A stretch of 64,000 nt of DNA, taken from Candidatus Bathyarchaeota archaeon. Its GTDB lineage: Archaea > Thermoproteota > Bathyarchaeia > Bathyarchaeales > Bathycorpusculaceae. The position numbers and the translations under genes are program-made. Of the stretch, positions 1 to 64,000 are shown in pieces; positions within the stretch are counted from its first letter, which is position 1; every line of letters begins with the position of its first letter. Where the stretch lies: the NCBI GenBank assembly GCA_963767735.1, contig CAVYES010000007.1:256001-320000 (forward strand). The letters run 5' to 3'. The notes below the pieces were generated by a model. That model was not told the origin of the DNA. It worked only from the letters and a program-made list of their open reading frames with translations, and did no database searches.

Positions 1-403
1 GTAGTGCAGCCTTGGCGATAGCCATCTTGACCGTCTCTTTGGCTTTCTCCGTGGCCTTTTCGGGCTCTTTGGAATGCACCCAGCTGCATTGTTCACGAAT
101 GTTTGCCATGTGAAACAGGTACTTATTCAGGTTGGCTTCTTCGCATGCAGCCCTAAAAAGTGGCTCGTGTGTTCTGGGAGTGCATGAAGCCACTACTAAT
201 CTGTCAAGGTCATATTTCTTGATGGCCTTTTTAATCTTATACAGTCCTTCAGATGAGCATGTGTAAAGATTGCCTTCTGCATAGGCAACATTAGGCAGGG
301 CTCTTGCGTACTCTACCACTGCGGGCACGTTTACGACGCCGCCTATGTTGACACCACAATGGCACACGAATACACCGATTCGCGGCTTAAGTTTGTCGCT
401 CAA
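1..403 (-). CDS. hdrA: Heterodisulfide reductase subunit A-like protein, N-terminal part (runs off the window edge)
   Basis: Manual translation from TTG at 403 gives MSDKLKPRIGVFVCHCGVNIGG...YTCSSEG...VVASCTPRTHEPLF...MANIREQCSWVH, the HdrA N-terminus. The start overlaps the stop of the upstream HdrA-like gene. Confidence 0.9.
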   Translation of the reverse strand, partial: MSDKLKPRIGVFVCHCGVNIGGVVNVPAVVEYARALPNVAYAEGNLYTCSSEGLYKIKKAIKKYDLDRLVVASCTPRTHEPLFRAACEEANLNKYLFHMANIREQCSWVHSKEPEKATEKAKETVKMAIAKAAL

Positions 404-1716
404 TGTTTCAGCCCCTTTGACTTCAACGCGATGGTCTCTGCCGCTCTGGCAGCCGCTCCGCTGGCTTGGGCCACGCTCTCAGGTATGTCTTTGGGACTTT
501 GGCAGTATCCGCAAATGTAAATCCCCGCGGAAGTTGTGTCCATGGGTGCCGTGAGCAGGTCCTTGGCTTTGAAGAAATTAGCCTCGTCAAGTTCTATTCC
601 CATTTCTTCAGCGAGCCTCTTGTTTTCTGTCTTCGGGATCAAAGCGGGGCATAGCACAACTATGTCGGCATCAAGTGTTTTCATTTCGCAATTCTTTGTG
701 TCTTCATAGTGGATCTGCAAATTCTTTGTAGCCTGTTCTTCAACTATGCTGCCTGGATGCGCTTTGATGTATTTCACACCGTATTCATCTCTTGCTCTGT
801 CGACAAATTCCATGAAGCCTTTCCCCACCGCTCTCATGTCAATGTACATGATGTAAGGTTGAGTTTGCGGAGAGTGCTCTTTCACTAGAATTGACTCTTT
901 AGAGGCATAAACGCAGCATACTGTAGAACAGAAAGGGAACCTGCCATGCAGGTTTCGTGAACCCACACACTGAACGAAAACGACGCTTCTAGGTTCTTTT
1001 CCGTCTGATGGACGGACAAGATGCCCTCCAGTTGGACCAGATGCGCATATTAATCTTTCGAACTCCATGGAAGTAAGCACATTTTGGAATCTGCCATAGC
1101 CGTACTCGCTGATAGCCGAGGGATCAAAAATGTCAAAGCCTGTGGCCAAGATTATTGAAGCTACATTCAAGTTTATTTCTTCAGGTTGTTGATTGTAGTC
1201 AATGGCATTCGACGGACAGACCTTCTGGCAGACACCGCAAATTTTTCGCGAAAAGTAAAGACAATGTTCTGCATCAATTGTGGCAACAAGAGGAACCGCT
1301 TGCTTAAACGGCATGTAAATAGCTTTCCTCTTTCCCAATCCCATGTCAAACTCGTTTGGAACCTTAACTGGGCACTTCTCCATGCAAGTGCCGCATCCTG
1401 TGCATTTGGAGAATTCTACGTAGCGGGGCTTTCGAAGGATTTTCACAATGAAATTTCCTTCTTCACCTTCAACATGATGGACTTCTGAGTATGTAAGTAG
1501 GCTGATGTTTGAGTGTCTGAGACACTCTATCATCTTTGGAGCAAGTATGCAAATGGAACAGTCCAAAGTTGGAAAGGTTTTGTCAAGCTGGGCCATACGT
1601 CCGCCAATGCTGGGAGTCTTTTCAATAAGATAGACTTTCGTGCCTCGATTGGCCAGGTCCAATGAGGCCTGAATGCCCGCGATTCCGCCTCCGACAACCA
1701 GAACCGACTTGGATAT
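400..1716 (-). CDS. hdrA: HdrA-like FAD/[4Fe-4S] oxidoreductase (split HdrA module)
   Basis: Motifs GGRMAQLDKTFPTLDCSICIL, CTGCGTC, CGVCQKVCP, QCVGSR and CSTVCC. The frame extends upstream of the ORF-track start to include the FAD motif SKSVLVVGGGIAGIQASLD. Probable start is ATA at 1716, with an in-frame TAA just upstream. Confidence 0.9.
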   Translation of the reverse strand: MSKSVLVVGGGIAGIQASLDLANRGTKVYLIEKTPSIGGRMAQLDKTFPTLDCSICILAPKMIECLRHSNISLLTYSEVHHVEGEEGNFIVKILRKPRYVEFSKCTGCGTCMEKCPVKVPNEFDMGLGKRKAIYMPFKQAVPLVATIDAEHCLYFSRKICGVCQKVCPSNAIDYNQQPEEINLNVASIILATGFDIFDPSAISEYGYGRFQNVLTSMEFERLICASGPTGGHLVRPSDGKEPRSVVFVQCVGSRNLHGRFPFCSTVCCVYASKESILVKEHSPQTQPYIMYIDMRAVGKGFMEFVDRARDEYGVKYIKAHPGSIVEEQATKNLQIHYEDTKNCEMKTLDADIVVLCPALIPKTENKRLAEEMGIELDEANFFKAKDLLTAPMDTTSAGIYICGYCQSPKDIPESVAQASGAAARAAETIALKSKGLKH

Positions 1717-1902
1717 GAGTTAGACCCCCTTATCTGTACTGGTGAACGAGTGTATTGTGTTTAAGGCTAAATATCTTGTGGTTACTATTTGTTTTTTCGA
1801 AGGTTATTGTGCCATCGACTAATTCCAAAGTCTCTTCCCACGTATGAAAATGGTGTACGAAAAATTAATAAATCCAGCATATGACGTATAAGTGGTGTTC
1901 AG

Positions 1903-2142
1903 ATGCCAGTGGCATATGTGCTGGCGAAAATTGAAGTCGGCCAAGAGAAGCAGGCGCTTGAAACAATAAGAAAACTAGATGGAGTCACGTCGATTACTTT
2001 TACCTATGGCATCTACGACCTACACGTCGAAATCAAGTTTGACACAATGGAAGAACTTGACGAATTCGTTTTCGAAAAAATACGTAAAGTCACGGGAATT
2101 AAAGAAACGGTGACCTTAGTGGTCCCATACAGGAGGGTATAA
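1903..2142 (+). CDS. Lrp/AsnC ligand-binding (RAM) domain protein
   Basis: AYVLAK...TYGIYDLHVEI...IRKVTGIKETVTLV pattern. Confidence 0.85.
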   Translation: MPVAYVLAKIEVGQEKQALETIRKLDGVTSITFTYGIYDLHVEIKFDTMEELDEFVFEKIRKVTGIKETVTLVVPYRRV

Positions 2143-2143
2143 A

Positions 2144-2464
2144 ATGTCTATAATGAGTTGTCGAGAAATACACTTCAACCAATGTACCAGACCAGATCAA
2201 GTCGACGATTTAATCGACAACGTCAAACAAATAATTGAAGAGATGAAACTCCCCTCAACCTGCAACGTGAAGGTTTTTAAAAACGTATTTTCCTGCTGCG
2301 GGACAGGGGACCTTGAATTAATCTTGGAAGTCGTCGGACCAGACGAGGAAACACTGAAAGCTATTGACTTGAGAGCCACCTCCAGAGTCCTCGAATTCTG
2401 CGAGAAACAAGGCTACGGCATGGGCTATCACTCCCTCGGAAAATTAGAATTAATAGAAAAATAG
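2144..2464 (+). CDS. Hypothetical Cys-containing protein, probably co-transcribed with the Lrp/AsnC gene
   Basis: 106-aa ORF 1 nt after the previous stop, AGGAGG SD, FSCCG motif. Confidence 0.7.
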   Translation: MSIMSCREIHFNQCTRPDQVDDLIDNVKQIIEEMKLPSTCNVKVFKNVFSCCGTGDLELILEVVGPDEETLKAIDLRATSRVLEFCEKQGYGMGYHSLGKLELIEK

Positions 2465-2511
2465 CACATACCAAGAAGCTCTGCTACTGAGTGTCGTCTT
2501 CATGATAAATT

Positions 2512-5193
2512 TTACGATACATCAAGGGACACTATCAAGGTATCATCGTCGACTTTTTCGGCCTTGAATCCTATCCCATTACAAAGGTTCTGCATTTTGT
2601 AGTTATTAGCCATGACGTAACCGTATATTTTCTTCAGATGCTTATCCTTCGCCATTTTAATTAGGGAATCCATGAGCTTGAGGCCTAACCCAAATCCTTG
2701 CCATTGGTCACCGACTAAAACAGCGAACTCACCACTTTTTCCATCGGGGTCCATGATTAATCTTACAACACCAATTATTCGCCTGTTATCTTGAAGCTCC
2801 GCCACCAGGGCAATTTCTCTATCATAATCCAAATTACAGTATCTGGTCAATGTTTCATGAGAAAACTCTTTTATAATTTCAAAGAACCTGAAACGCATTG
2901 TTTCAGCTGAAAGTGATTTGAAAAGCTCGTTGAATCGGCCTTCATCTTCAGGTTTTATAGGCCGAAGCTGCACAATGGTTTCATTTTTCGCTTTCCAATT
3001 AGAGACATACTTGCTTGGATAAGGAGCGATAACAAGATGCTCATGAAAACCGATTTCTTGCTTTATACGTTTAGTGTCTAGGATAATACGTGCATCAACT
3101 GCAACGGCGCTATTTTTGTCCACAATCAAAGGGTTTACGTCAATCTCTTTGATCTCAGGAAAATCAATTACAAGTTGAGAAAACTTCACCAATATTTCCT
3201 CGATAACCTTGACATTCAAGGGAAGCTCCAATAAAGCTGCGTTCTTGTAGATAACTGTGTCCTCTATTAGCCTTCTTGCAAGCACCTGATTTAAAGGCGG
3301 GAAACCTATGCTTACATCCCTGTATAATTCGGCGTCCGTTCCACCCTTGCCAAAAATTATCACTGAACCGAACTGAGGGTCTTTTTTAGAGCCGACAAGC
3401 AATTCGTAGCCTTTATTGCGGACCATCGGCTGGATAGCTACGCCTTGAAACTCAATATTGCTGCCAAGGTTTTGTATTTTTTTAGCTAGTTCAACAAAGT
3501 TTGCTTGAACTTCCAACTTGGAGCATACGTTTAAGACCACCCCCTCTATTTTGGATTTATGTGAAGCCTGAGGGGACAAAACCTTCATAACCACTGGGAA
3601 CCCGATTTTGGAAGCTAAAACTTCAGCTTCACTAGGAGTATTAGCAACTATGGTCTTAACAGTCGGGATTTTATAAGCCTCTAAAAACCGAAGAGACTCA
3701 GATAAACCAAGAACTTGCTGCCCGTGACAGTAAGCTTGCTTTAAAATAGATTTAAGAACTGCTGAATTTGTTGGCTCCATATAAAGTTCTTCAGGGGTTT
3801 GGTAAAGAAGCTCCAAACCTTGGGTATAACGATACATGTACATAAATGTTGAAACAGCCTGTTCAGGCGCTGGAAAAGTTGGAATACCGTGACTTCGTAG
3901 AAACCTTCGAGCTTTTCGGCATCTTGAATCTTCACCCATTAAACAGGTAAGTATGGGTTTTTGTGTTTGCTTCGATAATTCTGTCACTGTTTTTGCTATA
4001 TCGAAAGGGTCGGCTGCTGTTTGAGGCGCATAGATCAGTAAAAAACCATTGCTATTTTGATCTTTCAGACAAGGTACCAGCACATCTTTGAACCTTGCCG
4101 GCGTAGCTTCCTCGAAAATGTCGATGGGGTTTGCAGTGCTACAATAAGGGGGCAGAACATGCTTTAAGGCTTGAATAGTTTCATTACTTAGCGGCGATAG
4201 TTTTCCACCTTTAGCGATAAGTTGGTCAGTAGCCATTATACCTGGCCCCCCAGCATTGGTAATAATTGCCAAGTTGGGTCCCGTAGGATTTGGCTGCATC
4301 GCCAATGCTTCTGCACAGTTAAATAAATCAATCATAGTTTCTACCCTGACTACTCCAGCACGCCTAAACGCCGAGTCATAAACAGCATCTTCTCCACCCA
4401 AAAATCCGCTATGAGAAAGAATCGGGATAACACTTTCCTGAAAACGACCAGCTTTGACAACTACTATAGGCTTAGTTCTGGCAAAGCCTCGTGCTGCGCT
4501 CATGAATTTCCTTGCGTTTTTCATCGACTCAATATACAAAACGATGCTTTTAGTTTGGGCATCGGCTCCAAAGTAATCTATTAAATCGCCAAAGTCCACA
4601 TCGAGCATTGAGCCTGTGGATACCACAGCGCTGAATCCAACTTGAGCTTCTGATGCCCAATCAAGTACGGAAGCACATAAAGCGGCACTTTGCGAGATAA
4701 AGGCGATTTTTCCAGAACTTGCTCTTTCATCTGCAAATGTAGCGGAAAGATTGACTTTCGGTCTGATAACACCGAAACTGTTGGGACCTATAATCCTCAT
4801 ACCATATTTCTTTTGGTATTCAAGGATTCGTTTTTCAATAAGAACACCTTCTTCACCGACTTCTATGAAACCTGCAGAACATATTATAATTCCAGAAACA
4901 CCAGCCGCACCGCATTCTTCAACGATCTGCGGCACGGTATGTGCTGGTGTGGCAATTATGGCTAGATCAATAGTCCGAGGGATTTTACTGATAGTTGGAT
5001 AAGCAGTTATTCCCTGCACCGTCTCTCTGAACGCGTTTACAGGGAAAACTGCACCTTTGTAACCTACTCCAATTAGATTCCTCAAAATTTTGGCGCCTAT
5101 GGAGCCTTCTCTTTCACTGGCGCCGATAACTGCTATCCTTTTAGGATTGAATATATTGTTAAGTTTTTCGATGCCCAACTTTAACCCCGCCAA
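2512..5193 (-). CDS. Acetate--CoA ligase (ADP-forming)-like / GNAT acetyltransferase fusion (Pat/PatZ-type)
   Basis: CoA-binding N-terminus (IAVIGAS, IIGPNSFG), NAGGPG, ATP-grasp (DPQFG, EIDVNPL), and C-terminal GNAT (LRPIKPED, MRFRFF, WQGFGLG). Confidence 0.9.
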   Translation of the reverse strand: MAGLKLGIEKLNNIFNPKRIAVIGASEREGSIGAKILRNLIGVGYKGAVFPVNAFRETVQGITAYPTISKIPRTIDLAIIATPAHTVPQIVEECGAAGVSGIIICSAGFIEVGEEGVLIEKRILEYQKKYGMRIIGPNSFGVIRPKVNLSATFADERASSGKIAFISQSAALCASVLDWASEAQVGFSAVVSTGSMLDVDFGDLIDYFGADAQTKSIVLYIESMKNARKFMSAARGFARTKPIVVVKAGRFQESVIPILSHSGFLGGEDAVYDSAFRRAGVVRVETMIDLFNCAEALAMQPNPTGPNLAIITNAGGPGIMATDQLIAKGGKLSPLSNETIQALKHVLPPYCSTANPIDIFEEATPARFKDVLVPCLKDQNSNGFLLIYAPQTAADPFDIAKTVTELSKQTQKPILTCLMGEDSRCRKARRFLRSHGIPTFPAPEQAVSTFMYMYRYTQGLELLYQTPEELYMEPTNSAVLKSILKQAYCHGQQVLGLSESLRFLEAYKIPTVKTIVANTPSEAEVLASKIGFPVVMKVLSPQASHKSKIEGVVLNVCSKLEVQANFVELAKKIQNLGSNIEFQGVAIQPMVRNKGYELLVGSKKDPQFGSVIIFGKGGTDAELYRDVSIGFPPLNQVLARRLIEDTVIYKNAALLELPLNVKVIEEILVKFSQLVIDFPEIKEIDVNPLIVDKNSAVAVDARIILDTKRIKQEIGFHEHLVIAPYPSKYVSNWKAKNETIVQLRPIKPEDEGRFNELFKSLSAETMRFRFFEIIKEFSHETLTRYCNLDYDREIALVAELQDNRRIIGVVRLIMDPDGKSGEFAVLVGDQWQGFGLGLKLMDSLIKMAKDKHLKKIYGYVMANNYKMQNLCNGIGFKAEKVDDDTLIVSLDVS

Positions 5194-5417
5194 TAAAGAA
5201 AGAAGCTGACCACTTATGTATAGGCAATAAGTCGTTTTAAAACTTGTTAGTTCCTACCGAAATTTACAGGCCATTTAAGGATCATTCGTTGAAATATGAC
5301 TGAGAAAAGCTACCAGCTATAAGAAGTAAAAATGTCTTATGGGGGAAGAGTAGAGAACTTTTATCTAACACATAAAAGATGTGTATCTATGCCTTTGAAA
5401 AGAGCGAGGGAACAAAA

Positions 5418-5801
5418 ATGGTAGAGGCCAAATACTGGAATAAAAAAATCGAAACCATACCTGCTGAAGAACTAAAAAGGTATCAACTTGAAAAATTAAG
5501 GGAACAGGTAAAACGATGCTACGAGAACAGCGCTTTTTATAAAAAAAACTTGACCGCATCGGGTTGAAACCTGAAAGCATACGCTCACCAGACGACCTTC
5601 AGAAAATTCCTTTCACAGTGAAGAACGATTTACGCGATACCTACCCGTTCGGCATGGTTGCTGCTAAATCTGACGAATAGTGGAGATTCATGCTTCAAGC
5701 GGTACGACTGGAAACCCGATAATTGGCGCTTACACAAAGAATGACATAGATGTTTGGCAAGAATTAATGGCGAGATCCATCTACACTGCAGGCGGAAGAG
5801 G
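5418..5801 (+). pseudogene. paaK: Truncated, frameshifted phenylacetate--CoA ligase
   Basis: Across two frameshifts it reads MVEAKYWNKKIET...QLEKL...KIPFTVKNDLRDTYPFG...[11 protein letters not shown]...[14 protein letters not shown], then ends abruptly after about 128 codons. Confidence 0.85.
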
Positions 5802-5834
5802 CCAACAGACAATGTAGATGAAGAGTACATTGAA
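5802..5834 (+). repeat. 33-bp inverted copy of an internal mgtA segment (6884-6916)
   Basis: ccaacagacaatgtagatgaagagtacattgaa matches the reverse complement of 6884-6916 at 32/33 positions (encodes [11 protein letters not shown]). Confidence 0.85.
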
Positions 5835-5905
5835 CAGTTAAAATAAAACCGTTTTTATGCCAAACTATTTAATTACCTTTGTATTTAATAAAATTAGGTG
5901 TTTGA

Positions 5906-6139
5906 ATGCCACGAGCGTATGTATTGTTTAATGTTGAATCAGGCTCAGAAGACGCCGTTCTAAAACAGCTTAGGAACTTAAGTAACGTCGAAGAAGCTTA
6001 CGTTTCCTATGGTGTATATGATCTGGTCATACGAATCAAAGCAGACACTATGGAAGAGTTGAAGGATTCAGTGACACACAAAATTCGCACAATCAAGCAA
6101 GTTCGGTCAACTTTAACTTTGATATTGATGGAAGAATAA
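5906..6139 (+). CDS. Lrp/AsnC ligand-binding domain protein
   Basis: AYVLFNVESG...SYGVYDLVI...IRTIKQVRSTLTL; AGGTG SD. Confidence 0.88.
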   Translation: MPRAYVLFNVESGSEDAVLKQLRNLSNVEEAYVSYGVYDLVIRIKADTMEELKDSVTHKIRTIKQVRSTLTLILMEE

Positions 6140-6152
6140 ACGCCTCAAACAT

Positions 6153-6178
6153 AATTTTTTATTTTTTTCTTTTATTCT
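6153..6178 (+). terminator. Archaeal oligo-T terminator
   Basis: Multiple T-runs immediately after the Lrp/AsnC stop codon. Confidence 0.5.
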
Positions 6179-6409
6179 TAATTATTGGAATTTTATCTAA
6201 TTTTAATATCTGAAAGGATGCAATTTACGTATTTTTCGAGGCTACCTAAAAAGAATAAAACCTAACCCATCTAAGGGATTTGACCCTAAACATTGGACTA
6301 TAATCGAAAAATAAAAAGCCTAAAACTATTGAAGTTTTTAATCAAGGCGTTGACATAAATCGGCAAAATAAGAGACAATCATGTTCAGTCTTCAGCGGAA
6401 CAATGCAAG

Positions 6410-9004
6410 CTAATTGGTTTTTTGGCTAGCAGTTTTGGTTTTTTTGGGTACGTAGCTCTGTTCAAGGAGGTAAGCGTACCGTTTGATGAACCATTTTTTG
6501 ACAACTTCAACCAAGAACAAGTAGCCAGCTATTAGCCCAACGAGAGCTAAATAGAACGTCACAGGGGGAGGTGTAAATTTGAATACGGCGCCTAGCGGCG
6601 TGTAGGGCAGTGCGAACGCGACTGCTATGACGGACAAGCTGCTTATAACCAAATACCTGCCCGGCTTGCTCTTGTAAAATGGTGTTTTTCTGGTTCTTAA
6701 CACGAAAACCACAAATGTTTGCGTCGCGAGGGACTCGACAAACCAAGCAGTTTGAAAAACAGGAACTGAGGCTCTGAAAACCACCAACATTAAAAAGAAA
6801 GTTAAAAAATCGAAAATAGAGCTTACTGGTCCCATGATCACCATGAACCGTCTTATGTAGGAGATATCCAGTCTTTTCGGTTTTTCAATGTACTCTTCAT
6901 CTACATTGTCCGTTGGTATAGTCGCTTCCGAAAGATCGTAGAGAAGGTTGTTTAGGAGAATCTGAATAGCGGTCATAGGCAAGAAATTCAGGAATAAAGA
7001 TGCCCCAGCCACGCTAAACATAGTGCCGAAGTTTGAACTGACACCCATCATGATGTACTTCATGGTGTTGCCAAAGGTTTTTCTGCCTTCCAAAACCCCT
7101 TGATCAAGCACAGTTAAGTCAGGTCGTAGCAGTATAAGGTCTGCAGATTCTTTCGCAACGTCAACAGCGTTCTCCACCGATATGCCCACATCAGCCGTTT
7201 TCAGGGAGGGAGCATCGTTAATGCCGTCGCCCATATACCCCACTACATGCCCGTTAGACCGCAAAGCTTTGATGACTCTATCTTTTTGAGCGGGGTTCAC
7301 TCGGGCAAAAATATTGTTGTCCTCCACAATGCGGGCTAGGGCATCGTCTTGGAGTTGGGCAATCTCGTTTCCGAGAACGATTCCTTTTATGTTGAAGCCC
7401 AATTGTTCGCAGGTTGTTCTTGTGACTAGCTCGTTGTCGCCAGTGACTATTTTGAGTTCGACGCCGTCTCGGGCCAGCAGACGGATTGATTCCTTCGCGC
7501 TTTCTTTAGGTGGGTCAAGAAAGGACAGGAACCCCAGAAAAACCATGTCGGTTTCGTCGTCAATCGTGTAGTGTGTTTTGTCGTCTTTTACTTTCTTGTA
7601 TGCGACAGCTAAAACCCTGTAGCCTTCTTCACTGAGGGCGGTGTATTTCTGATCAAACTTGGTTTGACAAATATTTGTCAAGTCGGTTATGATTTCGTCG
7701 GTTTCACAGTAAGCGCAAGTCTTGAGGATTTCTTCGGGGGCTCCTTTGGATATTACGAGCCGTTGACCTTCATACTCAACCACTACCGAAACCCGTCGAC
7801 GAATAAAGTCAAAGGGTATCTCGTCAATTTTGTTGATGCCCGTCACGTCGAACTGCTTATATTGAACCACGGCGTCGTCCAGAGGACTTTTCAGTCCCGC
7901 CTCAAGAACACTGTTAAAGTAAGCATACATCAACACTTTCGGAGTTTCTTTTCCCTCTAAATCCTCGCACGCGTTTAGCGTGAGCTTGTTCTCGGTAAGC
8001 GTACCGGTTTTATCAGTGCATAAAACGTCCATATTGCCAAAGTTCTGAATAGAAGCTAACCGTTTTACGATAACGCCCTTTTGAGACATCGCTACGGCAC
8101 CTCTGGAAAGATTAATCGACATTATCATGGGCAAAAGCTCGGGCGTCAAGCCTACCGCAAGAGCAACTGCGAAAAGCAGCGAATCCAAAATGCTTCGAGA
8201 TCCAGCGTAGAAAAACGCGTTAACAAAAAAGACAAAAACCACAAGGAAAAGCGTGACCTCAGTCATTAACGCGCCAAACCGCCTGAGTCCCTTTTCAAAC
8301 TCTGTTTCAGGCGCCTTACTTACAAGTTCTTTGGCGATTCCACCGTATTGGGTTAAGCTCCCTGTCGTGACCACGACTGCGGTTCCGGTTCCGCTGACCA
8401 CCGAGGTTCCTAGGAAAACGTAGTTGTTCCAGCCTGTTAGCTCAGAGGTTGCGGTTGGAAGTGGATTAGCATTCTTTTCAACTGGGAACGCTTCTCCCGT
8501 TAACGCTGACTGGTTAAGGTTTAGGTCTTTCGCGCTGATTAATCTGCAGTCGGCGGGAACAAGGTCTCCAGCTATGAGATACACTATGTCGCCCGGTACG
8601 ACTTCTGAAAGCTTCACATCTTGTTTAATGCCGTCTCTGAGAACGGTTGCTTTTGTAGTGACTCTTTCTTTAAGCGCTTCGGCGGCGTTCTGAGCCTTAG
8701 TTTCCTGATACACGTCGAGAACAATGCTTAGAAGTACAATCGTGAAAATTATGATAGCGTCAGTATAATCCTTCACGAATCCGGAGATCAAAGCAGCAAT
8801 CAAAAGGATAAGCACAAGCGGATTTCTCAGGTGATAGAGAATCTCAACGAATCCCGTGCGTTTCTGCTTCTCAGCAAGCTCGTTAGGTCCGTACGTTGCA
8901 AGGCGGCTTTGAACTTCCTGCGAGGACAGCCCAGACTGGGACGTCTTAAGCTTAGCTAAAACTTCGTCAGCAGGCAGAGACAGAAGCTCTTGGTTATCCG
9001 CCAT
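6410..9004 (-). CDS. mgtA: Mg2+-translocating P-type ATPase (P3B)
   Basis: TGE (LTGEAFP), GLTPELLPM, DKTGTLT, TGDN, GDGINDAPSL and SSNFG motifs. Confidence 0.93.
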   Translation of the reverse strand: MADNQELLSLPADEVLAKLKTSQSGLSSQEVQSRLATYGPNELAEKQKRTGFVEILYHLRNPLVLILLIAALISGFVKDYTDAIIIFTIVLLSIVLDVYQETKAQNAAEALKERVTTKATVLRDGIKQDVKLSEVVPGDIVYLIAGDLVPADCRLISAKDLNLNQSALTGEAFPVEKNANPLPTATSELTGWNNYVFLGTSVVSGTGTAVVVTTGSLTQYGGIAKELVSKAPETEFEKGLRRFGALMTEVTLFLVVFVFFVNAFFYAGSRSILDSLLFAVALAVGLTPELLPMIMSINLSRGAVAMSQKGVIVKRLASIQNFGNMDVLCTDKTGTLTENKLTLNACEDLEGKETPKVLMYAYFNSVLEAGLKSPLDDAVVQYKQFDVTGINKIDEIPFDFIRRRVSVVVEYEGQRLVISKGAPEEILKTCAYCETDEIITDLTNICQTKFDQKYTALSEEGYRVLAVAYKKVKDDKTHYTIDDETDMVFLGFLSFLDPPKESAKESIRLLARDGVELKIVTGDNELVTRTTCEQLGFNIKGIVLGNEIAQLQDDALARIVEDNNIFARVNPAQKDRVIKALRSNGHVVGYMGDGINDAPSLKTADVGISVENAVDVAKESADLILLRPDLTVLDQGVLEGRKTFGNTMKYIMMGVSSNFGTMFSVAGASLFLNFLPMTAIQILLNNLLYDLSEATIPTDNVDEEYIEKPKRLDISYIRRFMVIMGPVSSIFDFLTFFLMLVVFRASVPVFQTAWFVESLATQTFVVFVLRTRKTPFYKSKPGRYLVISSLSVIAVAFALPYTPLGAVFKFTPPPVTFYLALVGLIAGYLFLVEVVKKWFIKRYAYLLEQSYVPKKTKTASQKTN

Positions 9005-9294
9005 CAAATCAACCGCAAAGTAGTTAGGTAAAGAATATTTTTGGTGAACCTTTTAAACATTTAGCGCTGAGTTGGCATCATTGAAGCCACCTCAAAAAAC
9101 GCTCGATTCGTGGGTCTTTTCTCAGTCGTTTATTGCATTATATGCAGGTTAGTCTATTTTGTCCTCTTTCTATACTCTGTGGTTATCTGGTAAGAATTTG
9201 GTAAAGATTTGTGTGGAAATCTGGAAAATCGATTAATAGTTTTTACTCTCAGTTGAAGTTGAAAACTAAACAACAAAGAAGGGAGATATGAAGA

Positions 9295-9531
9295 ATGAAG
9301 CAATCACAGTTGTACGAAATGGATTTGACCAAAACAGGTGGAGACGGAGACTTCCAATGTCCAGGATGTGGAGCCGCAATATCGCCGGATGATTGTACCG
9401 AAGAGGCTTATTCCATATTAGAAGCAAAAGTTAATGATCAAGGTTTGGAGGAACTGGTGATTCGCTGCAACAAGTGTGCAAGTGAACTTCACTTGACTGG
9501 TTTTTCCCTCCTACAAAAGCTGCAGGACTAG
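9295..9531 (+). CDS. Small zinc-ribbon protein
   Basis: CPGC and CNKC pairs; GGGAG SD. Confidence 0.75.
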   Translation: MKQSQLYEMDLTKTGGDGDFQCPGCGAAISPDDCTEEAYSILEAKVNDQGLEELVIRCNKCASELHLTGFSLLQKLQD

Positions 9532-9658
9532 ACGGTGAGAAACTTAGATGAGAAGGAAGGGACTCATGCTACCTTGCCCCACACATAATATTAACGTAAT
9601 AGTCCCATGGTGATAATGAGGAGTGGTCCCTTGGACTCCTGAGCACAACTGCTCGTTT

Positions 9659-10528
9659 CTACGAGGCCTGCTTAGAGAGGAACTTTGTGATTGCTGCGTT
9701 AGTGGCTCCTGGATTTTCAAAATGTGGAAAGTGTGCGGAGTTTGGAATTTTTGCAATCTGAATTTTTGGGATGTTTTTTGAAACTTCTTTTGCAATCGCA
9801 AACAAGGCTTTTGTGGTGTTCTCTCCGCTGATTAGTAATGTGGGCAGGGAGATTGCGTTGGCTTCTTTTTTTGTGAAGAGTGGAGGCTTCAGCGTCAGTT
9901 CTTTGATTGTTCCTGCGTTATTTAGCATCATTGACTTGATTGGGTCTGGGAGTTGACTTATCGCGTTTGGTTTTCCTTGAACACCGTCGAGAAATGCTTC
10001 AACTGCTTTTTTGTCGTTTCCTTGGTCAAGATATTTTAAGGCTGGATTGAGTGATTTGTTTAAGAAGTTTTGTGCCGCTAATGCGACGGAGGGTTTTATT
10101 AGCAAAAGAAATAATATTTCAAGGCGGTTTTGGGGATCTTTTACTATTAGACTGGGCACGTAGGGTTCTACTAATACTAGACTGCGAACAGTCTCCATAT
10201 GGGTATAAGCATAATAAAGAGCGACGAATGCGCCATATGAGTGTCCTATCAAATGCGTGGGTTTAGCATCCTTCACGCTGATGAATCTGCCGAGGTCCTC
10301 CGCGTTATTTGCGATTGTGCTGCTCGTGCAATCTTTGTTTGGGTTAGGGTAGGCACATCTTCTGCTGTAGCTTAATGTCCTGAAACTCTTTGACAAAACA
10401 TTCATCTGATTCTCCCATGCTCTATAATCAGTGGGAATTCCGTGAATAAGAATCACTGGTGGCCCGGACCCTTTTTCAGCAAAATTTAGCTTGATACCGT
10501 TAGCATCTACTGACTCTAGAAATGACAT
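9659..10528 (-). CDS. Alpha/beta hydrolase
   Basis: LIHG, GHSYG nucleophile elbow, and C-terminal His (AHFPHFENP). Confidence 0.9.
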   Translation of the reverse strand: MSFLESVDANGIKLNFAEKGSGPPVILIHGIPTDYRAWENQMNVLSKSFRTLSYSRRCAYPNPNKDCTSSTIANNAEDLGRFISVKDAKPTHLIGHSYGAFVALYYAYTHMETVRSLVLVEPYVPSLIVKDPQNRLEILFLLLIKPSVALAAQNFLNKSLNPALKYLDQGNDKKAVEAFLDGVQGKPNAISQLPDPIKSMMLNNAGTIKELTLKPPLFTKKEANAISLPTLLISGENTTKALFAIAKEVSKNIPKIQIAKIPNSAHFPHFENPGATNAAITKFLSKQAS

Positions 10529-10859
10529 AAAATCCCTACTTAATCACTGATTGCATAGAGGTTAAAGTTTTTGGTATTTTTGTCCCAAAGGATACTGGCA
10601 GCTATTCTTTGGCTGTTTCGGTTTTTGTTTCCTCGTTTTTGTCTTTGAGTTTTGCGTGTGGGTATTTTTGCGGCAACTTTCGTTGAAGCTTGCTTTTTAA
10701 TTCTCCGAGCCTTAATCAATCTGTCTAAAGCAAACATAAAGACGCTTAAGCGGTCCTTACAGTAATTAAAAATTTTTAAGAGGATATGCAGTTAATCTAA
10801 TTCTCGCCGTTAACCTTAACTTGGGACATGCCATATTTTAGATAGCCAAAGGAGAGGTT

Positions 10860-12236
10860 TTGTTGAAGAAAACAAAGATCATATGCACCACGGGTCCAGC
10901 CAGCTCTTCTAAGCAAACGATTGAAAAAATGTTCCTGGCTGGCATGAACGGGGCAAGGATAAATACTGCTTATGGTAATCTTGCCCAATACCAATCCGTT
11001 ATCGAAACAGTGAGGGAAGTTGCGGATATCCCCATAATAATTGATATCAAAGGACCAGAAATTAGGATCAAGGCATCTCAACGAAAGGTCATTAGCAAAG
11101 GAGAAAATTTTGAAGTGGGCTTCGACGAGGAAGAAGTCTGTTTCAATCACGATTTCTATGACGAAATGGCGATTAATGACGAAGTATACATCGACAATGG
11201 AAAAATTAGAACGCACGTAGTCGAAAAGAAAGATCGAAAACTTCGGCTTCTAACCTTGGACAGCGGCGTCATAGAAGATGGAAAAGGAGTTAACATTCCA
11301 AATAAGCACCTTTCAGTTCCAACTTTCCCAGAGAGAGACTTGGAAATCATAAGCTTTGCAAAAAAACTCGATGTCGAATATGTTGCGCTTTCATTTACGC
11401 GGAATGCTGAAGACGTTAAAAACTTGTCTCAGACCAACGGTTTTGATGGCGGAATAATTGCTAAGATTGAGAACTTTGAGGGTGTTCAAAACGTCGAAGA
11501 GATTTTAGACGCCGCAAGTGGATTAATGGTTGCAAGAGGAGATTTAGGTGTCGAAATCGAACCTGAAAAGGTACCTTTGGTTCAGAAATCGCTCATCAAA
11601 TTATGCAACCAGAGGGGAAAACTTGTGGTCACTGCTACAGAGATGCTTGAATCAATGATTAATCAACCAAGCCCAACCAGAGCGGAAGTCAGCGATGTTG
11701 CAAACGCGATACTTGACGGGTCAGATGCCGTTATGCTTTCTGGGGAAACAGCGGTCGGTCAATATCCTGCGGATGCCGTTGAGATGATGACTCGTATAGC
11801 AAATGAAACCGAGAAAGCTGTTAAGAGCCACGTTGAAGAGACGGCTTACATCAATATTTCTGACACGGTAAGCAGGGCAATTCAGGATATTTGCGAGTGT
11901 ATGCCAATTCACAAAGTCATCACTTTAACGCGGTCAGGCTACACGGCCCGAATGATAGCTCGCTTCAAAATTGCACAGCCAATAATTGCCGTTACCCCTG
12001 AAATCAAAGTCAAAAAACAGCTGGAACTCATATTCGGCGTGTACCCAGTTCTGGTAAACTTCAGCGAAGAAAAAGACCGAATATCAGCAGTTGCAAATCA
12101 ACTTCATGAAATGCAACTTGTGGATGATGAAGAAACCGTCCTGTTTACCGCAGCCATGAGAACCACAATGAAACATGCCAGCAACGCCATAGAAATACAC
12201 AACATAAAAGAATTAAGAAAATTCGCGTCCTCCTGA
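10860..12236 (+). CDS. pyk: Pyruvate kinase
   Basis: TKIICTTGP, DIKGPEIR, IIAKIE, MVARGDLGVE, PTRAEVSDVANA, MLSGETA. Confidence 0.96.
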   Translation: MLKKTKIICTTGPASSSKQTIEKMFLAGMNGARINTAYGNLAQYQSVIETVREVADIPIIIDIKGPEIRIKASQRKVISKGENFEVGFDEEEVCFNHDFYDEMAINDEVYIDNGKIRTHVVEKKDRKLRLLTLDSGVIEDGKGVNIPNKHLSVPTFPERDLEIISFAKKLDVEYVALSFTRNAEDVKNLSQTNGFDGGIIAKIENFEGVQNVEEILDAASGLMVARGDLGVEIEPEKVPLVQKSLIKLCNQRGKLVVTATEMLESMINQPSPTRAEVSDVANAILDGSDAVMLSGETAVGQYPADAVEMMTRIANETEKAVKSHVEETAYINISDTVSRAIQDICECMPIHKVITLTRSGYTARMIARFKIAQPIIAVTPEIKVKKQLELIFGVYPVLVNFSEEKDRISAVANQLHEMQLVDDEETVLFTAAMRTTMKHASNAIEIHNIKELRKFASS

Positions 12237-12263
12237 GGAATGGACTTTTTTGGTGAAAATATA

Positions 12264-12953
12264 TTGATCTGCAATCTGTTCGTCTTTAGGCACGCTGAAA
12301 CTACAGACAATAGCAACAGCATATTTTCGGGCTGGCGTGACCCAGATTTAACTCCAAAAGGACTTTTGCAGGCGCAAGATGTCGCTAAACAACTCGAGCA
12401 AGAGAAAATAGATTATGCGTTTACCTCACACCTTTTAAGAGCCAAAAACACTCTTGAAATTGTCCTAAAACCGCACCTTAACGTTCCTGTTTTCATGGAC
12501 GACCGACTAATTGAACGGTGCTATGGCACATTGCAGGGCAAAAGTAAGGTCGAACTCGCAGCCGAAAAACCCGAGTGGTTTGCCAAAATTCACCGCGGCT
12601 ACGATCTTGCGCCTCCTGAAGGTGAAAGCCTCAAGATGGTTGAAAGCCGCACTTTGCCCTTTATTGTGCAGCTAAAAAAGTGGCTTCAACAAAATCCAGG
12701 TAATGTGGCTATCTCTTGTCATGGCAACTCAATGCGCCCTATTCGACGAGCCTTCGAGAACCTGAGCCTTGAGCAGATGCTTAAGCTTGAGAACCCACAG
12801 GACCAAGCGTTGGAATATGCCCTTCAAATACAACACATCAAAGTTGACGAAGCTCAAGAACTCAGGATCGAAAAAGATTGGCAAAGCATTGTGGTCCCCT
12901 CTTCGGTAAAGTTAGCAACGGACCCACGAAACCCTTTGAAGCAGTACTATTAA
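12264..12953 (+). CDS. gpmA: Cofactor-dependent phosphoglycerate mutase (histidine phosphatase superfamily)
   Basis: RHAET, FSGWRD, ERCYG, PPEGESL, HGNSMR; TTG start after GGTGA. Confidence 0.85.
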   Translation: MICNLFVFRHAETTDNSNSIFSGWRDPDLTPKGLLQAQDVAKQLEQEKIDYAFTSHLLRAKNTLEIVLKPHLNVPVFMDDRLIERCYGTLQGKSKVELAAEKPEWFAKIHRGYDLAPPEGESLKMVESRTLPFIVQLKKWLQQNPGNVAISCHGNSMRPIRRAFENLSLEQMLKLENPQDQALEYALQIQHIKVDEAQELRIEKDWQSIVVPSSVKLATDPRNPLKQYY

Positions 12954-13003
12954 GTCTAATCAAGGTTTTCGGGTGTGCTTGATCAGAAAGGTTTTGACTA
13001 TGC

Positions 13004-14776
13004 CTAAAGGTAGGCATCTGTGGCGTACTTTCGCATCATTCGATGGGTATTGAAGTAATAGGCGACTTTACCGATAGAGTTTCTCATCATGCTAATCCAA
13101 TCGTCGCGTTGCTGATAGAATTTTGGAATTATGAGGTATTCCAGTTTATTGTATAGGTCGCCAAGTTCTCTTTTTCTTTTTTCTTCGTCACTTATCTCTT
13201 GATCAGGGGAGGGACCTATCGCCCAACCCGTGAGACCTTCCACGCAGCCCTCTATCCACCATCCGTCTAAAACGCTGAAGTTGATCACGCCATTGTGTGC
13301 CGCCTTCATACCGCTAGTTCCAGAAGCTTCAAAAGGTGGTAGGGGAGTGTTCAGCCAAATATCTGCACCTGACACCAGTTTCCCGGCCATCTCCATTGAG
13401 TAGTTTTCAAGATAAACTATATCAATTTCGTTTTTCAACTGAGCAATGCAATCGTATATTTCTTTGATTAACTGCTTGCCCATCTCATCGTGTGGATGTG
13501 CTTTTCCTGCAAAAACGAGTTGAATTCGCCCTTGCATCTGAATTTCTCGAAGCTTTTCAAGGTCCGAAAAAATCATTGCAGCTCTCTTGTATTCTGTAGC
13601 TCTTCTTGCAAACGCTATTGTGAGAGTGTTGACATCCATTTGGGTCGATGTTTTCACATGGATAAAATCTAGCAAGTCTTGCTTTGCTTTAAGGTGAGCT
13701 TCCCACAATTCTTCGTCTGGAATGGTGTCGACTCTTACTAGGAGTTCAGGTTCATTTGCCCATCGACGAACGTACTTGTCAAATAGCGCTTTGAAGTAGA
13801 GGCAAGTCCAAGTGTATGAGTGAACGCCATTTGTTATTTCTTGTATGTGATATCCCGGAAACAATTTTCTGGAATACTCCATGTGCGCTTCTGTCACCCC
13901 GTTAGTGTATTTGCTCAAGTTTAGAGCCAGAAGTGTCATGTTCAACTTGTCATATCCACCATACTCTTTCAAGATTTCCACAGGCATTTCGGTTTCTAGA
14001 ACTTCCGAAAGCATATCATATGAAAATTTGTCAAAGGCAGCAGCCACCGGAGTATGGGTAGTGAAGACACAGAGGTTTTTTACTTTGTCAGCGTTCAAAT
14101 CGTTATTCTTTAACAGTTCAAGGGTTAGTAGACTGCTGTGACCCTCGTTCATGTGATATTTCTTAACATTAATTTTTAACGCTTCAAGGATGCGTATTCC
14201 GCCTATTCCCAAAACTATTTCCTGCTTTAACCTGTATTTTTCGTCGCCCCCATAAAGAAAATCAGTAATTCCCCTATCCTCCTGGGTATTGCCCTCAACG
14301 TCGGTTGTAAGGAACAGTACGGGAATTGTTCCGCCTGCCAGGCTCTCTTGCGCATAGACCCAAACGCCTATTTTGACGTCTCGCCCAGAAATTTTTACGG
14401 TTGCAGTTTCTGGCAACAGCTTCATGAACATTGAAGGATCCCATTCTTCGGGATACTCAATTTGCCGACCGTCAGGAGTTATTTTCTGCTTAAGATAACC
14501 TTTTTTGCTAACTAAGGTCACGGCAACTAACGGAATTCTCAAATCTGCACTTGACCTAATCACGTCACCAGCCAGAACACCTAGTCCGCCGCTGTAAGTT
14601 GGCACGTCAGAGTTTATGCCGATTTCCATGGAGAAGTAAGCAATTTTGGCGCCGTCGATGAAACTGCTCATGCAGTATTCACTGTCAAAATAATATTGCT
14701 TAGACAAAAAATTCGTGGTAAACTGAGCTTTAGATGGATCTAAAGGCATTCCACAAACAGGATCTCTAACAGACAT
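13004..14776 (-). CDS. glgP: Alpha-glucan phosphorylase with N-terminal YHS/TRASH domain
   Basis: YFSME, YSGGLG, HMNEGH, ARRATEYKR and EASGTSGMK (PLP Lys). N-terminal DPVCGM...YYFDSEYC. Confidence 0.92.
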   Translation of the reverse strand: MSVRDPVCGMPLDPSKAQFTTNFLSKQYYFDSEYCMSSFIDGAKIAYFSMEIGINSDVPTYSGGLGVLAGDVIRSSADLRIPLVAVTLVSKKGYLKQKITPDGRQIEYPEEWDPSMFMKLLPETATVKISGRDVKIGVWVYAQESLAGGTIPVLFLTTDVEGNTQEDRGITDFLYGGDEKYRLKQEIVLGIGGIRILEALKINVKKYHMNEGHSSLLTLELLKNNDLNADKVKNLCVFTTHTPVAAAFDKFSYDMLSEVLETEMPVEILKEYGGYDKLNMTLLALNLSKYTNGVTEAHMEYSRKLFPGYHIQEITNGVHSYTWTCLYFKALFDKYVRRWANEPELLVRVDTIPDEELWEAHLKAKQDLLDFIHVKTSTQMDVNTLTIAFARRATEYKRAAMIFSDLEKLREIQMQGRIQLVFAGKAHPHDEMGKQLIKEIYDCIAQLKNEIDIVYLENYSMEMAGKLVSGADIWLNTPLPPFEASGTSGMKAAHNGVINFSVLDGWWIEGCVEGLTGWAIGPSPDQEISDEEKRKRELGDLYNKLEYLIIPKFYQQRDDWISMMRNSIGKVAYYFNTHRMMRKYATDAYL

Positions 14777-14972
14777 AAAACCGAACTCCCGTAATGAGGA
14801 AGTGCCGTTTTCACACATAATTAGTTTCCGCTCAAACAATAACACGACTCATCGACCCCAAGAGAAGTGACCTCTTTGGTCGTCATCATTTTAGAGGTAA
14901 AATCTTTAGCTTTTAACGACCCAGCAAATTATCAGACTTGTAGTGTTATTGAATCGGAAATTTAAGTGCTAA

Positions 14973-16169
14973 CTATTCGACGCTGCAGACCTGGGCTGGT
15001 GAAGCAAGCTTCTTTAAGTCATCGGCGCCGTCAGCGTATCCTGAAGCAACCAATACGTCACCTGCTTGGATTTTTGAGTCTGCTCGAGGACGCAAACATC
15101 CCTCGCCTCTTTTAATCACTAAAACCCACATGCCGGTTTCTTCATGCACGCGAGCTTCTTTAAGAGTCTTGTTTACAAGCGGAGAATCCGCAGTAACACA
15201 AGCTTGGGCAACTGTTTCCTCTGCTTCTTTAATTGTTAGCTTCAAAATTGGGTGCGGTTCAATACCTCTTAGAACAACCTCAGCTATATCCGCAGCTGCA
15301 TCAGCGATTTTTTCTGTTGCTACACCTAACCGAATTAAACCTAGAAACCCGGAGGCTTCTTCTTTTTTGAAATCGCTGGTTAAAGCAAGCAATTCGAAAT
15401 CGGTGTGCATTTGGTCCATGCGTTCTTCAAGGTGCTCGACTTCTTCGGCTAGTTCCTTACTGTTTAACAGAAGCGAAGAATAAGCCAAATCCAACATTAA
15501 CTCGGATGTGTCCTTGAGCTCTACGAACCTTGAAACAATTTCCTCGAATTTTGCGCGTTCTTCAACGCCTAATTTTGCAAGTTCGCCTTCAGCTAAATCT
15601 TTAAATTTTTCAATGCCTAACGATGTACCACGAGTAATTAGGATGTCGCCTTGCAAAACTCTTTCTGTGCCCTCTGGGTCGAGTATCCAATCTTTATTTC
15701 GTCGGATAGCAATAATATCAACGCCCATTTTCGCAGCCAAATCCAATTCATCTATACTTTTGTTGAGAATCGTTGAATTGGCTTTTACGGTCACTTTCAT
15801 TAAGCGTTCTTCTACTTTTTCAAAGATTTCGCCAACTATAGGGTGAATGCCAATGTTACGGGTAACTATCGCTGCTATGTCGGCAGCAGCATCTGAAATT
15901 TTATCGGTGGAAGAAGCTACTTTGGAGATACCAACCAATGCCTCTGCATCTTTAGGATCTCTTGAAACAACCATTAATTCCATATTTAAAAGGTACGCCA
16001 ACGTATCTACTCGGCTTTCAAGCGCAAGAACGTCTTCAGCAAGGTCTTTGTCATTATACAAAGCTGCAGAATAGGCTAAGTCAATCATTAGTTCAGATAG
16101 ATTTTTCATTTCGAGTAAAAGCTCTCTGACGGGGATAGGTTTGTATTCTATCCTTTCAAACTTAGGCAT
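14973..16169 (-). CDS. Duplicated PhoU + TrkA-C (RCK_C) domain protein
   Basis: Two tandem copies of SELMxDLAYS...KIxDAAADIA followed by RCK_C (IIAIRR / VLVIKRG...GDVL). Confidence 0.85.
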   Translation of the reverse strand: MPKFERIEYKPIPVRELLLEMKNLSELMIDLAYSAALYNDKDLAEDVLALESRVDTLAYLLNMELMVVSRDPKDAEALVGISKVASSTDKISDAAADIAAIVTRNIGIHPIVGEIFEKVEERLMKVTVKANSTILNKSIDELDLAAKMGVDIIAIRRNKDWILDPEGTERVLQGDILITRGTSLGIEKFKDLAEGELAKLGVEERAKFEEIVSRFVELKDTSELMLDLAYSSLLLNSKELAEEVEHLEERMDQMHTDFELLALTSDFKKEEASGFLGLIRLGVATEKIADAAADIAEVVLRGIEPHPILKLTIKEAEETVAQACVTADSPLVNKTLKEARVHEETGMWVLVIKRGEGCLRPRADSKIQAGDVLVASGYADGADDLKKLASPAQVCSVE

Positions 16170-16228
16170 ATACTATAGGTCGCTCCATAATAAAATATGG
16201 CTGTGAATTATTTAAAAATACTCTCAAG

Positions 16229-17455
16229 CTACCTGATTAGAAGTAAAGCTAACAGTAAAGCTGATGAGGTCACTATGGTTGCTAATGACGTTTCAAGTGG
16301 GATAACAAAATTATCAGGATTCAAGCCTCTTTTGAATGTTAATATCGCGATACCGAAAGATAAAAGCACTATACCTGTGACGCCAATTATGTTAGATAAC
16401 CAAATTATTATCATAAAATTAAGCACGCTTGATAGTGGAAATACACGGTTAATTGCTAGAGATATTAGGGCTAAAACGGTGGATATTAAAAGTGAGGCTG
16501 TCCATGCGCTGGTTATGTTTTTGGTATGGTTTTTTATCGAAGAGAAAGAGGGCTTGAGTAAACCTAAAGCGAGCTTAGTATTAGCGGTGGAGCCTACAAC
16601 TGAGCCGACATTACTTACCATGTTAATTAAGGCTGGATAAATAGTGTAAATTTCTTTCTGGTTTTTTGCAGCATTACTTATTCCTTTAAAAACGGTTCCC
16701 GTTAGGGTTAGAATTACGGATACAAACATTAGCATAATGAGGGATTCCTTTATGGTTCTCAGGAATTCGGGTTCCTGCTTGTCTTGCAATACCAGATATA
16801 GAACGAGAAACACGTGTGTAAGACCGATAGCTAGAATCACTAATTTGCCGAAAAATGGCAAAAAGAAAAACAAGTTTAACACCCCGATATAACAGAGGGT
16901 TATGAAAATGATGGCTGCCGTAGAAATTATTGGATAAACTACGATGTCAGGGTCTAATCCTCGTTTGAAAGAAACGAAAGCAACCTTGATCGTTATTAAA
17001 GAAAAAAGCAGACCTATCGCTAATGTTGAAACCAAGACTGCTACTATAGCTGGGAAATCAGCCACAGTAATGCCCAAGAGCAAGTAACCGAAAAGAAAAG
17101 AAATTAAGCTAACCGTAAGGCTTGTTACTAAAGTTAATACAATTACGGCATGAATTAGTTTATGGAAGCTATTTGTATTTCCAGAAAAACGAGGGTGAAT
17201 CGTGCCAAGACGCAAGGCCGTGCTTAAGCGGCCACTAAGTAAACCGTTAATTATTCTTAAACTTATCAGCGCTGGATAAAGAGCAAAGGCCCAAGGTGAG
17301 AGCCTGAAAACATTAAGTTGGTAAGCAATAAGAAAACCGGCAATTAATCCAGCTATGTCAAATGAGTAAGCTAACGCTGTCTCCTTGAACATTCCCCAGA
17401 AATTTCCATAAAGGCTGTCATTTGAAATTCTGGTTGACCTCCTAAAGTTCGTCAA
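16229..17455 (-). CDS. mgtE: MgtE-family (SLC41-like, membrane-domain-only) divalent cation transporter
   Basis: Two hydrophobic repeats each ending KRGL(D/N)PD...P; typical archaeal pairing with the TrkA-C/PhoU gene. Confidence 0.8.
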   Translation of the reverse strand: MTNFRRSTRISNDSLYGNFWGMFKETALAYSFDIAGLIAGFLIAYQLNVFRLSPWAFALYPALISLRIINGLLSGRLSTALRLGTIHPRFSGNTNSFHKLIHAVIVLTLVTSLTVSLISFLFGYLLLGITVADFPAIVAVLVSTLAIGLLFSLITIKVAFVSFKRGLDPDIVVYPIISTAAIIFITLCYIGVLNLFFFLPFFGKLVILAIGLTHVFLVLYLVLQDKQEPEFLRTIKESLIMLMFVSVILTLTGTVFKGISNAAKNQKEIYTIYPALINMVSNVGSVVGSTANTKLALGLLKPSFSSIKNHTKNITSAWTASLLISTVLALISLAINRVFPLSSVLNFMIIIWLSNIIGVTGIVLLSFGIAILTFKRGLNPDNFVIPLETSLATIVTSSALLLALLLIR

Positions 17456-17878
17456 AAAGGAGTTTTTTTATGGGTAATCTGAGAAAATTATTGGTTAAGG
17501 TAAGATTGGAATTAAAGTGTCTTTTAATTGTATTCAAAGCTGCTGCTATGTGAGCATATTTAGGATTTGCTGATTTGTGGACTCCCGTCATGTTTAATCG
17601 CCATCACGATTTTGTTTGGCGGTCCACGGTCCAAGTAGCGATGGGGCTGCCAAAGCCGTTTTAACTGCCAATTAACGTTTTTGGAAGGGAGCTATGTCTT
17701 AAATAGTTTCTGTCGCAGCCAATTTTCGGCTAAAAGGCTTTTCTTAGTAGAGCTGATCCGAAAACACCGATGCTTTATTTTATTTGACATTTCTTCTCGA
17801 CTTTGCCCTCGTATTGCAAGGAACTGTTTTTAAATATGATGTTTCTGGTAATGATAGAACGATTTCACTCTTGGCCGA

Positions 17879-20800
17879 GTGAGCACTGGCGAGAGACCCG
17901 TGGCAAATGGAGTTCAACCCAATCCAGAAATATTCACCGTAAAAGAAAACGTGCCATTAGCGCAGCCTCCCGTAACCTCAGAAGAAGTTTTGACTCTGCC
18001 AACAGACGAGTTATTATCTCGACTTGGAACTTCATCTCAGGGTTTAAGCTCCCAAGAAGCAGAACAGAATCTAAATATTTATGGCACGAACGAATTAGCA
18101 CGAAAGAGGAAACGTTCGGGTATCGTCAGTTTTCTACTTCATTTCAAAAGCCCCCTGATTATCATACTTTTGTTTGCGGCTGGGCTTGCTGGCGCAACTG
18201 GCGATGTTGCAGACTTTAGTATAATAGTTGTAATCGTGTTAATCAGCGTCATTATTGATCATTATCAAGAATCCAAAGCAGAAAACGCTGCTGAACTTCT
18301 CAAAGAAAAAGTAAGTACGACAGCCACCGTGCTTCGTGATAAAATTAAGACAGAGCTTAAACTTTCTCAAATAGTTCCCGGCGACATAGTTTACCTCTCA
18401 GCTGGAGATATCGTACCCGCAGATTCGAGAATAATTACCGGTAAAGATCTTTTCATAAATCAAAGCAGTTTAACTGGTGAATCGTTCCCTGTTGAAAAGA
18501 CAGCCAACAAATTAGAGTCAATAAACATAGCGTATAGTTCGATTACTGAATGGAACAATTATCTGTTCATGGGCACTTCGGTTGTAAGTGGCAGCGCAAC
18601 GGCAGTCGTTGCGAGAACTGGTGGCTCCACAGAATACGGAAAAATCGCTAAGAAACTCGTTGCAAAGCCCCCAGAAACAGAATTTGAGCGCGGCGTAAAA
18701 GGGTTCAGTTACCTTATCATGCAGGTCACGTTCGTATTGATTATCTTTGTTTTTATTGTGCTTGCTCTGTTTCACAGAGGGATAGTTGAATCGCTTCTTT
18801 TCTCAGCTGCCTTGGCAGTAGGGTTGACCCCAGAACTTCTACCGATGATCATCACGATGAACCTTTCTAAGGGCGCTGTAAACATGTCAAAAAAAGGCGT
18901 AATAGTGAAACATCTGCCGTCCATAGAAAATTTCGGCAGCATGAACGTTTTATGCACGGATAAAACAGGAACTCTGACGGAAAACCGCATATCGCTTGTG
19001 CTGCATGTTGATTCAGAAGGCAATGATGATGATAAGGTGTTTTTGTATTCTTATTTGAACAGCTATTATGAAACTGGACTGAAAAGCCCTCTTGACGAGG
19101 CAATCCTATCGCATAAAGAGATTAAAGTTGAGGGTTTCCAAAAAATCGATGAAGTCCCATTTGATTTTGTCCGAAGACGCGTTTCTGTTGTGGTTGAACA
19201 GGAAAGAGAAAGATTCTTCATAGCAAAGGGTGCTCCAGAAGATATACTGAAAATCTCAAATTACTGCGAAATAGGCGGTATCATTCAGGATATTAGTGAA
19301 GAACTGCGGAAAAAGATTGAGCAAAAATACTTTGACCTGAGCGCTGAAGGCTTAAGAGCCTTGGGTGTAGCATACAAAAAACTCAGGGAAGACAAAGCCG
19401 TCTACTCGGTTAACGATGAAAACGACATGGTGTTTCTGGGCTTCGTCGCTTTCCTTGACCCTCCAAAAGAAACAACAAAAGAGTCACTTCGACTACTTGC
19501 CAAAGAGGGAATAGAACTAAAGATCTTAACTGGCGACAACGAGCTAGTTACCAGAAAAGTTTGTGAACAACTTGGTTTCGAGATTAAAGGGGTTGTTCTC
19601 GGAAATGACATGATCCAAATGCACGATGACGCCTTAGCTCGAGTTGTGGAAGAAGCCAACGTATTCGCACGCGTAACTCCAGTACAAAAAGACCGCATAA
19701 TTAATTTGTTGAAAAGCAATGGTCATGTTGTTGGCTTCATGGGCGACGGCATTAACGATGCTCCTTCCCTGAAAACATCGGATGTGGGCGTTTCCGTTAA
19801 CAACGCTGTGGATGTCGCGAAAGAATCAGCAGATATTATACTTCTAGAAAACGACTTGACAGTACTAGCTGAAGGTGTTATCGAGGGAAGAAAAACCTTC
19901 GGCAACACCATGAAATACGTAATGATGGGAATTAGCTCAAACTTCGGCAACATGTTCAGCGTTGCGGGTGCAGCATTATTTTTGCCCTTCCTGCCAATGT
20001 TACCCATACAAATTTTGTTAAACAATCTACTGTATACGCTCTCGCAAACAACAATAGCTACAGATAATGTTGATGAAGAATACATTGAGCGCCCCAAAAG
20101 ATGGGATATTTCCTTCATCAGAAACTTCATGGTGGTGGAGGGTCCATTGAGCTCGATTTTTGATTATGCCACGTTCTTTACGATGGCTTTTGTGTTTGGT
20201 GTTCCTATCACTGCCGCTGCTGGCGCGGGTCTTTCGCCAAAAACGCTCGCAAACCTGCAATCGCAATTCCAAACTGCATGGTTCGTAGAATCACTTTGTA
20301 CGCAAACTTTGGTTGTGTTCGTTATTCGTACGAGGCAGTCGCCGTTCTGGAAAAGCAAACCCGGGAAGTATCTGATGATAAGCTGCTTCTCAGTGGTTGC
20401 TTCAGCCTTCATAATACCCTACACGCCGTTGGGTCCAGTGTTCAAATTCGCGCCGCCTCCACCGTTATTCTACGCCTTCCTAGCGCTCTTTATCGTTGTC
20501 TACCTGTTCCTGGCCGAATTTGTTAAGAGATGGTTCTACAGACGGCATGCTTTCAGAATTGAGCAGGCGTTGGTTCCGAAAAGAAAAACCCTCTATCTGA
20601 GCAAGAGTGCACAGTTAGTGCAGGATGTAGCTGCCGTGGTATGTTTGCGTGAAGAGAACGAGATTTCTTTTGATTCTCTAATTGAAGACTTATCAAGAAG
20701 TCTAAGCTACCCCATTGATTCAGACCGTGTATATCAGAGCCTGCAGTATCTTCGTCGTGGAGGATTAATCGATGTTGATTGGCACAGTCGAAGAATCAAA

Positions 20801-20962
20801 AGGTCAGCGTCTATCAAAGAGTACATCACAAAACGCGTCGCAACCAGCCCAACATGGACGTTGGCATATGATGATTGGCTCCGCATATACAGGGCAATTC
20901 AAGACAAATACGGCAAAACCAACCCTGACTTCCAAGAACTTTTCTTGCCAAGGCAACGTTAG
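17879..20962 (+). CDS. mgtA: Second Mg2+-translocating P-type ATPase with C-terminal winged-helix-like extension
   Basis: TGES, GLTPELLPM, DKTGTLT, GDGINDAPSL and SSNFGNMFS motifs; about 125 extra residues after the last TM. Confidence 0.92.
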   Translation: MSTGERPVANGVQPNPEIFTVKENVPLAQPPVTSEEVLTLPTDELLSRLGTSSQGLSSQEAEQNLNIYGTNELARKRKRSGIVSFLLHFKSPLIIILLFAAGLAGATGDVADFSIIVVIVLISVIIDHYQESKAENAAELLKEKVSTTATVLRDKIKTELKLSQIVPGDIVYLSAGDIVPADSRIITGKDLFINQSSLTGESFPVEKTANKLESINIAYSSITEWNNYLFMGTSVVSGSATAVVARTGGSTEYGKIAKKLVAKPPETEFERGVKGFSYLIMQVTFVLIIFVFIVLALFHRGIVESLLFSAALAVGLTPELLPMIITMNLSKGAVNMSKKGVIVKHLPSIENFGSMNVLCTDKTGTLTENRISLVLHVDSEGNDDDKVFLYSYLNSYYETGLKSPLDEAILSHKEIKVEGFQKIDEVPFDFVRRRVSVVVEQERERFFIAKGAPEDILKISNYCEIGGIIQDISEELRKKIEQKYFDLSAEGLRALGVAYKKLREDKAVYSVNDENDMVFLGFVAFLDPPKETTKESLRLLAKEGIELKILTGDNELVTRKVCEQLGFEIKGVVLGNDMIQMHDDALARVVEEANVFARVTPVQKDRIINLLKSNGHVVGFMGDGINDAPSLKTSDVGVSVNNAVDVAKESADIILLENDLTVLAEGVIEGRKTFGNTMKYVMMGISSNFGNMFSVAGAALFLPFLPMLPIQILLNNLLYTLSQTTIATDNVDEEYIERPKRWDISFIRNFMVVEGPLSSIFDYATFFTMAFVFGVPITAAAGAGLSPKTLANLQSQFQTAWFVESLCTQTLVVFVIRTRQSPFWKSKPGKYLMISCFSVVASAFIIPYTPLGPVFKFAPPPPLFYAFLALFIVVYLFLAEFVKRWFYRRHAFRIEQALVPKRKTLYLSKSAQLVQDVAAVVCLREENEISFDSLIEDLSRSLSYPIDSDRVYQSLQYLRRGGLIDVDWHSRRIKRSASIKEYITKRVATSPTWTLAYDDWLRIYRAIQDKYGKTNPDFQELFLPRQR

Positions 20963-21156
20963 AATCTGGTTTGGCGCTATCATACTCGCACGGCGCTATC
21001 AAGAGAAATCGCCTTGCAACGTGCGCTGACAAGATTTGCTGATGAAATATTCTGGGTTAACTGCGTTGTTGTAGAACTGCAACATTAGACTTTTCATGAA
21101 GCATAGAAACAGAGATAAAAATTACAAAAGAAAATTGTTTGTTCGGCGAGAGGTGT

Positions 21157-21285
21157 TTATTTCTTGCCTTTCGTGTGTTTTGCTGGAAGCGAAACCTGCT
21201 TTTTCTCTTTTCGTTTCATATCCTTTTCGCGTTGAAGTTTCTTATGTTGTTCAAGTCCTTCAGCTTTCTTTGCTTTCTTAGACAA
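21157..21285 (-). CDS. Small, very basic protein (42 aa)
   Basis: MSKKAKKAEGLEQHKKLQREKDMKRKEKKQVSLPAKHTKGKK; TTG start after AGGTTGA. Below the ORF-track cutoff. Confidence 0.55.
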   Translation of the reverse strand: MSKKAKKAEGLEQHKKLQREKDMKRKEKKQVSLPAKHTKGKK

Positions 21286-21523
21286 ATTTATCAACCTTTA
21301 CAAGCAGTATAATAAAACCTACTCTTAGACCTTACCCTCCCTTATATGCCCAAACAAAATGGCGAAAAGGAAAATAACGAGCTATACCAGAATTAACGCG
21401 AACCTGTACGGCTCAATGCTCACTTTTCTTTCTGACTCAAAAATTAATGCGCCCCTCAACGTGAATTCGGGTATTTTAAAGCATCAAACAATAAATAAAA
21501 GTTAATCAAATAGTAATTTTCAC

Positions 21524-22036
21524 GTGAAAACTATGCGGTTTGAATGCGGTGGCTGCAAGAAATCCTTTTCTGGTTCAGGCTTAGTTGTGTCTTCAACAAA
21601 TGGGGAAAAGAAGACTTACTGTGCGGATTGTTTTTGGGTGCTAAAGAAGGAATATGAAAAGAAGAAAACTTGTGAGGACTGCGGCTCCTTTGATGAGGAT
21701 TCATGCAAGAAGACTGGCAGAGCCTTGGTGCCTGTGAAGGCGGGGTTTAACACGTATTTTGTTCAGGCAGAAACCTGCAAAGACTTCTCCACCGAGAAAA
21801 AAGCAAATCCTGACAAAAAGAAAGATAAAGAATTAACCCCGGTGCAAAAAGAATCAGATGCCCTCATCAAGAACCTATCCAAGAAAGGACAAACCCTAAC
21901 CTACCACTGCTGCCACTGTGGAGCCCCCCTGAAAATCGGCGCAAAAGCAACCGAAATCCAAAAAACCTGCCCCAGATGCAAAGGCGACCTCGAAATTATT
22001 AACCTCTCCAAATTCATCAAACAACACCAATCATAA
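21524..22036 (+). CDS. Multi-CxxC zinc-finger protein
   Basis: CGGC, CADC, CEDC, CCHC and CPRC motifs. Confidence 0.75.
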   Translation: MKTMRFECGGCKKSFSGSGLVVSSTNGEKKTYCADCFWVLKKEYEKKKTCEDCGSFDEDSCKKTGRALVPVKAGFNTYFVQAETCKDFSTEKKANPDKKKDKELTPVQKESDALIKNLSKKGQTLTYHCCHCGAPLKIGAKATEIQKTCPRCKGDLEIINLSKFIKQHQS

Positions 22037-22132
22037 AGACAAACCTAAAAACAGAAGTTCAAAGCTAACATATCAAAAGGAACAAAGCTACCCGTTTCAA
22101 CGAAAAAAATTTTAGCTTGCTAACTCTTCATA

Positions 22133-22687
22133 GTGATTGTGCCTGCCATGACCAAATGGTTTTCGAGATGGCTTTCGAGACGCTTCGTTCTTTCGGTAGT
22201 TATTATTTTCGTTTTGATATATGCGACAATGTATTTCTCTTCTGTTTTAGCGTATAATAACTCTTTTTCTCCTGCTGGAGTAGCCGCAGCCAACCAAACT
22301 TCACAAAATATTCAGCAGATACGGCAAACCGCCACTGGGTTAAGCATATTTGTTCATAATTTTGAAACAAGCATTTGGGTGATCATTCCTATTGGTTTTT
22401 TAGGTTTTTTTGTAGTGATATGGAACACTGGGCAAACCATTGGCAGGTTGGCTTATTCGGCGGGCTACAGTCCACTTGCATATTTAGGGAGCATCAGCGT
22501 TCCTGTGGGTCTTATTGAAATGTCGGCGTACTCGATTTTGGCTGCTGAAAGCCTCTACCTGACTTACCTGTGGTTTAGGGGCAGAAGCGTAAAAGAACGT
22601 TTACTGCATGACTCATGGAAAAGCGTTATTTTATATGTCGCAGTACTGTTGGTAGCGGCATATTTGGAAGCAGCATTGATTGCCTGA
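22133..22687 (+). CDS. SpoIIM/DUF95-family membrane protein
   Basis: IFVHN...N.G...P.G.IE...YLEA pattern; several TM segments. Confidence 0.7.
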   Translation: MIVPAMTKWFSRWLSRRFVLSVVIIFVLIYATMYFSSVLAYNNSFSPAGVAAANQTSQNIQQIRQTATGLSIFVHNFETSIWVIIPIGFLGFFVVIWNTGQTIGRLAYSAGYSPLAYLGSISVPVGLIEMSAYSILAAESLYLTYLWFRGRSVKERLLHDSWKSVILYVAVLLVAAYLEAALIA

Positions 22688-22855
22688 AGAGACCAGTCGA
22701 CGCCTAAACTCCCAGATTCACCGTTTTTCCACACCGCTTAAATTCAAAATTTATCAAGCGGCACATCTTCTGCTAAAAAGTCAAGTCCCGTAGAATTTAC
22801 ACCCATATAAGGGGCTTTTGCTTTGTATTGAAATATAAACGGAGCAAGAAACAAG

Positions 22856-24265
22856 ATGACGAATGTGCGCAAGGAAACAGACAGTCTCGGCGAAGTAGAT
22901 GTTCCTGCTGACAAACTCTGGGGTGCCCAAACCCAACGTTCACTGGAGCACTTCAGCATTGGCACGGACCTGGTTCCCCGTGAAATGATTTCTGCGTATG
23001 CAATATTGAAGAAAGCTGCTGCCCACGTGAACCATGCTGACGGACGGCTTGACGAGCAGCGTTGCAAGCTAATTGTTCAGGTCTGTGACGAGATTCTCGC
23101 TGGCAAGCATCATGACATGTTTCCGTTGCACGTTTGGATGACGGGAAGCGGCACACAGTTCAATATGAATGTGAACGAGGTAATCTCTAACCGCTGCTGC
23201 CAACTCGCCGGCACACCACTTGGAAGTAAGACTCCTGTTCACCCCAATGATCACGTCAATATGGCGCAGTCGTCAAACGACACATTTCCATCTGCAATGT
23301 GCATTGCGGCAGCCGTAAATGTAAAGGAGAAACTAATTCCCGCCGTGAAGGCGCTGCAGGACTCGATTTCGGCGAAAGCTGAGCAGTGGAAAGACATCAT
23401 CAAGATTGGCCGCACCCACATGCAGGATGCAACACCAATCACGCTCGGACAGGAATGGTCTGGGTATGCGGGCATGCTTGAGGACAATCTCAAAAGAATT
23501 GAAGATGCCCTGGACGGAGTCTACCGCCTCGCACTCGGCGGTACAGCAGTGGGCACAGGCATCAATTCGGAGCCCGGCTTCGGTGAAGCTGCTGCCAAAG
23601 AAATCGCCAAGCTCACTAGTCTGCCGTTTGTAAGCGCACCAAACAAATTCACGGTGCAGGGGGCGCATGATGATCTGGTACAGCTTTCCGGCACGCTACG
23701 TACGGTGGCTGTGTCTCTCTACAAGATAGCCAACGACATTAGGCTAATGTCATGTGGTCCCCGGGCAGGCTTTGCTGAATTATTGATCCCTGAAAACGAG
23801 CCAGGCTCATCAATTATGCCGGGCAAGGTAAACCCAACCCAGGCTGAGGCGCTGACCATGGTAGCCGTTCAGGTGATGGCGAACGATGTCGCTGTAGGCT
23901 TCGGAGGCGCTGGTGGTTATCTCGAAATGAACGTCTACAAGCCACTAATTATTTTCAATGTTAGCAACTCAATCACGATAATTGCCGACGGGTGCACGAA
24001 CTTCCGCAAGTTCCTCATCGAGGGAACACAGCCGAACCTGAAGAAGATTAAGGAGTACGTAGGCCGCTCATTGATGCTCGTGACAGCACTGGCTCCAGTG
24101 ATAGGCTATGATAAGGCATCAAAGATCGCACACTACGCAATGGACAATGACCTCACTTTGAAAGAGGCTGCACTAAAACTGGGCTTGGTAACAGAAGAAG
24201 AGTATGATCGCATCGTTGATCCGGCGAAAATGGTTAGACCATACATCGCAACAGACAAGCAATAA
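22856..24265 (+). CDS. fumC: Fumarate hydratase class II
   Basis: [35 protein letters not shown]. Confidence 0.96.
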
Positions 24266-24351
24266 CAAGCTAGAACAGTTCAAGCAAATCCTTTACTAAC
24301 ACTAAGTCAATAATTTCATAGAGGCACCAAATTTTTAGGAAAGGTAATTGA

Positions 24352-25995
24352 ATGGATAATACCGGTAAGCGTGGAATAGAGTTACTTCGGGACCCTTTCC
24401 TCAATAAGTCTACTGGGTTTAACGAAGTCGAGAAAGAGAAGTTAGGTTTGGTTGGTCTCGTCCCCGATGTCACAGAAAACGAGGAGCTGCAACTTCAACG
24501 CGTCATGATGCAACTTGGCCACAAGAACACTGACCTTGATCGTTATATCTACCTTGTGAATTTACTTGACCACAACGAAACGCTCTTCTACAGAACCATC
24601 ATGTCTGATCCGGCACGCTTTCTACCAATAGTGTACGACCCAACCATCGGCGAGGCATGCCTCAAATTCGGCCATATCTACCGCCAGCCTCGAGGCATGT
24701 ATCTCTCAATTAAGCGCCGCGGCAAAGTGAAGGAGATCCTGAAGAACTGGTCACAGAAAGATATTCGGTTCATCTGCGTTACTGACGGCGGGAGAATCCT
24801 CGGTCTTGGAGACCTTGGGGCAAACGGCGCAGGAATCCCCATCGGCAAACTTGAACTATACACCGCTTGCGCCGGTGTCCCTCCGCAGTACCTGCTGCCA
24901 ATGTTCCTTGACGCGGGCACCAACAATGAGCAGTACCTACACGACCCCCTCTATCTAGGGTTACGTGAAACGCGTCCACCGACCGTGGATCTTTTCTCGT
25001 TTGTCGATGAGTTTGTCGAGGCGGTACAGGAGGTGTTTCCGAAGTGCTGCATCCACTTTGAAGATTGGACGGGAGTAGATGCGATACATCTGCTTCAGCG
25101 CTACCGCGACAAATATTGCGTCTATAACGACGATGTTCAAGGCACGGCTGCGATTGTACTTGCAGGCATGATTAACGCAACCAGGCTCAAGGACACAAAA
25201 CTCAAAGACGAGAAATACCTGTTCCTCGGCGCGGGCTCCGCTGGTATCGGTCTCGCCAACCTGCTGTGTTCGGCGCTCGTTACCCAAGGCATGTCACTTA
25301 CGGAGGCTCAGTCCCGGGTGTACATGTTTGACATTAACGGTCTGTTGGAGACGTCTCGCAAAGACCTCGTTGACTTTCAGAAGCCATATGCTCATCAGCA
25401 CGCGCCAACCCGAGATTTCCTTGCTGCTCTAGAGAGCATAAAGCCAACCACGATCATCGGCACCAGTACTGTTGGAGGAGCCTTCACACAAAAAGTCGTT
25501 GAGAGCATCTCGAGTATCAACGAACGACCTGTGATTCTTGCGTTGTCGAACCCGACCGAGCGTGCTGAATGCACTCCTGAGCAAGCCTACACCTGGTCAA
25601 AGGGCAAGGCAATCTATGCTGCCGGCGTGCAGTTTGCCCCAGTCAGCTACAACGGTCAGACGTTTCTGCCAGGTCAGGCCAACAACTTCTACATTTTCCC
25701 AGCGGTCGGTATGGCAATCTTCGCGACTCAAGCGAGCAGGGTTTCGGATGAGATGTTTATTGAAGCTGGACAGGCGGTTGCCGATCAGGTGCAACCTGAG
25801 TTGCTCAAGCAGGGCCTTCTGTACCCGTTGCAAGCGAACATTTTGGAGACCGAAATCCAGACCGCCGCACGAGTAGCAAAGCTTGTCTTCGACTCCGATT
25901 TGGCTAGGGTCGCTCGACCCGCCGATATGGTGGCTTTCATCCGTCAGCACGTCTATAAGCCAGAATACTCAAACGAAGCCCAGTTCGTTAAGTGA
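24352..25995 (+). CDS. maeA: NAD-dependent malic enzyme (large, SfcA/eukaryote-like type)
   Basis: PIVYDPT, RILGLGDLG, IHFED, NDDVQGT, GAGSAG, LSNPT, GQANN. Confidence 0.92.
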   Translation: MDNTGKRGIELLRDPFLNKSTGFNEVEKEKLGLVGLVPDVTENEELQLQRVMMQLGHKNTDLDRYIYLVNLLDHNETLFYRTIMSDPARFLPIVYDPTIGEACLKFGHIYRQPRGMYLSIKRRGKVKEILKNWSQKDIRFICVTDGGRILGLGDLGANGAGIPIGKLELYTACAGVPPQYLLPMFLDAGTNNEQYLHDPLYLGLRETRPPTVDLFSFVDEFVEAVQEVFPKCCIHFEDWTGVDAIHLLQRYRDKYCVYNDDVQGTAAIVLAGMINATRLKDTKLKDEKYLFLGAGSAGIGLANLLCSALVTQGMSLTEAQSRVYMFDINGLLETSRKDLVDFQKPYAHQHAPTRDFLAALESIKPTTIIGTSTVGGAFTQKVVESISSINERPVILALSNPTERAECTPEQAYTWSKGKAIYAAGVQFAPVSYNGQTFLPGQANNFYIFPAVGMAIFATQASRVSDEMFIEAGQAVADQVQPELLKQGLLYPLQANILETEIQTAARVAKLVFDSDLARVARPADMVAFIRQHVYKPEYSNEAQFVK

Positions 25996-26039
25996 AAGTT
26001 TTTATGTGCTGCGATTATGAATTTTTGGTGTGATACGAA

Positions 26040-26198
26040 ATGTCAAGTGAAATGGATAAAATTAAGAAAAGACTTGATGAGCTTGAAGCAAATGTAAAAA
26101 AGCATACTTCTACAGCGGCGCATGATGATAAGAAAAGAATTGACGAGTTAGATGCCCGAGTGAAAGCTTTAGAGGAAAAAGCCAAAAAGAAACTGTAA
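26040..26198 (+). CDS. Small coiled-coil protein (52 aa)
   Basis: MSSEMDKIKKRLDELEANVKKHTSTAAHDDKKRIDELDARVKALEEKAKKKL; GGTGTGA SD; T-rich terminator follows. Confidence 0.7.
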   Translation: MSSEMDKIKKRLDELEANVKKHTSTAAHDDKKRIDELDARVKALEEKAKKKL

Positions 26199-26415
26199 TT
26201 CTCTTAAGCAGCTTTTTTCCCTCAAGTCCTTTTTTCTTGTATGAAATTTAATTCTTGAAGTGGGTGACTGCAATTTTTCTAAGAAATCACCTTCGAATTA
26301 GGGTACATCTTGCGTTTACTATCTCTTTCAGCGGCGAGCGCTTTCCAGAATGAAAACATATTAAGACTCAAAGAATTATTATGTAAATAGTTCAAGTTTT
26401 CAGCTGGTTTTTGTT

Positions 26416-26907
26416 ATGTCTTCAACTTCAATTGGTGACCAAGAAATCGACGATCTTAGTCATAAGATCATGAATGAAATTGAAAACAAAAGCTCAAAAG
26501 AGCTTGCCGGATCCGACGAAATGATAAAGATTCTGCATTTGACAGATATGCCTACGGCGAAAACGTTGCTTCAGCACGCAGACGAAGCAGCTACTGATGC
26601 CGAACGGATGGTGGGGAAAAAAGCTCTTGTAGAAGCGCTTCTGCAGTCTGTGTGGCATCAGAGATTGTATTTCATTGTTCGCTCAGTCATCATGGGCATA
26701 CTTGGGGCTTTGGTCACGCTTGTTTACTTTCTGATTTTCCACTCCTTAGACCTCATCTTGGAAATTCCCTTAGGCATATTTTCTTTCATATTTACATTGA
26801 CCGTCTCGCGATTGTTTGATGTGCAGATTGTCAAAGCAACGAGAATCATAGTTGAATTTTTAGTGAGCCATAAGCGTTTGATGGATTTTGTTCTAAGCCA
26901 CTTCTAA
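26416..26907 (+). CDS. Hypothetical membrane protein (2 TM)
   Basis: 163-aa ORF with two C-terminal hydrophobic helices. Confidence 0.7.
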   Translation: MSSTSIGDQEIDDLSHKIMNEIENKSSKELAGSDEMIKILHLTDMPTAKTLLQHADEAATDAERMVGKKALVEALLQSVWHQRLYFIVRSVIMGILGALVTLVYFLIFHSLDLILEIPLGIFSFIFTLTVSRLFDVQIVKATRIIVEFLVSHKRLMDFVLSHF

Positions 26908-27066
26908 CGCCAGAAGTTACAAGCCATCATGGTCGCTAAACGCCTGACTGACTTTTGATGGTCAACAATTATATTCTGGTGATGGCCATTGACGCCCGTT
27001 ATCGAAAATCCTTCTTTAAAGGCAAGACGTTTTCGACAGGCTAATATGTGCGTCTCAGAATAAAAC

Positions 27067-28377
27067 ATGAATGTTGGGGTATTAAATTTGGTTTCTGAAA
27101 AAGTAACGCATTTTCATGGATGCCAGATAGCAACCACTAATTCCGTGAAACAGCACAAACTGAGGAAGCTCATAGCGTGGCTATCAGAAAAAGAGGGACG
27201 GGGAATGGAGTTCATCTCGTTATACATACGCCCGCGGACATCAATAGATGATATAGTCGCAAACCTCAAGTGCGAGTCTGATTCCGCCATAAAACCCGAA
27301 AGCGGCAGAGATGTTAAGAATCGCCTTCAAGACGCCGTCAAGAAAGTAATCCAGCGTCTAAAGTTGCAGAAAGAAATTCCAGAGAATGGGCTCGCGATAT
27401 TTGCTGGAACCTTCGCGGCGAACGATGCGGAAAAAGAATTAGTGAACATCGAAGAAATTGTTCCTCCAGAGCCAATTACCGCTTATCTTTACGAGGTTAA
27501 CGACCATTTCCGGTTAGAGCCGCTGAGGGAAATGCTTAGAAACCCAAAAGTTGTTGGATTCGTAGCCTTGGATTCAAAAGAGGCGAGCTTCGGGATACTT
27601 AATGGTGAACGCCTCGAATTACTCGAAAATATCACGTCGGGAATTATGGGAAAGACCGTAAAGGGCGGTCAGAGCCAAAGGAGGTACGAAAGAGAACGCG
27701 ACATGGAAATCGGATACTTTTTCCACAGAGTGGCGGAACATGCAACAAAAGCATTTCTCGAGAACCACAAAATAACGGCTCTGATAGTTGGAGGACCAGG
27801 CCAAACAAAAGAGAACTTCTTGAAGGGAGATTACCTTAATTACGAACTAAAGAACGCGCTTCTCAACACAGTTGATACACAATCCGCCGACAAAGAAGCG
27901 GTGAAAGAAATGCTAGACAAATCATCTGAGACACTGAAGAATATGTGCGCGCCAGAGGAGAAGATGATCGTGCAGCGCCTTCTGGCAGCAGTAGGCAAAC
28001 AAGACGGTTTGGCAATTTACGGACTAGATCCAGTGCTAAACGCGCTCAAGAATGGCGAAGTGGAAGTTGCTCTAGTGACAGATAATACAGACATGATTGA
28101 AATTGTCGCGATGTGCAAAATATGCGAACTGCCAATAACCAAGATAGTAAATAAGGCTATGAAGACTCAGGCAGTACAAGAATTGATATCGAGCCCATGC
28201 GAGAAGTGCAACGCGGCAGAATATGAGGTGGAGGAGAAGGACATAATAGATGTCCTAGAGGACGCGGCTTCACAGACAAACGCAAAGGTTGAGGTCATAT
28301 CAACAGAGTCGGAAGAAAAAGCTAAACTCAAAGCTTTAGGAGGCTTCGCCGCCCTCTTAAGATACAACCATGGGTAA
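27067..28377 (+). CDS. prf1: Archaeal peptide chain release factor 1 paralogue (divergent decoding domain)
   Basis: ISLYI, PENGLAIFAG, KGGQSQRRYER, IVGGPG, GGFAALLRY; C-domain CxxC pair. Confidence 0.88.
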   Translation: MNVGVLNLVSEKVTHFHGCQIATTNSVKQHKLRKLIAWLSEKEGRGMEFISLYIRPRTSIDDIVANLKCESDSAIKPESGRDVKNRLQDAVKKVIQRLKLQKEIPENGLAIFAGTFAANDAEKELVNIEEIVPPEPITAYLYEVNDHFRLEPLREMLRNPKVVGFVALDSKEASFGILNGERLELLENITSGIMGKTVKGGQSQRRYERERDMEIGYFFHRVAEHATKAFLENHKITALIVGGPGQTKENFLKGDYLNYELKNALLNTVDTQSADKEAVKEMLDKSSETLKNMCAPEEKMIVQRLLAAVGKQDGLAIYGLDPVLNALKNGEVEVALVTDNTDMIEIVAMCKICELPITKIVNKAMKTQAVQELISSPCEKCNAAEYEVEEKDIIDVLEDAASQTNAKVEVISTESEEKAKLKALGGFAALLRYNHG

Positions 28378-28481
28378 AATGTTCCTATAAGCACATTATT
28401 TTTTGAAGCGCATCGGTTTAGCTCGCCAGCATATCCGTGGAAGCACAGGTGCCCCCAATTTTCGTACTGACCGAGCAGAGT

Positions 28482-28631
28482 CTAAGGTAATGATTGATTT
28501 TTTGGTTGCTCTTGTTTAATTGGTTCTTGGGCTGCGGTTTTTTGCTTTGTGATTTTTTCGAGGGTTAGTGACCAGTTGGTGAAGCAGTCCCACAGTAGGC
28601 TTGAGTCGGTTTGGTCTTGGTTGTTACTCAT
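28482..28631 (-). CDS. Small hypothetical protein (49 aa) coupled to the hydrolase gene
   Basis: ATGA overlap with the hydrolase stop; MSNNQDQTDSSLLWDCFTNWSLTLEKI... Confidence 0.45.
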   Translation of the reverse strand: MSNNQDQTDSSLLWDCFTNWSLTLEKITKQKTAAQEPIKQEQPKNQSLP

Positions 28632-29437
28632 TGAGTCGCCTTTAGGTATTTGTTGAAGAATGCTAAAGTCATGGTCCAGGCGTCTTCGGCTGCGGGTTTG
28701 TTGTATGAGGGTCTGTTCTCGTTGAAGAAGGCGTGTTGTGTTCCTTGGTAGATTTTCATTTGAAAGGTTTTTTTGTATTTAATCATGCTTTCTAATAGGG
28801 CAGTGACGCCGCTGGTTATTCTTTGGTCCTCCCCAGCGTAGATTCCAAATACAGGTCCTTCAATTTTGGCAACTGCTTCGAGTGGTTTCGGGTTTGCGCC
28901 ATAAAAGGGAACCACAGCTTTAAATGGGTACATAGTTGCAAGCTGGTAAGATAATCCGCCGCCGAGGCAGAAACCCGTGATTCCGAGACTTTCAGGTTCC
29001 ACAGTTTCTATAGTTTTGGCGTAGTTTATGGTGCAGAGTAGGTCTTGAGCCATTATTTTTTCGGCGTTTTCTCTGCCCGTAAAGAAAAAGTTTACTACTT
29101 TCTGGTCGTTTTCAGGCAAGGTCTTCATTAAGCTCTCGATTGCGTTTGGGTCGCCTCGTTTTTCTGGGGGAATCTGCCAAATACTCATCATGGCTTTCTC
29201 GATTGCTTGCTCAGTCATTAGGTCTTTCTGTCGGCTGAAGAGATGCGGGGCTATACTCACAAAACCCTGTTGTGCATATCTGTTTGCGACACCCTTAATC
29301 TGCTCGTTAAGGCCCCATGCTTCGTGGACAACGATGACGGCGGGCAGCCGACCGCCAGTTTCTGGAGCAGCAACATAAGCTAACATGCCAGAGCCATCAG
29401 AACACTCAACCGTTACAGTTCGACTTGAGAACTTCAT
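28628..29437 (-). CDS. Dienelactone hydrolase family protein
   Basis: VVHEAWGLN, GFCLGG, FYG, HAFFN. Confidence 0.92.
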   Translation of the reverse strand: MKFSSRTVTVECSDGSGMLAYVAAPETGGRLPAVIVVHEAWGLNEQIKGVANRYAQQGFVSIAPHLFSRQKDLMTEQAIEKAMMSIWQIPPEKRGDPNAIESLMKTLPENDQKVVNFFFTGRENAEKIMAQDLLCTINYAKTIETVEPESLGITGFCLGGGLSYQLATMYPFKAVVPFYGANPKPLEAVAKIEGPVFGIYAGEDQRITSGVTALLESMIKYKKTFQMKIYQGTQHAFFNENRPSYNKPAAEDAWTMTLAFFNKYLKATQ

Positions 29438-29846
29438 AATAAATCAATATTATCATAGCAAAAGTCACTATTTAATCGTTCTGACAGAATGCGCAGGTGC
29501 TGATTTGTTCCTAAACCGTGAAGGCGGATTTTAGAGGCTGAAAATCGGGTTATCTATCGAGGATTTGGTAAAGATTTGAGTCTAAATCGGGAAAATCAAT
29601 TAATACTCTTCGCGCTCAAAAGGTTCAAAACTGAATCGAAGGCGCATAAAGAACAAGCAAACACAAGTGTCCATATTGGATTGACCAAAATAGGCGGAAG
29701 CGGAACGCGCTTTTTCTTTGACCATCCCGCACACATAGTCAAATTCAATAGCCATTGCGTATTGACATAGACTAACATGTGTGCTTTGCGAACGTTGAAG
29801 AGAATCTTGAAAAGGGTGTGGCAGCAAGGAGAGGAACAAAGAAGAA

Positions 29847-30122
29847 ATGAAAGCTGAAAACAGTTATGTAACTACTATAACTTCGTTTATTCACAAGCAC
29901 TTAAGAAGAGGACTCAAATACGCCCTTGTAGGTACATCTGGATTTCTCATGGATGTGGGAATATTGTATGCTCTCACCCAATACGGTCACATATGGTACA
30001 TTACTTCAGAGGTGCTCGCGACGCTGGTTACCTTCGTCACAAACTATTTTTTCAACACCTACTGGACTTACAGAGACGCCATGAAGAAACTGTACGCTAA
30101 AAACGCCAACGCCCAGAATTAA
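29847..30122 (+). CDS. GtrA-family membrane protein
   Basis: KYALVG..G..MD...NYFFNTYWTY. Confidence 0.75.
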   Translation: MKAENSYVTTITSFIHKHLRRGLKYALVGTSGFLMDVGILYALTQYGHIWYITSEVLATLVTFVTNYFFNTYWTYRDAMKKLYAKNANAQN

Positions 30123-30216
30123 ACGTAAAGATGAAAAGAATGAAGCAAAACCGAATAATTACGGAGCATGAGAAATCGCAAGCTGGTTCAATTTTAAGGG
30201 GGAATAACCTATTCAA

Positions 30217-30669
30217 TTGAGAAAGCTTGCGGCGTTGGTTCTGATCATATTTATTGTTGCGGGCAGCATAGGCGCCGTTCTGATTTTAAGCAAAAAACCT
30301 CCTTCTTTGCCTCCAATGGCTCATTCGGTTCAGATAGTGAATGGGACAGCCACGGTTAACGCCAGTGCATATATCGATTACGTCTTCTCTATTCCTCCGG
30401 GTTCCTCAAGTATTCATGTTTCAGGAAACTTTACGGTACAAGCCAGCCGCGGTAGCGGCATCATTGTTTACATTTTTGACAGCACCAACTTTGACGATTA
30501 TGAAACAGGAGCTTACTTCGGCGCACTCTACCAAAGCTCACAAACTACAACAGCCCTAATCAGCTCCAACCTTGACTCAAACGGAACCTACTACATCGTC
30601 CTCGACAACACGTTATCTACGGCTGCTCAGACCGTGAATATACAAGCCAATGCCACCTACTACACGTAA
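30217..30669 (+). CDS. Membrane-anchored extracellular beta-sandwich protein
   Basis: N-terminal TM, then ...IIVYIFD...GTYYIVLDN. Confidence 0.7.
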   Translation: MRKLAALVLIIFIVAGSIGAVLILSKKPPSLPPMAHSVQIVNGTATVNASAYIDYVFSIPPGSSSIHVSGNFTVQASRGSGIIVYIFDSTNFDDYETGAYFGALYQSSQTTTALISSNLDSNGTYYIVLDNTLSTAAQTVNIQANATYYT

Positions 30670-31191
30670 AGAAAAGGAACTAAGATAGAATAGCTCTCAT
30701 TAAAATTAAAAAAGACCTTTCACTTCCACTTGATTTTAGATATGGTCAACATAAGCGCCTGAAGACACATTCCGTTTTTCATGGCGCTCCAAACTAGATT
30801 TTTGCTTTTTTTCATTTCTATTTTTTTGCATAAATTGCTGCATCATTTCACATCTCCTCTGTCAGTTTCAAGTTTTCAACTTCATCTAAGAAGAAAGATT
30901 ATTAATCGATATTCCAGATTTGCACTCAAATCTTTACCAAATTCTTACCAGATAAGCACCCACTCTAAGAAAAAGAACAAGCGCAACATCGGTCCCCAAC
31001 TATAGGGCTAATGCTATAGTTCAAACTCTCTCAAGGCGCCACGGGTTTAGCACTTAAAAGCTCAAGCCATAATCAAAATGAAGAATAGTTTTTGATATAT
31101 TCTATTGCTGAAATATGCCTTTAATTCTTAGTGCCAGTTTCTCTTGTTGAGGAGAAATCTTCAAAGGTTTTGGGGAAGGCTTCTGATTGCA

Positions 31192-31392
31192 ATGTCAGAA
31201 TTTGATAACCTTATAAAACTGTTGGAGCATCAGGGCTTCGTACTCTGGAAACGTAAAATGACCAAAGATTCTGTATTGGTGAAATTGGCAAGTATCAAAC
31301 CTGGAAAGAGCGAAGTGATTTCTCTTCGATTTGACAAAATACAAGCAGAATCAGCAAAAATCAAAAATCACATCTTTTATGGCTACGATTAA
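31192..31392 (+). CDS. Hypothetical protein
   Basis: 66-aa ORF MSEFDNLIKLLEHQGF... with a purine-rich upstream element. Confidence 0.45.
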   Translation: MSEFDNLIKLLEHQGFVLWKRKMTKDSVLVKLASIKPGKSEVISLRFDKIQAESAKIKNHIFYGYD

Positions 31393-31452
31393 AAAATCAT
31401 AACTCAACCTAAGAACAGAGAAGTTTAATGTTCTAAATTAGAAATTGAAGCA

Positions 31453-31497
31453 GGCCCGATGGGATTTGAACCCATGACTTTCAGCTCAGAAGGCTGA
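31453..31497 (-). repeat. att site: duplicated 3' half of tRNA-Arg(TCT)
   Basis: ggcccgatgggatttgaacccatgactttcagctcagaaggctga is 44/45 identical to 49906-49950. Confidence 0.93.
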
Positions 31498-31519
31498 ATT
31501 TCTCTACAAAATGTCTTAT

Positions 31520-31890
31520 TTAGATGACAAATTCTACGCCTTCTAATTTTTCGAACCATTTGTCCCCAGTTAGAAATTTCACTTTATTTTTTAGTGCAAG
31601 ATAATATCCGAGGGCGGCAGCGTAAGATATGTTGCGACCTTTTTTCTTAAGCTTCAACTTTAGCTTCATTGAACCTTCAATATCGGCTACCCCAAAGTCA
31701 ATGACATATTTAGCGAACACTTTGACTACCTGAGATGCGGCTTTTGCGCCATGAACCTCGAGAGTGCGATAATATATTTCCATTAAATTCAACTTAGTTA
31801 ATAAACCGTCATTTTCTTCAAAAAAACCTGTATTTTGGTTTATCACTAAGATATTCAAGGACGGCATAGCTATCATAGAAAAACCTCGCA
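31520..31890 (-). pseudogene. PIN-domain (VapC-like) toxin, frameshifted
   Basis: The alternative frame gives the N-terminus FFYDSYAVLEY. The C-terminus reads LNLMEIYY...ISYAAALGY...FLTGD, with the conserved Asp of SYxD replaced by Ala. Confidence 0.7.
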
Positions 31891-32181
31891 GTTTTATGCA
31901 AATCATTTAAAACGTGCTGACAAATACAGCCAGCCATTCACACTCTTCATTTGAAGTTTAGGAGTTTTGTTAAGGATTATTGCGCCTGGTTTCTCTTTAG
32001 ACTAACCTGTTCAGAACCCTTAATTGTGACTCTCTATTTCACCTTAGAACTGGCACTCAAATGGAAACTCTAAAAATTAAGGGAGGAGCTTTTAACTGTA
32101 TTTTCTTGGGCATATGGCTTAGACCTATGTTTGGGCGATGCTAGCCTAAGTCTCATTCGCAGCGGAAAGCTTATCGTTCAG

Positions 32182-32382
32182 CTATGCTTTCTTTGGCTTC
32201 AATCCCAGCTTAACATTGACCTCAACAGTATATTCTTTTTCTAGTTTTCCAACAGCAAAATTCCAGTCCTTAACTTCCACATCCATGTCTTTAAAATCTC
32301 TCATGAGGATTTCTCTGTATTCGTTTACTGTTTGACCTATTTTCTGCAACCGGTCAGTTATATCCAAATTCTTATCAGACAT
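32182..32382 (-). CDS. Small hypothetical protein
   Basis: MSDKNLDITDRL...VEVKDWNFAVGK; GGAGGTG SD. Confidence 0.7.
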   Translation of the reverse strand: MSDKNLDITDRLQKIGQTVNEYREILMRDFKDMDVEVKDWNFAVGKLEKEYTVEVNVKLGLKPKKA

Positions 32383-32747
32383 TGCAATACACCTCCCAAA
32401 AACGCAATACCTCCTACGGTTTAGAGGCAAACAATTCTTAAAGATATGTGACTGTGAACAGACAACAACCAAACCTTAACATCTACAAATCAACTAGTTT
32501 GGTTCCCAACCGCTATCCTATGATCGACAAAATTACCAACAAGAGCTATGAGCCAAATAACGCCTAAAGTAAGACAATGATATCCCAACCGACCACGCCT
32601 GAATTGTTTTTAAAGTTGACTTCTTTGCGAAGTACAGTTCGCTAACATTTGTCAAATTTGACCTTTCGGTGAATTTCAGTTGTCAAAAAGCTATATACTC
32701 TTAAAATCCCTATCCAGAGGTACGAAAAAGCGAGAGTGTAGAAACGC

Positions 32748-34100
32748 TTGGTTCTTGAAGAAACTGAAAACCTTGTAAGCTATCAGTCGTGCATCCCCAA
32801 AAATGTGGAAGCATATACAACTGTTAGCGAGTGGAGAGACTATAAATGGCAACTAAGTCATTCCATAAAAACTATTGCTGATTTCGAAAAATTTACCACT
32901 ATTACTTTCACAAGAAAAGAACACATAGAACTTGAAAAAACAATTCGCAAATTTCCACTCAGTATAACGCCATATTATGCATCATTAATAAAGAAAGAAA
33001 ATTACCTTAATGATCCTATTTTTAAGCAGGCGTTTCCTAATCCAGCGGAACTAAAAATTTCGAAATGCGATATGAAAGATCCCTTGCATGAAGATAAAGA
33101 CAGTCCCACCAGAGGAATCACTCATCGGTACCCTGATAGAGTGCTTTTTTTGATTAGTAACCGCTGTGCAATGTACTGCAGACACTGTACACGAAAGAGA
33201 AAGGTTGGTGATCCTGAACACATTCCTCTAAAGCAGCAAATAATTGAAGGAATCCGCTACATTGAAAATAATCCTCAGATACGTGATGTGTTACTTTCGG
33301 GCGGAGATCCCCTTATGCTGCCCGACGATTACTTAGATTGGATCCTGACAGAGCTAAACAATATCCCACATGTTGAAGTGGTGCGGATTGGCTCAAGAAT
33401 ACCTGTTGTTCTTCCTTACAGAATAACTAACGAGCTAGTTCAAATGCTAAAGAAACATCACCCATTGTGGTTAAATACCCAATTTAATCACCCAATAGAA
33501 CTTACGCCATCTTCTCGAGAAGCCCTTAACAAGTTAGCAAACGCGGGAATACCCTTAGGAAACCAATCTGTACTGCTGGCAGGCGTAAACGATTGCCCGC
33601 AGATCATGAAAAAACTCAACCAAAAACTCGTACAAAACAGAGTGCGACCATACTACATGTTCCAATGCGACCTATCAGAAGGGCTCAGCCATTTCAGAAC
33701 ACCAATCGGGAAAGGCATCGAAATTATGGAAAGCCTAATAGGACATACAAGCGGGTTTGCAGTGCCAAAATACGTTATAGATGCTCCTGGAGGCGGAGGA
33801 AAAATTCCTCTTATGCCAAACTACATTGTCTCCTGGTCCGCCAATAAGGTGGTTTTAAGAAACTATGAAGGCGTCATCACTACATACAAAGAACCCGATG
33901 ATTACAAATCAACTTCCTGCGACAAAAACTGCAGCAAATGCGGTTTGCAGCTAAAACTAAATGAAGAAGAGCAGACGGCGGTAGGAGTAGAAAAATTGTT
34001 AAAAGACAACGATGAAATATCGCTCGTACCCAAGGGAAATCTTCGAATGAAAAGGAGAGAAAAAAGCAAAGAAGAATGCGTTCTGAATGCAAAAAATTAA
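32748..34100 (+). CDS. kamA: Lysine 2,3-aminomutase (KamA/AblA-type radical SAM enzyme)
   Basis: [47 protein letters not shown] (PLP Lys), C-terminal CxxxCxxC. Confidence 0.94.
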
Positions 34101-34632
34101 AAAATGCTTAAAATTTAGAATTAGAAACGTAATGTTGAAAGACATAAGAGAAGTGTACAAACTACTTGTGGCGAATAGGCCATACGTAGGGTTAAATTCT
34201 CGATACACCTATTTTCTTTTAGCTAAAGATTTCTCAAATACTTGCGTCGTTGCCGAACAGGATAATAAAGTAATTGCGTTTTCTTCAGGATATGTACCGC
34301 CCGACAGACCAGACACATTTTTCAGCTGGGAAGTAGTAGTTGACGAAAATTACCGGGGAAACGGTTTGCAAAAACAGATGTTTCTTCATCAAATCAGAAT
34401 AACAGGTGCAAAATATTTTGAAGGTACCATAAACCCTTCAAATGAAGTATCTAAAAGAAATTTCTTTGAATTAGCTCGATTACTGAATACCAAATGCGAA
34501 GAAAAGGTGTTGTTTAACGAAGAAGACTTCGAAAACGACGGCCATGAACCTGAGATTCTGTATAGAATAGGGCCAATTTACAGGACTGAGGTAAAAAATA
34601 TCGGGTTAGTATATAGTAGCCAGCAACGTTAG
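34087..34632 (+). CDS. EctA-like (diaminobutyrate acetyltransferase family) GNAT
   Basis: NSxYxYxLLxxDFxxTCVVAE, [14 protein letters not shown], RGNGL, TINPSN..S, HEPExLYRIGP; overlaps the kamA stop. Confidence 0.82.
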
Positions 34633-34754
34633 AGCAATGCCGATCATTTTCTTCTTGTTTACGTTTGGTTGGTTATGGGGGGATTTTTAGCCATTTGAGA
34701 GGAGATCTTGAGCGGAATTATGCAACAAGCTGGCGCGCTTAGTTTTATCCCTTA

Positions 34755-35324
34755 CTAAGGCTCCGTTGCAGTTATGATTGTGTCAAAGCTGAAAGTGGTT
34801 ATTCCATTGATAGTAGGGTACACAGTTAGGGTTAGTTCCAGAGGAATCACTTGATCTACGTTAAGGACTTGACCCGAGTAGTTCCAGTTTAGTGAAATAT
34901 AGCCCTCGGAAGCGGATGGGGTCCAATTTGACGTCCCCAACCACAACGAAGCCGCCGAAGTGCCTTCATTCTTAACATAAACCGTAAAGGTATTGTTTGA
35001 ACCGGCTGCTACGAGTCCCAAATCGAGTGAAAGGGTTCTGTTTGTACAGGCTTGATCCCAGTAAATCCCAACTCCAAAGCCTTCCACGGGACTTGCGTAG
35101 ACATTAAATTTGCTTGAACCAAAACCCACTATGATACCCAAGAGAACAACGATACTCAATAAGCATACTGCGGCGAATATTGATTTTCTGTGAAAATGCT
35201 TGCTGGATTGAGTGGCCAAAGGCGCTCTTAAGTCTACAATTCCTTCATTGATTTTGTTTTGAACTTTCTTGAGGCTCATATTAAACACTCTTAATGACAT
35301 AAGTCTTATGTCATAATATGACAT
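34755..35324 (-). CDS. Membrane-anchored beta-sandwich protein
   Basis: N-terminal TM, GIYWDQAC, YVKNEG, LNWNY. Confidence 0.7.
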   Translation of the reverse strand: MSYYDIRLMSLRVFNMSLKKVQNKINEGIVDLRAPLATQSSKHFHRKSIFAAVCLLSIVVLLGIIVGFGSSKFNVYASPVEGFGVGIYWDQACTNRTLSLDLGLVAAGSNNTFTVYVKNEGTSAASLWLGTSNWTPSASEGYISLNWNYSGQVLNVDQVIPLELTLTVYPTINGITTFSFDTIITATEP

Positions 35325-35819
35325 ATTATGTTAGGTATAAACAAATGTGATTGTATTGGCACGCCTACAAGTCCACGCCCTTGAGATAAACCTTTAGCGC
35401 GCACTGCAGTTGCCTCGCTCCGAATCTCAGATCAGAAAAATAAGAGCTCAAGCTGGGCGGTTATCGCTTTGCCATTAGACATATGCAGGCTTAACTAAAC
35501 CTAACAAACTTTGTTAAGTTGACTTGCTAAACTTGCGGCAAAGTTGACAATTAACGTTAATGAGCATTTCAAAAAGCTATAAAAAAGATCAGGTTCTAGT
35601 GTTTTCAAAATTCAGGAAGAGAGAAAAAAATGAAAACACAGATCGTAGGGAAAAAACTTCATCTTATGAAACTCGGAAAACTCCAAGGCCACAGCTTTAT
35701 ACATCAGCCTACTATCCATCGTAACCATCTTTTGACATCTTGCCTTCTTAATAATTTGGCCTATGGGTTTACGGCAATATTTGCGATGCAGCTAACAACA
35801 GGAAAGGATTTTTGAGGTT

Positions 35820-36539
35820 TTGAAAATTATAGTTCAAGAGGCGGAAACACGCTTCTCAGCGCAGCTGATAATTGCTGCCCTAAACGAAGCGCCAGGAATC
35901 GAACTTACAATAGCTGAGATGAAACACACTCTGGATGACATTGCAGTTCTGGTCGTCGATGGTAAAAGCAGCGACCGAACCGTCGAGATTGCTAAAAGCT
36001 TGGGTGCAAAGGTTGTTTGCCAAGATGGTTTTGGCAAAGGCGACGCTTTAGCTAAGGCTTTTGAACATACCGACTTAAACGTGGATTACATTGTTTTTAC
36101 TGATGGGGATTATACTTATCCAGCGGAATACGTTCCCGCTATGATAAGAGTACTGGAAGAAAACCCTCTTGTTGGCATGGTTTGCGGCAACAGACTCTCC
36201 GTTAGCGTTGATAAAGCAGCTTTGAATAGTGTTTTCCGCATGGGCAACAATTTGCTTGCTTTGTTGTATAACATGCTTAGCAGAATGCCGCTTCAAGATC
36301 CATTGACTGGGCTGCGAGTGATACGGGCCGAAATTTTGAAGGGTTGGCTTCCGAAAGCCAAGGGCTTTGACATTGAAGTTGAGCTGAACCATCTGGTGGA
36401 GCGGCGCGGGTTCACCATTCAGGAAATACCAATTTTTTACAGAGCGCGGTTAGGTGAGAAAAAGCTGAAGGTAAGTCACGGCCTCGCTATCTTGAAAAGA
36501 ATACTTTGGACGCGCTTTACAGCTATCAGAAACCAATAG
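35820..36539 (+). CDS. Glycosyltransferase family 2 (DPM1-like)
   Basis: AALNEA, VVDGKSSDRT, GKG, DGDYTYP, FDIEVE. Confidence 0.9.
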   Translation: MKIIVQEAETRFSAQLIIAALNEAPGIELTIAEMKHTLDDIAVLVVDGKSSDRTVEIAKSLGAKVVCQDGFGKGDALAKAFEHTDLNVDYIVFTDGDYTYPAEYVPAMIRVLEENPLVGMVCGNRLSVSVDKAALNSVFRMGNNLLALLYNMLSRMPLQDPLTGLRVIRAEILKGWLPKAKGFDIEVELNHLVERRGFTIQEIPIFYRARLGEKKLKVSHGLAILKRILWTRFTAIRNQ

Positions 36540-36553
36540 CAGGTTCTAAGAAT

Positions 36554-37836
36554 ATGCCCGAATCGCCCATGTGCATCTTGCATTTTGCCCGTCTGTACTA
36601 CCCCGTTATCGGCGGTTGCGAACGCGATACGCGTGAGTTGTCGATAGAGCTTGTGAGAATGGGTCACAACGTAACGATTGTCACAACTGACCTTGCGGGA
36701 CTTGGTGACCTTAAAAGGAATAAATACATAGAAAAGGTATCTCCTAACGATGCGGGTGTGAAGGTTCTCCGTTCCACGTGAACAACCTTTCCGCCTTGAG
36801 AACTTTCATACGGTTTCTTCACTTGTTGCTTGAGGAAGCAAGAAGAATAGGCTTGGTAAGATCGGATTCGTTTCCTTTTCTCGATGCCCTTCAATACTCA
36901 GCCCTAGTTACAAGAGAGTACTTGGATCCGGTGCGTTTAGGCGGTTTCGAGGTTCTCAATGGTACGCAGTTTGGGCATGGAGAGCTTTTCTTTCTGGAAA
37001 AAGCCTGTAAGAAAAGTCATGTGCCTTTCGTGTTTACGCCCCGAACTCACACTCTAGACCCAAATACCCAAAAGATGATAACTTTGGGCCTGAAAATAGC
37101 GAGTGCAGCGGACGCGATAATAGTTTTCACCAAGTATGAAAAAGAGTACTATGCGGGAAAAGGTATTGACCCGAACAAAATCTTCATTACAGGGATAGGT
37201 GTGAGGCCTGAAGCCTTCGAACCACCGGCCTCTATGATGTTTCGAGCCGAACACGGCATCCCCTGCGATCACAGCGTAGTCTTACACATTGCAAGGATGG
37301 AGAAATACAAGGGAGCAGATCTTCTAATTGAAAGCATGAGAGAGGTGTGGAAGAGAAAACCCAATTCAACCCTTGTGTTAATTGGTAAATCCACGTCCTA
37401 TACTCAAGACATCGAACAAATTGCCAAGAAAGAGACGAGAATTGTTGTGTTGCCTGATGCCTCGGAGAAAATCAAGAAAGAAGCACTCTTCGCCGCGACA
37501 CTGCTCATGAACCCTTCTCAATTCGAGTCCTTTGGAGGGGTCTTTCTTGAAGCTTGGGCCGCGGGAAAACCAGTAATCGGCGCTAAGACACCTGTGAGTG
37601 AATGTGTGATTGATGAAGGAAGGGACGGTTTGCTCTTTGATAATCTAGACGTTAGCGAATTGGCGCAGAAGATACTTTTTCTCTTGGAAAATGAAAAAGT
37701 TGCGTTTGAAATGGGAGAGAACGGCAGGAGGAAGACTCTTCTGAACTATTCGTGGGAGAAGATCGCCAAATTGACACTTGAGGTATATGAGTGGGTTCAG
37801 GATCATCGGGTGTGTTCAGAGAAAGAAAGAATGTAA
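36554..37836 (+). CDS. Glycosyltransferase family 4, split by a 1-nt frameshift near 36775
   Basis: N-part YYPVIGGCER...GHNVTIVT; C-part KYKG, ESFGGVFLEAWAAGKPVI. Confidence 0.8.
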
Positions 37837-38299
37837 AACAAACTTGAAGATTAACATTATTGGTTTGGAACCGTTTTAAAGACGCTAGATTCCTTATTAG
37901 TCAGCATGCTTCTCAAATTAGTGCAATTGGCTTCTCAAAAGAATTCAAAAGCTACTATCCTGACTATACCTGTTTTGGTGAAGCAAGATGTACGCCAACA
38001 ATTCCTCAACTAGGCACACAAGAAAACTGCATAAAACGCAAATAACAATGACCAGTAAAATGCTTCAAGCAGTCATGGAAAACTTGGTCAAGAGCGGAAT
38101 GCGCTACAACAAATTGAAAAACAAAAACAAAAGGTCTCGGCAGTCCTAAGGTAGTTTTTTCACTCTGACTTTTCGGTTTAAACGAACTTTAGAAAAATTA
38201 AATTGAGTTAACTTGATTCAACTTCAATAGTATCATATTCAAAGGCATTACCATAAAGTTACGTTAATCCCAAAGCCCCAAAAGATTTGAAAAAAAGGT

Positions 38300-39196
38300 T
38301 TAATATGTCGCTTCTGACAATATGCGCTTTAAAATTTCGGTGCCGTGCCTAACGCCTAGTTTTTTCTCGCCTAATCTTTCCCGGTATTCAATGGGGACCT
38401 CCGCGATGCCAAAGCCTGCTCGCTCCACATGATGGTTAAGCTCTACCTCGACGTCAAACCCTTTAGACTTCACCTTCCAGTCTCTAAGAATTTCCGCACG
38501 CACAACACGCAACCCAGTCAAAGGATCAACCAACTGCACGCCATTAAGAAAGTTATGAGTAAGCGCGATAAGCCGATTCCCTAAGTAGAAAATGCCATTC
38601 AACCCCTTCAGGTCCATGTAACCGTTAAATCGGTTACCGCAAACCATGCCCACATCCGGATTTTCCTCAAGTACCCGAATCATCCCAGGAACATATTCAG
38701 CAGGATAAGTATAATCTGCATCTGTAATGACCACGTAATCAACCGCTAAATCCAAGTTCTCAACGGCCTTTGCCAAAGCATCACCCTTACCTAACCCATC
38801 TTGGACGACAACGTTGGCACCCATATTCTTGGCCTCCTCGACGGTTCGATCGGTGCTTTTGCCGTCAACAACCAAAATCCGAGGGTTACTCAGAGTGTTC
38901 TTTAGCTCGGATATGGTAAGACCGATGCCTTCTTCCTCGTTCAAAGCAGCTATGATGACCTGCGTCGAAGGAATGCAGCGCAAATCGCCGTTTCGCATTT
39001 GTACTGGCGCTATTTTTTCTTCTTCGACTAACACAGTTGTGATGACCTGCGTCGAAGAAATATACTGTGAAGCTCCTTTCTGCACTTGCACCAATACTCC
39101 TGTAGCGGTAACTTGTTGGTTCAAACTCCTATTTAAAAAGTTATGTAAAAAATGGAAATATGCGAATACTTTGAAACTTAATTTTTTATTCCCCAT
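38300..39196 (-). CDS. Glycosyltransferase family 2 (DPM1-like)
   Basis: AALNEEEGI, VDGKSTDRT, DADYTYP, FDVEVE; paralogue of 35820-36539. Confidence 0.9.
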   Translation of the reverse strand: MGNKKLSFKVFAYFHFLHNFLNRSLNQQVTATGVLVQVQKGASQYISSTQVITTVLVEEEKIAPVQMRNGDLRCIPSTQVIIAALNEEEGIGLTISELKNTLSNPRILVVDGKSTDRTVEEAKNMGANVVVQDGLGKGDALAKAVENLDLAVDYVVITDADYTYPAEYVPGMIRVLEENPDVGMVCGNRFNGYMDLKGLNGIFYLGNRLIALTHNFLNGVQLVDPLTGLRVVRAEILRDWKVKSKGFDVEVELNHHVERAGFGIAEVPIEYRERLGEKKLGVRHGTEILKRILSEATY

Positions 39197-39354
39197 CAGT
39201 AACTTACCTAAAATAAATAAAGACTAACATAGTCTTCACTCAGCAAAGCCAGAAACCCTTATTTAAAGCAATAAGGAAAACATGGAAATAATTTCCCTAC
39301 TTCAGCCTTAAATTTTTATCTCGCATCAAAAACCAATCTAACGTAACCAACATA

Positions 39355-39675
39355 CTAGCTCATATCCTCACAAAGCAAAGCCAGCAGCTCCCGCTCACAA
39401 CCCAAAGCCTCAAGCAACTTCTGCGCTCCAACATAACGCTCTTTAAAATGATTGTACTGCTTAAGAAACTCTCGACCTCGCTTAGTCAACTTGTACCTGC
39501 AACCTTCTACACGAACAAAACCAGCGCCCAAAACAACCCCCAAATACTTCTCCAAAAGACCAAAACTCAAATTCGCCCTAGTCTTAATACGAGTTTTACT
39601 CGAACCAGAATTTGCAGCCTCCAAAATAGCCGCAACAATCTCCACGCGATCACGATTCTTACCCAACAAAACCAC
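39355..39675 (-). CDS. Winged-helix transcriptional regulator
   Basis: RDRVEIVAAILE...KTRI...ANLS...YKLTKRG. Confidence 0.8.
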   Translation of the reverse strand: MVLLGKNRDRVEIVAAILEAANSGSSKTRIKTRANLSFGLLEKYLGVVLGAGFVRVEGCRYKLTKRGREFLKQYNHFKERYVGAQKLLEALGCERELLALLCEDMS

Positions 39676-40257
39676 CCACCAACACTCCAGAAATCAAACC
39701 AAAAAAACTAAAGCCTCCAACACCAAAACAAAACTTAAAGACAACACTAACAAGTACCTTCACAACAGAAGAGAATTTGAACCAAGGGATCTCAATAGAC
39801 TTCAAGCTTCCGCTCCTCTTACTCCTAAGAAACAGAATTGAAGCCTTCCATTCTCACGCAATCCTCTTCAACCCTTAAACAAGCACAACCAAAAAAAACC
39901 ATATAAGTCATATTTCCAAAAACGTAATATGCCAAAAACAAAAAGGATTTCAGCTAAACAAAACAGTTTATGGCGAAAACTTTGTTTGCCATAGGGAAAG
40001 TAGCGATTTAAACAGCGGCTTTCGATTTTGCAGAATATTGTAGCTCCATTCCCTATCCCTTTGAGTGACTTACTTCGCTCAGGGACCAAGCATTTTTATT
40101 TTCTCAACCTGCGAAACCTGATGGACTTAACCCTTTTCGGGTCGCAACCTTATGGGATTTGACGCTAAAAGGGGGCAGAACCATATATTAAAATAAGAAA
40201 CTTTTAAGAAAAATCTGGAAAAATAACTCACAGAAACCAATCCTAGCCGGAAGCGAG

Positions 40258-40292
40258 CCGAGCCGTGCTTGAACCCAAACGGGTTCAAGCCG
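40258..40292. repeat. Palindromic repeat, copy 1
   Basis: ccgagccgtgcttgaacccaaacgggttcaagccg; hairpin gcttgaaccc/gggttcaagc. Confidence 0.85.
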
Positions 40293-40335
40293 TAAGTTTA
40301 AAAGCATAGTTGATGTCATGCCTAATCGGTTAACG

Positions 40336-42140
40336 TCACGAGAGCAGTCCATCAAACTCAGACTCGCGACCTAATTGTTCCTTAATAACTTGAAGTTGAG
40401 TTAGCATCATTTTCAGCTCGTTCAGTTTGTTCTTCACTTCAAGCTCGCTTATAGTTCGCAAATGCTCGGCTTCATAAACCGCTTGCTTCACGGTTTCAGT
40501 TGAAGATTCCAATGCTCGGTTAATATCCATTTTCAGCTTCAGAACAGCTTGGTCTATTCGAGTAATAAAATAGTCATACCTTATTCGCCCCCCATTCTTG
40601 TCGAATTCAGTTCTTGCTTTTTCCCGTATCTGCTTTTTCAGAATTCCCCCAAACAACGATTTTGGAAGAAGTTGCGCCATCTCTCCTCCACTAATTGTCA
40701 TACTAGCTGTAAAAATAGGGTCTAGATGATAGTAGAACCTAGTTTCAAAACTTAAGGAAGCATTAAAAACAGCGTCAGTTACTTGAAATCCAAAGAGTTT
40801 AGCTGCCTTCTGCCTGACATCCCCAATTAAGGTATTCATTTTTACGTTAGACTCATTCACTAACTGCTGAAATCGCTTCTCAGCTTTAAAATCTTCATCT
40901 TCAATGAATTCTGAGTAAACTTCGATCAACCTTTTCCTAAGGTAATCTTCCGCATAGCTGACAATTTTTCTAGAACTTATTTTTTCTGATTTGATCTTTT
41001 CTTCGGCAAAATCTTCGATTTGTTTTATCAGCAAATCTTCATGTTCTTTTTTAAAGATAGTTAAGTCACCGTCTAGCATGCTCACTATCTCTCTTACTCT
41101 TCCGTCCAATACATAGAAGAGTTCGCGTTTCTTGTTCTCAATCGAATCAAGATAGCGTTCGAATTCTAACAGAAGACTTGCAAGATTTTCTAAAGGCATT
41201 GTTAAGCTGTTGATTTCAAGTTGGACGTATGTGGTTAAATCTGATGCAGATTTTCCCAACTTATTTATTGCTGAGTTTAGTATCAGGCTTTCTTTCACAT
41301 TTATGAGCGATTCTTTGAGGGCTGTCTCGAAGTTCTTTATCCCGCTGCGCTCTACCAGATTTGGGTCATTGCCAAGTCGACCTTCTAGGGCTAATTTAGC
41401 CGATATTGGATAGATCCTCACTGCAGAGCCATGATTATGGCTGAGATGTTCGCTTATGATTTTTTGGCAATACTTTTCTGACTCATTTAGCGAGGCAGAA
41501 TCTACATAATCGATCTTGTTTAGAACAAATAGAATTTTGTTTGATTTCGATGCCAAATCAGTGAGAAGCTCGATTTCCTGCTGACCTACAGGCGGGTCAA
41601 CAGCAAAAACAAATACTGCAAAGTCAGCCCTGTCGAGGAACTGAAAGGTTATTTGTGTTCCACTAAGGTATGTTGAACCTACTCCTGGTGTATCAATCAG
41701 TATTAATCCATCCTTCAGAATCTGCGAAGGCACAAGAACGTCAGCACTGTCACATTCTATGTGTTGTCAGGGTTTCCTGCTTCAGAGACATATTTAGGTA
41801 GCTCTTGAATTGGCACTTCTTTTTCCGAACCATCGCCAAAACTAATCCTCGCAGTCGGGTCGTTGCCATACCTTATTCTTGTTATCACGGAAGTTACTGG
41901 AATAACGCCTGTCGGAACGATTGTTCTTCCTAGCATGGCGTTTATGAGAGTTGACTTTCCTCTTTTGAAAAGCCCGAGCAAAGCGAGATAAAACTCTTCT
42001 TTCGGCAGCTTATCCAGCACTTCATTCAGAAAATCTGCGATAGCCGTGTTGTTGGTTCTCTGAGCAATTTGTAATAATGTTTGTCCCGCGTTCTCAATTT
42101 CGGATTTAAGATAAGAATACTCTGACGATGAATTCACCAT
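40336..42140 (-). CDS. Bacterial-type dynamin-like GTPase (Dynamin_N), interrupted by one frameshift at about 41757
   Basis: G1 GLFKRGKST, G2 IPVT, G3 DTPG, G4 NKID, ISAK, and a long helical stalk. ATG at 42140 follows GGTGA. Adding one base joins the two ORFs. Confidence 0.85.
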
Positions 42141-42144
42141 TTTC

Positions 42145-42999
42145 TCACCCAATATAAAAAGGCTCAAAAGTGCTGAGTTTTTGAAGTGTTGTGATGGCGT
42201 AGTAGGTGTATTCAAAACTGGATATACCGAGGTCTGAGCGGGCAAAACCTCCGTTTTTGTTTTGGCACTTTAATATCCAATCTATCGTTTGTGTTTGATA
42301 CCTACCTTTTTCGCCAAGCAAATCAAGCGTCATTACGCCATAATAGACGTGTTCCATGTACGGCCCGAAATTTATCGGTGTAACTGTGAAGCCGCCGTAG
42401 GGTTTTTCGCATCCCCTCACGAACCTTACAGTGTCATGCAAATCCTGGAGGCTCTCCTTAAGAAGGCTCATAGAAGCAGTGGCGTAATAGGTTGAGTTAA
42501 TGTTTGATTCTCCCTGTGTTCCAAAACCTCCGTCATCATTTTTGAAATGAAGCAGCCACTCCGCCACTTCTTTCGTGTTAACTTTAATTTTCAGCAAATC
42601 AGCAAGCTCGAGTGCCATGAAGGTTGTCAAAAACTCTGAAGGGACTTCGGCGAAAACTTCTGTAGAGCTAAAGTACCTTTTTGAGTTTAGAATTGAAAGA
42701 GCGTGTTTTTTCTGTTTTGCGTCAACGTTTTTGCCAATTAACAGTGAAGTTTTGCTTAGGTAATAAATTGAGTATATGTTGTCTAAATGAATGACGTTTA
42801 TGAATTTTACAGTTTTTTCAATGTTAGGGAAATTTGTATTTAGTGCACTTAGAATATTTAATCCATAATATGTGTCTTGACCGTTTGACTCTGCGCCCTG
42901 GCAAAAAGTGTAACCACCGTCTTCGTTTTGACGATCAATTACGTAATTTGCTATCTTTTTGGTCCATGATGGGTCGGCTAGCTGCTTTACTTCAACCAA
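42145..42999 (-). CDS. Prenyltransferase/squalene-oxidase repeat protein (COG1689-like)
   Basis: Repeats RQNEDGGY, NDDGGFG, EKPYGGF, CQNKNGGFAR, each followed by TYYA/TYYG. Confidence 0.85.
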   Translation of the reverse strand: MVEVKQLADPSWTKKIANYVIDRQNEDGGYTFCQGAESNGQDTYYGLNILSALNTNFPNIEKTVKFINVIHLDNIYSIYYLSKTSLLIGKNVDAKQKKHALSILNSKRYFSSTEVFAEVPSEFLTTFMALELADLLKIKVNTKEVAEWLLHFKNDDGGFGTQGESNINSTYYATASMSLLKESLQDLHDTVRFVRGCEKPYGGFTVTPINFGPYMEHVYYGVMTLDLLGEKGRYQTQTIDWILKCQNKNGGFARSDLGISSFEYTYYAITTLQKLSTFEPFYIG

Positions 43000-43023
43000 T
43001 GGATTATCACTCTGATTTTAGTT

Positions 43024-43085
43024 GGTAGAAGCTATCAGTCTCTGCCTGTAAAGCAAAGGCGGTTGAAGGCGAGCCTCATCGCCAT
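43024..43085 (-). ncRNA. Fluoride riboswitch (crcB motif)
   Basis: Minus strand GGCGATGAGGCTCGCCTTCAACCGCC...GACTGATAGCTTCTAC: P1 GGCGA/TCGCC, loop GAGGC able to pseudoknot with GCTTC, conserved AAC and CTGAT...CTAC. It lies 25 nt upstream of the TTG start. Confidence 0.88.
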
Positions 43086-43109
43086 GTATTCTTGGAAAAG
43101 GTCTAACCC

Positions 43110-43124
43110 AATAAATAAGCTTTC
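43110..43124 (-). promoter_or_regulatory. Archaeal BRE/TATA promoter of the riboswitch operon
   Basis: GAAAGC-TTATTTAT about 25 nt upstream of the riboswitch 5' end. Confidence 0.55.
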
Positions 43125-43453
43125 TTCTTTAACAAAGGTGAAGGCGTAACAAACATCGCGCCTGTACAAAGTTTCCACAGTTAATGTAAAACAGGTTTGG
43201 CAGTTTCTTGGCAAGAGGAACTGCGCGTTGTTGGACTACAGTCGTCTTTCCCGAATGATTTCCTCGAACTACAGCGACAAACCGCGTCAAGTAAATTCTT
43301 TCTACGAAAAAAAGTAAGCGAATTTATTTATAAACACCCGCAGGACTCCCTTATAAGAAATATAAGCGAGGCTCTGTCAGACGGGTTAGTGACAGTAAGG
43401 CAAAGAAAGGTGTGTTTGGAAGTAGTCGATTTCAAAAAAGGGAAAATTAAAAC

Positions 43454-44710
43454 ATGAGCAGAGAAACAAAAGATACCCTGAAAAAAGAAAAGTGGCTAAA
43501 TAGGAATGTCGCCGCAATAGGACTTACAAGCTTACTTAGCGATTCGAGTCACGAGATGGTTACGGCCATTCTCCCATTTTTCCTTCTTGCAATAGGCGCT
43601 GGACCAGCAGCATTAGGGTTGATAGAAGGCTTTTCAGACGGCGCTTCAAGTTTTGTGAAGTCGTTTGCAGGATATCTTAGCGACAAAATCGGAAAAAGAA
43701 AACCGATTATGAACCTCGGTTATCTTTCAACAGGCGTTTTTATACCTCTTATTGCAGCAACGACTTCATGGTTTCAAGTTTTGGGCTTGCGGGTTGCTGC
43801 TTGGCTGGGAAGAGGCGCTAGAGGTCCACCCAGAGACGCTTTATTGACAGATTCAACTTCTTCAAAATCCATTGGGAAAGCTTTCGGCTTTGAAAGGGCA
43901 ATGGACACTGTAGGTGCCGTAATAGGGTCAGCTTTGGCGCTTCTCTTTTTGACATTTCTTAGTTATAGACAAATTATAACGGTATCTCTGATACCTGGTC
44001 TGGCAGCATTTTTTGTTGTCTTTTTTGTGGTTCGGGAAGTGCGAAAGAAACCATCTCCACAGGCTCCAATCGTCTCTACTCATGGTGATGTTTTTGTAAG
44101 AGACGACGGCTTTATTCAGTCAGTCAGGACGCTTCCAAGGTCGTTTAAGCTTTTTCTCGTTGGAGTAGGCGTTTTTGGGTTGGGTAATTTTGCTAACAGT
44201 CTTTTAACTTTGCGTGCTCAAGAGGTCTTGGCGCCTAAAGTTGGTTCATTTGAAGCTTCAGTCATTGCTGTTGGCTTATATGTTCTGCTTAACGTTTCCT
44301 ATGCAGCTTTCTCGTTTCCCGTTGGTGCGTGGAGTGATAAAATCGGTAGGAAGAGAATTCTTGCGACAGGTTATTTTATATGCGCTATAGTTTGTTTGGC
44401 TACTGCTTTTCTCACGCCTGACTTTTTGGTGTTGGTTCCATTGTTCTTCGCTGCGGGAGTTTTTACAGCGATAACGGATACTATACAGGGGAGTGCGGCA
44501 GCGGATTTGTTGCCCACAGGGTCGAGGGGAACGGGTTTTGGCGTATTGCAGACAGTTAACGGCATTGGTGACTTTGTATCGAGCACTGTAGTTGGTGGGC
44601 TTTGGGTGCTTATATCACCGCTTGTAGCCTTCTCGTATGCAGCCGTACTTTCAACGGCTGGAGGCATCATCCTCCTTTATCTAACTCGAGGAAATCACCC
44701 GCTGAAATAA
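43454..44710 (+). CDS. MFS transporter
   Basis: GYLSDKIGKRK and WSDKIGRKR motifs, RGPPRDALL, about 12 TMs. Confidence 0.92.
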   Translation: MSRETKDTLKKEKWLNRNVAAIGLTSLLSDSSHEMVTAILPFFLLAIGAGPAALGLIEGFSDGASSFVKSFAGYLSDKIGKRKPIMNLGYLSTGVFIPLIAATTSWFQVLGLRVAAWLGRGARGPPRDALLTDSTSSKSIGKAFGFERAMDTVGAVIGSALALLFLTFLSYRQIITVSLIPGLAAFFVVFFVVREVRKKPSPQAPIVSTHGDVFVRDDGFIQSVRTLPRSFKLFLVGVGVFGLGNFANSLLTLRAQEVLAPKVGSFEASVIAVGLYVLLNVSYAAFSFPVGAWSDKIGRKRILATGYFICAIVCLATAFLTPDFLVLVPLFFAAGVFTAITDTIQGSAAADLLPTGSRGTGFGVLQTVNGIGDFVSSTVVGGLWVLISPLVAFSYAAVLSTAGGIILLYLTRGNHPLK

Positions 44711-44907
44711 ATTGATAGATAAAAATCAAATCACGCGCTTTAAGCTTTGCTTATTGTAATATTTTTGGTGTTGTCTACTGTGATACTCAAAAAGAGAATT
44801 GCCTGAGTCAACGGTTCACTTCTGCGGATTTATGCGTTCGCTTTGCACGTTGACTTCGCATGTGCGTTTCTACGGAGGGAATGTGTACTTTCGACGCATA
44901 GGATGGT

Positions 44908-44941
44908 CCGAGCCGAACTTGAACCAAACGGGTTCAAGCCG
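44908..44941. repeat. Palindromic repeat, copy 2
   Basis: ccgagccgaacttgaaccaaacgggttcaagccg. Confidence 0.85.
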
Positions 44942-45125
44942 CCATCATTTTCTCTTCTGTTAACCTTCTAATTGATTGAAACAAGCGAATTTTAACATTT
45001 TAATAGGTTTTCATAAGCGGGCGCTTTAAGACTTATCATCAATTAAAACTTAACTAAGTTACTTTAAAGTACAAAGCAAAGCATTATTAGTCCCGTATGG
45101 TCGCATGTGGCTTGAGTGGGGATGT

Positions 45126-45302
45126 ATTAAAAGAGCAGAAGCAGTAGCTCTTCTAAAAGAGTTATGTTCAGAACAGTTAATTCAACCATCTTTAGTTCTT
45201 ATTGAACAGAGAAAACCCGATAAATACCAGTTATGCGTTAAAGGCGATTATGACCTTCAACGACTAGGAGTATTTCTTCAAAAAATACACTTTGTCATTT
45301 GA
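45126..45302 (+). CDS. Small hypothetical protein (possible ATT start; possible 3' frameshift)
   Basis: (I)KRAEAVALLKELC...YQLCVKGDYD. Confidence 0.5.
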   Translation: MKRAEAVALLKELCSEQLIQPSLVLIEQRKPDKYQLCVKGDYDLQRLGVFLQKIHFVI

Positions 45303-45344
45303 AGAGGGCACAAAAGGTCTATGTATTTTAAGCTATAGGAAAGA

Positions 45345-45470
45345 CTATTTCGTTAATTTGAAACAGCAATTACAATTCGTGCAGGTATAAGCTTCGACAT
45401 GAAATATACTGTTTTCAAATACTTTGTCTGGCTTAGAAACTTCATTTCCACAGTTAGGACATTTAGCCAA
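45345..45470 (-). CDS. Small zinc-ribbon protein (41 aa)
   Basis: MAKCPNCG...YTCTNC. Confidence 0.6.
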   Translation of the reverse strand: MAKCPNCGNEVSKPDKVFENSIFHVEAYTCTNCNCCFKLTK

Positions 45471-45558
45471 CAAGCGTTGCCATCCAACTTTACCAAGTTG
45501 GCGTGAAATTGTTATAAGCTTTTGTTGGCACAACTTGATTCAACAAACAATCTGAACC

Positions 45559-45738
45559 TTACCTATCGCATTTCTTTTCTTCGTCCATCAGTTGAGCTAG
45601 GGTGTAGGTTATATAGGCTGAGAAGCTGTGAATGCCTTTTTTAATGGCGTATTCCTCTTTGACCTTAAGCCACTCGTTAAAAAAGTAATCGTAAACCTCA
45701 GCTTTTACAGTGATGCTTTTAAAGCCTTTTTTCGGCGT
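45559..45738 (-). CDS. Ribbon-helix-helix-like DNA-binding protein (ACG at the start position)
   Basis: (M)PKKGFKSITVKAEVYDYF...SFSAYITY; AGAGGG SD upstream; not in the ORF track. Confidence 0.6.
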   Translation of the reverse strand, partial: TPKKGFKSITVKAEVYDYFFNEWLKVKEEYAIKKGIHSFSAYITYTLAQLMDEEKKCDR

Positions 45739-45857
45739 TTTGTTTCCCTCTTAAGCTAGTTAGCGGACGTATGTTTATATAAGGTTTCATGCAGTACTGT
45801 TTCACCGTTAATTATATATTTAATTGTACGGTAAAGTACTTTTGGAGATTGGTAGTT

Positions 45858-46004
45858 TTGCCACGTAAAGGATACAAATGCATAACAATTACCGACAAAG
45901 TTCACGCAGAAATCAAAAAAAGAGCCAAAGAAACCAACCGCACATTGAGAGAATATGTAGAAGACTTGTTTGCTAAGGACAAAGTTGATAAAAAAGCGGC
46001 TTAA
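45858..46004 (+). CDS. Ribbon-helix-helix-like DNA-binding protein
   Basis: MPRKGYKCITITDKVHAEIKKRAKETNRTLREYVE; GGAG SD. Confidence 0.65.
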   Translation: MPRKGYKCITITDKVHAEIKKRAKETNRTLREYVEDLFAKDKVDKKAA

Positions 46005-46236
46005 CCACAAATTCTATTATTGCTGAATGAGCTTTTTTTGCTTTTTCTTCATATAGACCATATTCTTAATGTGGATTGATTTTGAGTAAAGTCATCAATG
46101 GACTCAGCAGACTTCTCTCTCAGGTACGAACATTATTAATACTAGTTAGTTAGCTAGCCAATGTATAGTAGTAGTCATCATGGACTTAATTTAACGCTAA
46201 CAAATTGAACTATATCTTTGGATTTTTGCAATAGCA

Positions 46237-49200
46237 TTGGATTCAGAGAGAGAGAAAAAGAATTATCTGAAAGGAGTCTTGCATGTGTCTAAAGTTGAAC
46301 AATCGGTAATTACGGTGGGAATTGGCGCTTCCGCGGGCGGCTTAGAAGCGTTCAAGGTTTTGTTCGAATGTTTGCCTGTTGATACGGGTTTGTCTTTTGT
46401 CGTTATTCAGCATCTGGCGGCTGGTCAGGAAAGCATGCTGACGGACATTCTTTCAAGATTTACTAAAATGCCCGTCCAAGCAGTCAAAGATGGACTGTCG
46501 GTTGTGCCAAACCATGTTTATGTGATTCCGCCTGGAACAATCATGACCATGGAAAATAAGGTCCTCAAACTCAACTCAACGGGTAAGTCTGTGAAACCCA
46601 TAGATGCTTTCTTTGTTTCATTGGCTGAAAACTTGAAAACTCAAAGCTTAGGAATTGTGCTCTCAGGAACGGGGTCTGATGGAACCGAAGGGCTAAAAGC
46701 TATAAAAGCTCAGGGAGGAATCACCTTTGCACAAACTCCAGTCACCGCACAGTACGGTGACATGCCTCAAAGTGCAATTTCAGCGGAAGCTGCAGATTTT
46801 GTTCTGCCTCCAGACAAAATAGCACAAGAACTGCAAAAAATCGCCAATAATCCTCAACTAGCACGAAGCGAAATCGCAGCAAAAGAAGAAACTGGATTAA
46901 AAGAAATAAAGCCAAAAAAGGCAACAGGCCTAAACTCAATATTCACCATGCTAAAATCTGAATGCAATGTTGATTTCTCACACTTCAAAGAAACAGTTGT
47001 AAACAGGCGTGTCACACGCCGGATGGTAATTAACCACATAGAAAAAATGGCCAATTACGCAAACTACCTTCAAACACATCCAGAAGAGCTGGCGGCATTA
47101 TACTCTGACATGCTAATCGGCGTAACAAGCTTCTTCAGAGAACCTGAAACATTTGAAGCACTAAAAGAAACGGTGTTTCCAGCACTAATTAAAAACCGCT
47201 CACCCAAAGAACCTATCAGAGTTTGGATCCCAGGATGCTCAACAGGAGAAGAAGCGTATTCCTTCGCTATAGCAATACAAGAGTACCTCAAAGAAAATGC
47301 CATAACAAACATTCAGGTTCAAATTTTCGGCACTGACGTGAACGAAAAAAACATTGAAAAAGCAAGACATGGAACCTACCCGCCAACCATAGAAACCGAC
47401 GTACTCGAAACGCGATTAAAACATTTCTTCGCAAGCTCTGACGGCAACTATCAAATCACAAAATCTATTCGGGACATGTGTGTTTTCGCCAAGCAGGACA
47501 TAACCGCTGATCCGCCGTTCTCCAATATGGATCTTATCAGTTGCCGCAACATGCTAATTTACTTTGATGAGTACCTTCACGAAAGAGTAGTGCCTACTCT
47601 GCATTATGCATTGAAGACCGGTGGTTTTCTCGTTGTTGGACAATCTGAAAGCATCGGAAAATTCACCCAGTTATTTGAACCTGTAGGCAAGAAGGGTGCG
47701 ATCTACGTAAAAAAGAGGGCGCAGCCTAGCATTACTTTTGGTCTTCAAGCGACGGCGCCTTATCTTAAGCGTAAACAGGGCAGAGAAGGCGAGCATAAAG
47801 ATGCCCTGGTAGTGTTGAAGGACGAGGTTGATCGTTTGTTGGTTACTGAATATGTTCCTGCAGCGTTGCTAGTTAATGCTGATTTGGATGTTCTCATTTT
47901 TCGGGGAAATATTGTACCGTACATTGTGCCTGAATCGGGATTGGCGAGTTTGAATCTGGCAAAGATCATTCGAAAAGAACTAAGGTCTGAAGTGCAGACG
48001 ATAATCTATAGGGCAAGTAAAGAGAACAAACATGTCAAAGAAAATGCCGTGCGCTTTGAATATTCTGGAGAGCAGAAAACAATCAACATCCAAGTTGTTC
48101 CATTGCATGTTGAACAGTATGAAGCACCATTTTTCCTCGTGTTGTTTGAAGACGTTAGTTCAGCGGCAGCGCTTCTACGCCAAACCATGTCGTTAAATAT
48201 GACGGCTGAAGGTCGAGAAAACGTTAAGGACCGTCAAAATAGAGAGCTCAGGGAAGAGTTGGATTCAACTAAGCAAACTTTGCAGAGAATTATTGAAACT
48301 CAGGAAGCAACAAACGAAGAACTCAGAACTACTATGGAGGAGGCGCAGTCGAGCAATGAGGAGCTTCAGAGCACAAATGAGGAATTGGAAACTGCAAAGG
48401 AAGAGCTTCAATCTAGCAATGAAGAATTAAAAACGTTAAATGACGAGGTCAAGAACCGAAACCAAACACTTGCGCTGCTGAATGATGACTTAACTAATTT
48501 GAATAGGAACATTGATCCAGTCGTTGTTATCATCGATAAAAGCCTTAAAATTAGGTTGTTTTCGCCTTCAGCGCGGAAAATTTTGAATCTTTCGCCATCA
48601 ACAGTTGGGCTGCCAATTACAAGTATCAAACTGGGCATAGCAGTTGAAGATTTGGGAGAAATAATTTCAGAAGTGATTTCAAAACTGAGCGGTTTCAATA
48701 AAGAAGTGCAGGATGGGCAGGGTCATTTTTATGAGTTGCGAGTTCGACCTTACATAACACAAGAAGACAAAATAGACGGCGCTGTTTTGTCGTTTGTCGA
48801 TATTGATGACAGAAAGAAGCTTGAAAAAGTTCAACGGTTGGCGGCGATAGGCGAGACAGCTGGCATGGTGGGTCATGATATTCGCAATCCGCTTCAAGCT
48901 ATAATTGGCGATATCTATTTGGCTAGAACAGAATTGGCTTCGACTCTGGAGAGCGAAGAGAAAAAGTGTGCGTTAGAGAGTTTGGAGGAGATCGAAAAGA
49001 ACATTGATTACATTAACAAAATTGTGTCAGACCTTCAAGACTACGCAAAAACGATTAATCCTGTTGCTCAAGAAACAAACTTGGAAGCCTTATGCAAGGA
49101 GCTGCTACAAGGGAAAGATGTTCCGAAAAACATCAAAGCAACGTGTAATGTTGACAGTACAGCTAAAATAATTGTGGTTGACGGTACTTTGTTAAAACGT

Positions 49201-49509
49201 GTTCTTGGAAATCTGGTTTCTAATGCAATTCAAGCTATGCCAAACGGCGGAGAGCTGACTCTTAGGGCACATCAGGAAGCAAGTGACATGGTCATCGCTA
49301 TTCAGGATACAGGCATCGGCATCCCTGATAAAGTCAAGCCGAAGCTTTTCACTCCATTATTCACCACTAAATCGAAAGGGCAAGGCTTAGGATTAGCCGT
49401 AGTCAAGCGTATGGTCGAAGCATTAAACGGAACTGTAACTTTTGAAAGCGTAGAAGGAAATGGCACGACTTTCATTATTCGTTTCCCCCTTAACAAGAGG
49501 CATATCTAA
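46237..49509 (+). CDS. CheB methylesterase / CheR methyltransferase / PAS / histidine kinase fusion
   Basis: GASAGG, LSGTGSDG, TSFFRE, GCSTGEEAYS, SCRN, NEELQS coiled coil, HDIRNPL, DTGIG, GLGL. Confidence 0.93.
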   Translation: MDSEREKKNYLKGVLHVSKVEQSVITVGIGASAGGLEAFKVLFECLPVDTGLSFVVIQHLAAGQESMLTDILSRFTKMPVQAVKDGLSVVPNHVYVIPPGTIMTMENKVLKLNSTGKSVKPIDAFFVSLAENLKTQSLGIVLSGTGSDGTEGLKAIKAQGGITFAQTPVTAQYGDMPQSAISAEAADFVLPPDKIAQELQKIANNPQLARSEIAAKEETGLKEIKPKKATGLNSIFTMLKSECNVDFSHFKETVVNRRVTRRMVINHIEKMANYANYLQTHPEELAALYSDMLIGVTSFFREPETFEALKETVFPALIKNRSPKEPIRVWIPGCSTGEEAYSFAIAIQEYLKENAITNIQVQIFGTDVNEKNIEKARHGTYPPTIETDVLETRLKHFFASSDGNYQITKSIRDMCVFAKQDITADPPFSNMDLISCRNMLIYFDEYLHERVVPTLHYALKTGGFLVVGQSESIGKFTQLFEPVGKKGAIYVKKRAQPSITFGLQATAPYLKRKQGREGEHKDALVVLKDEVDRLLVTEYVPAALLVNADLDVLIFRGNIVPYIVPESGLASLNLAKIIRKELRSEVQTIIYRASKENKHVKENAVRFEYSGEQKTINIQVVPLHVEQYEAPFFLVLFEDVSSAAALLRQTMSLNMTAEGRENVKDRQNRELREELDSTKQTLQRIIETQEATNEELRTTMEEAQSSNEELQSTNEELETAKEELQSSNEELKTLNDEVKNRNQTLALLNDDLTNLNRNIDPVVVIIDKSLKIRLFSPSARKILNLSPSTVGLPITSIKLGIAVEDLGEIISEVISKLSGFNKEVQDGQGHFYELRVRPYITQEDKIDGAVLSFVDIDDRKKLEKVQRLAAIGETAGMVGHDIRNPLQAIIGDIYLARTELASTLESEEKKCALESLEEIEKNIDYINKIVSDLQDYAKTINPVAQETNLEALCKELLQGKDVPKNIKATCNVDSTAKIIVVDGTLLKRVLGNLVSNAIQAMPNGGELTLRAHQEASDMVIAIQDTGIGIPDKVKPKLFTPLFTTKSKGQGLGLAVVKRMVEALNGTVTFESVEGNGTTFIIRFPLNKRHI

Positions 49510-49707
49510 GCAATGCACATTAGTCTAGTTCTGCACCATGAGTAACAGGCTTGATGAACATTTATTTTTAAGACTGATTTAGCAAATTTTCTCAATCTTC
49601 TAAATAATTCGCTAAGATGATAAAACAAGAAGGCACTTTTAACTTAAAACTGGAGTTGCCCGAACAAATTGGGGCTCAGACCGTGCAGGGGATGAGTCTA
49701 ATTTGGG

Positions 49708-49742
49708 CCGAGCCGAACTTGAACCTAAACGGTACTAACCCG
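49708..49742. repeat. Palindromic repeat, copy 3 (degenerate right arm)
   Basis: ccgagccgaacttgaacctaaacggtactaacccg. Confidence 0.75.
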
Positions 49743-49903
49743 TTGACCAACAAAATAAATTCAATAGCTTTAATCCGATAAGGAAGAGACCTATACTTAT
49801 CCACAAAAAGTACGTATTCGCTGGTGAGTGGCGGGTCCGCTGGGTTCCGCACTCAAAATATGATGGAACAAGGCCCTACCCCAAACAGGGGCAGAACCGA
49901 TAA

Positions 49904-49978
49904 CGGGCCCGATGGGATTTGAACCCATGACTTTCAGCTTAGAAGGCTGACGCGCTATCCGTACTGCGCCACGGGCCC
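49904..49978 (-). tRNA. tRNA-Arg (anticodon TCT), intronless, CCA not encoded
   Basis: GGGCCCG/CGGGCCC acceptor stem, TCAGC-CTTCTAA-GCTGA anticodon arm, ATGGG-TTCAAAT-CCCAT T arm. Confidence 0.96.
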
Positions 49979-50053
49979 TCTTGCGGGCACTCTAATGAAA
50001 ACACTTACAAATATAATTTTATCCCTGAGTATCTGCGTTTATTATATAGTGTT

Positions 50054-51256
50054 CTAAATGTAGCTGGAGAATCTTTTCGGTTTTCTGTAACAGTGAACTT
50101 GCAATCCGTTGATAGCGAGCTCATCGTATTTTATCCAGCCTGCCTGACCAAGCTTCATAATTTCCTCAACAGTCGTCGCGGTTGTTGTCTCAAATTGGTC
50201 ATCCTTGAATTCGATCATGCCAATGTATTTCATGCTGTTTTCAATACGCTTATGACCCAATAGCTTCTTTACTAATAACACGTTGCCGTTTGTGTGGTAG
50301 GCAATCATTGTGCCTCCCCAATGTCTGAAGGTCCTTAGTTCTATCTTTAGAATTCGAGGGTTTTGCTGTAGGTTCGCCACTCGCTTTCTCACGTGGTTAT
50401 AGGTGTAGATGATGCTTCGGTAGGTTGTTGGAAAGACTCTTTGCGATACTCTTGGTAAGCAGTTAATCATTGATAGCAGACGACTTGAAACCTTAAGGGT
50501 TCTTGGCAAGTGGCCTTTTACTGGATGGTTGATCTTAATAGTTTGTTCTTTCTCAGAGATGTCTATCCATTCGATTCTTAGGGCTTCTGAGGGGTCGCCG
50601 TAGGTTTCTTTGAGGGTTTGAAGATAGGTTGCTACTCGTCGCGATTTGCAGGCGCTTATCAAGGCATCAAGCTCTGACTCGTCGGGGATAAATGGAATGA
50701 TTTCTTCTTGCCTGTATTTTGGTGGCTTCCAAGTTATCTTCATCATTGTTACGAGGGCATTGTATGCGTAGACGTACTGCAGTTTCATGCCGTCCTTGAC
50801 TTTTTGTCTTCCGATGACTGCTTTAACGTCTTCGGGATCTCGCAGGTTAGCACCAAGCCTTGCGAGACGTCGAATAACGTTTGGGTATTGTGTTTCGTCG
50901 CTGAATCCTTCTTTCTCCAGGTATGCTAGGAACTGAGCAACTAATCCAGCTGCGTCAGGTGGCAGTTTTGCATCTCCCGCACAAACTTTGGTTTTTTGTC
51001 GTGCGGTTTCCAAATTTTTCGCACCTTCGATGATTGCGCCTATTTGGCGTTTAGAATGTAAGGCAATTGGACTATTTAATAACCAGTTTGGGTTTTTTTG
51101 TAACGGCTTCTCAGAAAACCTGTAACCGCAATCACGGCATAGCCATCGCTGAACTGAATTCTCTTTTGAGAGGTAGCGTAATCCGTCCTTGTACAGTCTA
51201 TTCGAACCGCATTGAGGACATAGGACGCTCAAGGAGTCTGGATTTGGCAACTGCAT
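50054..51256 (-). CDS. Tyrosine recombinase/integrase with N-terminal zinc ribbon
   Basis: CPQCGS...QRWLCRDCG; C-terminal TFRHW, LLGHKRIENSMKY; adjacent to a tRNA. Confidence 0.88.
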   Translation of the reverse strand: MQLPNPDSLSVLCPQCGSNRLYKDGLRYLSKENSVQRWLCRDCGYRFSEKPLQKNPNWLLNSPIALHSKRQIGAIIEGAKNLETARQKTKVCAGDAKLPPDAAGLVAQFLAYLEKEGFSDETQYPNVIRRLARLGANLRDPEDVKAVIGRQKVKDGMKLQYVYAYNALVTMMKITWKPPKYRQEEIIPFIPDESELDALISACKSRRVATYLQTLKETYGDPSEALRIEWIDISEKEQTIKINHPVKGHLPRTLKVSSRLLSMINCLPRVSQRVFPTTYRSIIYTYNHVRKRVANLQQNPRILKIELRTFRHWGGTMIAYHTNGNVLLVKKLLGHKRIENSMKYIGMIEFKDDQFETTTATTVEEIMKLGQAGWIKYDELAINGLQVHCYRKPKRFSSYI

Positions 51257-51629
51257 GAGAATCCGCCATCCTAACTCAGTTGCCCTTCAAGACGCGCCTT
51301 TGATAGTTCGACCTTGCGGTTGTTTTTAAAAAACTCGTTTTCCGTCGCTGTGATAGCACTTTGAATCTTGATCTTCAACCTTTGTTTTCCTCTTCGAATT
51401 TGAATTTCCAAATTCCAAAGTCTCTTCTTACGAAGAGGTTACAAGGTTACATTTTCCAAATTTAACTTACACTTTTTCACTTTAATTATTATAGCGCTAT
51501 TTCGCCATATGAAACACTACATCTAGTGTAGGCGCAATATTTAACTTTTACACCATTTGAAATACAGGTGGTCTAAGCACATCGGGTTCTGTTATTTTTC
51601 AGGGTTGAAGAGGTAGCGTCTTTTCCCTG

Positions 51630-51824
51630 TTACCTTTTGGTTGGTAAATCAATTTTACTGCCGCTCTTAACCGCGCCAGGAACGTTAGCCTCCTGCGGAA
51701 CCTTAGTACTTTTCAGAAGGCCTACGCTGAAGTTTTTGAAACGCTCCCTCTGCTCCGCCTCGTACTCGTTGAATGCAGCTTTAAGTTTCTCGAAACCTTC
51801 ACTATCAAATTTTTCTTCACTCAT
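51630..51824 (-). CDS. Small hypothetical protein
   Basis: MSEEKFDSEGFEKLKAAF...; GAGGTGA SD. Confidence 0.6.
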   Translation of the reverse strand: MSEEKFDSEGFEKLKAAFNEYEAEQRERFKNFSVGLLKSTKVPQEANVPGAVKSGSKIDLPTKR

Positions 51825-52023
51825 CAAATCACCTCATTAATCTTAACGCGCTGTTTTGTCGCGAAATCGATGAAATGAAAAATCTAAAAAAACCTTTTAT
51901 GTCTCCACTGCCTCATTCAATTCGAGGTCAATGCGCACCTTGAGGTGTTCCACTCTTGGAACAGTCTGTTTCATCATTAGAACTAAATCTCACTTTGTTT
52001 AAGTATGTGATAGGGAAGCCGAA

Positions 52024-53190
52024 ATGAAGAATCTAAAGAAAATCTTCCGGGTCATAATTCTGATTACATTGATTCTCGTCTTGTCAGCTGCCAACATGGT
52101 TCACGCTCAAGTAACCGCCACGATATCGGTTGGATTTGGACCGGAAAGCGTAGCATATGATTCGGGAAAGAGAGAAATATTTGTAACTCTTTTTGGCCTA
52201 AATAACACGGTTTCGGTTATATCTGATCGCAATAATAGTGTTGTTGCAAGCGTAAACGTAGGAAACCAACCTAGCGGGGTAGCCTATGATTCTGGCAAGA
52301 GCGAAATCTTCGTAGCAAATGAGGACGACAATACGATCTCAATAATTTCCGACAAAAATAACACCGTTGTTGCAACAGTTCCTGTGGGAACTAATCCTGT
52401 CGGCATAGCTTACGATTCTAGCAAGGGCGAAATATACGTAGTCAATCAAGGTTCCAACTCAGTCTCTATCGTATCGGACAGCAATAATTCTGTCGTAGCA
52501 ACCTTAGCTTTAAACAGTCCTATGGACGTAGCCTATGATTCTGGCAAGAACGAAATTTTCGTAGCTAACGGAAATGAAAACGCAGTAACAGTCATATCAG
52601 ACAAAAACAACAGTATTATTGATACGATTCCAGCTGGAAACAGCCCATATTACTTAGCCTATGATTCTGGCAAAGGCGAAATATTCGTGAGTGGTTTAAC
52701 TGACAGCATTATTTCGGTCATATCGGATAGCACGAACACTGTGGTTGCAAACGTGTCTGTAGCGCAAGGTTCCTATCCAACCGGTCCTTGGGCGATGGCT
52801 TATGATTCAGGTAAGGGCGTAGTGTTTGCAGCCACGGAGGGTGATAGTTCTGTCGGTTCAGGCTGGGTCTCGGTCATATCAGACAGTACCAATAAAGTAT
52901 TGGGCATACTTAACGTAGTGAAAGCCAATCTTGTAGGAATAACCTATGATGACGCCATGAGCGAAGTATTCGTCGCTAATGTTGCTGATGGAACAGTTTC
53001 AGTGATATCAGATTCCTATCTCCCATCCATAACTCCAAGTCCAACGGCATCTGCTTCCCCAAGTCCAACTGTTCCAGAGTTTGGCAGTGCAGGTCTCATT
53101 TTAGTGATGGCAGCAGTGGTGACTGCGACCCTATGTGCGGTTGCATTGACAGTCAGAAAATCGACCCGAACTGGCTTTGATTCGAACTAG
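52024..53190 (+). CDS. Secreted YVTN/YncE beta-propeller with PEF-type C-terminal sorting signal
   Basis: Signal peptide, about 7 repeats of AYDSGKxEIFVAN...VSVISD, P/S/T linker, VPEFG + TM + basic tail. Confidence 0.9.
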   Translation: MKNLKKIFRVIILITLILVLSAANMVHAQVTATISVGFGPESVAYDSGKREIFVTLFGLNNTVSVISDRNNSVVASVNVGNQPSGVAYDSGKSEIFVANEDDNTISIISDKNNTVVATVPVGTNPVGIAYDSSKGEIYVVNQGSNSVSIVSDSNNSVVATLALNSPMDVAYDSGKNEIFVANGNENAVTVISDKNNSIIDTIPAGNSPYYLAYDSGKGEIFVSGLTDSIISVISDSTNTVVANVSVAQGSYPTGPWAMAYDSGKGVVFAATEGDSSVGSGWVSVISDSTNKVLGILNVVKANLVGITYDDAMSEVFVANVADGTVSVISDSYLPSITPSPTASASPSPTVPEFGSAGLILVMAAVVTATLCAVALTVRKSTRTGFDSN

Positions 53191-53210
53191 ACGAAAAAGA
53201 AAGAAAAACA

Positions 53211-53520
53211 CTAGAAAGTGCTGGTGGCCACAGTCTGCGCTTCACCGCTAATGTCATTTGCAATGGTGCCTTTCTGCCCGTTCTTCACGCTATAAGCTGT
53301 TAAGACAACGTTGCTTAACGTGATTTTTGGAGTTCCCGACCCTGAGGTCGTGCCCTGTGGACCCCAAATAACGGTTACAAATGAACCGTTGAGCACATCT
53401 GTTAATAGCGCTGTGCAGTTTGCTGGAACATAAAGCGCTGAAGCCTTAAACGTGTAGGATTGGTTGCCGCTTGCCGTGAAAGCTGGCGACGGAGAATCTT
53501 CTGTGTACGTGTGTTCTAAA
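53211..53520 (-). pseudogene. 5'-truncated fragment resembling a viral tail-tube protein
   Basis: Open frame ...SGNQSYTFKASALYV...FVTVIWGPQG...PKITLSNVVLTAYSVKNGQKGTIANDISGEA, with no SD/start context. Confidence 0.5.
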
Positions 53521-53700
53521 TTCAGGTTGAACTCATAAGGAAAAAAATTAAAATCCGAAGAAAGAGAAAATAAGCATAATAAAAGTTACGTCGAAAAAGC
53601 ACACGACACACACAGTAAAGTTGCCCTAAAAGCACATTGATATGTGTTCGCTGGCGTAGGGGCACATTAAATCAATCATGCAACTTGCTCTAATTAATGA

Positions 53701-54321
53701 CTATGGCGAATTTGTCCATACTGGCGTTACGGTCCAATTGGTTACAGTGCCTTCGTGAAGAATGCTTAAGGAACCATAAGACGCAGGAGCGCCACCAATA
53801 TATTCCGTCTGCTTACCATCTACAACTCCGAGCGTAGTGCTGTAACCGCTTGTGTAAACTCCAAGAAATGAGTCATAACTGCCATAAGTTTTTAGAATAA
53901 AATCGTTAGTTGCATTGTCGGCTCCAAATATTCCACCGCTAAAAGGAACAGTCATGTTTATTTCTAATGTTCCAGTGCCATTGTAAGCAACAATATCTAA
54001 TCCTGCGTTGTATGCCGTGCCTTCTCCAGTATTATTTACTGAACCAGTTATGTAAAGATAATTATACGGAATTGGAGTAGGTGTCCCCATTGCGGTACTT
54101 TCGTCGCCCATTATTTCAGTTACTCCTAATGAAGCCACAAGATGTGCCGTGGGCAAATTTGCTATGAAACTATTTAGCCTTGAAATTTGGCTGTTTAGCT
54201 TTGTTATTTCCCCATTATAGTAAACTATCGTTCCGGCAATTGCACCAACGAAGAGTACAGCTATCAAAACTGACATGACCATTATTTTTTTACTAATGCG
54301 TGCCTTTCTAACCATGCCCAC
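53701..54321 (-). CDS. Membrane-anchored hypothetical protein
   Basis: N-terminal TM + short coiled coil; YLYITGSVNNTG. Confidence 0.75.
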   Translation of the reverse strand: MGMVRKARISKKIMVMSVLIAVLFVGAIAGTIVYYNGEITKLNSQISRLNSFIANLPTAHLVASLGVTEIMGDESTAMGTPTPIPYNYLYITGSVNNTGEGTAYNAGLDIVAYNGTGTLEINMTVPFSGGIFGADNATNDFILKTYGSYDSFLGVYTSGYSTTLGVVDGKQTEYIGGAPASYGSLSILHEGTVTNWTVTPVWTNSP

Positions 54322-56380
54322 CCAACTTCACCTGTATGCGTTTCTTGAAGGAAACCAACAAACCAGTAGCGTCGAATATTTCCAAATGTACCTCAGTTTT
54401 TGGTTTTCTTGCTTTTCCTAAATACAAGTACAGCCCAACTGTAACGATTGCCGCGATGACTACGCCAGTTACTACTCCATAGATTGCTTCTTGAAGTAAA
54501 CTTGACTGCGGTGTAGGGCTATGAGACACTGGCGTGCTGTTTGGGGTTGTTGTGAATACGATTGATATTTGGTGTGTGCTGAAGCTGGTTGTGTACCATA
54601 CGTAGTAGTTGTTGCTGTCTTGGGTGTAGCCTTGGTTTTGGGCAAGTTGGTCGTCGATGTAGATTGTCGGCGATGTTCCGTAAGTTACTGCGCTTATCGG
54701 GATGGTTATGTTGCCAAAGCCAGTTGTGCCACTTTGTCCTGTTACAGTGAAAGAAACCGTTGTTGTTTTGTCTGACTGGTTTGTTGTGATTGTTACGTTG
54801 GACATTTGTGAAATGGTTACATTCCCGCCCAGTATAAGGTCAACAGTTGCGCCATTCTCAGTCGTTGCAGGAACTGTTGCGCTCGCGCTAACAATAACCC
54901 AAACTCCTGATATTGGAAAACTGTCGTAATCACCATAGCCTGCCGAATCGCTTATGTTAAGAGAAATGTCATATGTTCCAGGTGTGGATTCGACGAACGT
55001 AAAGGTTGATGATGTGGCACCTGGAAACGCAACAATAGGTCCTTCTGGCGAACCCCCTACTGAAGTCCACAACTGCGTGTCCCACTGATAAATATATGGC
55101 GGATTTCCAGACGTTGGGTTTGCTGTGATTTCAACCGGTTGATTCACATACGTATATTGAATGAATGACTGCTTAATGCTCATCGATATTCCAGTAACAA
55201 TTCCAATTGGCTTTGGTGGCGGTGTTGGTGTCGGAAAAGGTGTTGGAATTTGAGTTGGCGTAGATGAACCACCAAAAGCATAAACGTTATCGTCATCGGA
55301 GCCTACATACACTATCCCGTTAACGACAGCAGGAGACGACTCAACCATGCCGCCAGTTGGGTAACTCCAGAGTTTGGTGCCGCTTGTAGCGTTCAAGGCA
55401 TAAACGTTATCGTCATCGGAGCCTATGTAAATTACGTTGTCAACAACAGCAGGAGACGAAGTAAACTCGTCCCGGAAAGTGTCAACGTTCCCGATGTTGT
55501 AACTCCAGAGTTCTGCTCCGTTCGCAGCGTTCAAAGCATAAACATAGCCGTTACCTGATAATATGTATACCACATCGTTGACGATAGCAGGAGACGAATC
55601 AACGGGATCGCCAGCAAAGTAACTCCAGAGTTGGTTGCCGCTCGTGGCGTTCAAAGCATAAACGTTACCATCATCCGAGCCTACACACACTACCCCGCCG
55701 ACAACAGCAGGAGATGAGTGAACCTCTCCGTTGGTAGCGTAACACCAGAGCGGGACGCCGTTGGTAGCGTTCAAAGCATAAACGTTACCGTCATCGGAGC
55801 CTACATACACTACCCCGTTCACAACGGCAGGCGACGAGTCAACATAGCCGCTAGTGGTGTAATTCCAGAGTTTGTCGCCGTTAGTAGCGTTCAAAGCATA
55901 AATGTTTCTATTAAATGAGGCTATGTATACAACGCCGTTTAAGACAGCTGGAGACGCCCAAACCCAGTCACTAGTATTGTAATTCCAAAGTTTGACGCCG
56001 TTGGTAGCGTTCAAAGCATAAACGTTACCGTCAAACGAGGCTATGTATACTACGCCGTTGAAGACGGCAGGAGATGAAAAAACATCGTCACCTGTGGTGT
56101 ACTTCCAGAGTTGGATGCCACTTGTAGCGTCCAAAGCATAAACGTTGCCATCCTCGGAACCTATGTAAACTACGCCGTTGACAACAGCGGGAGACGAATA
56201 AACACTGTTAGCTGTGAGGTATTTCCAGACTAAGGTTGGGTAAGGTTGTGGATTGCCTATGCCGACGCCATCGTGAGACGGGTCCGAGCGGAACATTATC
56301 CAATCCGCGTTCGCAAATGGAACCAAAACTAAGCTGAAAAGAAAAATTATGCAAATTAATGCTCCGGCGGTTTTTTTCAT
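54308..56380 (-). CDS. Cell-surface PQQ-repeat beta-propeller protein with PKD-like domain and C-terminal TM
   Basis: Eight SSPAVVNGVVYIGSDDGNVYALNAT.G..LW repeats (about 120-bp DNA repeats, 55270-56220). Confidence 0.92.
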   Translation of the reverse strand: MKKTAGALICIIFLFSLVLVPFANADWIMFRSDPSHDGVGIGNPQPYPTLVWKYLTANSVYSSPAVVNGVVYIGSEDGNVYALDATSGIQLWKYTTGDDVFSSPAVFNGVVYIASFDGNVYALNATNGVKLWNYNTSDWVWASPAVLNGVVYIASFNRNIYALNATNGDKLWNYTTSGYVDSSPAVVNGVVYVGSDDGNVYALNATNGVPLWCYATNGEVHSSPAVVGGVVCVGSDDGNVYALNATSGNQLWSYFAGDPVDSSPAIVNDVVYILSGNGYVYALNAANGAELWSYNIGNVDTFRDEFTSSPAVVDNVIYIGSDDDNVYALNATSGTKLWSYPTGGMVESSPAVVNGIVYVGSDDDNVYAFGGSSTPTQIPTPFPTPTPPPKPIGIVTGISMSIKQSFIQYTYVNQPVEITANPTSGNPPYIYQWDTQLWTSVGGSPEGPIVAFPGATSSTFTFVESTPGTYDISLNISDSAGYGDYDSFPISGVWVIVSASATVPATTENGATVDLILGGNVTISQMSNVTITTNQSDKTTTVSFTVTGQSGTTGFGNITIPISAVTYGTSPTIYIDDQLAQNQGYTQDSNNYYVWYTTSFSTHQISIVFTTTPNSTPVSHSPTPQSSLLQEAIYGVVTGVVIAAIVTVGLYLYLGKARKPKTEVHLEIFDATGLLVSFKKRIQVKLGGHG

Positions 56381-56932
56381 TTGTTTTCTGATTTGCTATT
56401 TGGTTCTTAAAGCGATAAAAGGTTTCTTGTACATGTTTCTTGACTAAGCGGCTAATTTTCAGTACAGATTTCTTGACTAAATGCCGTCAAGCAGTGCCCG
56501 GTGACCAACCTAACCGCTTGGGCACGACGAAGAAATTAAAATCCGGTGCAAAGCCTTTGGGAATCTCATAACGTAACGCTTAGCGACGTTGACGCCTTCT
56601 GTGTCAACTTATCGCTTAACCCACACTTTTTTTATTTTAAGCTTTTACGATAACACCTCTGCAAAGTAATTACACTGCACGCAGAAGAGAAATTCTAATT
56701 GACCTTTAGGAAAAGTAATTTTTAAATTTAAAATCGTAAAAGTAGTCTTTAGTGAGGTTACTCGAAAAAGGCGTGTGTTGTGCAGTTTGATCAAGCCTTG
56801 ATTGCTCGTATGTGCCATTATCGCTTTGGCCTTGGCTCTCCCATCGGAAAAGTCGCTATACCCCTACTTATTCACTTAACCGCTTAATCGCTTACTGTGC
56901 TAAGGCTTAATCCAACCTTATCGCAAAAACCA

Positions 56933-57002
56933 CTGTTCTATGAGAACCCAGGTAAACCGTATACTATATAGTAATCGTTTCACCCAAGTTTCCATAGAAC
57001 AG
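56933..57002. repeat. 70-bp imperfect palindrome, copy A
   Basis: ctgttctatg...tactat|atagta...catagaacag; 26/35 Watson-Crick pairs with no gaps. Confidence 0.85.
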
Positions 57003-57187
57003 CCGATAATGCATTTCCCAAAGGGTATTGCGGAACATTATTGTGATCTATGCTCTTTGTCTGCGCCAGAATTCAGTCATCAATTTTTGTCAGCCATTAC
57101 TTCTCTCCAGCGATCAAAGAACTGCGCGACCGAACGTTGAGGGCTTTGAAGGAAATGGAAACAGAACGAGCCCAATAACGTTTCTTT

Positions 57188-57952
57188 CTAAGTGGATGCA
57201 CAAAGACTCGGTTTTTCATAACGTTTTAAAATGAATGTAAAAGTACTTATTGCCCACAAATACAGAAAGTTTGCAACCTCATCTGTGACAAACTCGGGGT
57301 GAGACCCATAATGACACAGCATTTTAAACAGTGCTTCGACAGATTTTGGCTCTTCCTTTCTTGGAGTTTCTTTGAGTACACCTGCATCCACTAATTGTCC
57401 TATGGCATCTGTGAAGGCACTATACGGTGTTATTGATCGCTTTTTGAGAATTTCTTCAATTAGTGATTGCAAACAATTCCTGAAAAGAGCAAATGACCCG
57501 GAATAACTAACTCTGTAGATTTCCAACGCCTGAGTGAGATGGGCAGCGGCTAAAGTAAAGTCTTGCTTAGTCATTTCTGTCTGAAGGTAGCTTTTCCTTT
57601 CTACCAAATCAGGTTTGATAGATTCTTCAACAACTGGCGAAACGACACCGTCAGAGCCTACGGTTATTAGCAGCGAAACTTCCAACGCCATTTCTAATTC
57701 AAAAAGCTTTTCTTCGACTGCTCCGTCATAATCGCTAACTATTATGTATTTTCGTGCATCCTGTACAACCTTCTGCACAACTTTGAGTTCATTTGCTCCA
57801 GAAATTCTTGATGAGAAATTCATAGCGACCTTAAATTTGTTTTCTCCTTCGGGCTCGATGTTTAGTTTATTCGCCATGAGCTCAATATTCGTACGTGAAT
57901 ATAACGCACTCATCAGATCGGACAAGCAGGCACGAACGTCTAATGGTAACAT
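57188..57952 (-). CDS. Hypothetical protein with Abi/HEPN-like C-terminus
   Basis: Helical C-terminal domain with RNCLQSL and HYGSHPE...A..L; defence-island context. Confidence 0.55.
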   Translation of the reverse strand: MLPLDVRACLSDLMSALYSRTNIELMANKLNIEPEGENKFKVAMNFSSRISGANELKVVQKVVQDARKYIIVSDYDGAVEEKLFELEMALEVSLLITVGSDGVVSPVVEESIKPDLVERKSYLQTEMTKQDFTLAAAHLTQALEIYRVSYSGSFALFRNCLQSLIEEILKKRSITPYSAFTDAIGQLVDAGVLKETPRKEEPKSVEALFKMLCHYGSHPEFVTDEVANFLYLWAISTFTFILKRYEKPSLCAST

Positions 57953-58075
57953 TATCTGTCCCTCTTTTCTTAAATACAGTATTAAACCTTAAGAATTTAG
58001 CTACGGACTCGGTTGATGTACGGCACACAAACTGTTAAATCTAAATTTTGAGTTTGAAGTTATTGGGACAGAAAA

Positions 58076-58663
58076 ATGAAGAAAACCTGTGTTTTCTGTA
58101 ATCCTGAAGATTTTGGAAATAGAAAACTGCGTCTTGAGGACCAAAATGGCTATTGGTACTCGATAGTACCAAAGGAAATTGGCACCTTCGGTCAAGTTCT
58201 ATTGGTTGCAAAGAAAAAGCCTGAAGATGGAAGGCACATAACCGACATAAGCGATTCATTACTATTGAAGGATCCATCACGTCTACAATCTATTATGAAA
58301 GGAATTAGTATTATTTCCAACAAGTTGAAGGAAGGATTGAAAGACTCACAGGGTAGAATAGTTGAGAAAGTTTATGTTTTGACCCAGTGTGAGGGAAAAG
58401 AATCGCATCTTCATTTCCAATTCTTCCCTCGCTACAAAGGAGATCTCGAAAGAAACATGTTTCTCTACAATTGTGAATTAGAGGAAGCAAGATGGCAAGA
58501 CCCACCAGAGTTGAAGCCTGAGACGAGGATTATGGAAGGAAGAAGAATCCTTAAGAAATATGACCAATTACTGAAAGAAAACCAATTTTTTTATCACATA
58601 GATTACAGATCGAAAGTAACAGATGATACCGTGAAAGAGCTAAACCGCGTGCTAACGCAGTAG
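58076..58663 (+). CDS. HIT-superfamily nucleotide hydrolase/transferase
   Basis: N-terminal CVFC, GQVLLV, and HLHFQFFPRY (HxHxQ). Confidence 0.78.
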   Translation: MKKTCVFCNPEDFGNRKLRLEDQNGYWYSIVPKEIGTFGQVLLVAKKKPEDGRHITDISDSLLLKDPSRLQSIMKGISIISNKLKEGLKDSQGRIVEKVYVLTQCEGKESHLHFQFFPRYKGDLERNMFLYNCELEEARWQDPPELKPETRIMEGRRILKKYDQLLKENQFFYHIDYRSKVTDDTVKELNRVLTQ

Positions 58664-58765
58664 AGATGCATTGGTTTACCCTATCACAGATTTTCTGCTG
58701 AAAATCAACCCAAAGCATTACACGACGTTCTTAAGACAAGCAATGGGATTCTATATCTCATTATT

Positions 58766-59524
58766 TTAGATTGGAGAGGCTATGTATTTTTGCAATAAGA
58801 ACAGAATTTCTTTTCCCTCTTTCTTGTTCTCCTTACCCAATACGGAATAGATGCCTATGATTTTTTCCACTTCAGGAGTTGCTGATTCAAGCAATGATTG
58901 TGATATTATTTCTATGTTAGCGTTTTTCTTAAAGGTAGTTTTGCTTTGGAGACAACGAGCACTAATCTTCTTGAGAGCTGTGTCGTAATCCTTTTTCAAC
59001 ATAGCAGGCAAAACATTATCGGGATTTCTCGACACTATAAGGTCTTGAGAAATATCGTATGCCCTTGCAATATCAGCACCGTCCATCACGCCTCTTTTCT
59101 CTAACGATAATTCCATTTCCCCAGACAAGGTCTGACTCCACGAGTGGAACACCTTTTGTTTTACCATTCTTGTTGTAATTTCTAATTCTGCAAATTCTGG
59201 CAACGCATTTTTCTTAAAAGAACTAATTAAAACATACAAGTCTTCATGGTGCTTTTTCATAAGGAAATCTGTTCCTTATTCATAGAGCATTTTCAAATTT
59301 GTAAAGTCAAAACTAACATCGGGTTCTTCCAAAAATTTTTCCAGCGTCTCAATGTTTCGACGTATTTCATTATGCAAGAGAGGGTACTTTTCCTTAACAA
59401 CGTCGGTGATATATTGTTGAGAAATTTGCCGTTTCTGAATCCTACCTCCAACAAAGTAACCAATGATACCCGTAATGACCGCTGGAATAATAATCGGAAA
59501 CCATTGCGTTAGTTCTTCGCTCAT
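58766..59524 (-). pseudogene. Membrane-anchored hypothetical protein split by an in-frame TAA at 59276-59278
   Basis: Both ORF-track pieces are in the same frame (MLYE*GTDFLMKKH); N-terminal TM. Confidence 0.6.
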
Positions 59525-59807
59525 TATTCGCACTTTGAAGAGTAATTGAGCTTTGCAGACTAAAAAACTTGCACTAATAGAGACTGATCTAAGGATTCCT
59601 GAATTATTCGCCGATTTTATCGAGGGCAGACTTTCTCAGAAGATAAAAACATCTAAAAGGCTTACAATAATCGCCCAAAAAGCTTAGAAAAACCAATTGA
59701 TTTGCCAACCGCTTAGAAAGATTCTCATCTTTAAAATCGAAATTTGTTTTTTTTCAAGCGTCAACAGCCTCAATAAACATAATTAGACTTAAAATGTTTG
59801 TAAAAGG

Positions 59808-59883
59808 TAAGCGTGGGGGGATTTGAACCCCCGTCTTGGGAATGCGAATCCCCATGCTCTAATCCGGGCTAAGCTACACGGGC
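59808..59883 (-). tRNA. Degenerate tRNA-like gene (apparent anticodon CGC), probably a pseudo-tRNA
   Basis: D arm GCTT/GAGC, TGGG(G)A-TTCGCAT-TCCCA, T arm GGGGG-TTCAAAT-CCCCC; the acceptor stem has only 4/7 Watson-Crick pairs. Confidence 0.6.
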
Positions 59884-60074
59884 ACGTTTAGTTCGATTGC
59901 TCAAACATCGTGTAACCATACGCCAATCTATGACTAAAGTCAGTAAATATTTAAGTTTTTAGCAATTATCTATGTGGACGCATTGGTGCGTCAAGCAGCG
60001 CGCTACAATATATGCTTGCATGTAGGGAAATATTGGGATCAGAAAAAACCGCTTTTTCCAAGCTGTTTAGGCGC

Positions 60075-61397
60075 TTAACCGAATAAGCTCTTCCATAGCG
60101 GTGGAGTTTGATTGTTAAGAGGGTCGAACCGTCTAAATACAAGATTTTCATTTCGTGATGCTTCAAAGCAATTGGGACATAGTAGTTCTTTAGAAATCAA
60201 ATATTTTCGTCTCCAATATCCATGTTCTCGGCAAGTAGTGCGACCACACCGTTTACATCTAAACCCATGAATACTCTTAATCAAAAACCCGCCAGAATGA
60301 GTTGTTTTTCCGCATGTATCACAAATAATTGCGCCTTCAGATATTCTACTGTTGCAGAGTTGACATTGTCGTAAATTGTCTGAGACTGATAACAAGCGTC
60401 CTGATGGCGATTGAGTTCCTTGAGTGTAATAGCTTGTTGCGCCCAATTTAAAATCTATCCGAGTCAAAGGTAAATAGAGTTGTCGAACATCGCTAATGTA
60501 CACTTCTCTTTCTCCAGGTACACATTCTTTAGTATATCTTTGATTGTTACGCCCATAGTAGGAAACATTCCGAGTATGCTTCTGTATGATGAATTTCTTG
60601 GCACTTCGTTGCATTGTTGTAGAGTCAACTTGGAATGTTGGCAAGTCTCCCACAAAGTCTTGATGTGGCTGATTAAACCGGTCCTGCTGTTCTGACTCCA
60701 AGAAAGCACTTATGTTGTCGTTATGTAGTTGACCAGTGTTTCCATCCAAAAAGAGTCGAGCTTTAGAAACATTCTCTTGATGAACTATTCCTACTGAAGT
60801 CTCAAACACGCAGCTTACATTATATGTTATCGAATATACTGGTCTATAGGAAATCGCTCTGTTCAAGTTGTTTAGCAATTTAGAAGGATGCCGTGGATAA
60901 CTTGACGAAAGTGAAGCGACATAAGATGATATTGTTTGAGCAGTTTCGTCTCTTGGTGAAAGAGAATAAGTCCAAACGCTTAATTTCTGTCTGCCACTAA
61001 CCATAGTTACATTCGCACGAGACGCCATGTCAACCAAAATTGGTCGGTCTATCATATCAATTTGGGTATGTGTACTTGTAAGATTCTCCGCATATTCTAA
61101 CGCTTCTTTTGTAAAGTGTCCTGTCGTTACAAGCATGCCCTTAACAGCTTTCGAGGTTATGACGGCCGAGTGCAACTTTTGAACTATTGGGCGTCCTATA
61201 CTGGTCTTTGGCTGGTGCTTGCATTCTACAACGATTAACCCTTTTGCGGAGTGGATTAATATGTCTCTGCCTCCATCTTGAGTGAAAAGTATTTTCTCAA
61301 CGTGCCCATAGTCTAATCTTTCCAGTATATCTGCAACGAGTTCTTCAAAATCAAACCCTGACATCTTATCTAAGAAAACCGCTGCGTTTTCAGTCAA
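60075..61397 (-). CDS. Mrr-type (PD-(D/E)xK) restriction endonuclease with C-terminal zinc fingers
   Basis: FEELVADIL, DGGRD, VECKH, TTGHFT; C-terminal CxxC clusters. Confidence 0.85.
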   Translation of the reverse strand: MTENAAVFLDKMSGFDFEELVADILERLDYGHVEKILFTQDGGRDILIHSAKGLIVVECKHQPKTSIGRPIVQKLHSAVITSKAVKGMLVTTGHFTKEALEYAENLTSTHTQIDMIDRPILVDMASRANVTMVSGRQKLSVWTYSLSPRDETAQTISSYVASLSSSYPRHPSKLLNNLNRAISYRPVYSITYNVSCVFETSVGIVHQENVSKARLFLDGNTGQLHNDNISAFLESEQQDRFNQPHQDFVGDLPTFQVDSTTMQRSAKKFIIQKHTRNVSYYGRNNQRYTKECVPGEREVYISDVRQLYLPLTRIDFKLGATSYYTQGTQSPSGRLLSVSDNLRQCQLCNSRISEGAIICDTCGKTTHSGGFLIKSIHGFRCKRCGRTTCREHGYWRRKYLISKELLCPNCFEASRNENLVFRRFDPLNNQTPPLWKSLFG

Positions 61398-61678
61398 CCA
61401 GCAAGCACCTTATTTTATATTGTTCTAATTCCGAGACAGCATCTATTTTAAACTTGTGCCAATTTGTTTCTCGCATATGCTTCTATATAATTTAACTATC
61501 TGTTGGTCAAACAGACGCTTAGTCCTATGAAGAGATTGTTAAATCACACAAGAAACACGAAAGAAAAACGCCGAATCTAATGTTCTTTACATGGAATGGC
61601 GAATTGTGCGCCCCGCGTTTCCAAGTTATCTACCCCTATCATTCCGCAAGAAAAGTCTCTCAAACTTTTTGCAAAGAC

Positions 61679-61748
61679 TCGTCCTATGGAAAACAGGGTA
61701 AACCGATTACTATATAGTAAGTGATTTACCCAATTTTTCATAGAACAG
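61679..61748. repeat. 70-bp imperfect palindrome, copy B
   Basis: 54/70 identical to copy A without gaps, same tactatatagta centre. Confidence 0.85.
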
Positions 61749-61787
61749 GCAGATATTTGCGAAAAAAAAAATAAAAAATAATAGGGC

Positions 61788-61943
61788 TTAATCCTCTGGC
61801 TTAGGCAAAACGAACAATGGAAACGTGTCCAAGTTCGACTCTTCAGCTGTTTTGATTCCGAGGAACTGTTTGATTTTCACCTGAGCCTCCACTGTGAAGT
61901 CGCTAAGGTATATCGGGAGCTCGTCGGATTCATTTTTGCTCAT
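61788..61943 (-). CDS. Small hypothetical protein (51 aa)
   Basis: MSKNESDELPIYLSDFTVEAQVKIKQFLGIKTAEESNLDTFPLFVLPKPED, followed by a T-rich terminator. Confidence 0.6.
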   Translation of the reverse strand: MSKNESDELPIYLSDFTVEAQVKIKQFLGIKTAEESNLDTFPLFVLPKPED

Positions 61944-62413
61944 TTTATCATCTCATAAACGACGACCTAATCCTGATTCTTAAAGGTCTATCACGCAGTG
62001 GGACCTATAGAGACAAAGAGATGAAGGCGACTTAAACTCTTTTTTGATGCCGGTATGCTATTAGCTTAATTCATCATCCGCCTTCTCTATCTACCCCGAT
62101 TTCTGATAGAACTTCGTCACATGGCGGTACGGTTCATTGGAGGGGTTCAAATTTCCCAATGACGCTGCTTGAAAAGGTCCAAGCCATGTTTTCTAAAAAA
62201 ATCAAATGAATCGATGTCACCTTAGCGTTTAGGGTTTGCTGAGGCTCTGGGACTTTTTGAGGAGAAAAGAACGCAAATGCGAATGCGCTATCACGATGCT
62301 GAGCGATTGCGTAAATCGTGATTAACCAGAGCCTTCTCAGCCCCATTTTTCGCCATTGCTTTTGAGACTAAAAAAGGGGAAAGAGAGATTGTGGTTGTTT
62401 TATTGTTTTGGTT

Positions 62414-64000
62414 TTATGGCTTTTTTCTAAGCAAGAGTAAGCCGACTATTGCGATTGCGATGATTATAACGATTATGACGGCAATCATTCCATAAGTTAC
62501 GTCTGATGCTGTTGCTAAGCCTGATACTGGAGTAGGTGTTGATGCGGCAGTTGCTGGGCTAGCACAGAAGTATGTTGTAGCCGAAGATCCATAGTATGCT
62601 CCTGAACCTGCGAAAGTTGCAGTAACTGTGAAGTTGCCAGATATGGTGGGAGTATATGTTAAGCCATAGGTGCCCATAGCATTACTTGTGGTAGTGCCTA
62701 TGTCGTATTGGTTGTGGTTTGAATCAGTGACGGTCAAAGTAACTGGAACTCCAGTTGCGTCTGTTGGCAGGGGCGCATTTTCAAACAAATACGCCATCCA
62801 CTCGCTCTGATCTTTGTCAGCTATAGCTGGTGTACCCTGTTCTGGAATGCCAAGGGTAGTTTGACCTGTAGATTGATCAGTAACAGTTCCCGTTATAGTC
62901 ATTGGTTGTCCTGCGATAACACCTGAACCTGGAGCCGAAATTGTTGTTGCGCTTGGGCCTTGGCCGAACGCATATAGACATCCGTCGTACATGTTTTGAT
63001 AGAAGAGTATGCCGTTGGAGATTCCATCACCGAATCCTACTGATGCAAAGGTGTATGTGGTAAAATTGGGCAGATTCCAAATCACTGCGCCTGTGGTAGC
63101 ATTAATGCAATAAAGTGAATATCCGTAGGGTATAGGGTTCGGGACTGTATGTTCTCCTGTAGCGAAGTAAAGCATGCCGTCAGCAATAACTATGTTTCCC
63201 CAACAAGGCCATGTGCCCCATTCAGTGTAATTGCTGCTTCCGCTGTAAAATGTCCAGAGTAACTTACCTGTAGAGTCGTTCCAAGCATATACATGTCCAT
63301 CGACAAAGCCAGCGTAGAATATTCCGTAAGCTGAAGATGCACTATAAGATTCGTCTTCTCCCCAAGGATAATTAATCGCTTGTGCACTACTTGTCCATAC
63401 TACCTGACCTGTGGTAAGTGACACCGCATACTCATTGAGGTCATTACAACTATAGTAGATATTTCCATCCGCGCAACAAGTATCCAAGCCTACCATGTAA
63501 TGGCCTAATGTGCCATTTGCTATCAGTGCCCCGTTTGTTTCATTATAAGTCGTCGTCACAATATACCCAGCAGCGCTATCGTCGAAACATACTACTAAGC
63601 CCGTGTTGTCGTCAGTAGGGTCATATAAGTAGTTCGGAGAAGCTGCGACCCCAAGAGGAGTACTCCATTCAACTTCGTGCGGGCGGCAGCCCCAACATGT
63701 TAAGTTGCCATTTAAACTAAAGTAGAAGAAGCCGCTGTCGTAAAGGGTGGGACTAAAGCTCGCATTGTAGTAGATAGTGTCTCCATCCGTCGGGTCAATT
63801 TCGCGGAGACCGTCGCCGCTTACCCATAGGCTGTATGCACCTGTAACTGCTGCCGTTGTAATTAATTTCGCCCCTTTTTCTTGTCCAGTTACTTCTAAGA
63901 TCAGTGTTGGTCTAGGGGGGTAGGGGGGGTAGCAAGGGGTGTTTGGAGCCCTGGAGGATTTATTGGATTGTCTAAGTCTTTCGAGTATAAAGTTTGCCCT
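62414..64000 (-). CDS. Large PQQ-repeat cell-surface protein, C-terminal part (5' end beyond the window; probable frameshift at about 63915)
   Basis: Propeller repeats, GEHT, ITGTVTDQS, GTPAIAD..QSEWMAYL, TGVPVTL, and a C-terminal TM + RKKP. The frame is open upstream of the ORF-track start. Confidence 0.85.
   Translation of the reverse strand, partial: RANFILERLRQSNKSSRAPNTPCYPPYPPRPTLILEVTGQEKGAKLITTAAVTGAYSLWVSGDGLREIDPTDGDTIYYNASFSPTLYDSGFFYFSLNGNLTCWGCRPHEVEWSTPLGVAASPNYLYDPTDDNTGLVVCFDDSAAGYIVTTTYNETNGALIANGTLGHYMVGLDTCCADGNIYYSCNDLNEYAVSLTTGQVVWTSSAQAINYPWGEDESYSASSAYGIFYAGFVDGHVYAWNDSTGKLLWTFYSGSSNYTEWGTWPCWGNIVIADGMLYFATGEHTVPNPIPYGYSLYCINATTGAVIWNLPNFTTYTFASVGFGDGISNGILFYQNMYDGCLYAFGQGPSATTISAPGSGVIAGQPMTITGTVTDQSTGQTTLGIPEQGTPAIADKDQSEWMAYLFENAPLPTDATGVPVTLTVTDSNHNQYDIGTTTSNAMGTYGLTYTPTISGNFTVTATFAGSGAYYGSSATTYFCASPATAASTPTPVSGLATASDVTYGMIAVIIVIIIAIAIVGLLLLRKKP

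Follow-up and report, generated by a model that had tools for sequence, protein, structure and literature searches.

tRNA-Val-like sites bounding integrase-less modules in a Bathyarchaeota genome

Three same-orientation repeats in a 64,000-nt stretch (the window) of the genome of a soil archaeon, Candidatus Bathyarchaeota, are probably att junctions, left by the integration of small non-autonomous modules that target the 3′ end of tRNA-Val(UAC). Because of their shared ends, two modules without integrase genes, one fluoride-related and one carrying a CheBR-kinase, appear to be stacked head to tail in the window. A first-pass annotation of this DNA had proposed cassettes in an integron-like layout; a weaker form of that idea survives, namely that the sites delimit modules lacking an integrase, whose ends are conserved and whose cargo varies.

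Sites, core and modules

The repeats lie on the plus strand at 40258, 44908 and 49708, with spacings of 4650 and 4800 bp. A search of the window for CCGAGCCGNNCTTGAACC with up to two mismatches returned three matches against 0.02 expected, and at least three were reached in 0 of 100 shuffles, in agreement with the three same-strand copies first described. Their intergenic placement was likewise upheld, as only ORFs of 53–58 aa overlap them and they otherwise lie between long ORFs, and direct reading confirmed that the RYYYAAC/GTTRRRY ends of attC are missing from the copies. The description of the repeats as palindromic holds for two of them: copies 1 and 2 are predicted to form DNA hairpins of –13.0 kcal/mol (z = –4.8) and –9.4 kcal/mol (z = –2.6), and copy 3 has lost its second arm (z = –0.8). 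The sites, their flanks and the modules between them are as follows.

40254..40292, minus strand: site c1; core 40254–40275, 18/22 to tRNA-Val, 'CA' variant; 4-nt spacer; arm GGCTTGAACCC; 10-bp hairpin
40293..44878, no strand assigned: module A; dynamin-like GTPase ORFs, prenyltransferase-like protein, fluoride riboswitch, 86-aa ORF, MFS transporter
43019..43092, minus strand: fluoride riboswitch, cargo of module A, 44.2 bits
44879..44903, minus strand: flank Y3, adjoining core c2 on its 3′ side
44904..44941, minus strand: site c2; core 44904–44925, 20/22, 'TT' variant, ending in ACCA; spacer; arm CGGCTTGAACCC
44942..49659, no strand assigned: module B; small ORFs without assignment, a 430-bp block with genus-wide conservation, CheB-CheR-PAS-HK gene
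49660..49703, minus strand: flank Y1, adjoining core c3 on its 3′ side in the tRNA sense
49704..49742, minus strand: site c3; core 49704–49725, 21/22; degenerate arm, no hairpin

Read on the reverse strand, copies 3, 2 and 1 agree with the 22 nt that end tRNA-Val(UAC) in 21/22, 20/22 and 18/22 positions, the 22-nt core running from the T-loop to the discriminator base of the tRNA. In the ARAGORN tRNA list, tRNA-Val(TAC) is the sole bearer of the TTCAAGT T-loop. In c1 and c2 an 11-nt arm, the inverse of the T-loop segment, lies 4–6 nt upstream of the core on the element side, and the pairing of this inverted arm with the core produces the palindrome of copies 1 and 2. The arms of c1 and c2 are near-identical over 16 nt; that of c3, read by eye, matches them at 11/16. 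The sole tRNA-Val(TAC) gene of the genome is at C5:149219-149294. The window contains no tRNA-Val, and the array has no intact copy of the gene beside it. Contigs C5, C6 and C7 share out the ancestral tRNA-Val locus in this genome.

The fluoride module was correctly placed between copies 1 and 2: prenyltransferase-like and dynamin-like genes lie downstream of the riboswitch, and the MFS transporter is present as well. Between copies 2 and 3, where RHH, Zn-finger and CheBR-kinase genes had been claimed, the CheB-CheR-PAS-histidine-kinase (1090 aa) stands, the RHH protein lacks family support, and the Zn-finger corresponds to a LIM match with an E-value of 0.0098. A search of 18 ORFs between 36.8 and 54.3 kb for PF00589 gave no match other than the neighbouring ORF 50054–51256, leaving modules A and B without an integrase.

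In the tRNA sense the array would read: decayed arm-core3-[Y1 ... CheBR-kinase module ... arm]-core2-[Y3 ... fluoride/MFS module ... arm]-core1. Strand exchange, by a putative tyrosine recombinase acting in trans, would fall in the final ~12 nt of the core; the crossover is placed there because the element-specific dinucleotide variants TT, CA and TA lie 5′ of it. Since the tRNA-Val gene is on another contig and the array sits in a tRNA-Arg island, the array may have been carried into that island, or been parted from its gene by later rearrangement. Y1 follows core 3 at the head of the array and not at its tail, which speaks against simple tandem insertion and fits if Y1 is the arm of an element.

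Homologous sites in related genomes

In three related genomes, homologous sites close an insert beside an intact tRNA-Val gene, whose end serves as one of the two repeat copies; in the window no repeat copy is the end of an intact tRNA-Val. Past the intact gene, G138 has a 1.8-kb insert closed by arm, core and Y1, G108 a 3.78-kb insert closed by arm and core, and G003 a 1.4-kb insert closed likewise by arm and core. Their cargo includes an ABC ATPase with a membrane protein (G138), a wHTH protein with decayed surface-protein ORFs, and a PLD nuclease, and no integrase was found in any of the three. Y1 (~44 nt) lies directly 3′ of the intact tRNA-Val in G018 and G030, representing the empty state, and again after the attR-type site in G138 and G003. 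The comparison of G138 with G018 and G030 is a clean insertion polymorphism at the homologous site, which is the kind of presence/absence breakpoint that the first-pass annotation had suggested looking for in relatives. Its alternative reading of the repeats, as a succession of att scars similar to the 3′ end of a tRNA, is borne out, with cores that copy tRNA-Val(UAC) and homologous sites that close inserts beside the intact gene.

The ends of module A are shared with the G138 element. Y3 is homologous to the first ~25 nt past the intact tRNA-Val in G138, the identity being 85% over 47 nt for core plus Y3, and arm plus core are 90–92% identical over 40 nt; the cargo differs. The ABC module of G138 recurs at 92.9% identity over 1812 nt on contig C6 of G108, where the arm is kept and the match continues through the core, and at 91.7% over 1679 nt in G030:C2 and G004:C44, where the match ends ~75 nt before the arm, and the arm is replaced and followed by a tRNA-Val-like core. 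All three copies occupy a locus other than the tRNA-Val site of G138.

The most serious rival holds that the three sites are unrelated old relics joined by rearrangement, the DNA between them being ordinary hypervariable chromosome. The decay of c3 and the split tRNA-Val locus fit such a history, as does the mosaic state of the region from 22 to 64 kb relative to the five closest relatives, in which nearly every gene boundary is a synteny break. These relatives are heavily rearranged, and synteny with them gave no empty site for the window's own modules. Module genes are also present at loci that lack flanking sites: those of module A form clusters in G026, G072 and G030, where none of 8 loci examined has a core (up to three mismatches), and matches to CheBR-kinase homologues in many genomes end at the gene end, never reaching a repeat. 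Neither module was therefore met elsewhere as a repeat-bounded unit. Logan contigs of four sequencing runs (X1–X4), which contained at most 0.28 of the sampled sequence words, were short, low-depth pieces with no joints or excision products, and they weigh neither for nor against mobility. Against the joining of unrelated relics stand the common orientation of all three copies, the two ends that module A has in common with the G138 element, and the near-identical 16-nt stretch of the c1 and c2 arms, which is hard to obtain by independent decay. We regard such an origin as unlikely and favor att junctions of tRNA-Val-targeting modules. One X2 contig carries an additional copy of the site in different surroundings.

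The neighbouring integrase and other candidate recombinases

All three sites lie inside an 18.4-kb tRNA-Arg island, with the array at its inner end. Copy 3 is 161 nt from tRNA-Arg(TCT), matching the ~160 bp first noted, and the ORF at 50054–51256 is, as had been proposed, a tyrosine integrase.

31453..31497, minus strand: partial copy of tRNA-Arg(TCT), 3′ 45 nt, 98% identical; other end of the 18.4-kb island
49904..49978, minus strand: intact, intron-less tRNA-Arg(TCT); attL end of the separate island, 45-nt direct repeat
50054..51256, minus strand: tyrosine recombinase with N-terminal zinc ribbon ('type A'); Pfam 26.4 bits, PHROG integrase E = 1.7e-17

The 50054–51256 recombinase is probably not the enzyme that acts on the three sites. 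An integron-like platform, in which it would capture and stack cassettes at sites beside tRNA-Arg, draws on its position less than 350 bp from c3, on palindromic sites on the same strand and on modules without integrases, and is nonetheless very improbable. The protein scored 37.2 bits against NF040815, the XerA/integron-integrase model, where the cut-off is 220. Of 29 relatives from other genomes, none is listed with a site of this type beside it; 5 of these 29 loci have a tRNA-Asn ~1.65 kb away, and no tRNA was found at the rest. Its paralogues in the same genome lie next to long (52-nt) tRNA copies or to the 5′ ends of tRNAs, and the homologous sites of relatives are at tRNA-Val with no such integrase near. 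The main reading first put forward, an integron-like arrangement linked to the neighbouring tRNA-Arg and its integrase, is thus unsupported; attC motifs are absent as well, the modules are multi-gene, bidirectional and 4.7 kb long, and the tRNA-Arg belongs to a separate island with a 45-nt repeat.

The motif ATAAACGCAGA after the stop codon of the neighbouring integrase was considered as an att candidate and rejected: it recurs after homologues that lie upstream of EF1-alpha and thermosome promoters, matches the window twice against 1.5 expected, and is present in G004 without the integrase. The window was also searched for a tRNA-Arg 5′-end copy that could delimit an element on the right-hand side of the integrase, and none was found. 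A possible decayed tRNA-Arg-like remnant at 40120–40182 has 11 exact nt in common only.

Elements that exploit Xer carry no integrase of their own, as is the case for the modules here. According to the excerpted text of PMC8371274, dif consists of two 11-nt inverted repeats around a 6-nt spacer, a geometry that the 10–11-nt inverted arms and 4–6-nt spacer of the present sites resemble. Movement of the modules by host Xer acting on such a mimic is still highly implausible: no XerA exceeds the family cut-off in this 95%-complete genome (best hit 90 bits vs. 220), insertion takes place at the 3′ end of a tRNA and not at dif, and the element-specific dinucleotide puts the crossover outside the palindrome spacer.

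The genome-wide scan for the motif proposed in the first-pass annotation (3.04 Mb, up to one mismatch) found the three window copies, C7:140829 and two true tRNA genes; with only one copy beyond the three, the motif is no dispersed repeat of the REP kind. A REP-like or terminator hairpin with no recombination role, as might be read from the stable hairpins of copies 1 and 2 downstream of genes, can be set aside, being contradicted by this distribution of four copies in the genome, by a Val-type palindrome in only 4/120 genomes of the genus, by the missing hairpin of copy 3 and by the identity of the conserved half with a tRNA 3′ end.

For the att junctions favored here, sequence comparison gives one lead to the source of the acting recombinase, a tRNA-adjacent integrase family; in this genome a candidate helper integrase lies at C5:83009-84271. 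At tRNA-adjacent 'type B' integrase loci from metagenomes, the palindrome was found in 0/80, a second 22-nt core (up to three mismatches) in 0/50 loci with 2–10 kb of downstream DNA, and an exact repeat of at least 12 nt in 1/50 loci with downstream DNA. The one feature that may link type B integrases to the palindromic arm is a common 15-nt arm motif, and the association is taken as a lead.

Known systems and spread of the arm-plus-core design

Serial integration at tRNA genes is textbook, and it largely explains the array. Less ordinary are the element-borne inverse copy of the T-loop, 4–6 nt from the tRNA-derived core, and the recombinase-free inserts with adaptive cargo. A literature search of titles and abstract openings found no earlier description of a tRNA core joined to an inverted T-loop arm.

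In streptococci, cis-mobilizable elements related to ICEs and IMEs, which form by site-specific accretion, are stacked, att-flanked modules without a recombinase that are thought to be moved in trans; the system is bacterial and linked to conjugation, and its cognate integrase is known. The present modules resemble them in being flanked by att sites, lacking a recombinase and standing side by side, and differ in being archaeal; neither transfer genes nor a helper element was identified, the integrase at C5:83009-84271 being a candidate. From dif and Xer-exploiting elements, which are similar in arm and spacer geometry (PMC8371274, in excerpt), they differ in having a tRNA 3′ end as target and no XerA above the cut-off.

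Closer parallels are found among archaeal elements. In excerpts of two papers (PMC6563490, PMC8371274), the direct repeats of archaeal tyrosine-recombinase elements copy the 3′ part of a tRNA, re-use of a site gives rise to arrays, and many elements lose their integrase genes once they have integrated; the att cores of tRNA-integrated elements in a Thaumarchaeota survey are short, with a median of 17 bp (PMC6563490). The window agrees with these tRNA-gene arrays in its tRNA-3′ direct repeats, short cores, array structure and missing integrase. Relative to the arrays as they appear in those excerpts, it differs in the inverted T-loop arm that makes a palindrome, in the lack of an integrase in all homologous inserts examined, and in the detachment of the array from its tRNA gene.

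With integrons, including archaeal ones (PMC9668308, in excerpt), the window has in common an array of integrase-less units, imperfect-palindrome ends and variable cargo. Unlike integrons as presented there, it lacks an IntI-specific integrase, attC R/L boxes and attI, its site is tRNA-derived, and the units closed by such sites are multi-gene, bidirectional and 1.3–6.7 kb long. By the integron criterion, cassettes are mostly single promoterless ORFs with attCs less than 4 kb apart; the sites here are 4650 and 4800 bp apart, with genes on both strands and a riboswitch. It is conceivable, if rather doubtful, that Bathyarchaeia possess a tRNA-end functional analogue of the integron, in which a resident tRNA-adjacent tyrosine recombinase acting in trans on ~40-nt sites, built of a tRNA 3′ core and an inverted T-loop arm, would capture, stack and shuffle multi-gene modules without integrases; new modules would arise as chromosomal DNA between two dispersed cores is excised by recombination. 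Movement of such modules by a trans-acting enzyme, if it occurs, would be one of the main ways in which accessory genes are exchanged in this class of soil and sediment archaea, which is abundant and uncultured.

The inverted T-loop arm occurs with Val, Ala, Arg and Ser cores at 18/30 inspected loci of the genus, and the general T-loop form of the motif in 16/401 genomes and 7/131 genera of the class. The repeat-bounded units span 1.3–6.7 kb, and no insert examined contains a recombinase gene. Their adaptive cargo includes transporters, the fluoride-responsive operon, the chemotaxis-type kinase, aquaporin/MscL and glycoside hydrolases. A four-site array is also present among the palindromic sites of Bathyarchaeia.

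tRNA-Val-derived sites between long ORFs

The three repeats in the window probably arose by site-specific integration, repeated in series at a site derived from a tRNA, which is a kind of event already known (PMC6563490, PMC8371274). The source genome comprises 3.04 Mb in 10 contigs, with the window at C7:256001-320000 (C5, C6 and C7 are contigs). The relevant features are:

40258, plus strand: repeat copy 1
44908, plus strand: repeat copy 2
49708, plus strand: repeat copy 3
C5:149219-149294: tRNA-Val(TAC) gene, the sole tRNA with a TTCAAGT T-loop in the ARAGORN list

The first-pass annotation had described these as three palindromic repeats. Their number, spacing and intergenic position were borne out: a repeat finder placed them in a single 37-nt family at intervals of 4650 and 4800 bp, all three lie between long ORFs, and an 18-nt pattern gave 3 matches against 0.02 expected. 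The palindrome holds for copies 1 and 2, which fold as DNA hairpins (-13.0 kcal/mol, z -4.8, and -9.4 kcal/mol, z -2.6, respectively), and fails for copy 3, where folding gave no DNA hairpin (z -0.8).

The minus strand of each copy ends in the final 22 nt of tRNA-Val(TAC), hereafter the core, with 21, 20 and 18 of 22 positions matching in copies 3, 2 and 1. An arm, GGCTTGAACCC, sits 4-5 nt upstream of the core in copies 1 and 2; it repeats the T-loop segment GGTTCAAG in inverted form, which gives rise to the palindrome. TT, CA or TA recurs in the Val cores where the tRNA has TC; judging from these variants on the element side, the crossover probably falls within the last 12 nt of the core.

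Proposed stacked modules, and insertions in relatives

In the tRNA sense, the window reads decayed arm, core3, Y1 (44 nt), CheBR-kinase module (module B), arm, core2, Y3, fluoride/MFS module (module A), arm, core1, where Y1 and Y3 are the flanks directly 3′ of core3 and core2. We read modules A and B as two stacked non-autonomous modules; neither yielded a recombinase domain.

Related genomes (G-numbers) carry inserts at the tRNA-Val gene itself. In G138:C40 an intact tRNA-Val is followed by a 1.8-kb insert, arm, core and Y1; the order is tRNA-Val, 3.78-kb insert, arm and core in G108:C11, and tRNA-Val, 1.4-kb insert, slightly decayed arm and core in G003, the end of whose insert has an ortholog in G089. 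Y1 directly follows tRNA-Val in G018 and G030, compared with which G138 shows a clean insertion with the core duplicated. In the source genome, the two sides of the ancestral tRNA-Val neighborhood seen in G018 and G030 fall on different contigs, C5 and C6. The inserts carry an ABC ATPase with a membrane protein, a wHTH protein with decayed surface-protein ORFs, and a PLD nuclease; no integrase is encoded in those of G138, G108 and G003.

The ABC module of G138 recurs in G108:C6 (92.9% identity over 1812 nt) and in G030:C2 and G004:C44 (91.7% over 1679 nt). The G108:C6 copy retains arm and core; in the other two the match ends ~75 nt before the arm, which is replaced and followed by a tRNA-Val-like core. 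The downstream flank of all three differs from that of G138 and is orthologous to that of a fourth copy of the repeat at C7:140829. In these relatives the breakpoints therefore fall at the core; whether the motif marks presence/absence breakpoints was a check the first-pass annotation had proposed. Together with the core matches, these inserts ending at homologous sites favor what that annotation had offered as its alternative, namely degenerate att scars resembling a tRNA 3′ end.

Module A and the G138 element have both ends in common (core and Y3, 85% over 47 nt; arm and core, 90-92% over 40 nt) despite different cargo. Several observations count against a tidy picture: there is no intact tRNA-Val beside the array, Y1 lies at its head and not its tail, the genes of module A form clusters in G026, G072 and G030, where none of the 8 loci examined contains a core, and CheBR-kinase homologs match to the gene end only.

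The gene labels of the first-pass annotation stand for the CheB-CheR-PAS-histidine kinase of module B, whose small ORFs stay unassigned, and for one feature of module A:

43019-43092, minus strand: fluoride riboswitch, 44.2 bits

Downstream of the riboswitch, 40336-42999 (minus strand) codes for a prenyltransferase/terpene-cyclase-like alpha-alpha toroid protein and, in two ORFs, for dynamin-like GTPases, not for a fluoride channel; the MFS transporter of the module is divergent to these ORFs. G030 and G105 conserve the riboswitch and first gene at 86%, and a second fluoride riboswitch copy lies nearby in G026. In module B, a block of ~430 bp (45571-45996) keeps 75-88% identity in dozens of genus genomes, exceeding the conservation of adjoining genes; the ORFs of 71 and 84 aa that it overlaps match no Pfam or PHROG family, and the block itself gave no Rfam match. 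The CheB-CheR-PAS-histidine-kinase fusion (46237-49509) belongs to a family that is multi-copy across the genus (~65-82% nucleotide identity), often at contig ends, with a second source-genome copy at C7:237737-240231.

Candidate recombinases and the tRNA-Arg island

The recombinase neighboring copy 3 (type A; 50054-51256, minus strand) has 400 aa and an N-terminal zinc ribbon. In the source genome its paralogs sit next to a tRNA-Ala copy of 52 nt, to a tRNA 3′ half, or to tRNA-Pro on its 5′ side; a 20-nt copy of the 5′ end of this tRNA-Pro lies at a distance of 31.8 kb. Among 29 relatives in other genomes, five have tRNA-Asn ~1.65 kb away, and the fetched flanks of the rest contain no tRNA. 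These tRNA settings point to an enzyme of the long-core class, also responsible for a 45-nt repeat of tRNA-Arg, and away from the short-core sites. Against the XerA/integron-integrase model the enzyme reaches 37 bits, far short of the 220-bit cut-off. The integron-like reading proposed in the first-pass annotation is not upheld, and the system is not an integron as that term is used in PMC9668308. Type A homologs (L064-L067, L075) have the motif ATAAACGCAGA (50030-50045 in the window) after their stop codon, ~20 nt ahead of the promoters of genes for EF1-alpha, thermosome and tRNA-Arg.

The 45-nt direct repeat of the tRNA-Arg(TCT) 3′ half (31453-31497 and 49906-49950, 98% identity) bounds an 18.4-kb island holding all three sites. 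In G004, G018 and G030 this tRNA gene, intact, adjoins a lysine-aminomutase pair, where the source genome has only a partial copy, and carries a 24-nt intron after the anticodon that is absent from the window copy (49904-49978). Since the repeat begins within the anticodon stem, the intron-containing 3′ half was apparently swapped for an intron-less one at integration. A weak remnant resembling a tRNA-Arg T-arm (11 exact nt) occupies 40120-40182, next to a copy of the motif GGTTCTGCCCC, which also follows the intact tRNA-Arg; this may be a decayed inner att site splitting the island in two.

A second family (type B, 435 aa) is no more than a lead to the enzyme of the palindromic sites. It lies 44-121 nt downstream of T-loop/tRNA-3′-end sequence in 73 of 75 metagenome loci with usable upstream sequence. 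The intervening arm contains GGTTCAAAACCACAAA at ≤2 mismatches in 37/80 loci; its reverse complement, which occurs once in the source genome, is the arm in 12 of 18 palindromic sites. No palindrome was found in the 80 type B loci, nor a second core within 10 kb in 50. The source genome has one copy:

C5:83009-84271: type B recombinase, apparently intact, 63% identity to the G003 protein

In many metagenome contigs (L164-L243), the type B gene begins right behind a tRNA and 120-340 nt in from the contig end, suggesting that assemblies break at the tRNA/att junction.

Distribution of core and arm

At ≤1 mismatch, the source genome contains the three copies, the one at C7:140829 and two real tRNA genes; at ≤3 mismatches there are 28 matching places in all. 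A REP-like repeat, which the first-pass annotation had named as fatal to its reading, is ruled out by so low a count (four besides tRNA genes). The core pattern is present in 24/61 related genomes, all of one genus, most matches being the tRNA-Val gene itself, and the Val-type palindrome in 4/120 genus genomes (source genome, G089, G108 and G138).

The neutral pattern TTGAACC-N4-7-GGTTCAA is found in 46 of those 120 genomes, with 84 sites against 24 for a reversed control by our count. Of 30 loci inspected, 18 lead on to the 3′ end of a tRNA (Ala-CGC, Ala-TGC, Arg, Val-like and others); 12 do not, several being a separate TGCAGG-centered repeat. The bases that lie outside the arm and after the T-loop motif tend to be complementary, C with G in the 5 Val sites and, by our reading, T with A in 13/19 sites whose core has A, which suggests selection for symmetry. 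At class level (Bathyarchaeia), arm plus a general T-loop motif occurs in 16/401 genomes (7/131 genera; control, 0).

The 38 ORFs within 1.5 kb of the 18 sites gave one integrase match, in the C5 locus of the source genome. Among 11 loci with enough contig, five have an intact tRNA matching the core 1.9-15.7 kb upstream (four Ala, one Ser); one has an unrelated tRNA-Pro only and five have no tRNA, three of these on contigs ending within 10 kb. None of the 39 ORFs inside the five tRNA-paired inserts matched PF00589, and tblastn searches with either integrase type returned no match there. In G420:C2 (L160, 159000-178999), four same-strand arm-plus-core sites within 14 kb bound modules of 1.3, 6.7 and 6.0 kb, with glycoside hydrolases as one set of cargo and aquaporin, MscL and a HerA-like ATPase as another; the 16 ORFs include no integrase, and ARAGORN placed no tRNA gene within 40 kb. 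The palindromic arm and consistent absence of a recombinase make this a variant worth recording; no description of such a design was found in the titles and abstract openings of papers listed by literature searches.

Other repeats occur nearby. An internally palindromic 68-nt repeat unrelated to copies 1-3 (56935-57002 and 61681-61748; 79% identity, 4746 bp apart) flanks tRNA-Ala(CGC) at 59806-59883, and tandem repeats lie inside ORFs (120-nt at 55275-56274; ~125-nt at 52213-52892, in an NHL/beta-propeller protein at 52024-53190). A second array in the source genome, at C5:107812-115076, has a palindromic arm with a 25-nt tRNA-Ala core, a 0.8-kb insert (a nucleotidyltransferase/HEPN-like pair, as read by eye), a tRNA-Ala copy of 52 nt, a broken type A integrase and finally a 20-nt copy.

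What the first reader, a model, noticed from the sequence alone, without database searches (positions are those of the whole stretch)
40336..44710. Archaeal fluoride-riboswitch operon driving a dynamin-like GTPase and a prenyltransferase-repeat protein, with no Fluc/CLC exporter
Seen: a crcB-type fluoride riboswitch (43024-43085, minus) with an upstream TATA leads a two-gene operon (prenyltransferase/squalene-oxidase repeat protein, then a dynamin-like GTPase 4 nt later). A divergent MFS transporter sits on the other side. Established: fluoride riboswitches usually control Fluc/CrcB or CLC-F exporters or fluoride-sensitive enzymes. From memory (unverified), COG1689-like genes appear among their targets with unknown function. 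Bacterial dynamin-like proteins remodel or repair membranes. Inference: this may be an exporter-independent fluoride defence, in which a lipid/isoprenoid-acting protein and a membrane-remodelling GTPase limit HF entry or repair damage. The MFS may be a new type of F- exporter.
Basis: partly seen in the sequence, partly recalled or inferred. Interest (0 to 1): 0.88.

Follow-up and report, generated by a model that had tools for sequence, protein, structure and literature searches.

The report
Fluoride riboswitch operon with unexplained effectors
An archaeal fluoride-sensing RNA switch here controls a barrel-shaped protein of unknown role and a now broken dynamin-like GTPase, two gene families that also sit behind fluoride switches in many other microbes, some of which show neither known fluoride exporter.

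Summary
Rfam's fluoride-riboswitch model hits 43019-43092 (-) at 44.2 bits (cut-off 34). It lies 19 nt ahead of a 284-aa prenyltransferase-type alpha/alpha-toroid gene. A dynamin-like GTPase gene follows 4 nt later, and an MFS gene lies divergently.

The GTPase is dead here. It carries an in-frame TAG and a 1-nt deletion four codons later. Short-read contigs of two runs show the same sequence.

The genome is not exporter-free. crcB, with its own variant fluoride leader, sits on another contig.

Comparison changes the picture:
- In 151 sampled Bathyarchaeia the toroid gene is the commonest riboswitch target (17 of 33 hits).
- A riboswitch lies directly upstream in 15 of the 18 genomes that have the gene.
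- Nine of those 15 show neither CrcB nor CLC.
- Relatives carry a fuller operon: toroid, DUF6062, a 108-aa protein, MFS, pyrophosphatase/NUDIX/enolase, dynamin.
- The dynamin family is itself a widespread target. In 54 of 80 homologous loci, from about ten phyla, a riboswitch lies just upstream.

The window therefore holds a rearranged, partly decayed copy of a conserved fluoride-stress operon. How its core effectors work is unknown. My searches found no paper linking them to fluoride.

The parts
43111..43118 (-). TATA-like box with a purine-rich stretch just upstream: the putative archaeal promoter of the riboswitch mRNA
   Evidence: Read directly. It lies about 25-30 nt upstream of the 5' edge of the RF01734 hit. 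Inferred, not tested.
43019..43092 (-). Fluoride riboswitch aptamer (RF01734, crcB motif)
   Evidence: 44.2 bits against a cut-off of 34, E 5.7e-9, full-length. The same hit appears in the whole-genome search. One C-A mismatch in P3.
43061..43068 (-). Aptamer segment CTTCAACC, which can instead pair with the start-codon region (proposed OFF state)
   Evidence: The MFE fold of 42975-43095 pairs it with 42990-42997. The complement is 8 nt of perfect Watson-Crick pairing; 17 of 500 shuffles reach that length.
42990..43012 (-). Expression platform: SD-like GAGTGAT (43006-43012), TTG start (42997-42999) and the anti-aptamer GGTTGAAG (42990-42997)
   Evidence: There is no in-frame ATG, GTG or TTG between the upstream stop and this TTG (read).
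42145..42999 (-). Gene 1: 284-aa soluble alpha/alpha-toroid protein with prenyltransferase/squalene-cyclase-type repeats. It is the core riboswitch target in Bathyarchaeia.
   Evidence: PF00432 E 1.4e-25. AF2 pLDDT 89. Best solved folds are RabGGTase beta, TM 0.73-0.79. 528 homologues. A riboswitch lies upstream in 15 of the 18 genomes that hold it.
41757..42140 (-). Dynamin-like GTPase, N-terminal fragment (127 codons), ending at an in-frame TAG (41757-41759)
   Evidence: PF00350 positions 2-77, E 9.4e-15. The listed intact homologues mostly have K at the TAG position. Frames are shown.
41746..41747 (-). Site of a 1-nt deletion inside the V/I codon four codons after the TAG. This is the second lesion of the GTPase gene.
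   Evidence: The alignment to intact homologues of 536-612 aa keeps register only if one base is missing here. Contigs of runs X2 and X5 cover 41647-41941 with 0 differences.
40336..41763 (-). Dynamin-like GTPase, C-terminal fragment in the other frame: rest of the G domain and the helical stalk
   Evidence: PF00350 positions 93-167. 53-70% identical to intact homologues. It is the only Dynamin_N locus in the genome.
43454..44710 (+). MFS transporter, divergent from the riboswitch promoter. Its orthologues lie inside riboswitch-led toroid operons in relatives.
   Evidence: PF07690 E 8.7e-39. 78-79% identical copies lie downstream of the toroid gene in L059-L062. It is also in the operon in L067, G114 and G128. 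No riboswitch was detected ahead of it here.
43197..43457 (+). 86-codon ORF overlapping the MFS start by 4 nt. Its status is unknown.
   Evidence: No Pfam match. No similarity to the 108-aa protein that precedes the MFS gene in relatives.

Best explanation
The locus is a fluoride-responsive mRNA leader of an archaeon (Bathyarchaeia) that switches on a fluoride-stress operon. That operon is a rearranged and partly decayed copy of a longer one kept in relatives.

HOW THE SWITCH LIKELY WORKS (inferred).
- Transcription starts just 5' of the aptamer, from the TATA-like box.
- Without fluoride, the aptamer segment CTTCAACC pairs with GGTTGAAG across the TTG start codon of gene 1 and blocks initiation.
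- With fluoride bound, the aptamer folds, the start region is freed and gene 1 is translated.

WHAT IS SWITCHED ON.
- Shown: gene 1, a soluble alpha/alpha-toroid protein, is the core and most frequent fluoride-riboswitch target in this class.
- Shown: relatives follow it with DUF6062, a 108-aa protein, an MFS transporter, classic fluoride-sensitive enzymes (pyrophosphatase, NUDIX, enolase) and a dynamin-like GTPase of the BDLP/IniA type.
- Shown: in this genome DUF6062, the 108-aa protein and NUDIX are missing from the locus, the MFS gene has ended up on the other strand, and the GTPase is a pseudogene.
- Shown: bulk fluoride export in this genome can fall to crcB-DUF190 on contig 6, which has its own riboswitch-like leader.

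WHAT THE EFFECTORS DO (inferred, low confidence).
- The toroid protein is not a protein prenyltransferase or a terpene cyclase. My leading guess, at about 40%, is a binding module or enzyme for a phosphate- or diphosphate-bearing ligand or partner whose handling is jammed by Mg-fluoride complexes.
- The GTPase family is either a fluoride-induced membrane-maintenance machine or a spare or decoy for metal-fluoride-sensitive GTP hydrolysis.
For: RIBOSWITCH. 44.2 bits against 34.

EXPRESSION PLATFORM.
- The MFE fold pairs aptamer and start region.
- The window has an 8-nt perfect complement; 17 of 500 shuffles do as well.
- Five other Bathyarchaeia leaders hold 8-10-nt anti-aptamer complements (3-21 of 500), and 9 of 26 leaders are at 24 of 500 or lower.

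TOROID GENE AS CORE TARGET.
- RF01734 is found in 27 of 151 class genomes, 33 hits in all.
- Toroid homologues are found in 18 of 151.
- By coordinates, the riboswitch lies directly upstream in 15 of those 18 genomes and at 17 of 20 gene copies.
- Of the 33 hits, 17 lead the toroid operon, 8 crcB, 4 a second MFS family, 1 DUF6062 and 3 nothing clear.

THE FULLER OPERON IN RELATIVES.
- In L060 the order is riboswitch, toroid, DUF6062, 108 aa, MFS.
- L059 adds NUDIX and dynamin. L062 adds NUDIX and enolase.
- In L063 the order is toroid then dynamin, as here.
- In L067 the order is riboswitch, toroid, DUF6062, 108 aa, MFS, pyrophosphatase, NUDIX and a 612-aa dynamin.

DYNAMIN FAMILY AS A GENERAL TARGET.
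- In 54 of 80 loci a riboswitch hit lies within 1200 nt upstream on the same strand; 48 of these score 30 bits or more. 65 of 80 loci hold at least one hit.
- Rfam's own model at gathering score confirms this in 9 of 9 and in 9 of 11 loci tested.
- Of the first ORFs found behind 95 hits, 37 are Dynamin_N. Known regulon members stand beside them: MutS_V 7, Na_H_Exchanger 6, NADHdh 3, CRCB 1, DUF190 1.

PSEUDOGENE. Searches show the two lesions. Contigs of two runs are identical across them. The genome holds no other Dynamin_N locus.

crcB ELSEWHERE.. Its leader aligns with crcB leaders of relatives that score 37.6 and 40 bits.

FOLDS. Toroid. Intact GTPase homologue: best matches IniA and BDLP.
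Against: - No expression data exist: no RNA run holds the stretch. Fluoride binding is untested.
- The start-codon pairing is only modestly beyond chance (17 of 500). In the closest relatives it needs G-U pairs or has a mismatch (sequences).
- How archaeal riboswitches act is little known.
- The class sample found the dynamin gene in no other genome (1 of 151). Its place in the Bathyarchaeia operon therefore rests on a few metagenome contigs and one MAG.
- My model R1 was partly trained on hits from 9 of the 80 loci. The Rfam checks cover 27 of the 80 loci.
- The two runs that confirm the lesions belong to one study and may be the assembly's own source, at depth 3-4.
- Nothing shows what the toroid protein binds or does.
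- CrcB or CLC 'not found' in MAGs is not proof of absence.
Confidence: 0.78

Rival explanations
1. One reading: an exporter-independent defence. The toroid protein changes isoprenoid lipids and the dynamin-like GTPase remodels or repairs membranes, so that less HF enters. The MFS is a new fluoride exporter.
For: - Nine toroid-bearing Bathyarchaeia genomes with riboswitch->toroid show neither CrcB nor CLC.
- Archaeal membranes are isoprenoid-based (general knowledge), and the toroid fold is that of enzymes acting on prenyl chains.
- The intact GTPase homologue folds like the membrane-active IniA and BDLP.
- MFS orthologues lie in the operon.
- A second MFS family is the direct riboswitch target in 4 genomes in which no crcB was found.
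- Bacterial homologues 33-50% identical sit 39-94 nt behind riboswitches in L074 and L090.
Against: - This genome has crcB, a broken GTPase and an MFS gene not behind the riboswitch.
- The toroid protein has no D-x-C zinc motif and no DxDD. No alpha subunit was found.
- Toroid homologues also follow riboswitch-led dynamin genes in Desulfobacteraceae, whose lipids are not isoprenoid ethers.
- Toroid and dynamin genes mostly occur without each other: 8 of 80 dynamin loci hold a toroid gene, and 1 of 18 toroid genomes holds a dynamin gene.
Confidence: 0.2
2. A spare-parts regulon. The switch mainly raises the dose of enzymes that fluoride or metal-fluoride complexes inhibit, or supplies tolerant isoforms of them. 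These are enolase, pyrophosphatase, NUDIX, P-type ATPases, MutS-type ATPases and the dynamin-like GTPase. The GTPase is there because GDP-metal-fluoride traps it, not because membranes need repair.
For: - Enolase, pyrophosphatase, NUDIX and P-type ATPase genes lie in the same operons or behind neighbouring riboswitches.
- MutS_V heads 7 of the 95 first ORFs.
- Fluoride inhibits phosphatases and glycolytic and phosphoryl-transfer enzymes (passages in PMC9971707, and PMC12700350).
- Trapping of dynamin-type G domains by GDP-AlF4 is recalled from structural work, not checked here.
Against: - It does not explain the toroid protein, DUF6062 or the MFS.
- These dynamin genes are mostly dedicated riboswitch-controlled copies (54 of 80), not extra copies of a housekeeping gene. 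This genome has no other Dynamin_N locus.
Confidence: 0.25
3. The toroid protein is itself a fluoride or metal-fluoride sink or carrier. The N-termini of its inner helices, with conserved Thr/Ser/Tyr and Arg, form an anion site in the central cavity.
For: - It is the sole gene behind the only detected riboswitch in some genomes that show no known exporter, for example G115 and G131.
- The conserved D-T-Y-Y, S-T-Y-Y, E-H-x-Y-Y and x-T-Y-Y motifs sit at the starts of helices 40-52, 167-179, 215-227 and 262-275.
Against: - The invariant residues are largely the structural repeat signature of this fold, not a special site.
- A stoichiometric sink is a weak defence against millimolar fluoride.
- No coordinates were available to inspect the cavity.
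Confidence: 0.1
4. The locus is a decaying relic with no present role. Rearrangement and the dead GTPase mean the operon is on its way out now that crcB does the job.
For: - There are two lesions in the GTPase.
- DUF6062, the 108-aa protein and NUDIX are missing from the locus.
- The 5 sampled same-genus genomes have no toroid gene, no dynamin gene and no MFS match at E 1e-20 or better.
Against: - The aptamer still scores well over the cut-off.
- The toroid ORF is intact, about 80% identical to relatives, and keeps all 11 invariant positions of the family alignment.
- The MFS ORF is intact.
Confidence: 0.12

Closest known systems
Fluoride riboswitch (crcB motif, RF01734) regulons of bacteria and archaea
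   Same: It is the same aptamer class, in a 5' leader, and probably ON with ligand. The neighbourhoods of related loci hold the gene classes that the discoverers named: mutS, K+/Cl- transport and formate hydrogen lyase (Weinberg 2010, PMC2864571, passages read). They also hold crcB, Na+/H+ exchangers, enolase and pyrophosphatase.
   Different: The gene directly controlled is a soluble toroid protein, followed by a dynamin-like GTPase rather than Fluc or CLC-F. The passages I read name neither gene family. Baker et al. 2012 and its supplement could not be read.
Thermococcus kodakarensis fluoride-responsive riboswitch (Speed et al. 2018)
   Same: It is an archaeal fluoride riboswitch and is presumed to act on translation. 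It is described as the only natural archaeal riboswitch tested experimentally (passage in PMC8241225).
   Different: That one is said to control fluoride-export genes. This one controls a toroid protein. The original paper was not held, so the gene content could not be compared.
Bacterial dynamin-like proteins: IniA, Nostoc BDLP, Campylobacter DLP1/2, DynA, LeoA
   Same: There is a dynamin-type G domain (PF00350). The intact homologue P0132 has a long helical stalk and a low-confidence tip loop at residues 455-490. The best fold matches are IniA 6j72 (E 3e-19) and BDLP 2j69.
   Different: Only 15-18% identical to them. The family is wired to a fluoride riboswitch in about ten phyla, a regulation I did not find described. 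The window's copy is a pseudogene.
Protein prenyltransferase beta subunits (RabGGTase, FTase) and squalene-hopene cyclase domains
   Same: The same alpha/alpha-toroid fold, with four D/N-G-G-aromatic repeats. TM 0.73-0.79 to RabGGTase beta. The profile matches at E 2.7e-18.
   Different: It has 284 aa and one domain. It has no D-x-C zinc motif and no DxDD. No alpha-subunit gene was found in the genome. Identity is 18-19%.
MFS drug/metabolite:H+ antiporters
   Same: It matches PF07690 along its length.
   Different: No curated NCBIfam family reaches its cut-off. The orthologue group travels with fluoride-riboswitch operons. I know of no MFS shown to be a fluoride exporter; that statement is recalled, not searched.

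Membership tests
Fluoride riboswitch RF01734 | Full-length match to the covariance model at or above the curated gathering score | tested here: met
   44.2 bits against 34, model 1-64 of 64, E 5.7e-9.
Fluoride riboswitch RF01734 | P1 and P3 helices and the conserved loop and 3' tail that form the pseudoknot | tested here: met
   The alignment shows P1 intact and P3 with one C-A mismatch. The conserved GAUG..G.U and CUGAU.GCU.CUAC blocks are present. The loop GAGGCT can pair with the tail AGCTTC (read).
Fluoride riboswitch RF01734 | Sits in the 5' leader of a gene on the same strand, and homologous leaders control the same gene elsewhere | tested here: met
   It lies 19 nt before the TTG of gene 1. 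It is directly upstream of the toroid gene in 15 of 18 genomes and in 7 of 11 metagenome loci at gathering score.
Fluoride riboswitch RF01734 | Selective binding of fluoride and ligand-dependent gene control | not testable with these tools
   This needs in-line probing or ITC and a reporter assay.
Protein prenyltransferase beta subunit | Alpha/alpha-toroid fold built of PFT-type repeats | tested here: met
   PF00432 E 1.4e-25. AF2 pLDDT 89. RabGGTase beta TM 0.73-0.79.
Protein prenyltransferase beta subunit | Zinc site of Asp, Cys and His (the D-x-C-Y motif plus a later His; residue identities recalled) | tested here: not met
   The 284 residues hold no D-x-C motif; the Cys residues are at 33, 197 and 245 only. 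The corresponding repeat positions carry the invariant D-T and x-T. The register of the repeats is ambiguous.
Protein prenyltransferase beta subunit | A partner alpha subunit (PPTA repeats) | tested here: not met
   PF01239 gives 0 matches in the own genome, which is 94.9% complete.
Class II terpene cyclase (squalene-hopene cyclase) | Two-domain enzyme of about 630 aa with the catalytic DxDD motif (recalled) | tested here: not met
   It is a single 284-aa domain with no DxDD in the sequence. TIGR01507 scores 30.5 bits against a cut-off of 431.
Bacterial dynamin-like protein | Dynamin-type GTPase domain | tested here: met
   PF00350 covers positions 2-77 in the N piece and 93-167 in the C piece. 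The P-loop GxxxxGKS/T and the DTPG motif are present.
Bacterial dynamin-like protein | Helical neck and trunk with a membrane-facing tip | tested here: inconclusive
   The intact homologue P0132 has helices 270-452 and 496-606 with a low-confidence tip at 455-490. Its top folds are IniA and BDLP. Membrane binding was not tested, and I saw no clear transmembrane hairpin.
Bacterial dynamin-like protein | An intact reading frame | tested here: not met
   There is a TAG at 41757-41759 and a 1-nt deletion at 41746-41747. Contigs of two runs agree.
Fluc (CrcB) or CLC-F fluoride exporter in the operon | A CrcB or CLC gene behind the riboswitch | tested here: not met
   The locus holds none. The genome's single crcB is on contig 6 and its single CLC on contig 4.
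Major facilitator superfamily | MFS_1 profile match across the protein | tested here: met
   PF07690 E 8.7e-39, two stretches. The substrate is unknown, and no NCBIfam model reaches its cut-off.

The most novel reading that the evidence does not exclude
Fluoride riboswitches control a second, exporter-independent tier of defence, built from proteins never tied to fluoride. One is a small soluble alpha/alpha-toroid protein, often with DUF6062. In some Bathyarchaeia that show neither Fluc nor CLC it is the only fluoride-induced gene. The other is a dedicated clade of dynamin-like GTPases, induced by fluoride in about ten bacterial and archaeal phyla. On this reading the toroid protein neutralises fluoride or protects a target by a new mechanism, and the GTPase links fluoride stress to membrane maintenance.
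Probability: 0.3. Interest if true: 0.85.

Novelty: new variant of a known kind. Interest (0 to 1): 0.7.

Why it matters
The textbook microbial defence against fluoride is export by Fluc or CLC-F, with extra enolase and pyrophosphatase (passages read).

This locus points to three further gene families that follow the same sensor: a prenyltransferase-like toroid protein, DUF6062 and an IniA/BDLP-like GTPase. A particular MFS group travels with them.
- The toroid gene is the commonest riboswitch target in the sampled Bathyarchaeia (17 of 33 hits). It occurs in genomes where neither known exporter was found.
- The GTPase link gives bacterial dynamin-like proteins, whose natural triggers are mostly obscure, a defined chemical inducer.

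All of this can be tested with ordinary experiments: NaF induction, rescue of an E. coli crcB deletion, and binding assays.

The window's own copy is a degraded example. The value lies in the family-level pattern it led to.

Tried and rejected
- SECOND RIBOSWITCH AHEAD OF THE MFS. None was found. R1 with filters off over 38000-47000 gives only the known hit; the next best has E 0.27.
- THE 86-CODON ORF. It has no Pfam match and no likeness to the 108-aa protein of relatives (E 8.1).
- MISSING OPERON GENES ELSEWHERE IN THE GENOME. tblastn found no DUF6062 and no 108-aa homologue. It found only distant NUDIX copies. An enolase 92% identical to that of L062 lies next to the crcB leader.
- GENOMIC ISLAND SIGNAL. 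GC content over 28-60 kb shows no step at the locus.
- PROMOTER AND TERMINATOR SCAN. It covers bacterial sigma-70 and intrinsic terminators only and gave nothing useful.
- PROTEIN ATLAS. It returned only generic prenyltransferase-toroid clusters.
- TOROID-DYNAMIN BINDING. Complex prediction on the cognate pair of L067 returned 'no answer' (score 0.00, mark 0.32). This counts neither for nor against binding.
- RNA EVIDENCE. No RNA holder was listed. Parts of the stretch had no contig cover. Neither says anything about expression.
- DYNAMIN IN THE CLASS SAMPLE. It was found in 1 of 151 genomes, the window's own. The linkage had to be sought in metagenome and genome-contig collections.
- G034 AND G093. 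Their toroid genes have no detectable riboswitch in the fetched loci. G097's copy is at a contig end. L065 has a hit by R1 (48.6 bits) but not at Rfam's gathering score.
- TREE. It was made with FastTree only and has many long branches. I use it for the window's nearest kin and for the spread of phyla, not for the direction of transfer. Four of the 80 loci were dropped because the ORF was under 480 aa or held X.
- LITERATURE. The held library has 0 papers with 'fluoride riboswitch' plus COG1689, plus dynamin, with riboswitch + dynamin-like + fluoride, or with two of DUF6062, fluoride riboswitch and Bathyarchaeota. It has 1 irrelevant paper with prenyltransferase. Of 8 papers with GTPase, I opened two, and neither links the two terms. 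One search was badly framed and useless. Baker et al. 2012 and Speed et al. 2018 are not held. Supplements are closed. The gene lists in the supplements of Weinberg 2010 and Baker 2012 may already name these families.

Full report
1. THE OBSERVATION

A scan of the whole window with Rfam 15 at gathering thresholds gives one fluoride riboswitch. It is RF01734 at 43019-43092 on the minus strand, 44.2 bits against a cut-off of 34, E 5.7e-9, matching the full model.

The alignment shows P1 intact and P3 with a single C-A mismatch. The conserved blocks that form the pseudoknot are present.

Read directly:
- A TATA-like octamer lies at 43111-43118, about 25-30 nt ahead of the 5' edge of the hit.
- An SD-like GAGTGAT lies at 43006-43012.
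- The first possible start of the downstream ORF is the TTG at 42997-42999, 19 nt after the aptamer.

Gene 1 (42145-42999, 284 aa) matches Pfam Prenyltrans PF00432 at E 1.4e-25.

Four bases after its TGA an ATG (42140) opens a dynamin-family GTPase. Dynamin_N positions 2-77 are in a 127-codon piece and positions 93-167 are in a 475-codon piece in another frame.

The MFS gene 43454-44710 (+) is divergent.

2. THE BROKEN GTPASE

I aligned the C piece with ten intact homologues of 536-612 aa and translated the three frames. There are two lesions, not one.
- The N piece ends ...GNPDNT, then TAG (41757-41759), at a position where the homologues mostly have K.
- The next four codons still read in register (N V T V/I). 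One base is then missing at 41746-41747, and the text continues in the other frame as ADVLVPSQILKDGLILIDTPG.

Logan contigs of two runs (X2, X5) cover 41647-41941 without a single difference. The lesions are therefore in short reads and are not a polishing artefact. Both runs are from one study, at depth 3-4, and may be the assembly's own source.

The genome has no other Dynamin_N locus. The gene is a pseudogene in this organism.

3. THE ORGANISM AND ITS OTHER FLUORIDE GENES

Named homologues of gene 1 are from Bathyarchaeia/Bathyarchaeota MAGs. The window is contig 7 of a 3.04-Mb assembly in 10 contigs, 94.9% complete.

The genome is not without an exporter.
- PF02537 finds one crcB at C6:458095-458421 (80.5 bits).
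- An RF01734 hit of 24.9 bits, under the cut-off, lies 38 nt upstream.
- That leader aligns column for column with the crcB leaders of relatives G142 and G086, which score 37.6 and 40 bits.
- After crcB comes a 103-codon ORF like the one behind crcB in G142. I did not scan it against Pfam; it may be DUF190.
- An enolase gene lies divergently next to that leader.
- One CLC gene, in a 609-codon open frame, lies on contig 4.

4. THE TOROID GENE IS THE MAIN RIBOSWITCH TARGET IN THIS CLASS

In a sample of 151 class genomes, RF01734 was found in 27 (33 hits at E <= 0.001). Homologues of gene 1 were found in 18 (E <= 1e-10).

Comparing coordinates, the riboswitch lies directly upstream of the toroid gene in 15 of these 18 genomes and at 17 of 20 gene copies.
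- In G114 a small NUDIX-like ORF lies between them.
- The misses are G034 and G093, where the fetched loci show no hit even with filters off, and G097, whose copy is at a contig end.

Sorted by first downstream gene, the 33 hits divide as follows:

| First gene behind the riboswitch | Hits |
|---|---|
| Toroid operon | 17 |
| crcB | 8 |
| A second MFS family | 4 |
| DUF6062 | 1 |
| Nothing clear | 3 |

The five sampled genomes of the window's own genus lack the toroid gene, the dynamin gene and any MFS match at E 1e-20 or better.

5. THE FULLER OPERON IN RELATIVES

Eleven metagenome loci encode relatives of gene 1. Nine are 80-82% identical, one is 67% and one is 25%. Seven have RF01734 at gathering score just upstream.

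Their gene orders:

| Locus | Order after the riboswitch |
|---|---|
| L060, L061 | toroid, DUF6062 (PF19538, E 1.9e-31), 108-aa protein, MFS (78% identical to the window's) |
| L059 | the same, then NUDIX and the start of the dynamin gene |
| L062 | the same, then NUDIX and enolase |
| L063 | toroid, then dynamin directly, as in the window |
| L056, L057 | toroid alone |

A named Bathyarchaeota MAG (L067) has three RF01734 hits in 17 kb. After its second hit it carries the longest version, all on one strand. The order is toroid, DUF6062, 108 aa, MFS, inorganic pyrophosphatase (E 2.5e-47), NUDIX, an intact 612-aa dynamin-like protein, and a 160-aa ORF. P-type ATPases stand behind the other two riboswitches.

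Pyrophosphatase and enolase are classic fluoride-sensitive enzymes. Their presence marks these as fluoride-stress operons.

The window's version lacks DUF6062, the 108-aa gene and NUDIX. It has the MFS gene on the opposite strand, and no riboswitch was detected ahead of that gene.

6. THE DYNAMIN FAMILY IS ITSELF A WIDESPREAD FLUORIDE TARGET

A scan of one genome per GTDB species with the dynamin alignment gave 158 relatives. The best 80 loci were kept.

I built a covariance model (R1) from 43 riboswitch hits. It finds 126 hits (E <= 0.01) in 65 of the 80 loci.
- In 54 of 80 loci a hit lies on the same strand within 1200 nt upstream of the match. In 48 of these the hit scores 30 bits or more.
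- Most of these hits end 410-520 nt before the match. That places them roughly 30-140 nt before the start codon, because the query begins at about residue 128.
- Three loci have too little upstream sequence to judge.

R1 was partly trained on hits from 9 of these loci, so I checked with Rfam's own model at gathering score.
- 9 of 9 Desulfobacterota-type loci are confirmed at the same coordinates.
- 9 of 11 further loci hold 17 hits.
- 0 of 6 Nitrososphaerota loci have any hit.

For 106 hits of 30 bits or more I looked for the first ORF behind each and found one for 95. A Pfam census of those 95:

| Pfam family | First ORFs (of 95) |
|---|---|
| Dynamin_N | 37 |
| MutS_V | 7 |
| Na_H_Exchanger | 6 |
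| HEAT_2 | 5 |
| MFS_1 | 3 |
| NADHdh | 3 |
| Prenyltrans | 3 |
| P-type ATPase | 2 |
| P-II | 2 |
| DUF6062 | 2 |
| DUF190 | 1 |
| CRCB | 1 |

These are known regulon classes beside the new ones.

A profile of the toroid family finds a toroid gene next to the dynamin gene in 8 of 80 loci: Bathyarchaeota, two Methanospirillum and five Desulfobacteraceae.

On a FastTree tree of 84 rows the window's fragment sits in a fully supported clade with L067 and six metagenome proteins. That clade is next to the Nitrososphaerota rows. Riboswitch-linked members occur in Planctomycetota (20 of 21 rows), Thermodesulfobacteriota, Myxococcota-labelled bins, Actinomycetota, Pseudomonadota, Acidobacteriota, Bacillota, Ignavibacteriota and Methanobacteriota. 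The tree has many long branches, so I draw nothing about the direction of transfer.

7. EXPORTERS IN THE TOROID-BEARING GENOMES

CrcB was found in only 13 of 151 class genomes. Among the 18 with a toroid gene, 5 have it: G000, G032, G114, G121 and G142.

Of the other 13, only G128 has any CLC match. That leaves 12 of 18 showing neither family.

Nine of these 12 are 91-100% complete and have riboswitch->toroid as their only detected fluoride-riboswitch unit: G082, G014, G056, G106, G002, G010, G028, G115 and G131. In G115 and G131 the toroid gene appears to stand alone behind the switch.

Absence from MAGs is not proof. The pattern is nonetheless consistent across six genera.

The four genomes whose riboswitch leads the second MFS family also have no CrcB hit.

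The MFS orthologues 55% or more identical to the window's lie in toroid operons (G114:C10, G128:C14, G128:C44) or just upstream of crcB (G114:C2). Bacterial homologues at 33-50% identity lie 39-94 nt behind riboswitches in L074 and L090.

8. WHAT THE PROTEINS ARE

The toroid protein.
- It folds confidently: pLDDT 89, pTM 0.88, 12 main helices.
- Its best solved matches are RabGGTase beta subunits, TM 0.73-0.79 at 18-19% identity. FTase beta and squalene-hopene cyclase domains follow. The profile search agrees.
- It is not a member of those enzyme families. It has no D-x-C zinc motif, no DxDD and a single domain. No PPTA alpha subunit was found in the genome.
- Its 11 invariant residues are mostly the repeat signature.

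The intact GTPase homologue P0132.
- The model shows a G domain plus a long helical stalk, with a low-confidence, aromatic-rich tip at residues 455-490.
- The top folds are IniA and Nostoc BDLP, then the Campylobacter DLP pair, SynDLP and mitofusins (sequence search).

9. HOW THE SWITCH MAY WORK

The minimum-free-energy fold of 42975-43095 does not form the aptamer. Instead it pairs CTTCAACC (43061-43068) with GGTTGAAG (42990-42997), which covers the last base of the TTG start and the next two codons.
- An 8-nt perfect complement is reached by 17 of 500 shuffles of the downstream 70 nt.
- Five other Bathyarchaeia leaders have 8-10-nt complements to the same conserved aptamer stretch (3-21 of 500).
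- In the closest relatives the pairing needs G-U pairs or has a mismatch.
- No T-run follows the aptamer.

I infer a translational ON switch by release of the start region. This is an inference.

10. COMPARISON WITH THE LITERATURE

- The discoverers' text lists mutS, K+/Cl- transport and formate hydrogen lyase as associated genes (PMC2864571, passages).
- Later reviews name crcB, eriC, phosphate transporters and polyphosphate phosphatase (PMC7266159, PMC5473149 and PMC9971707, passages).
- A 2025 paper names Na+/H+ antiporters and metal transporters (PMC12700350, passages).
- The only archaeal riboswitch tested is said to be that of T. kodakarensis (PMC8241225, passage).
- No held paper combines the fluoride riboswitch with dynamin, dynamin-like, COG1689, DUF6062 or Bathyarchaeota. 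The single paper with prenyltransferase is unrelated.
- Baker et al. 2012, Speed et al. 2018 and all supplements were out of reach. The families may appear in unpublished-looking gene tables there.

11. VERDICT

- It is wrong for this genome on three points: crcB exists, the GTPase is dead, and the MFS gene is uncoupled from the switch.
- It is right that these three families belong to the fluoride regulon, and that an exporter-poor response may exist in relatives.

The window holds a decayed, rearranged copy of a conserved operon. The lasting result is the family-level pattern. How the toroid protein, DUF6062 and the GTPase act remains open.

Noticed in passing
Own genome C6:458095-459658 (loci L002, L003): crcB is followed by a 103-codon ORF, possibly DUF190. 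It sits behind a variant fluoride leader that scores only 24.9 bits, under Rfam's cut-off, yet aligns with leaders of relatives that pass. An enolase gene is divergent from it. The curated cut-off seems to miss this Bathyarchaeia variant, whose P1 reads GGCTATGGCATTAGCC.
   Followed up: partly
L067 1218-17407 (Bathyarchaeota MAG): Three fluoride riboswitches lie in 17 kb. Two lead P-type cation ATPases, one of them apparently truncated. The third leads the long toroid...dynamin operon, which includes a pyrophosphatase. The MFS gene there seems frameshifted: tblastn matches it in two pieces.
   Followed up: partly
L126, L128, L135, L136, L140, L146 (Alphaproteobacteria and Acidobacteriota bins): Each holds 5 to 7 riboswitch-like hits within about 17 kb, often as divergent pairs. 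These look like dense fluoride islands with MutS-like, Na+/H+ exchanger and formate-hydrogenlyase-type genes.
   Followed up: no
L109, L112, L114, L122 and L108 (Planctomycetota loci, mostly Brocadiaceae): HEAT-repeat proteins of about 275-315 aa are the first gene behind a further fluoride riboswitch, next to the dynamin gene. HEAT_2 heads 5 of the 95 first ORFs. Small P-II proteins (2 of 95) also occur.
   Followed up: no
G014, G056, G106 (loci L045, L047, L049, L053): In this family of genomes the toroid gene is followed by a conserved protein of about 220 aa with no Pfam or NCBIfam match.
   Followed up: partly
G127:C32:12166-12489: The crcB of a same-genus genome has 5 in-frame stops (2 TAG, 3 TAA) behind a 28.5-bit riboswitch hit. 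It is probably a pseudogene.
   Followed up: no
window 46237-49509 (+): A 1090-aa fusion protein combines CheB methylesterase, CheR methyltransferase, PAS and a histidine kinase.
   Followed up: no
window 49904-51256: A tRNA (71.7 bits) lies next to a 400-aa ORF with a weak phage-integrase match (26.4 bits against a cut-off of 27.1). This may be the edge of an integrated element. The GC profile shows no island signal.
   Followed up: partly
window 31459-31512 (-): A partial tRNA hit, model positions 9-63, 30.3 bits. It may be a fragment or an unusual or split tRNA.
   Followed up: no
window 44711-46236: About 1.5 kb downstream of the MFS gene has no ORF of 100 codons or more. tblastn with the operon genes of relatives found nothing there.
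   Followed up: partly
G082 (locus L036): Here the toroid gene is followed by a PAS_10 protein, an ORF that looks like a low-molecular-weight phosphatase or ArsC, and a membrane protein. This is another variant of the operon.
   Followed up: no
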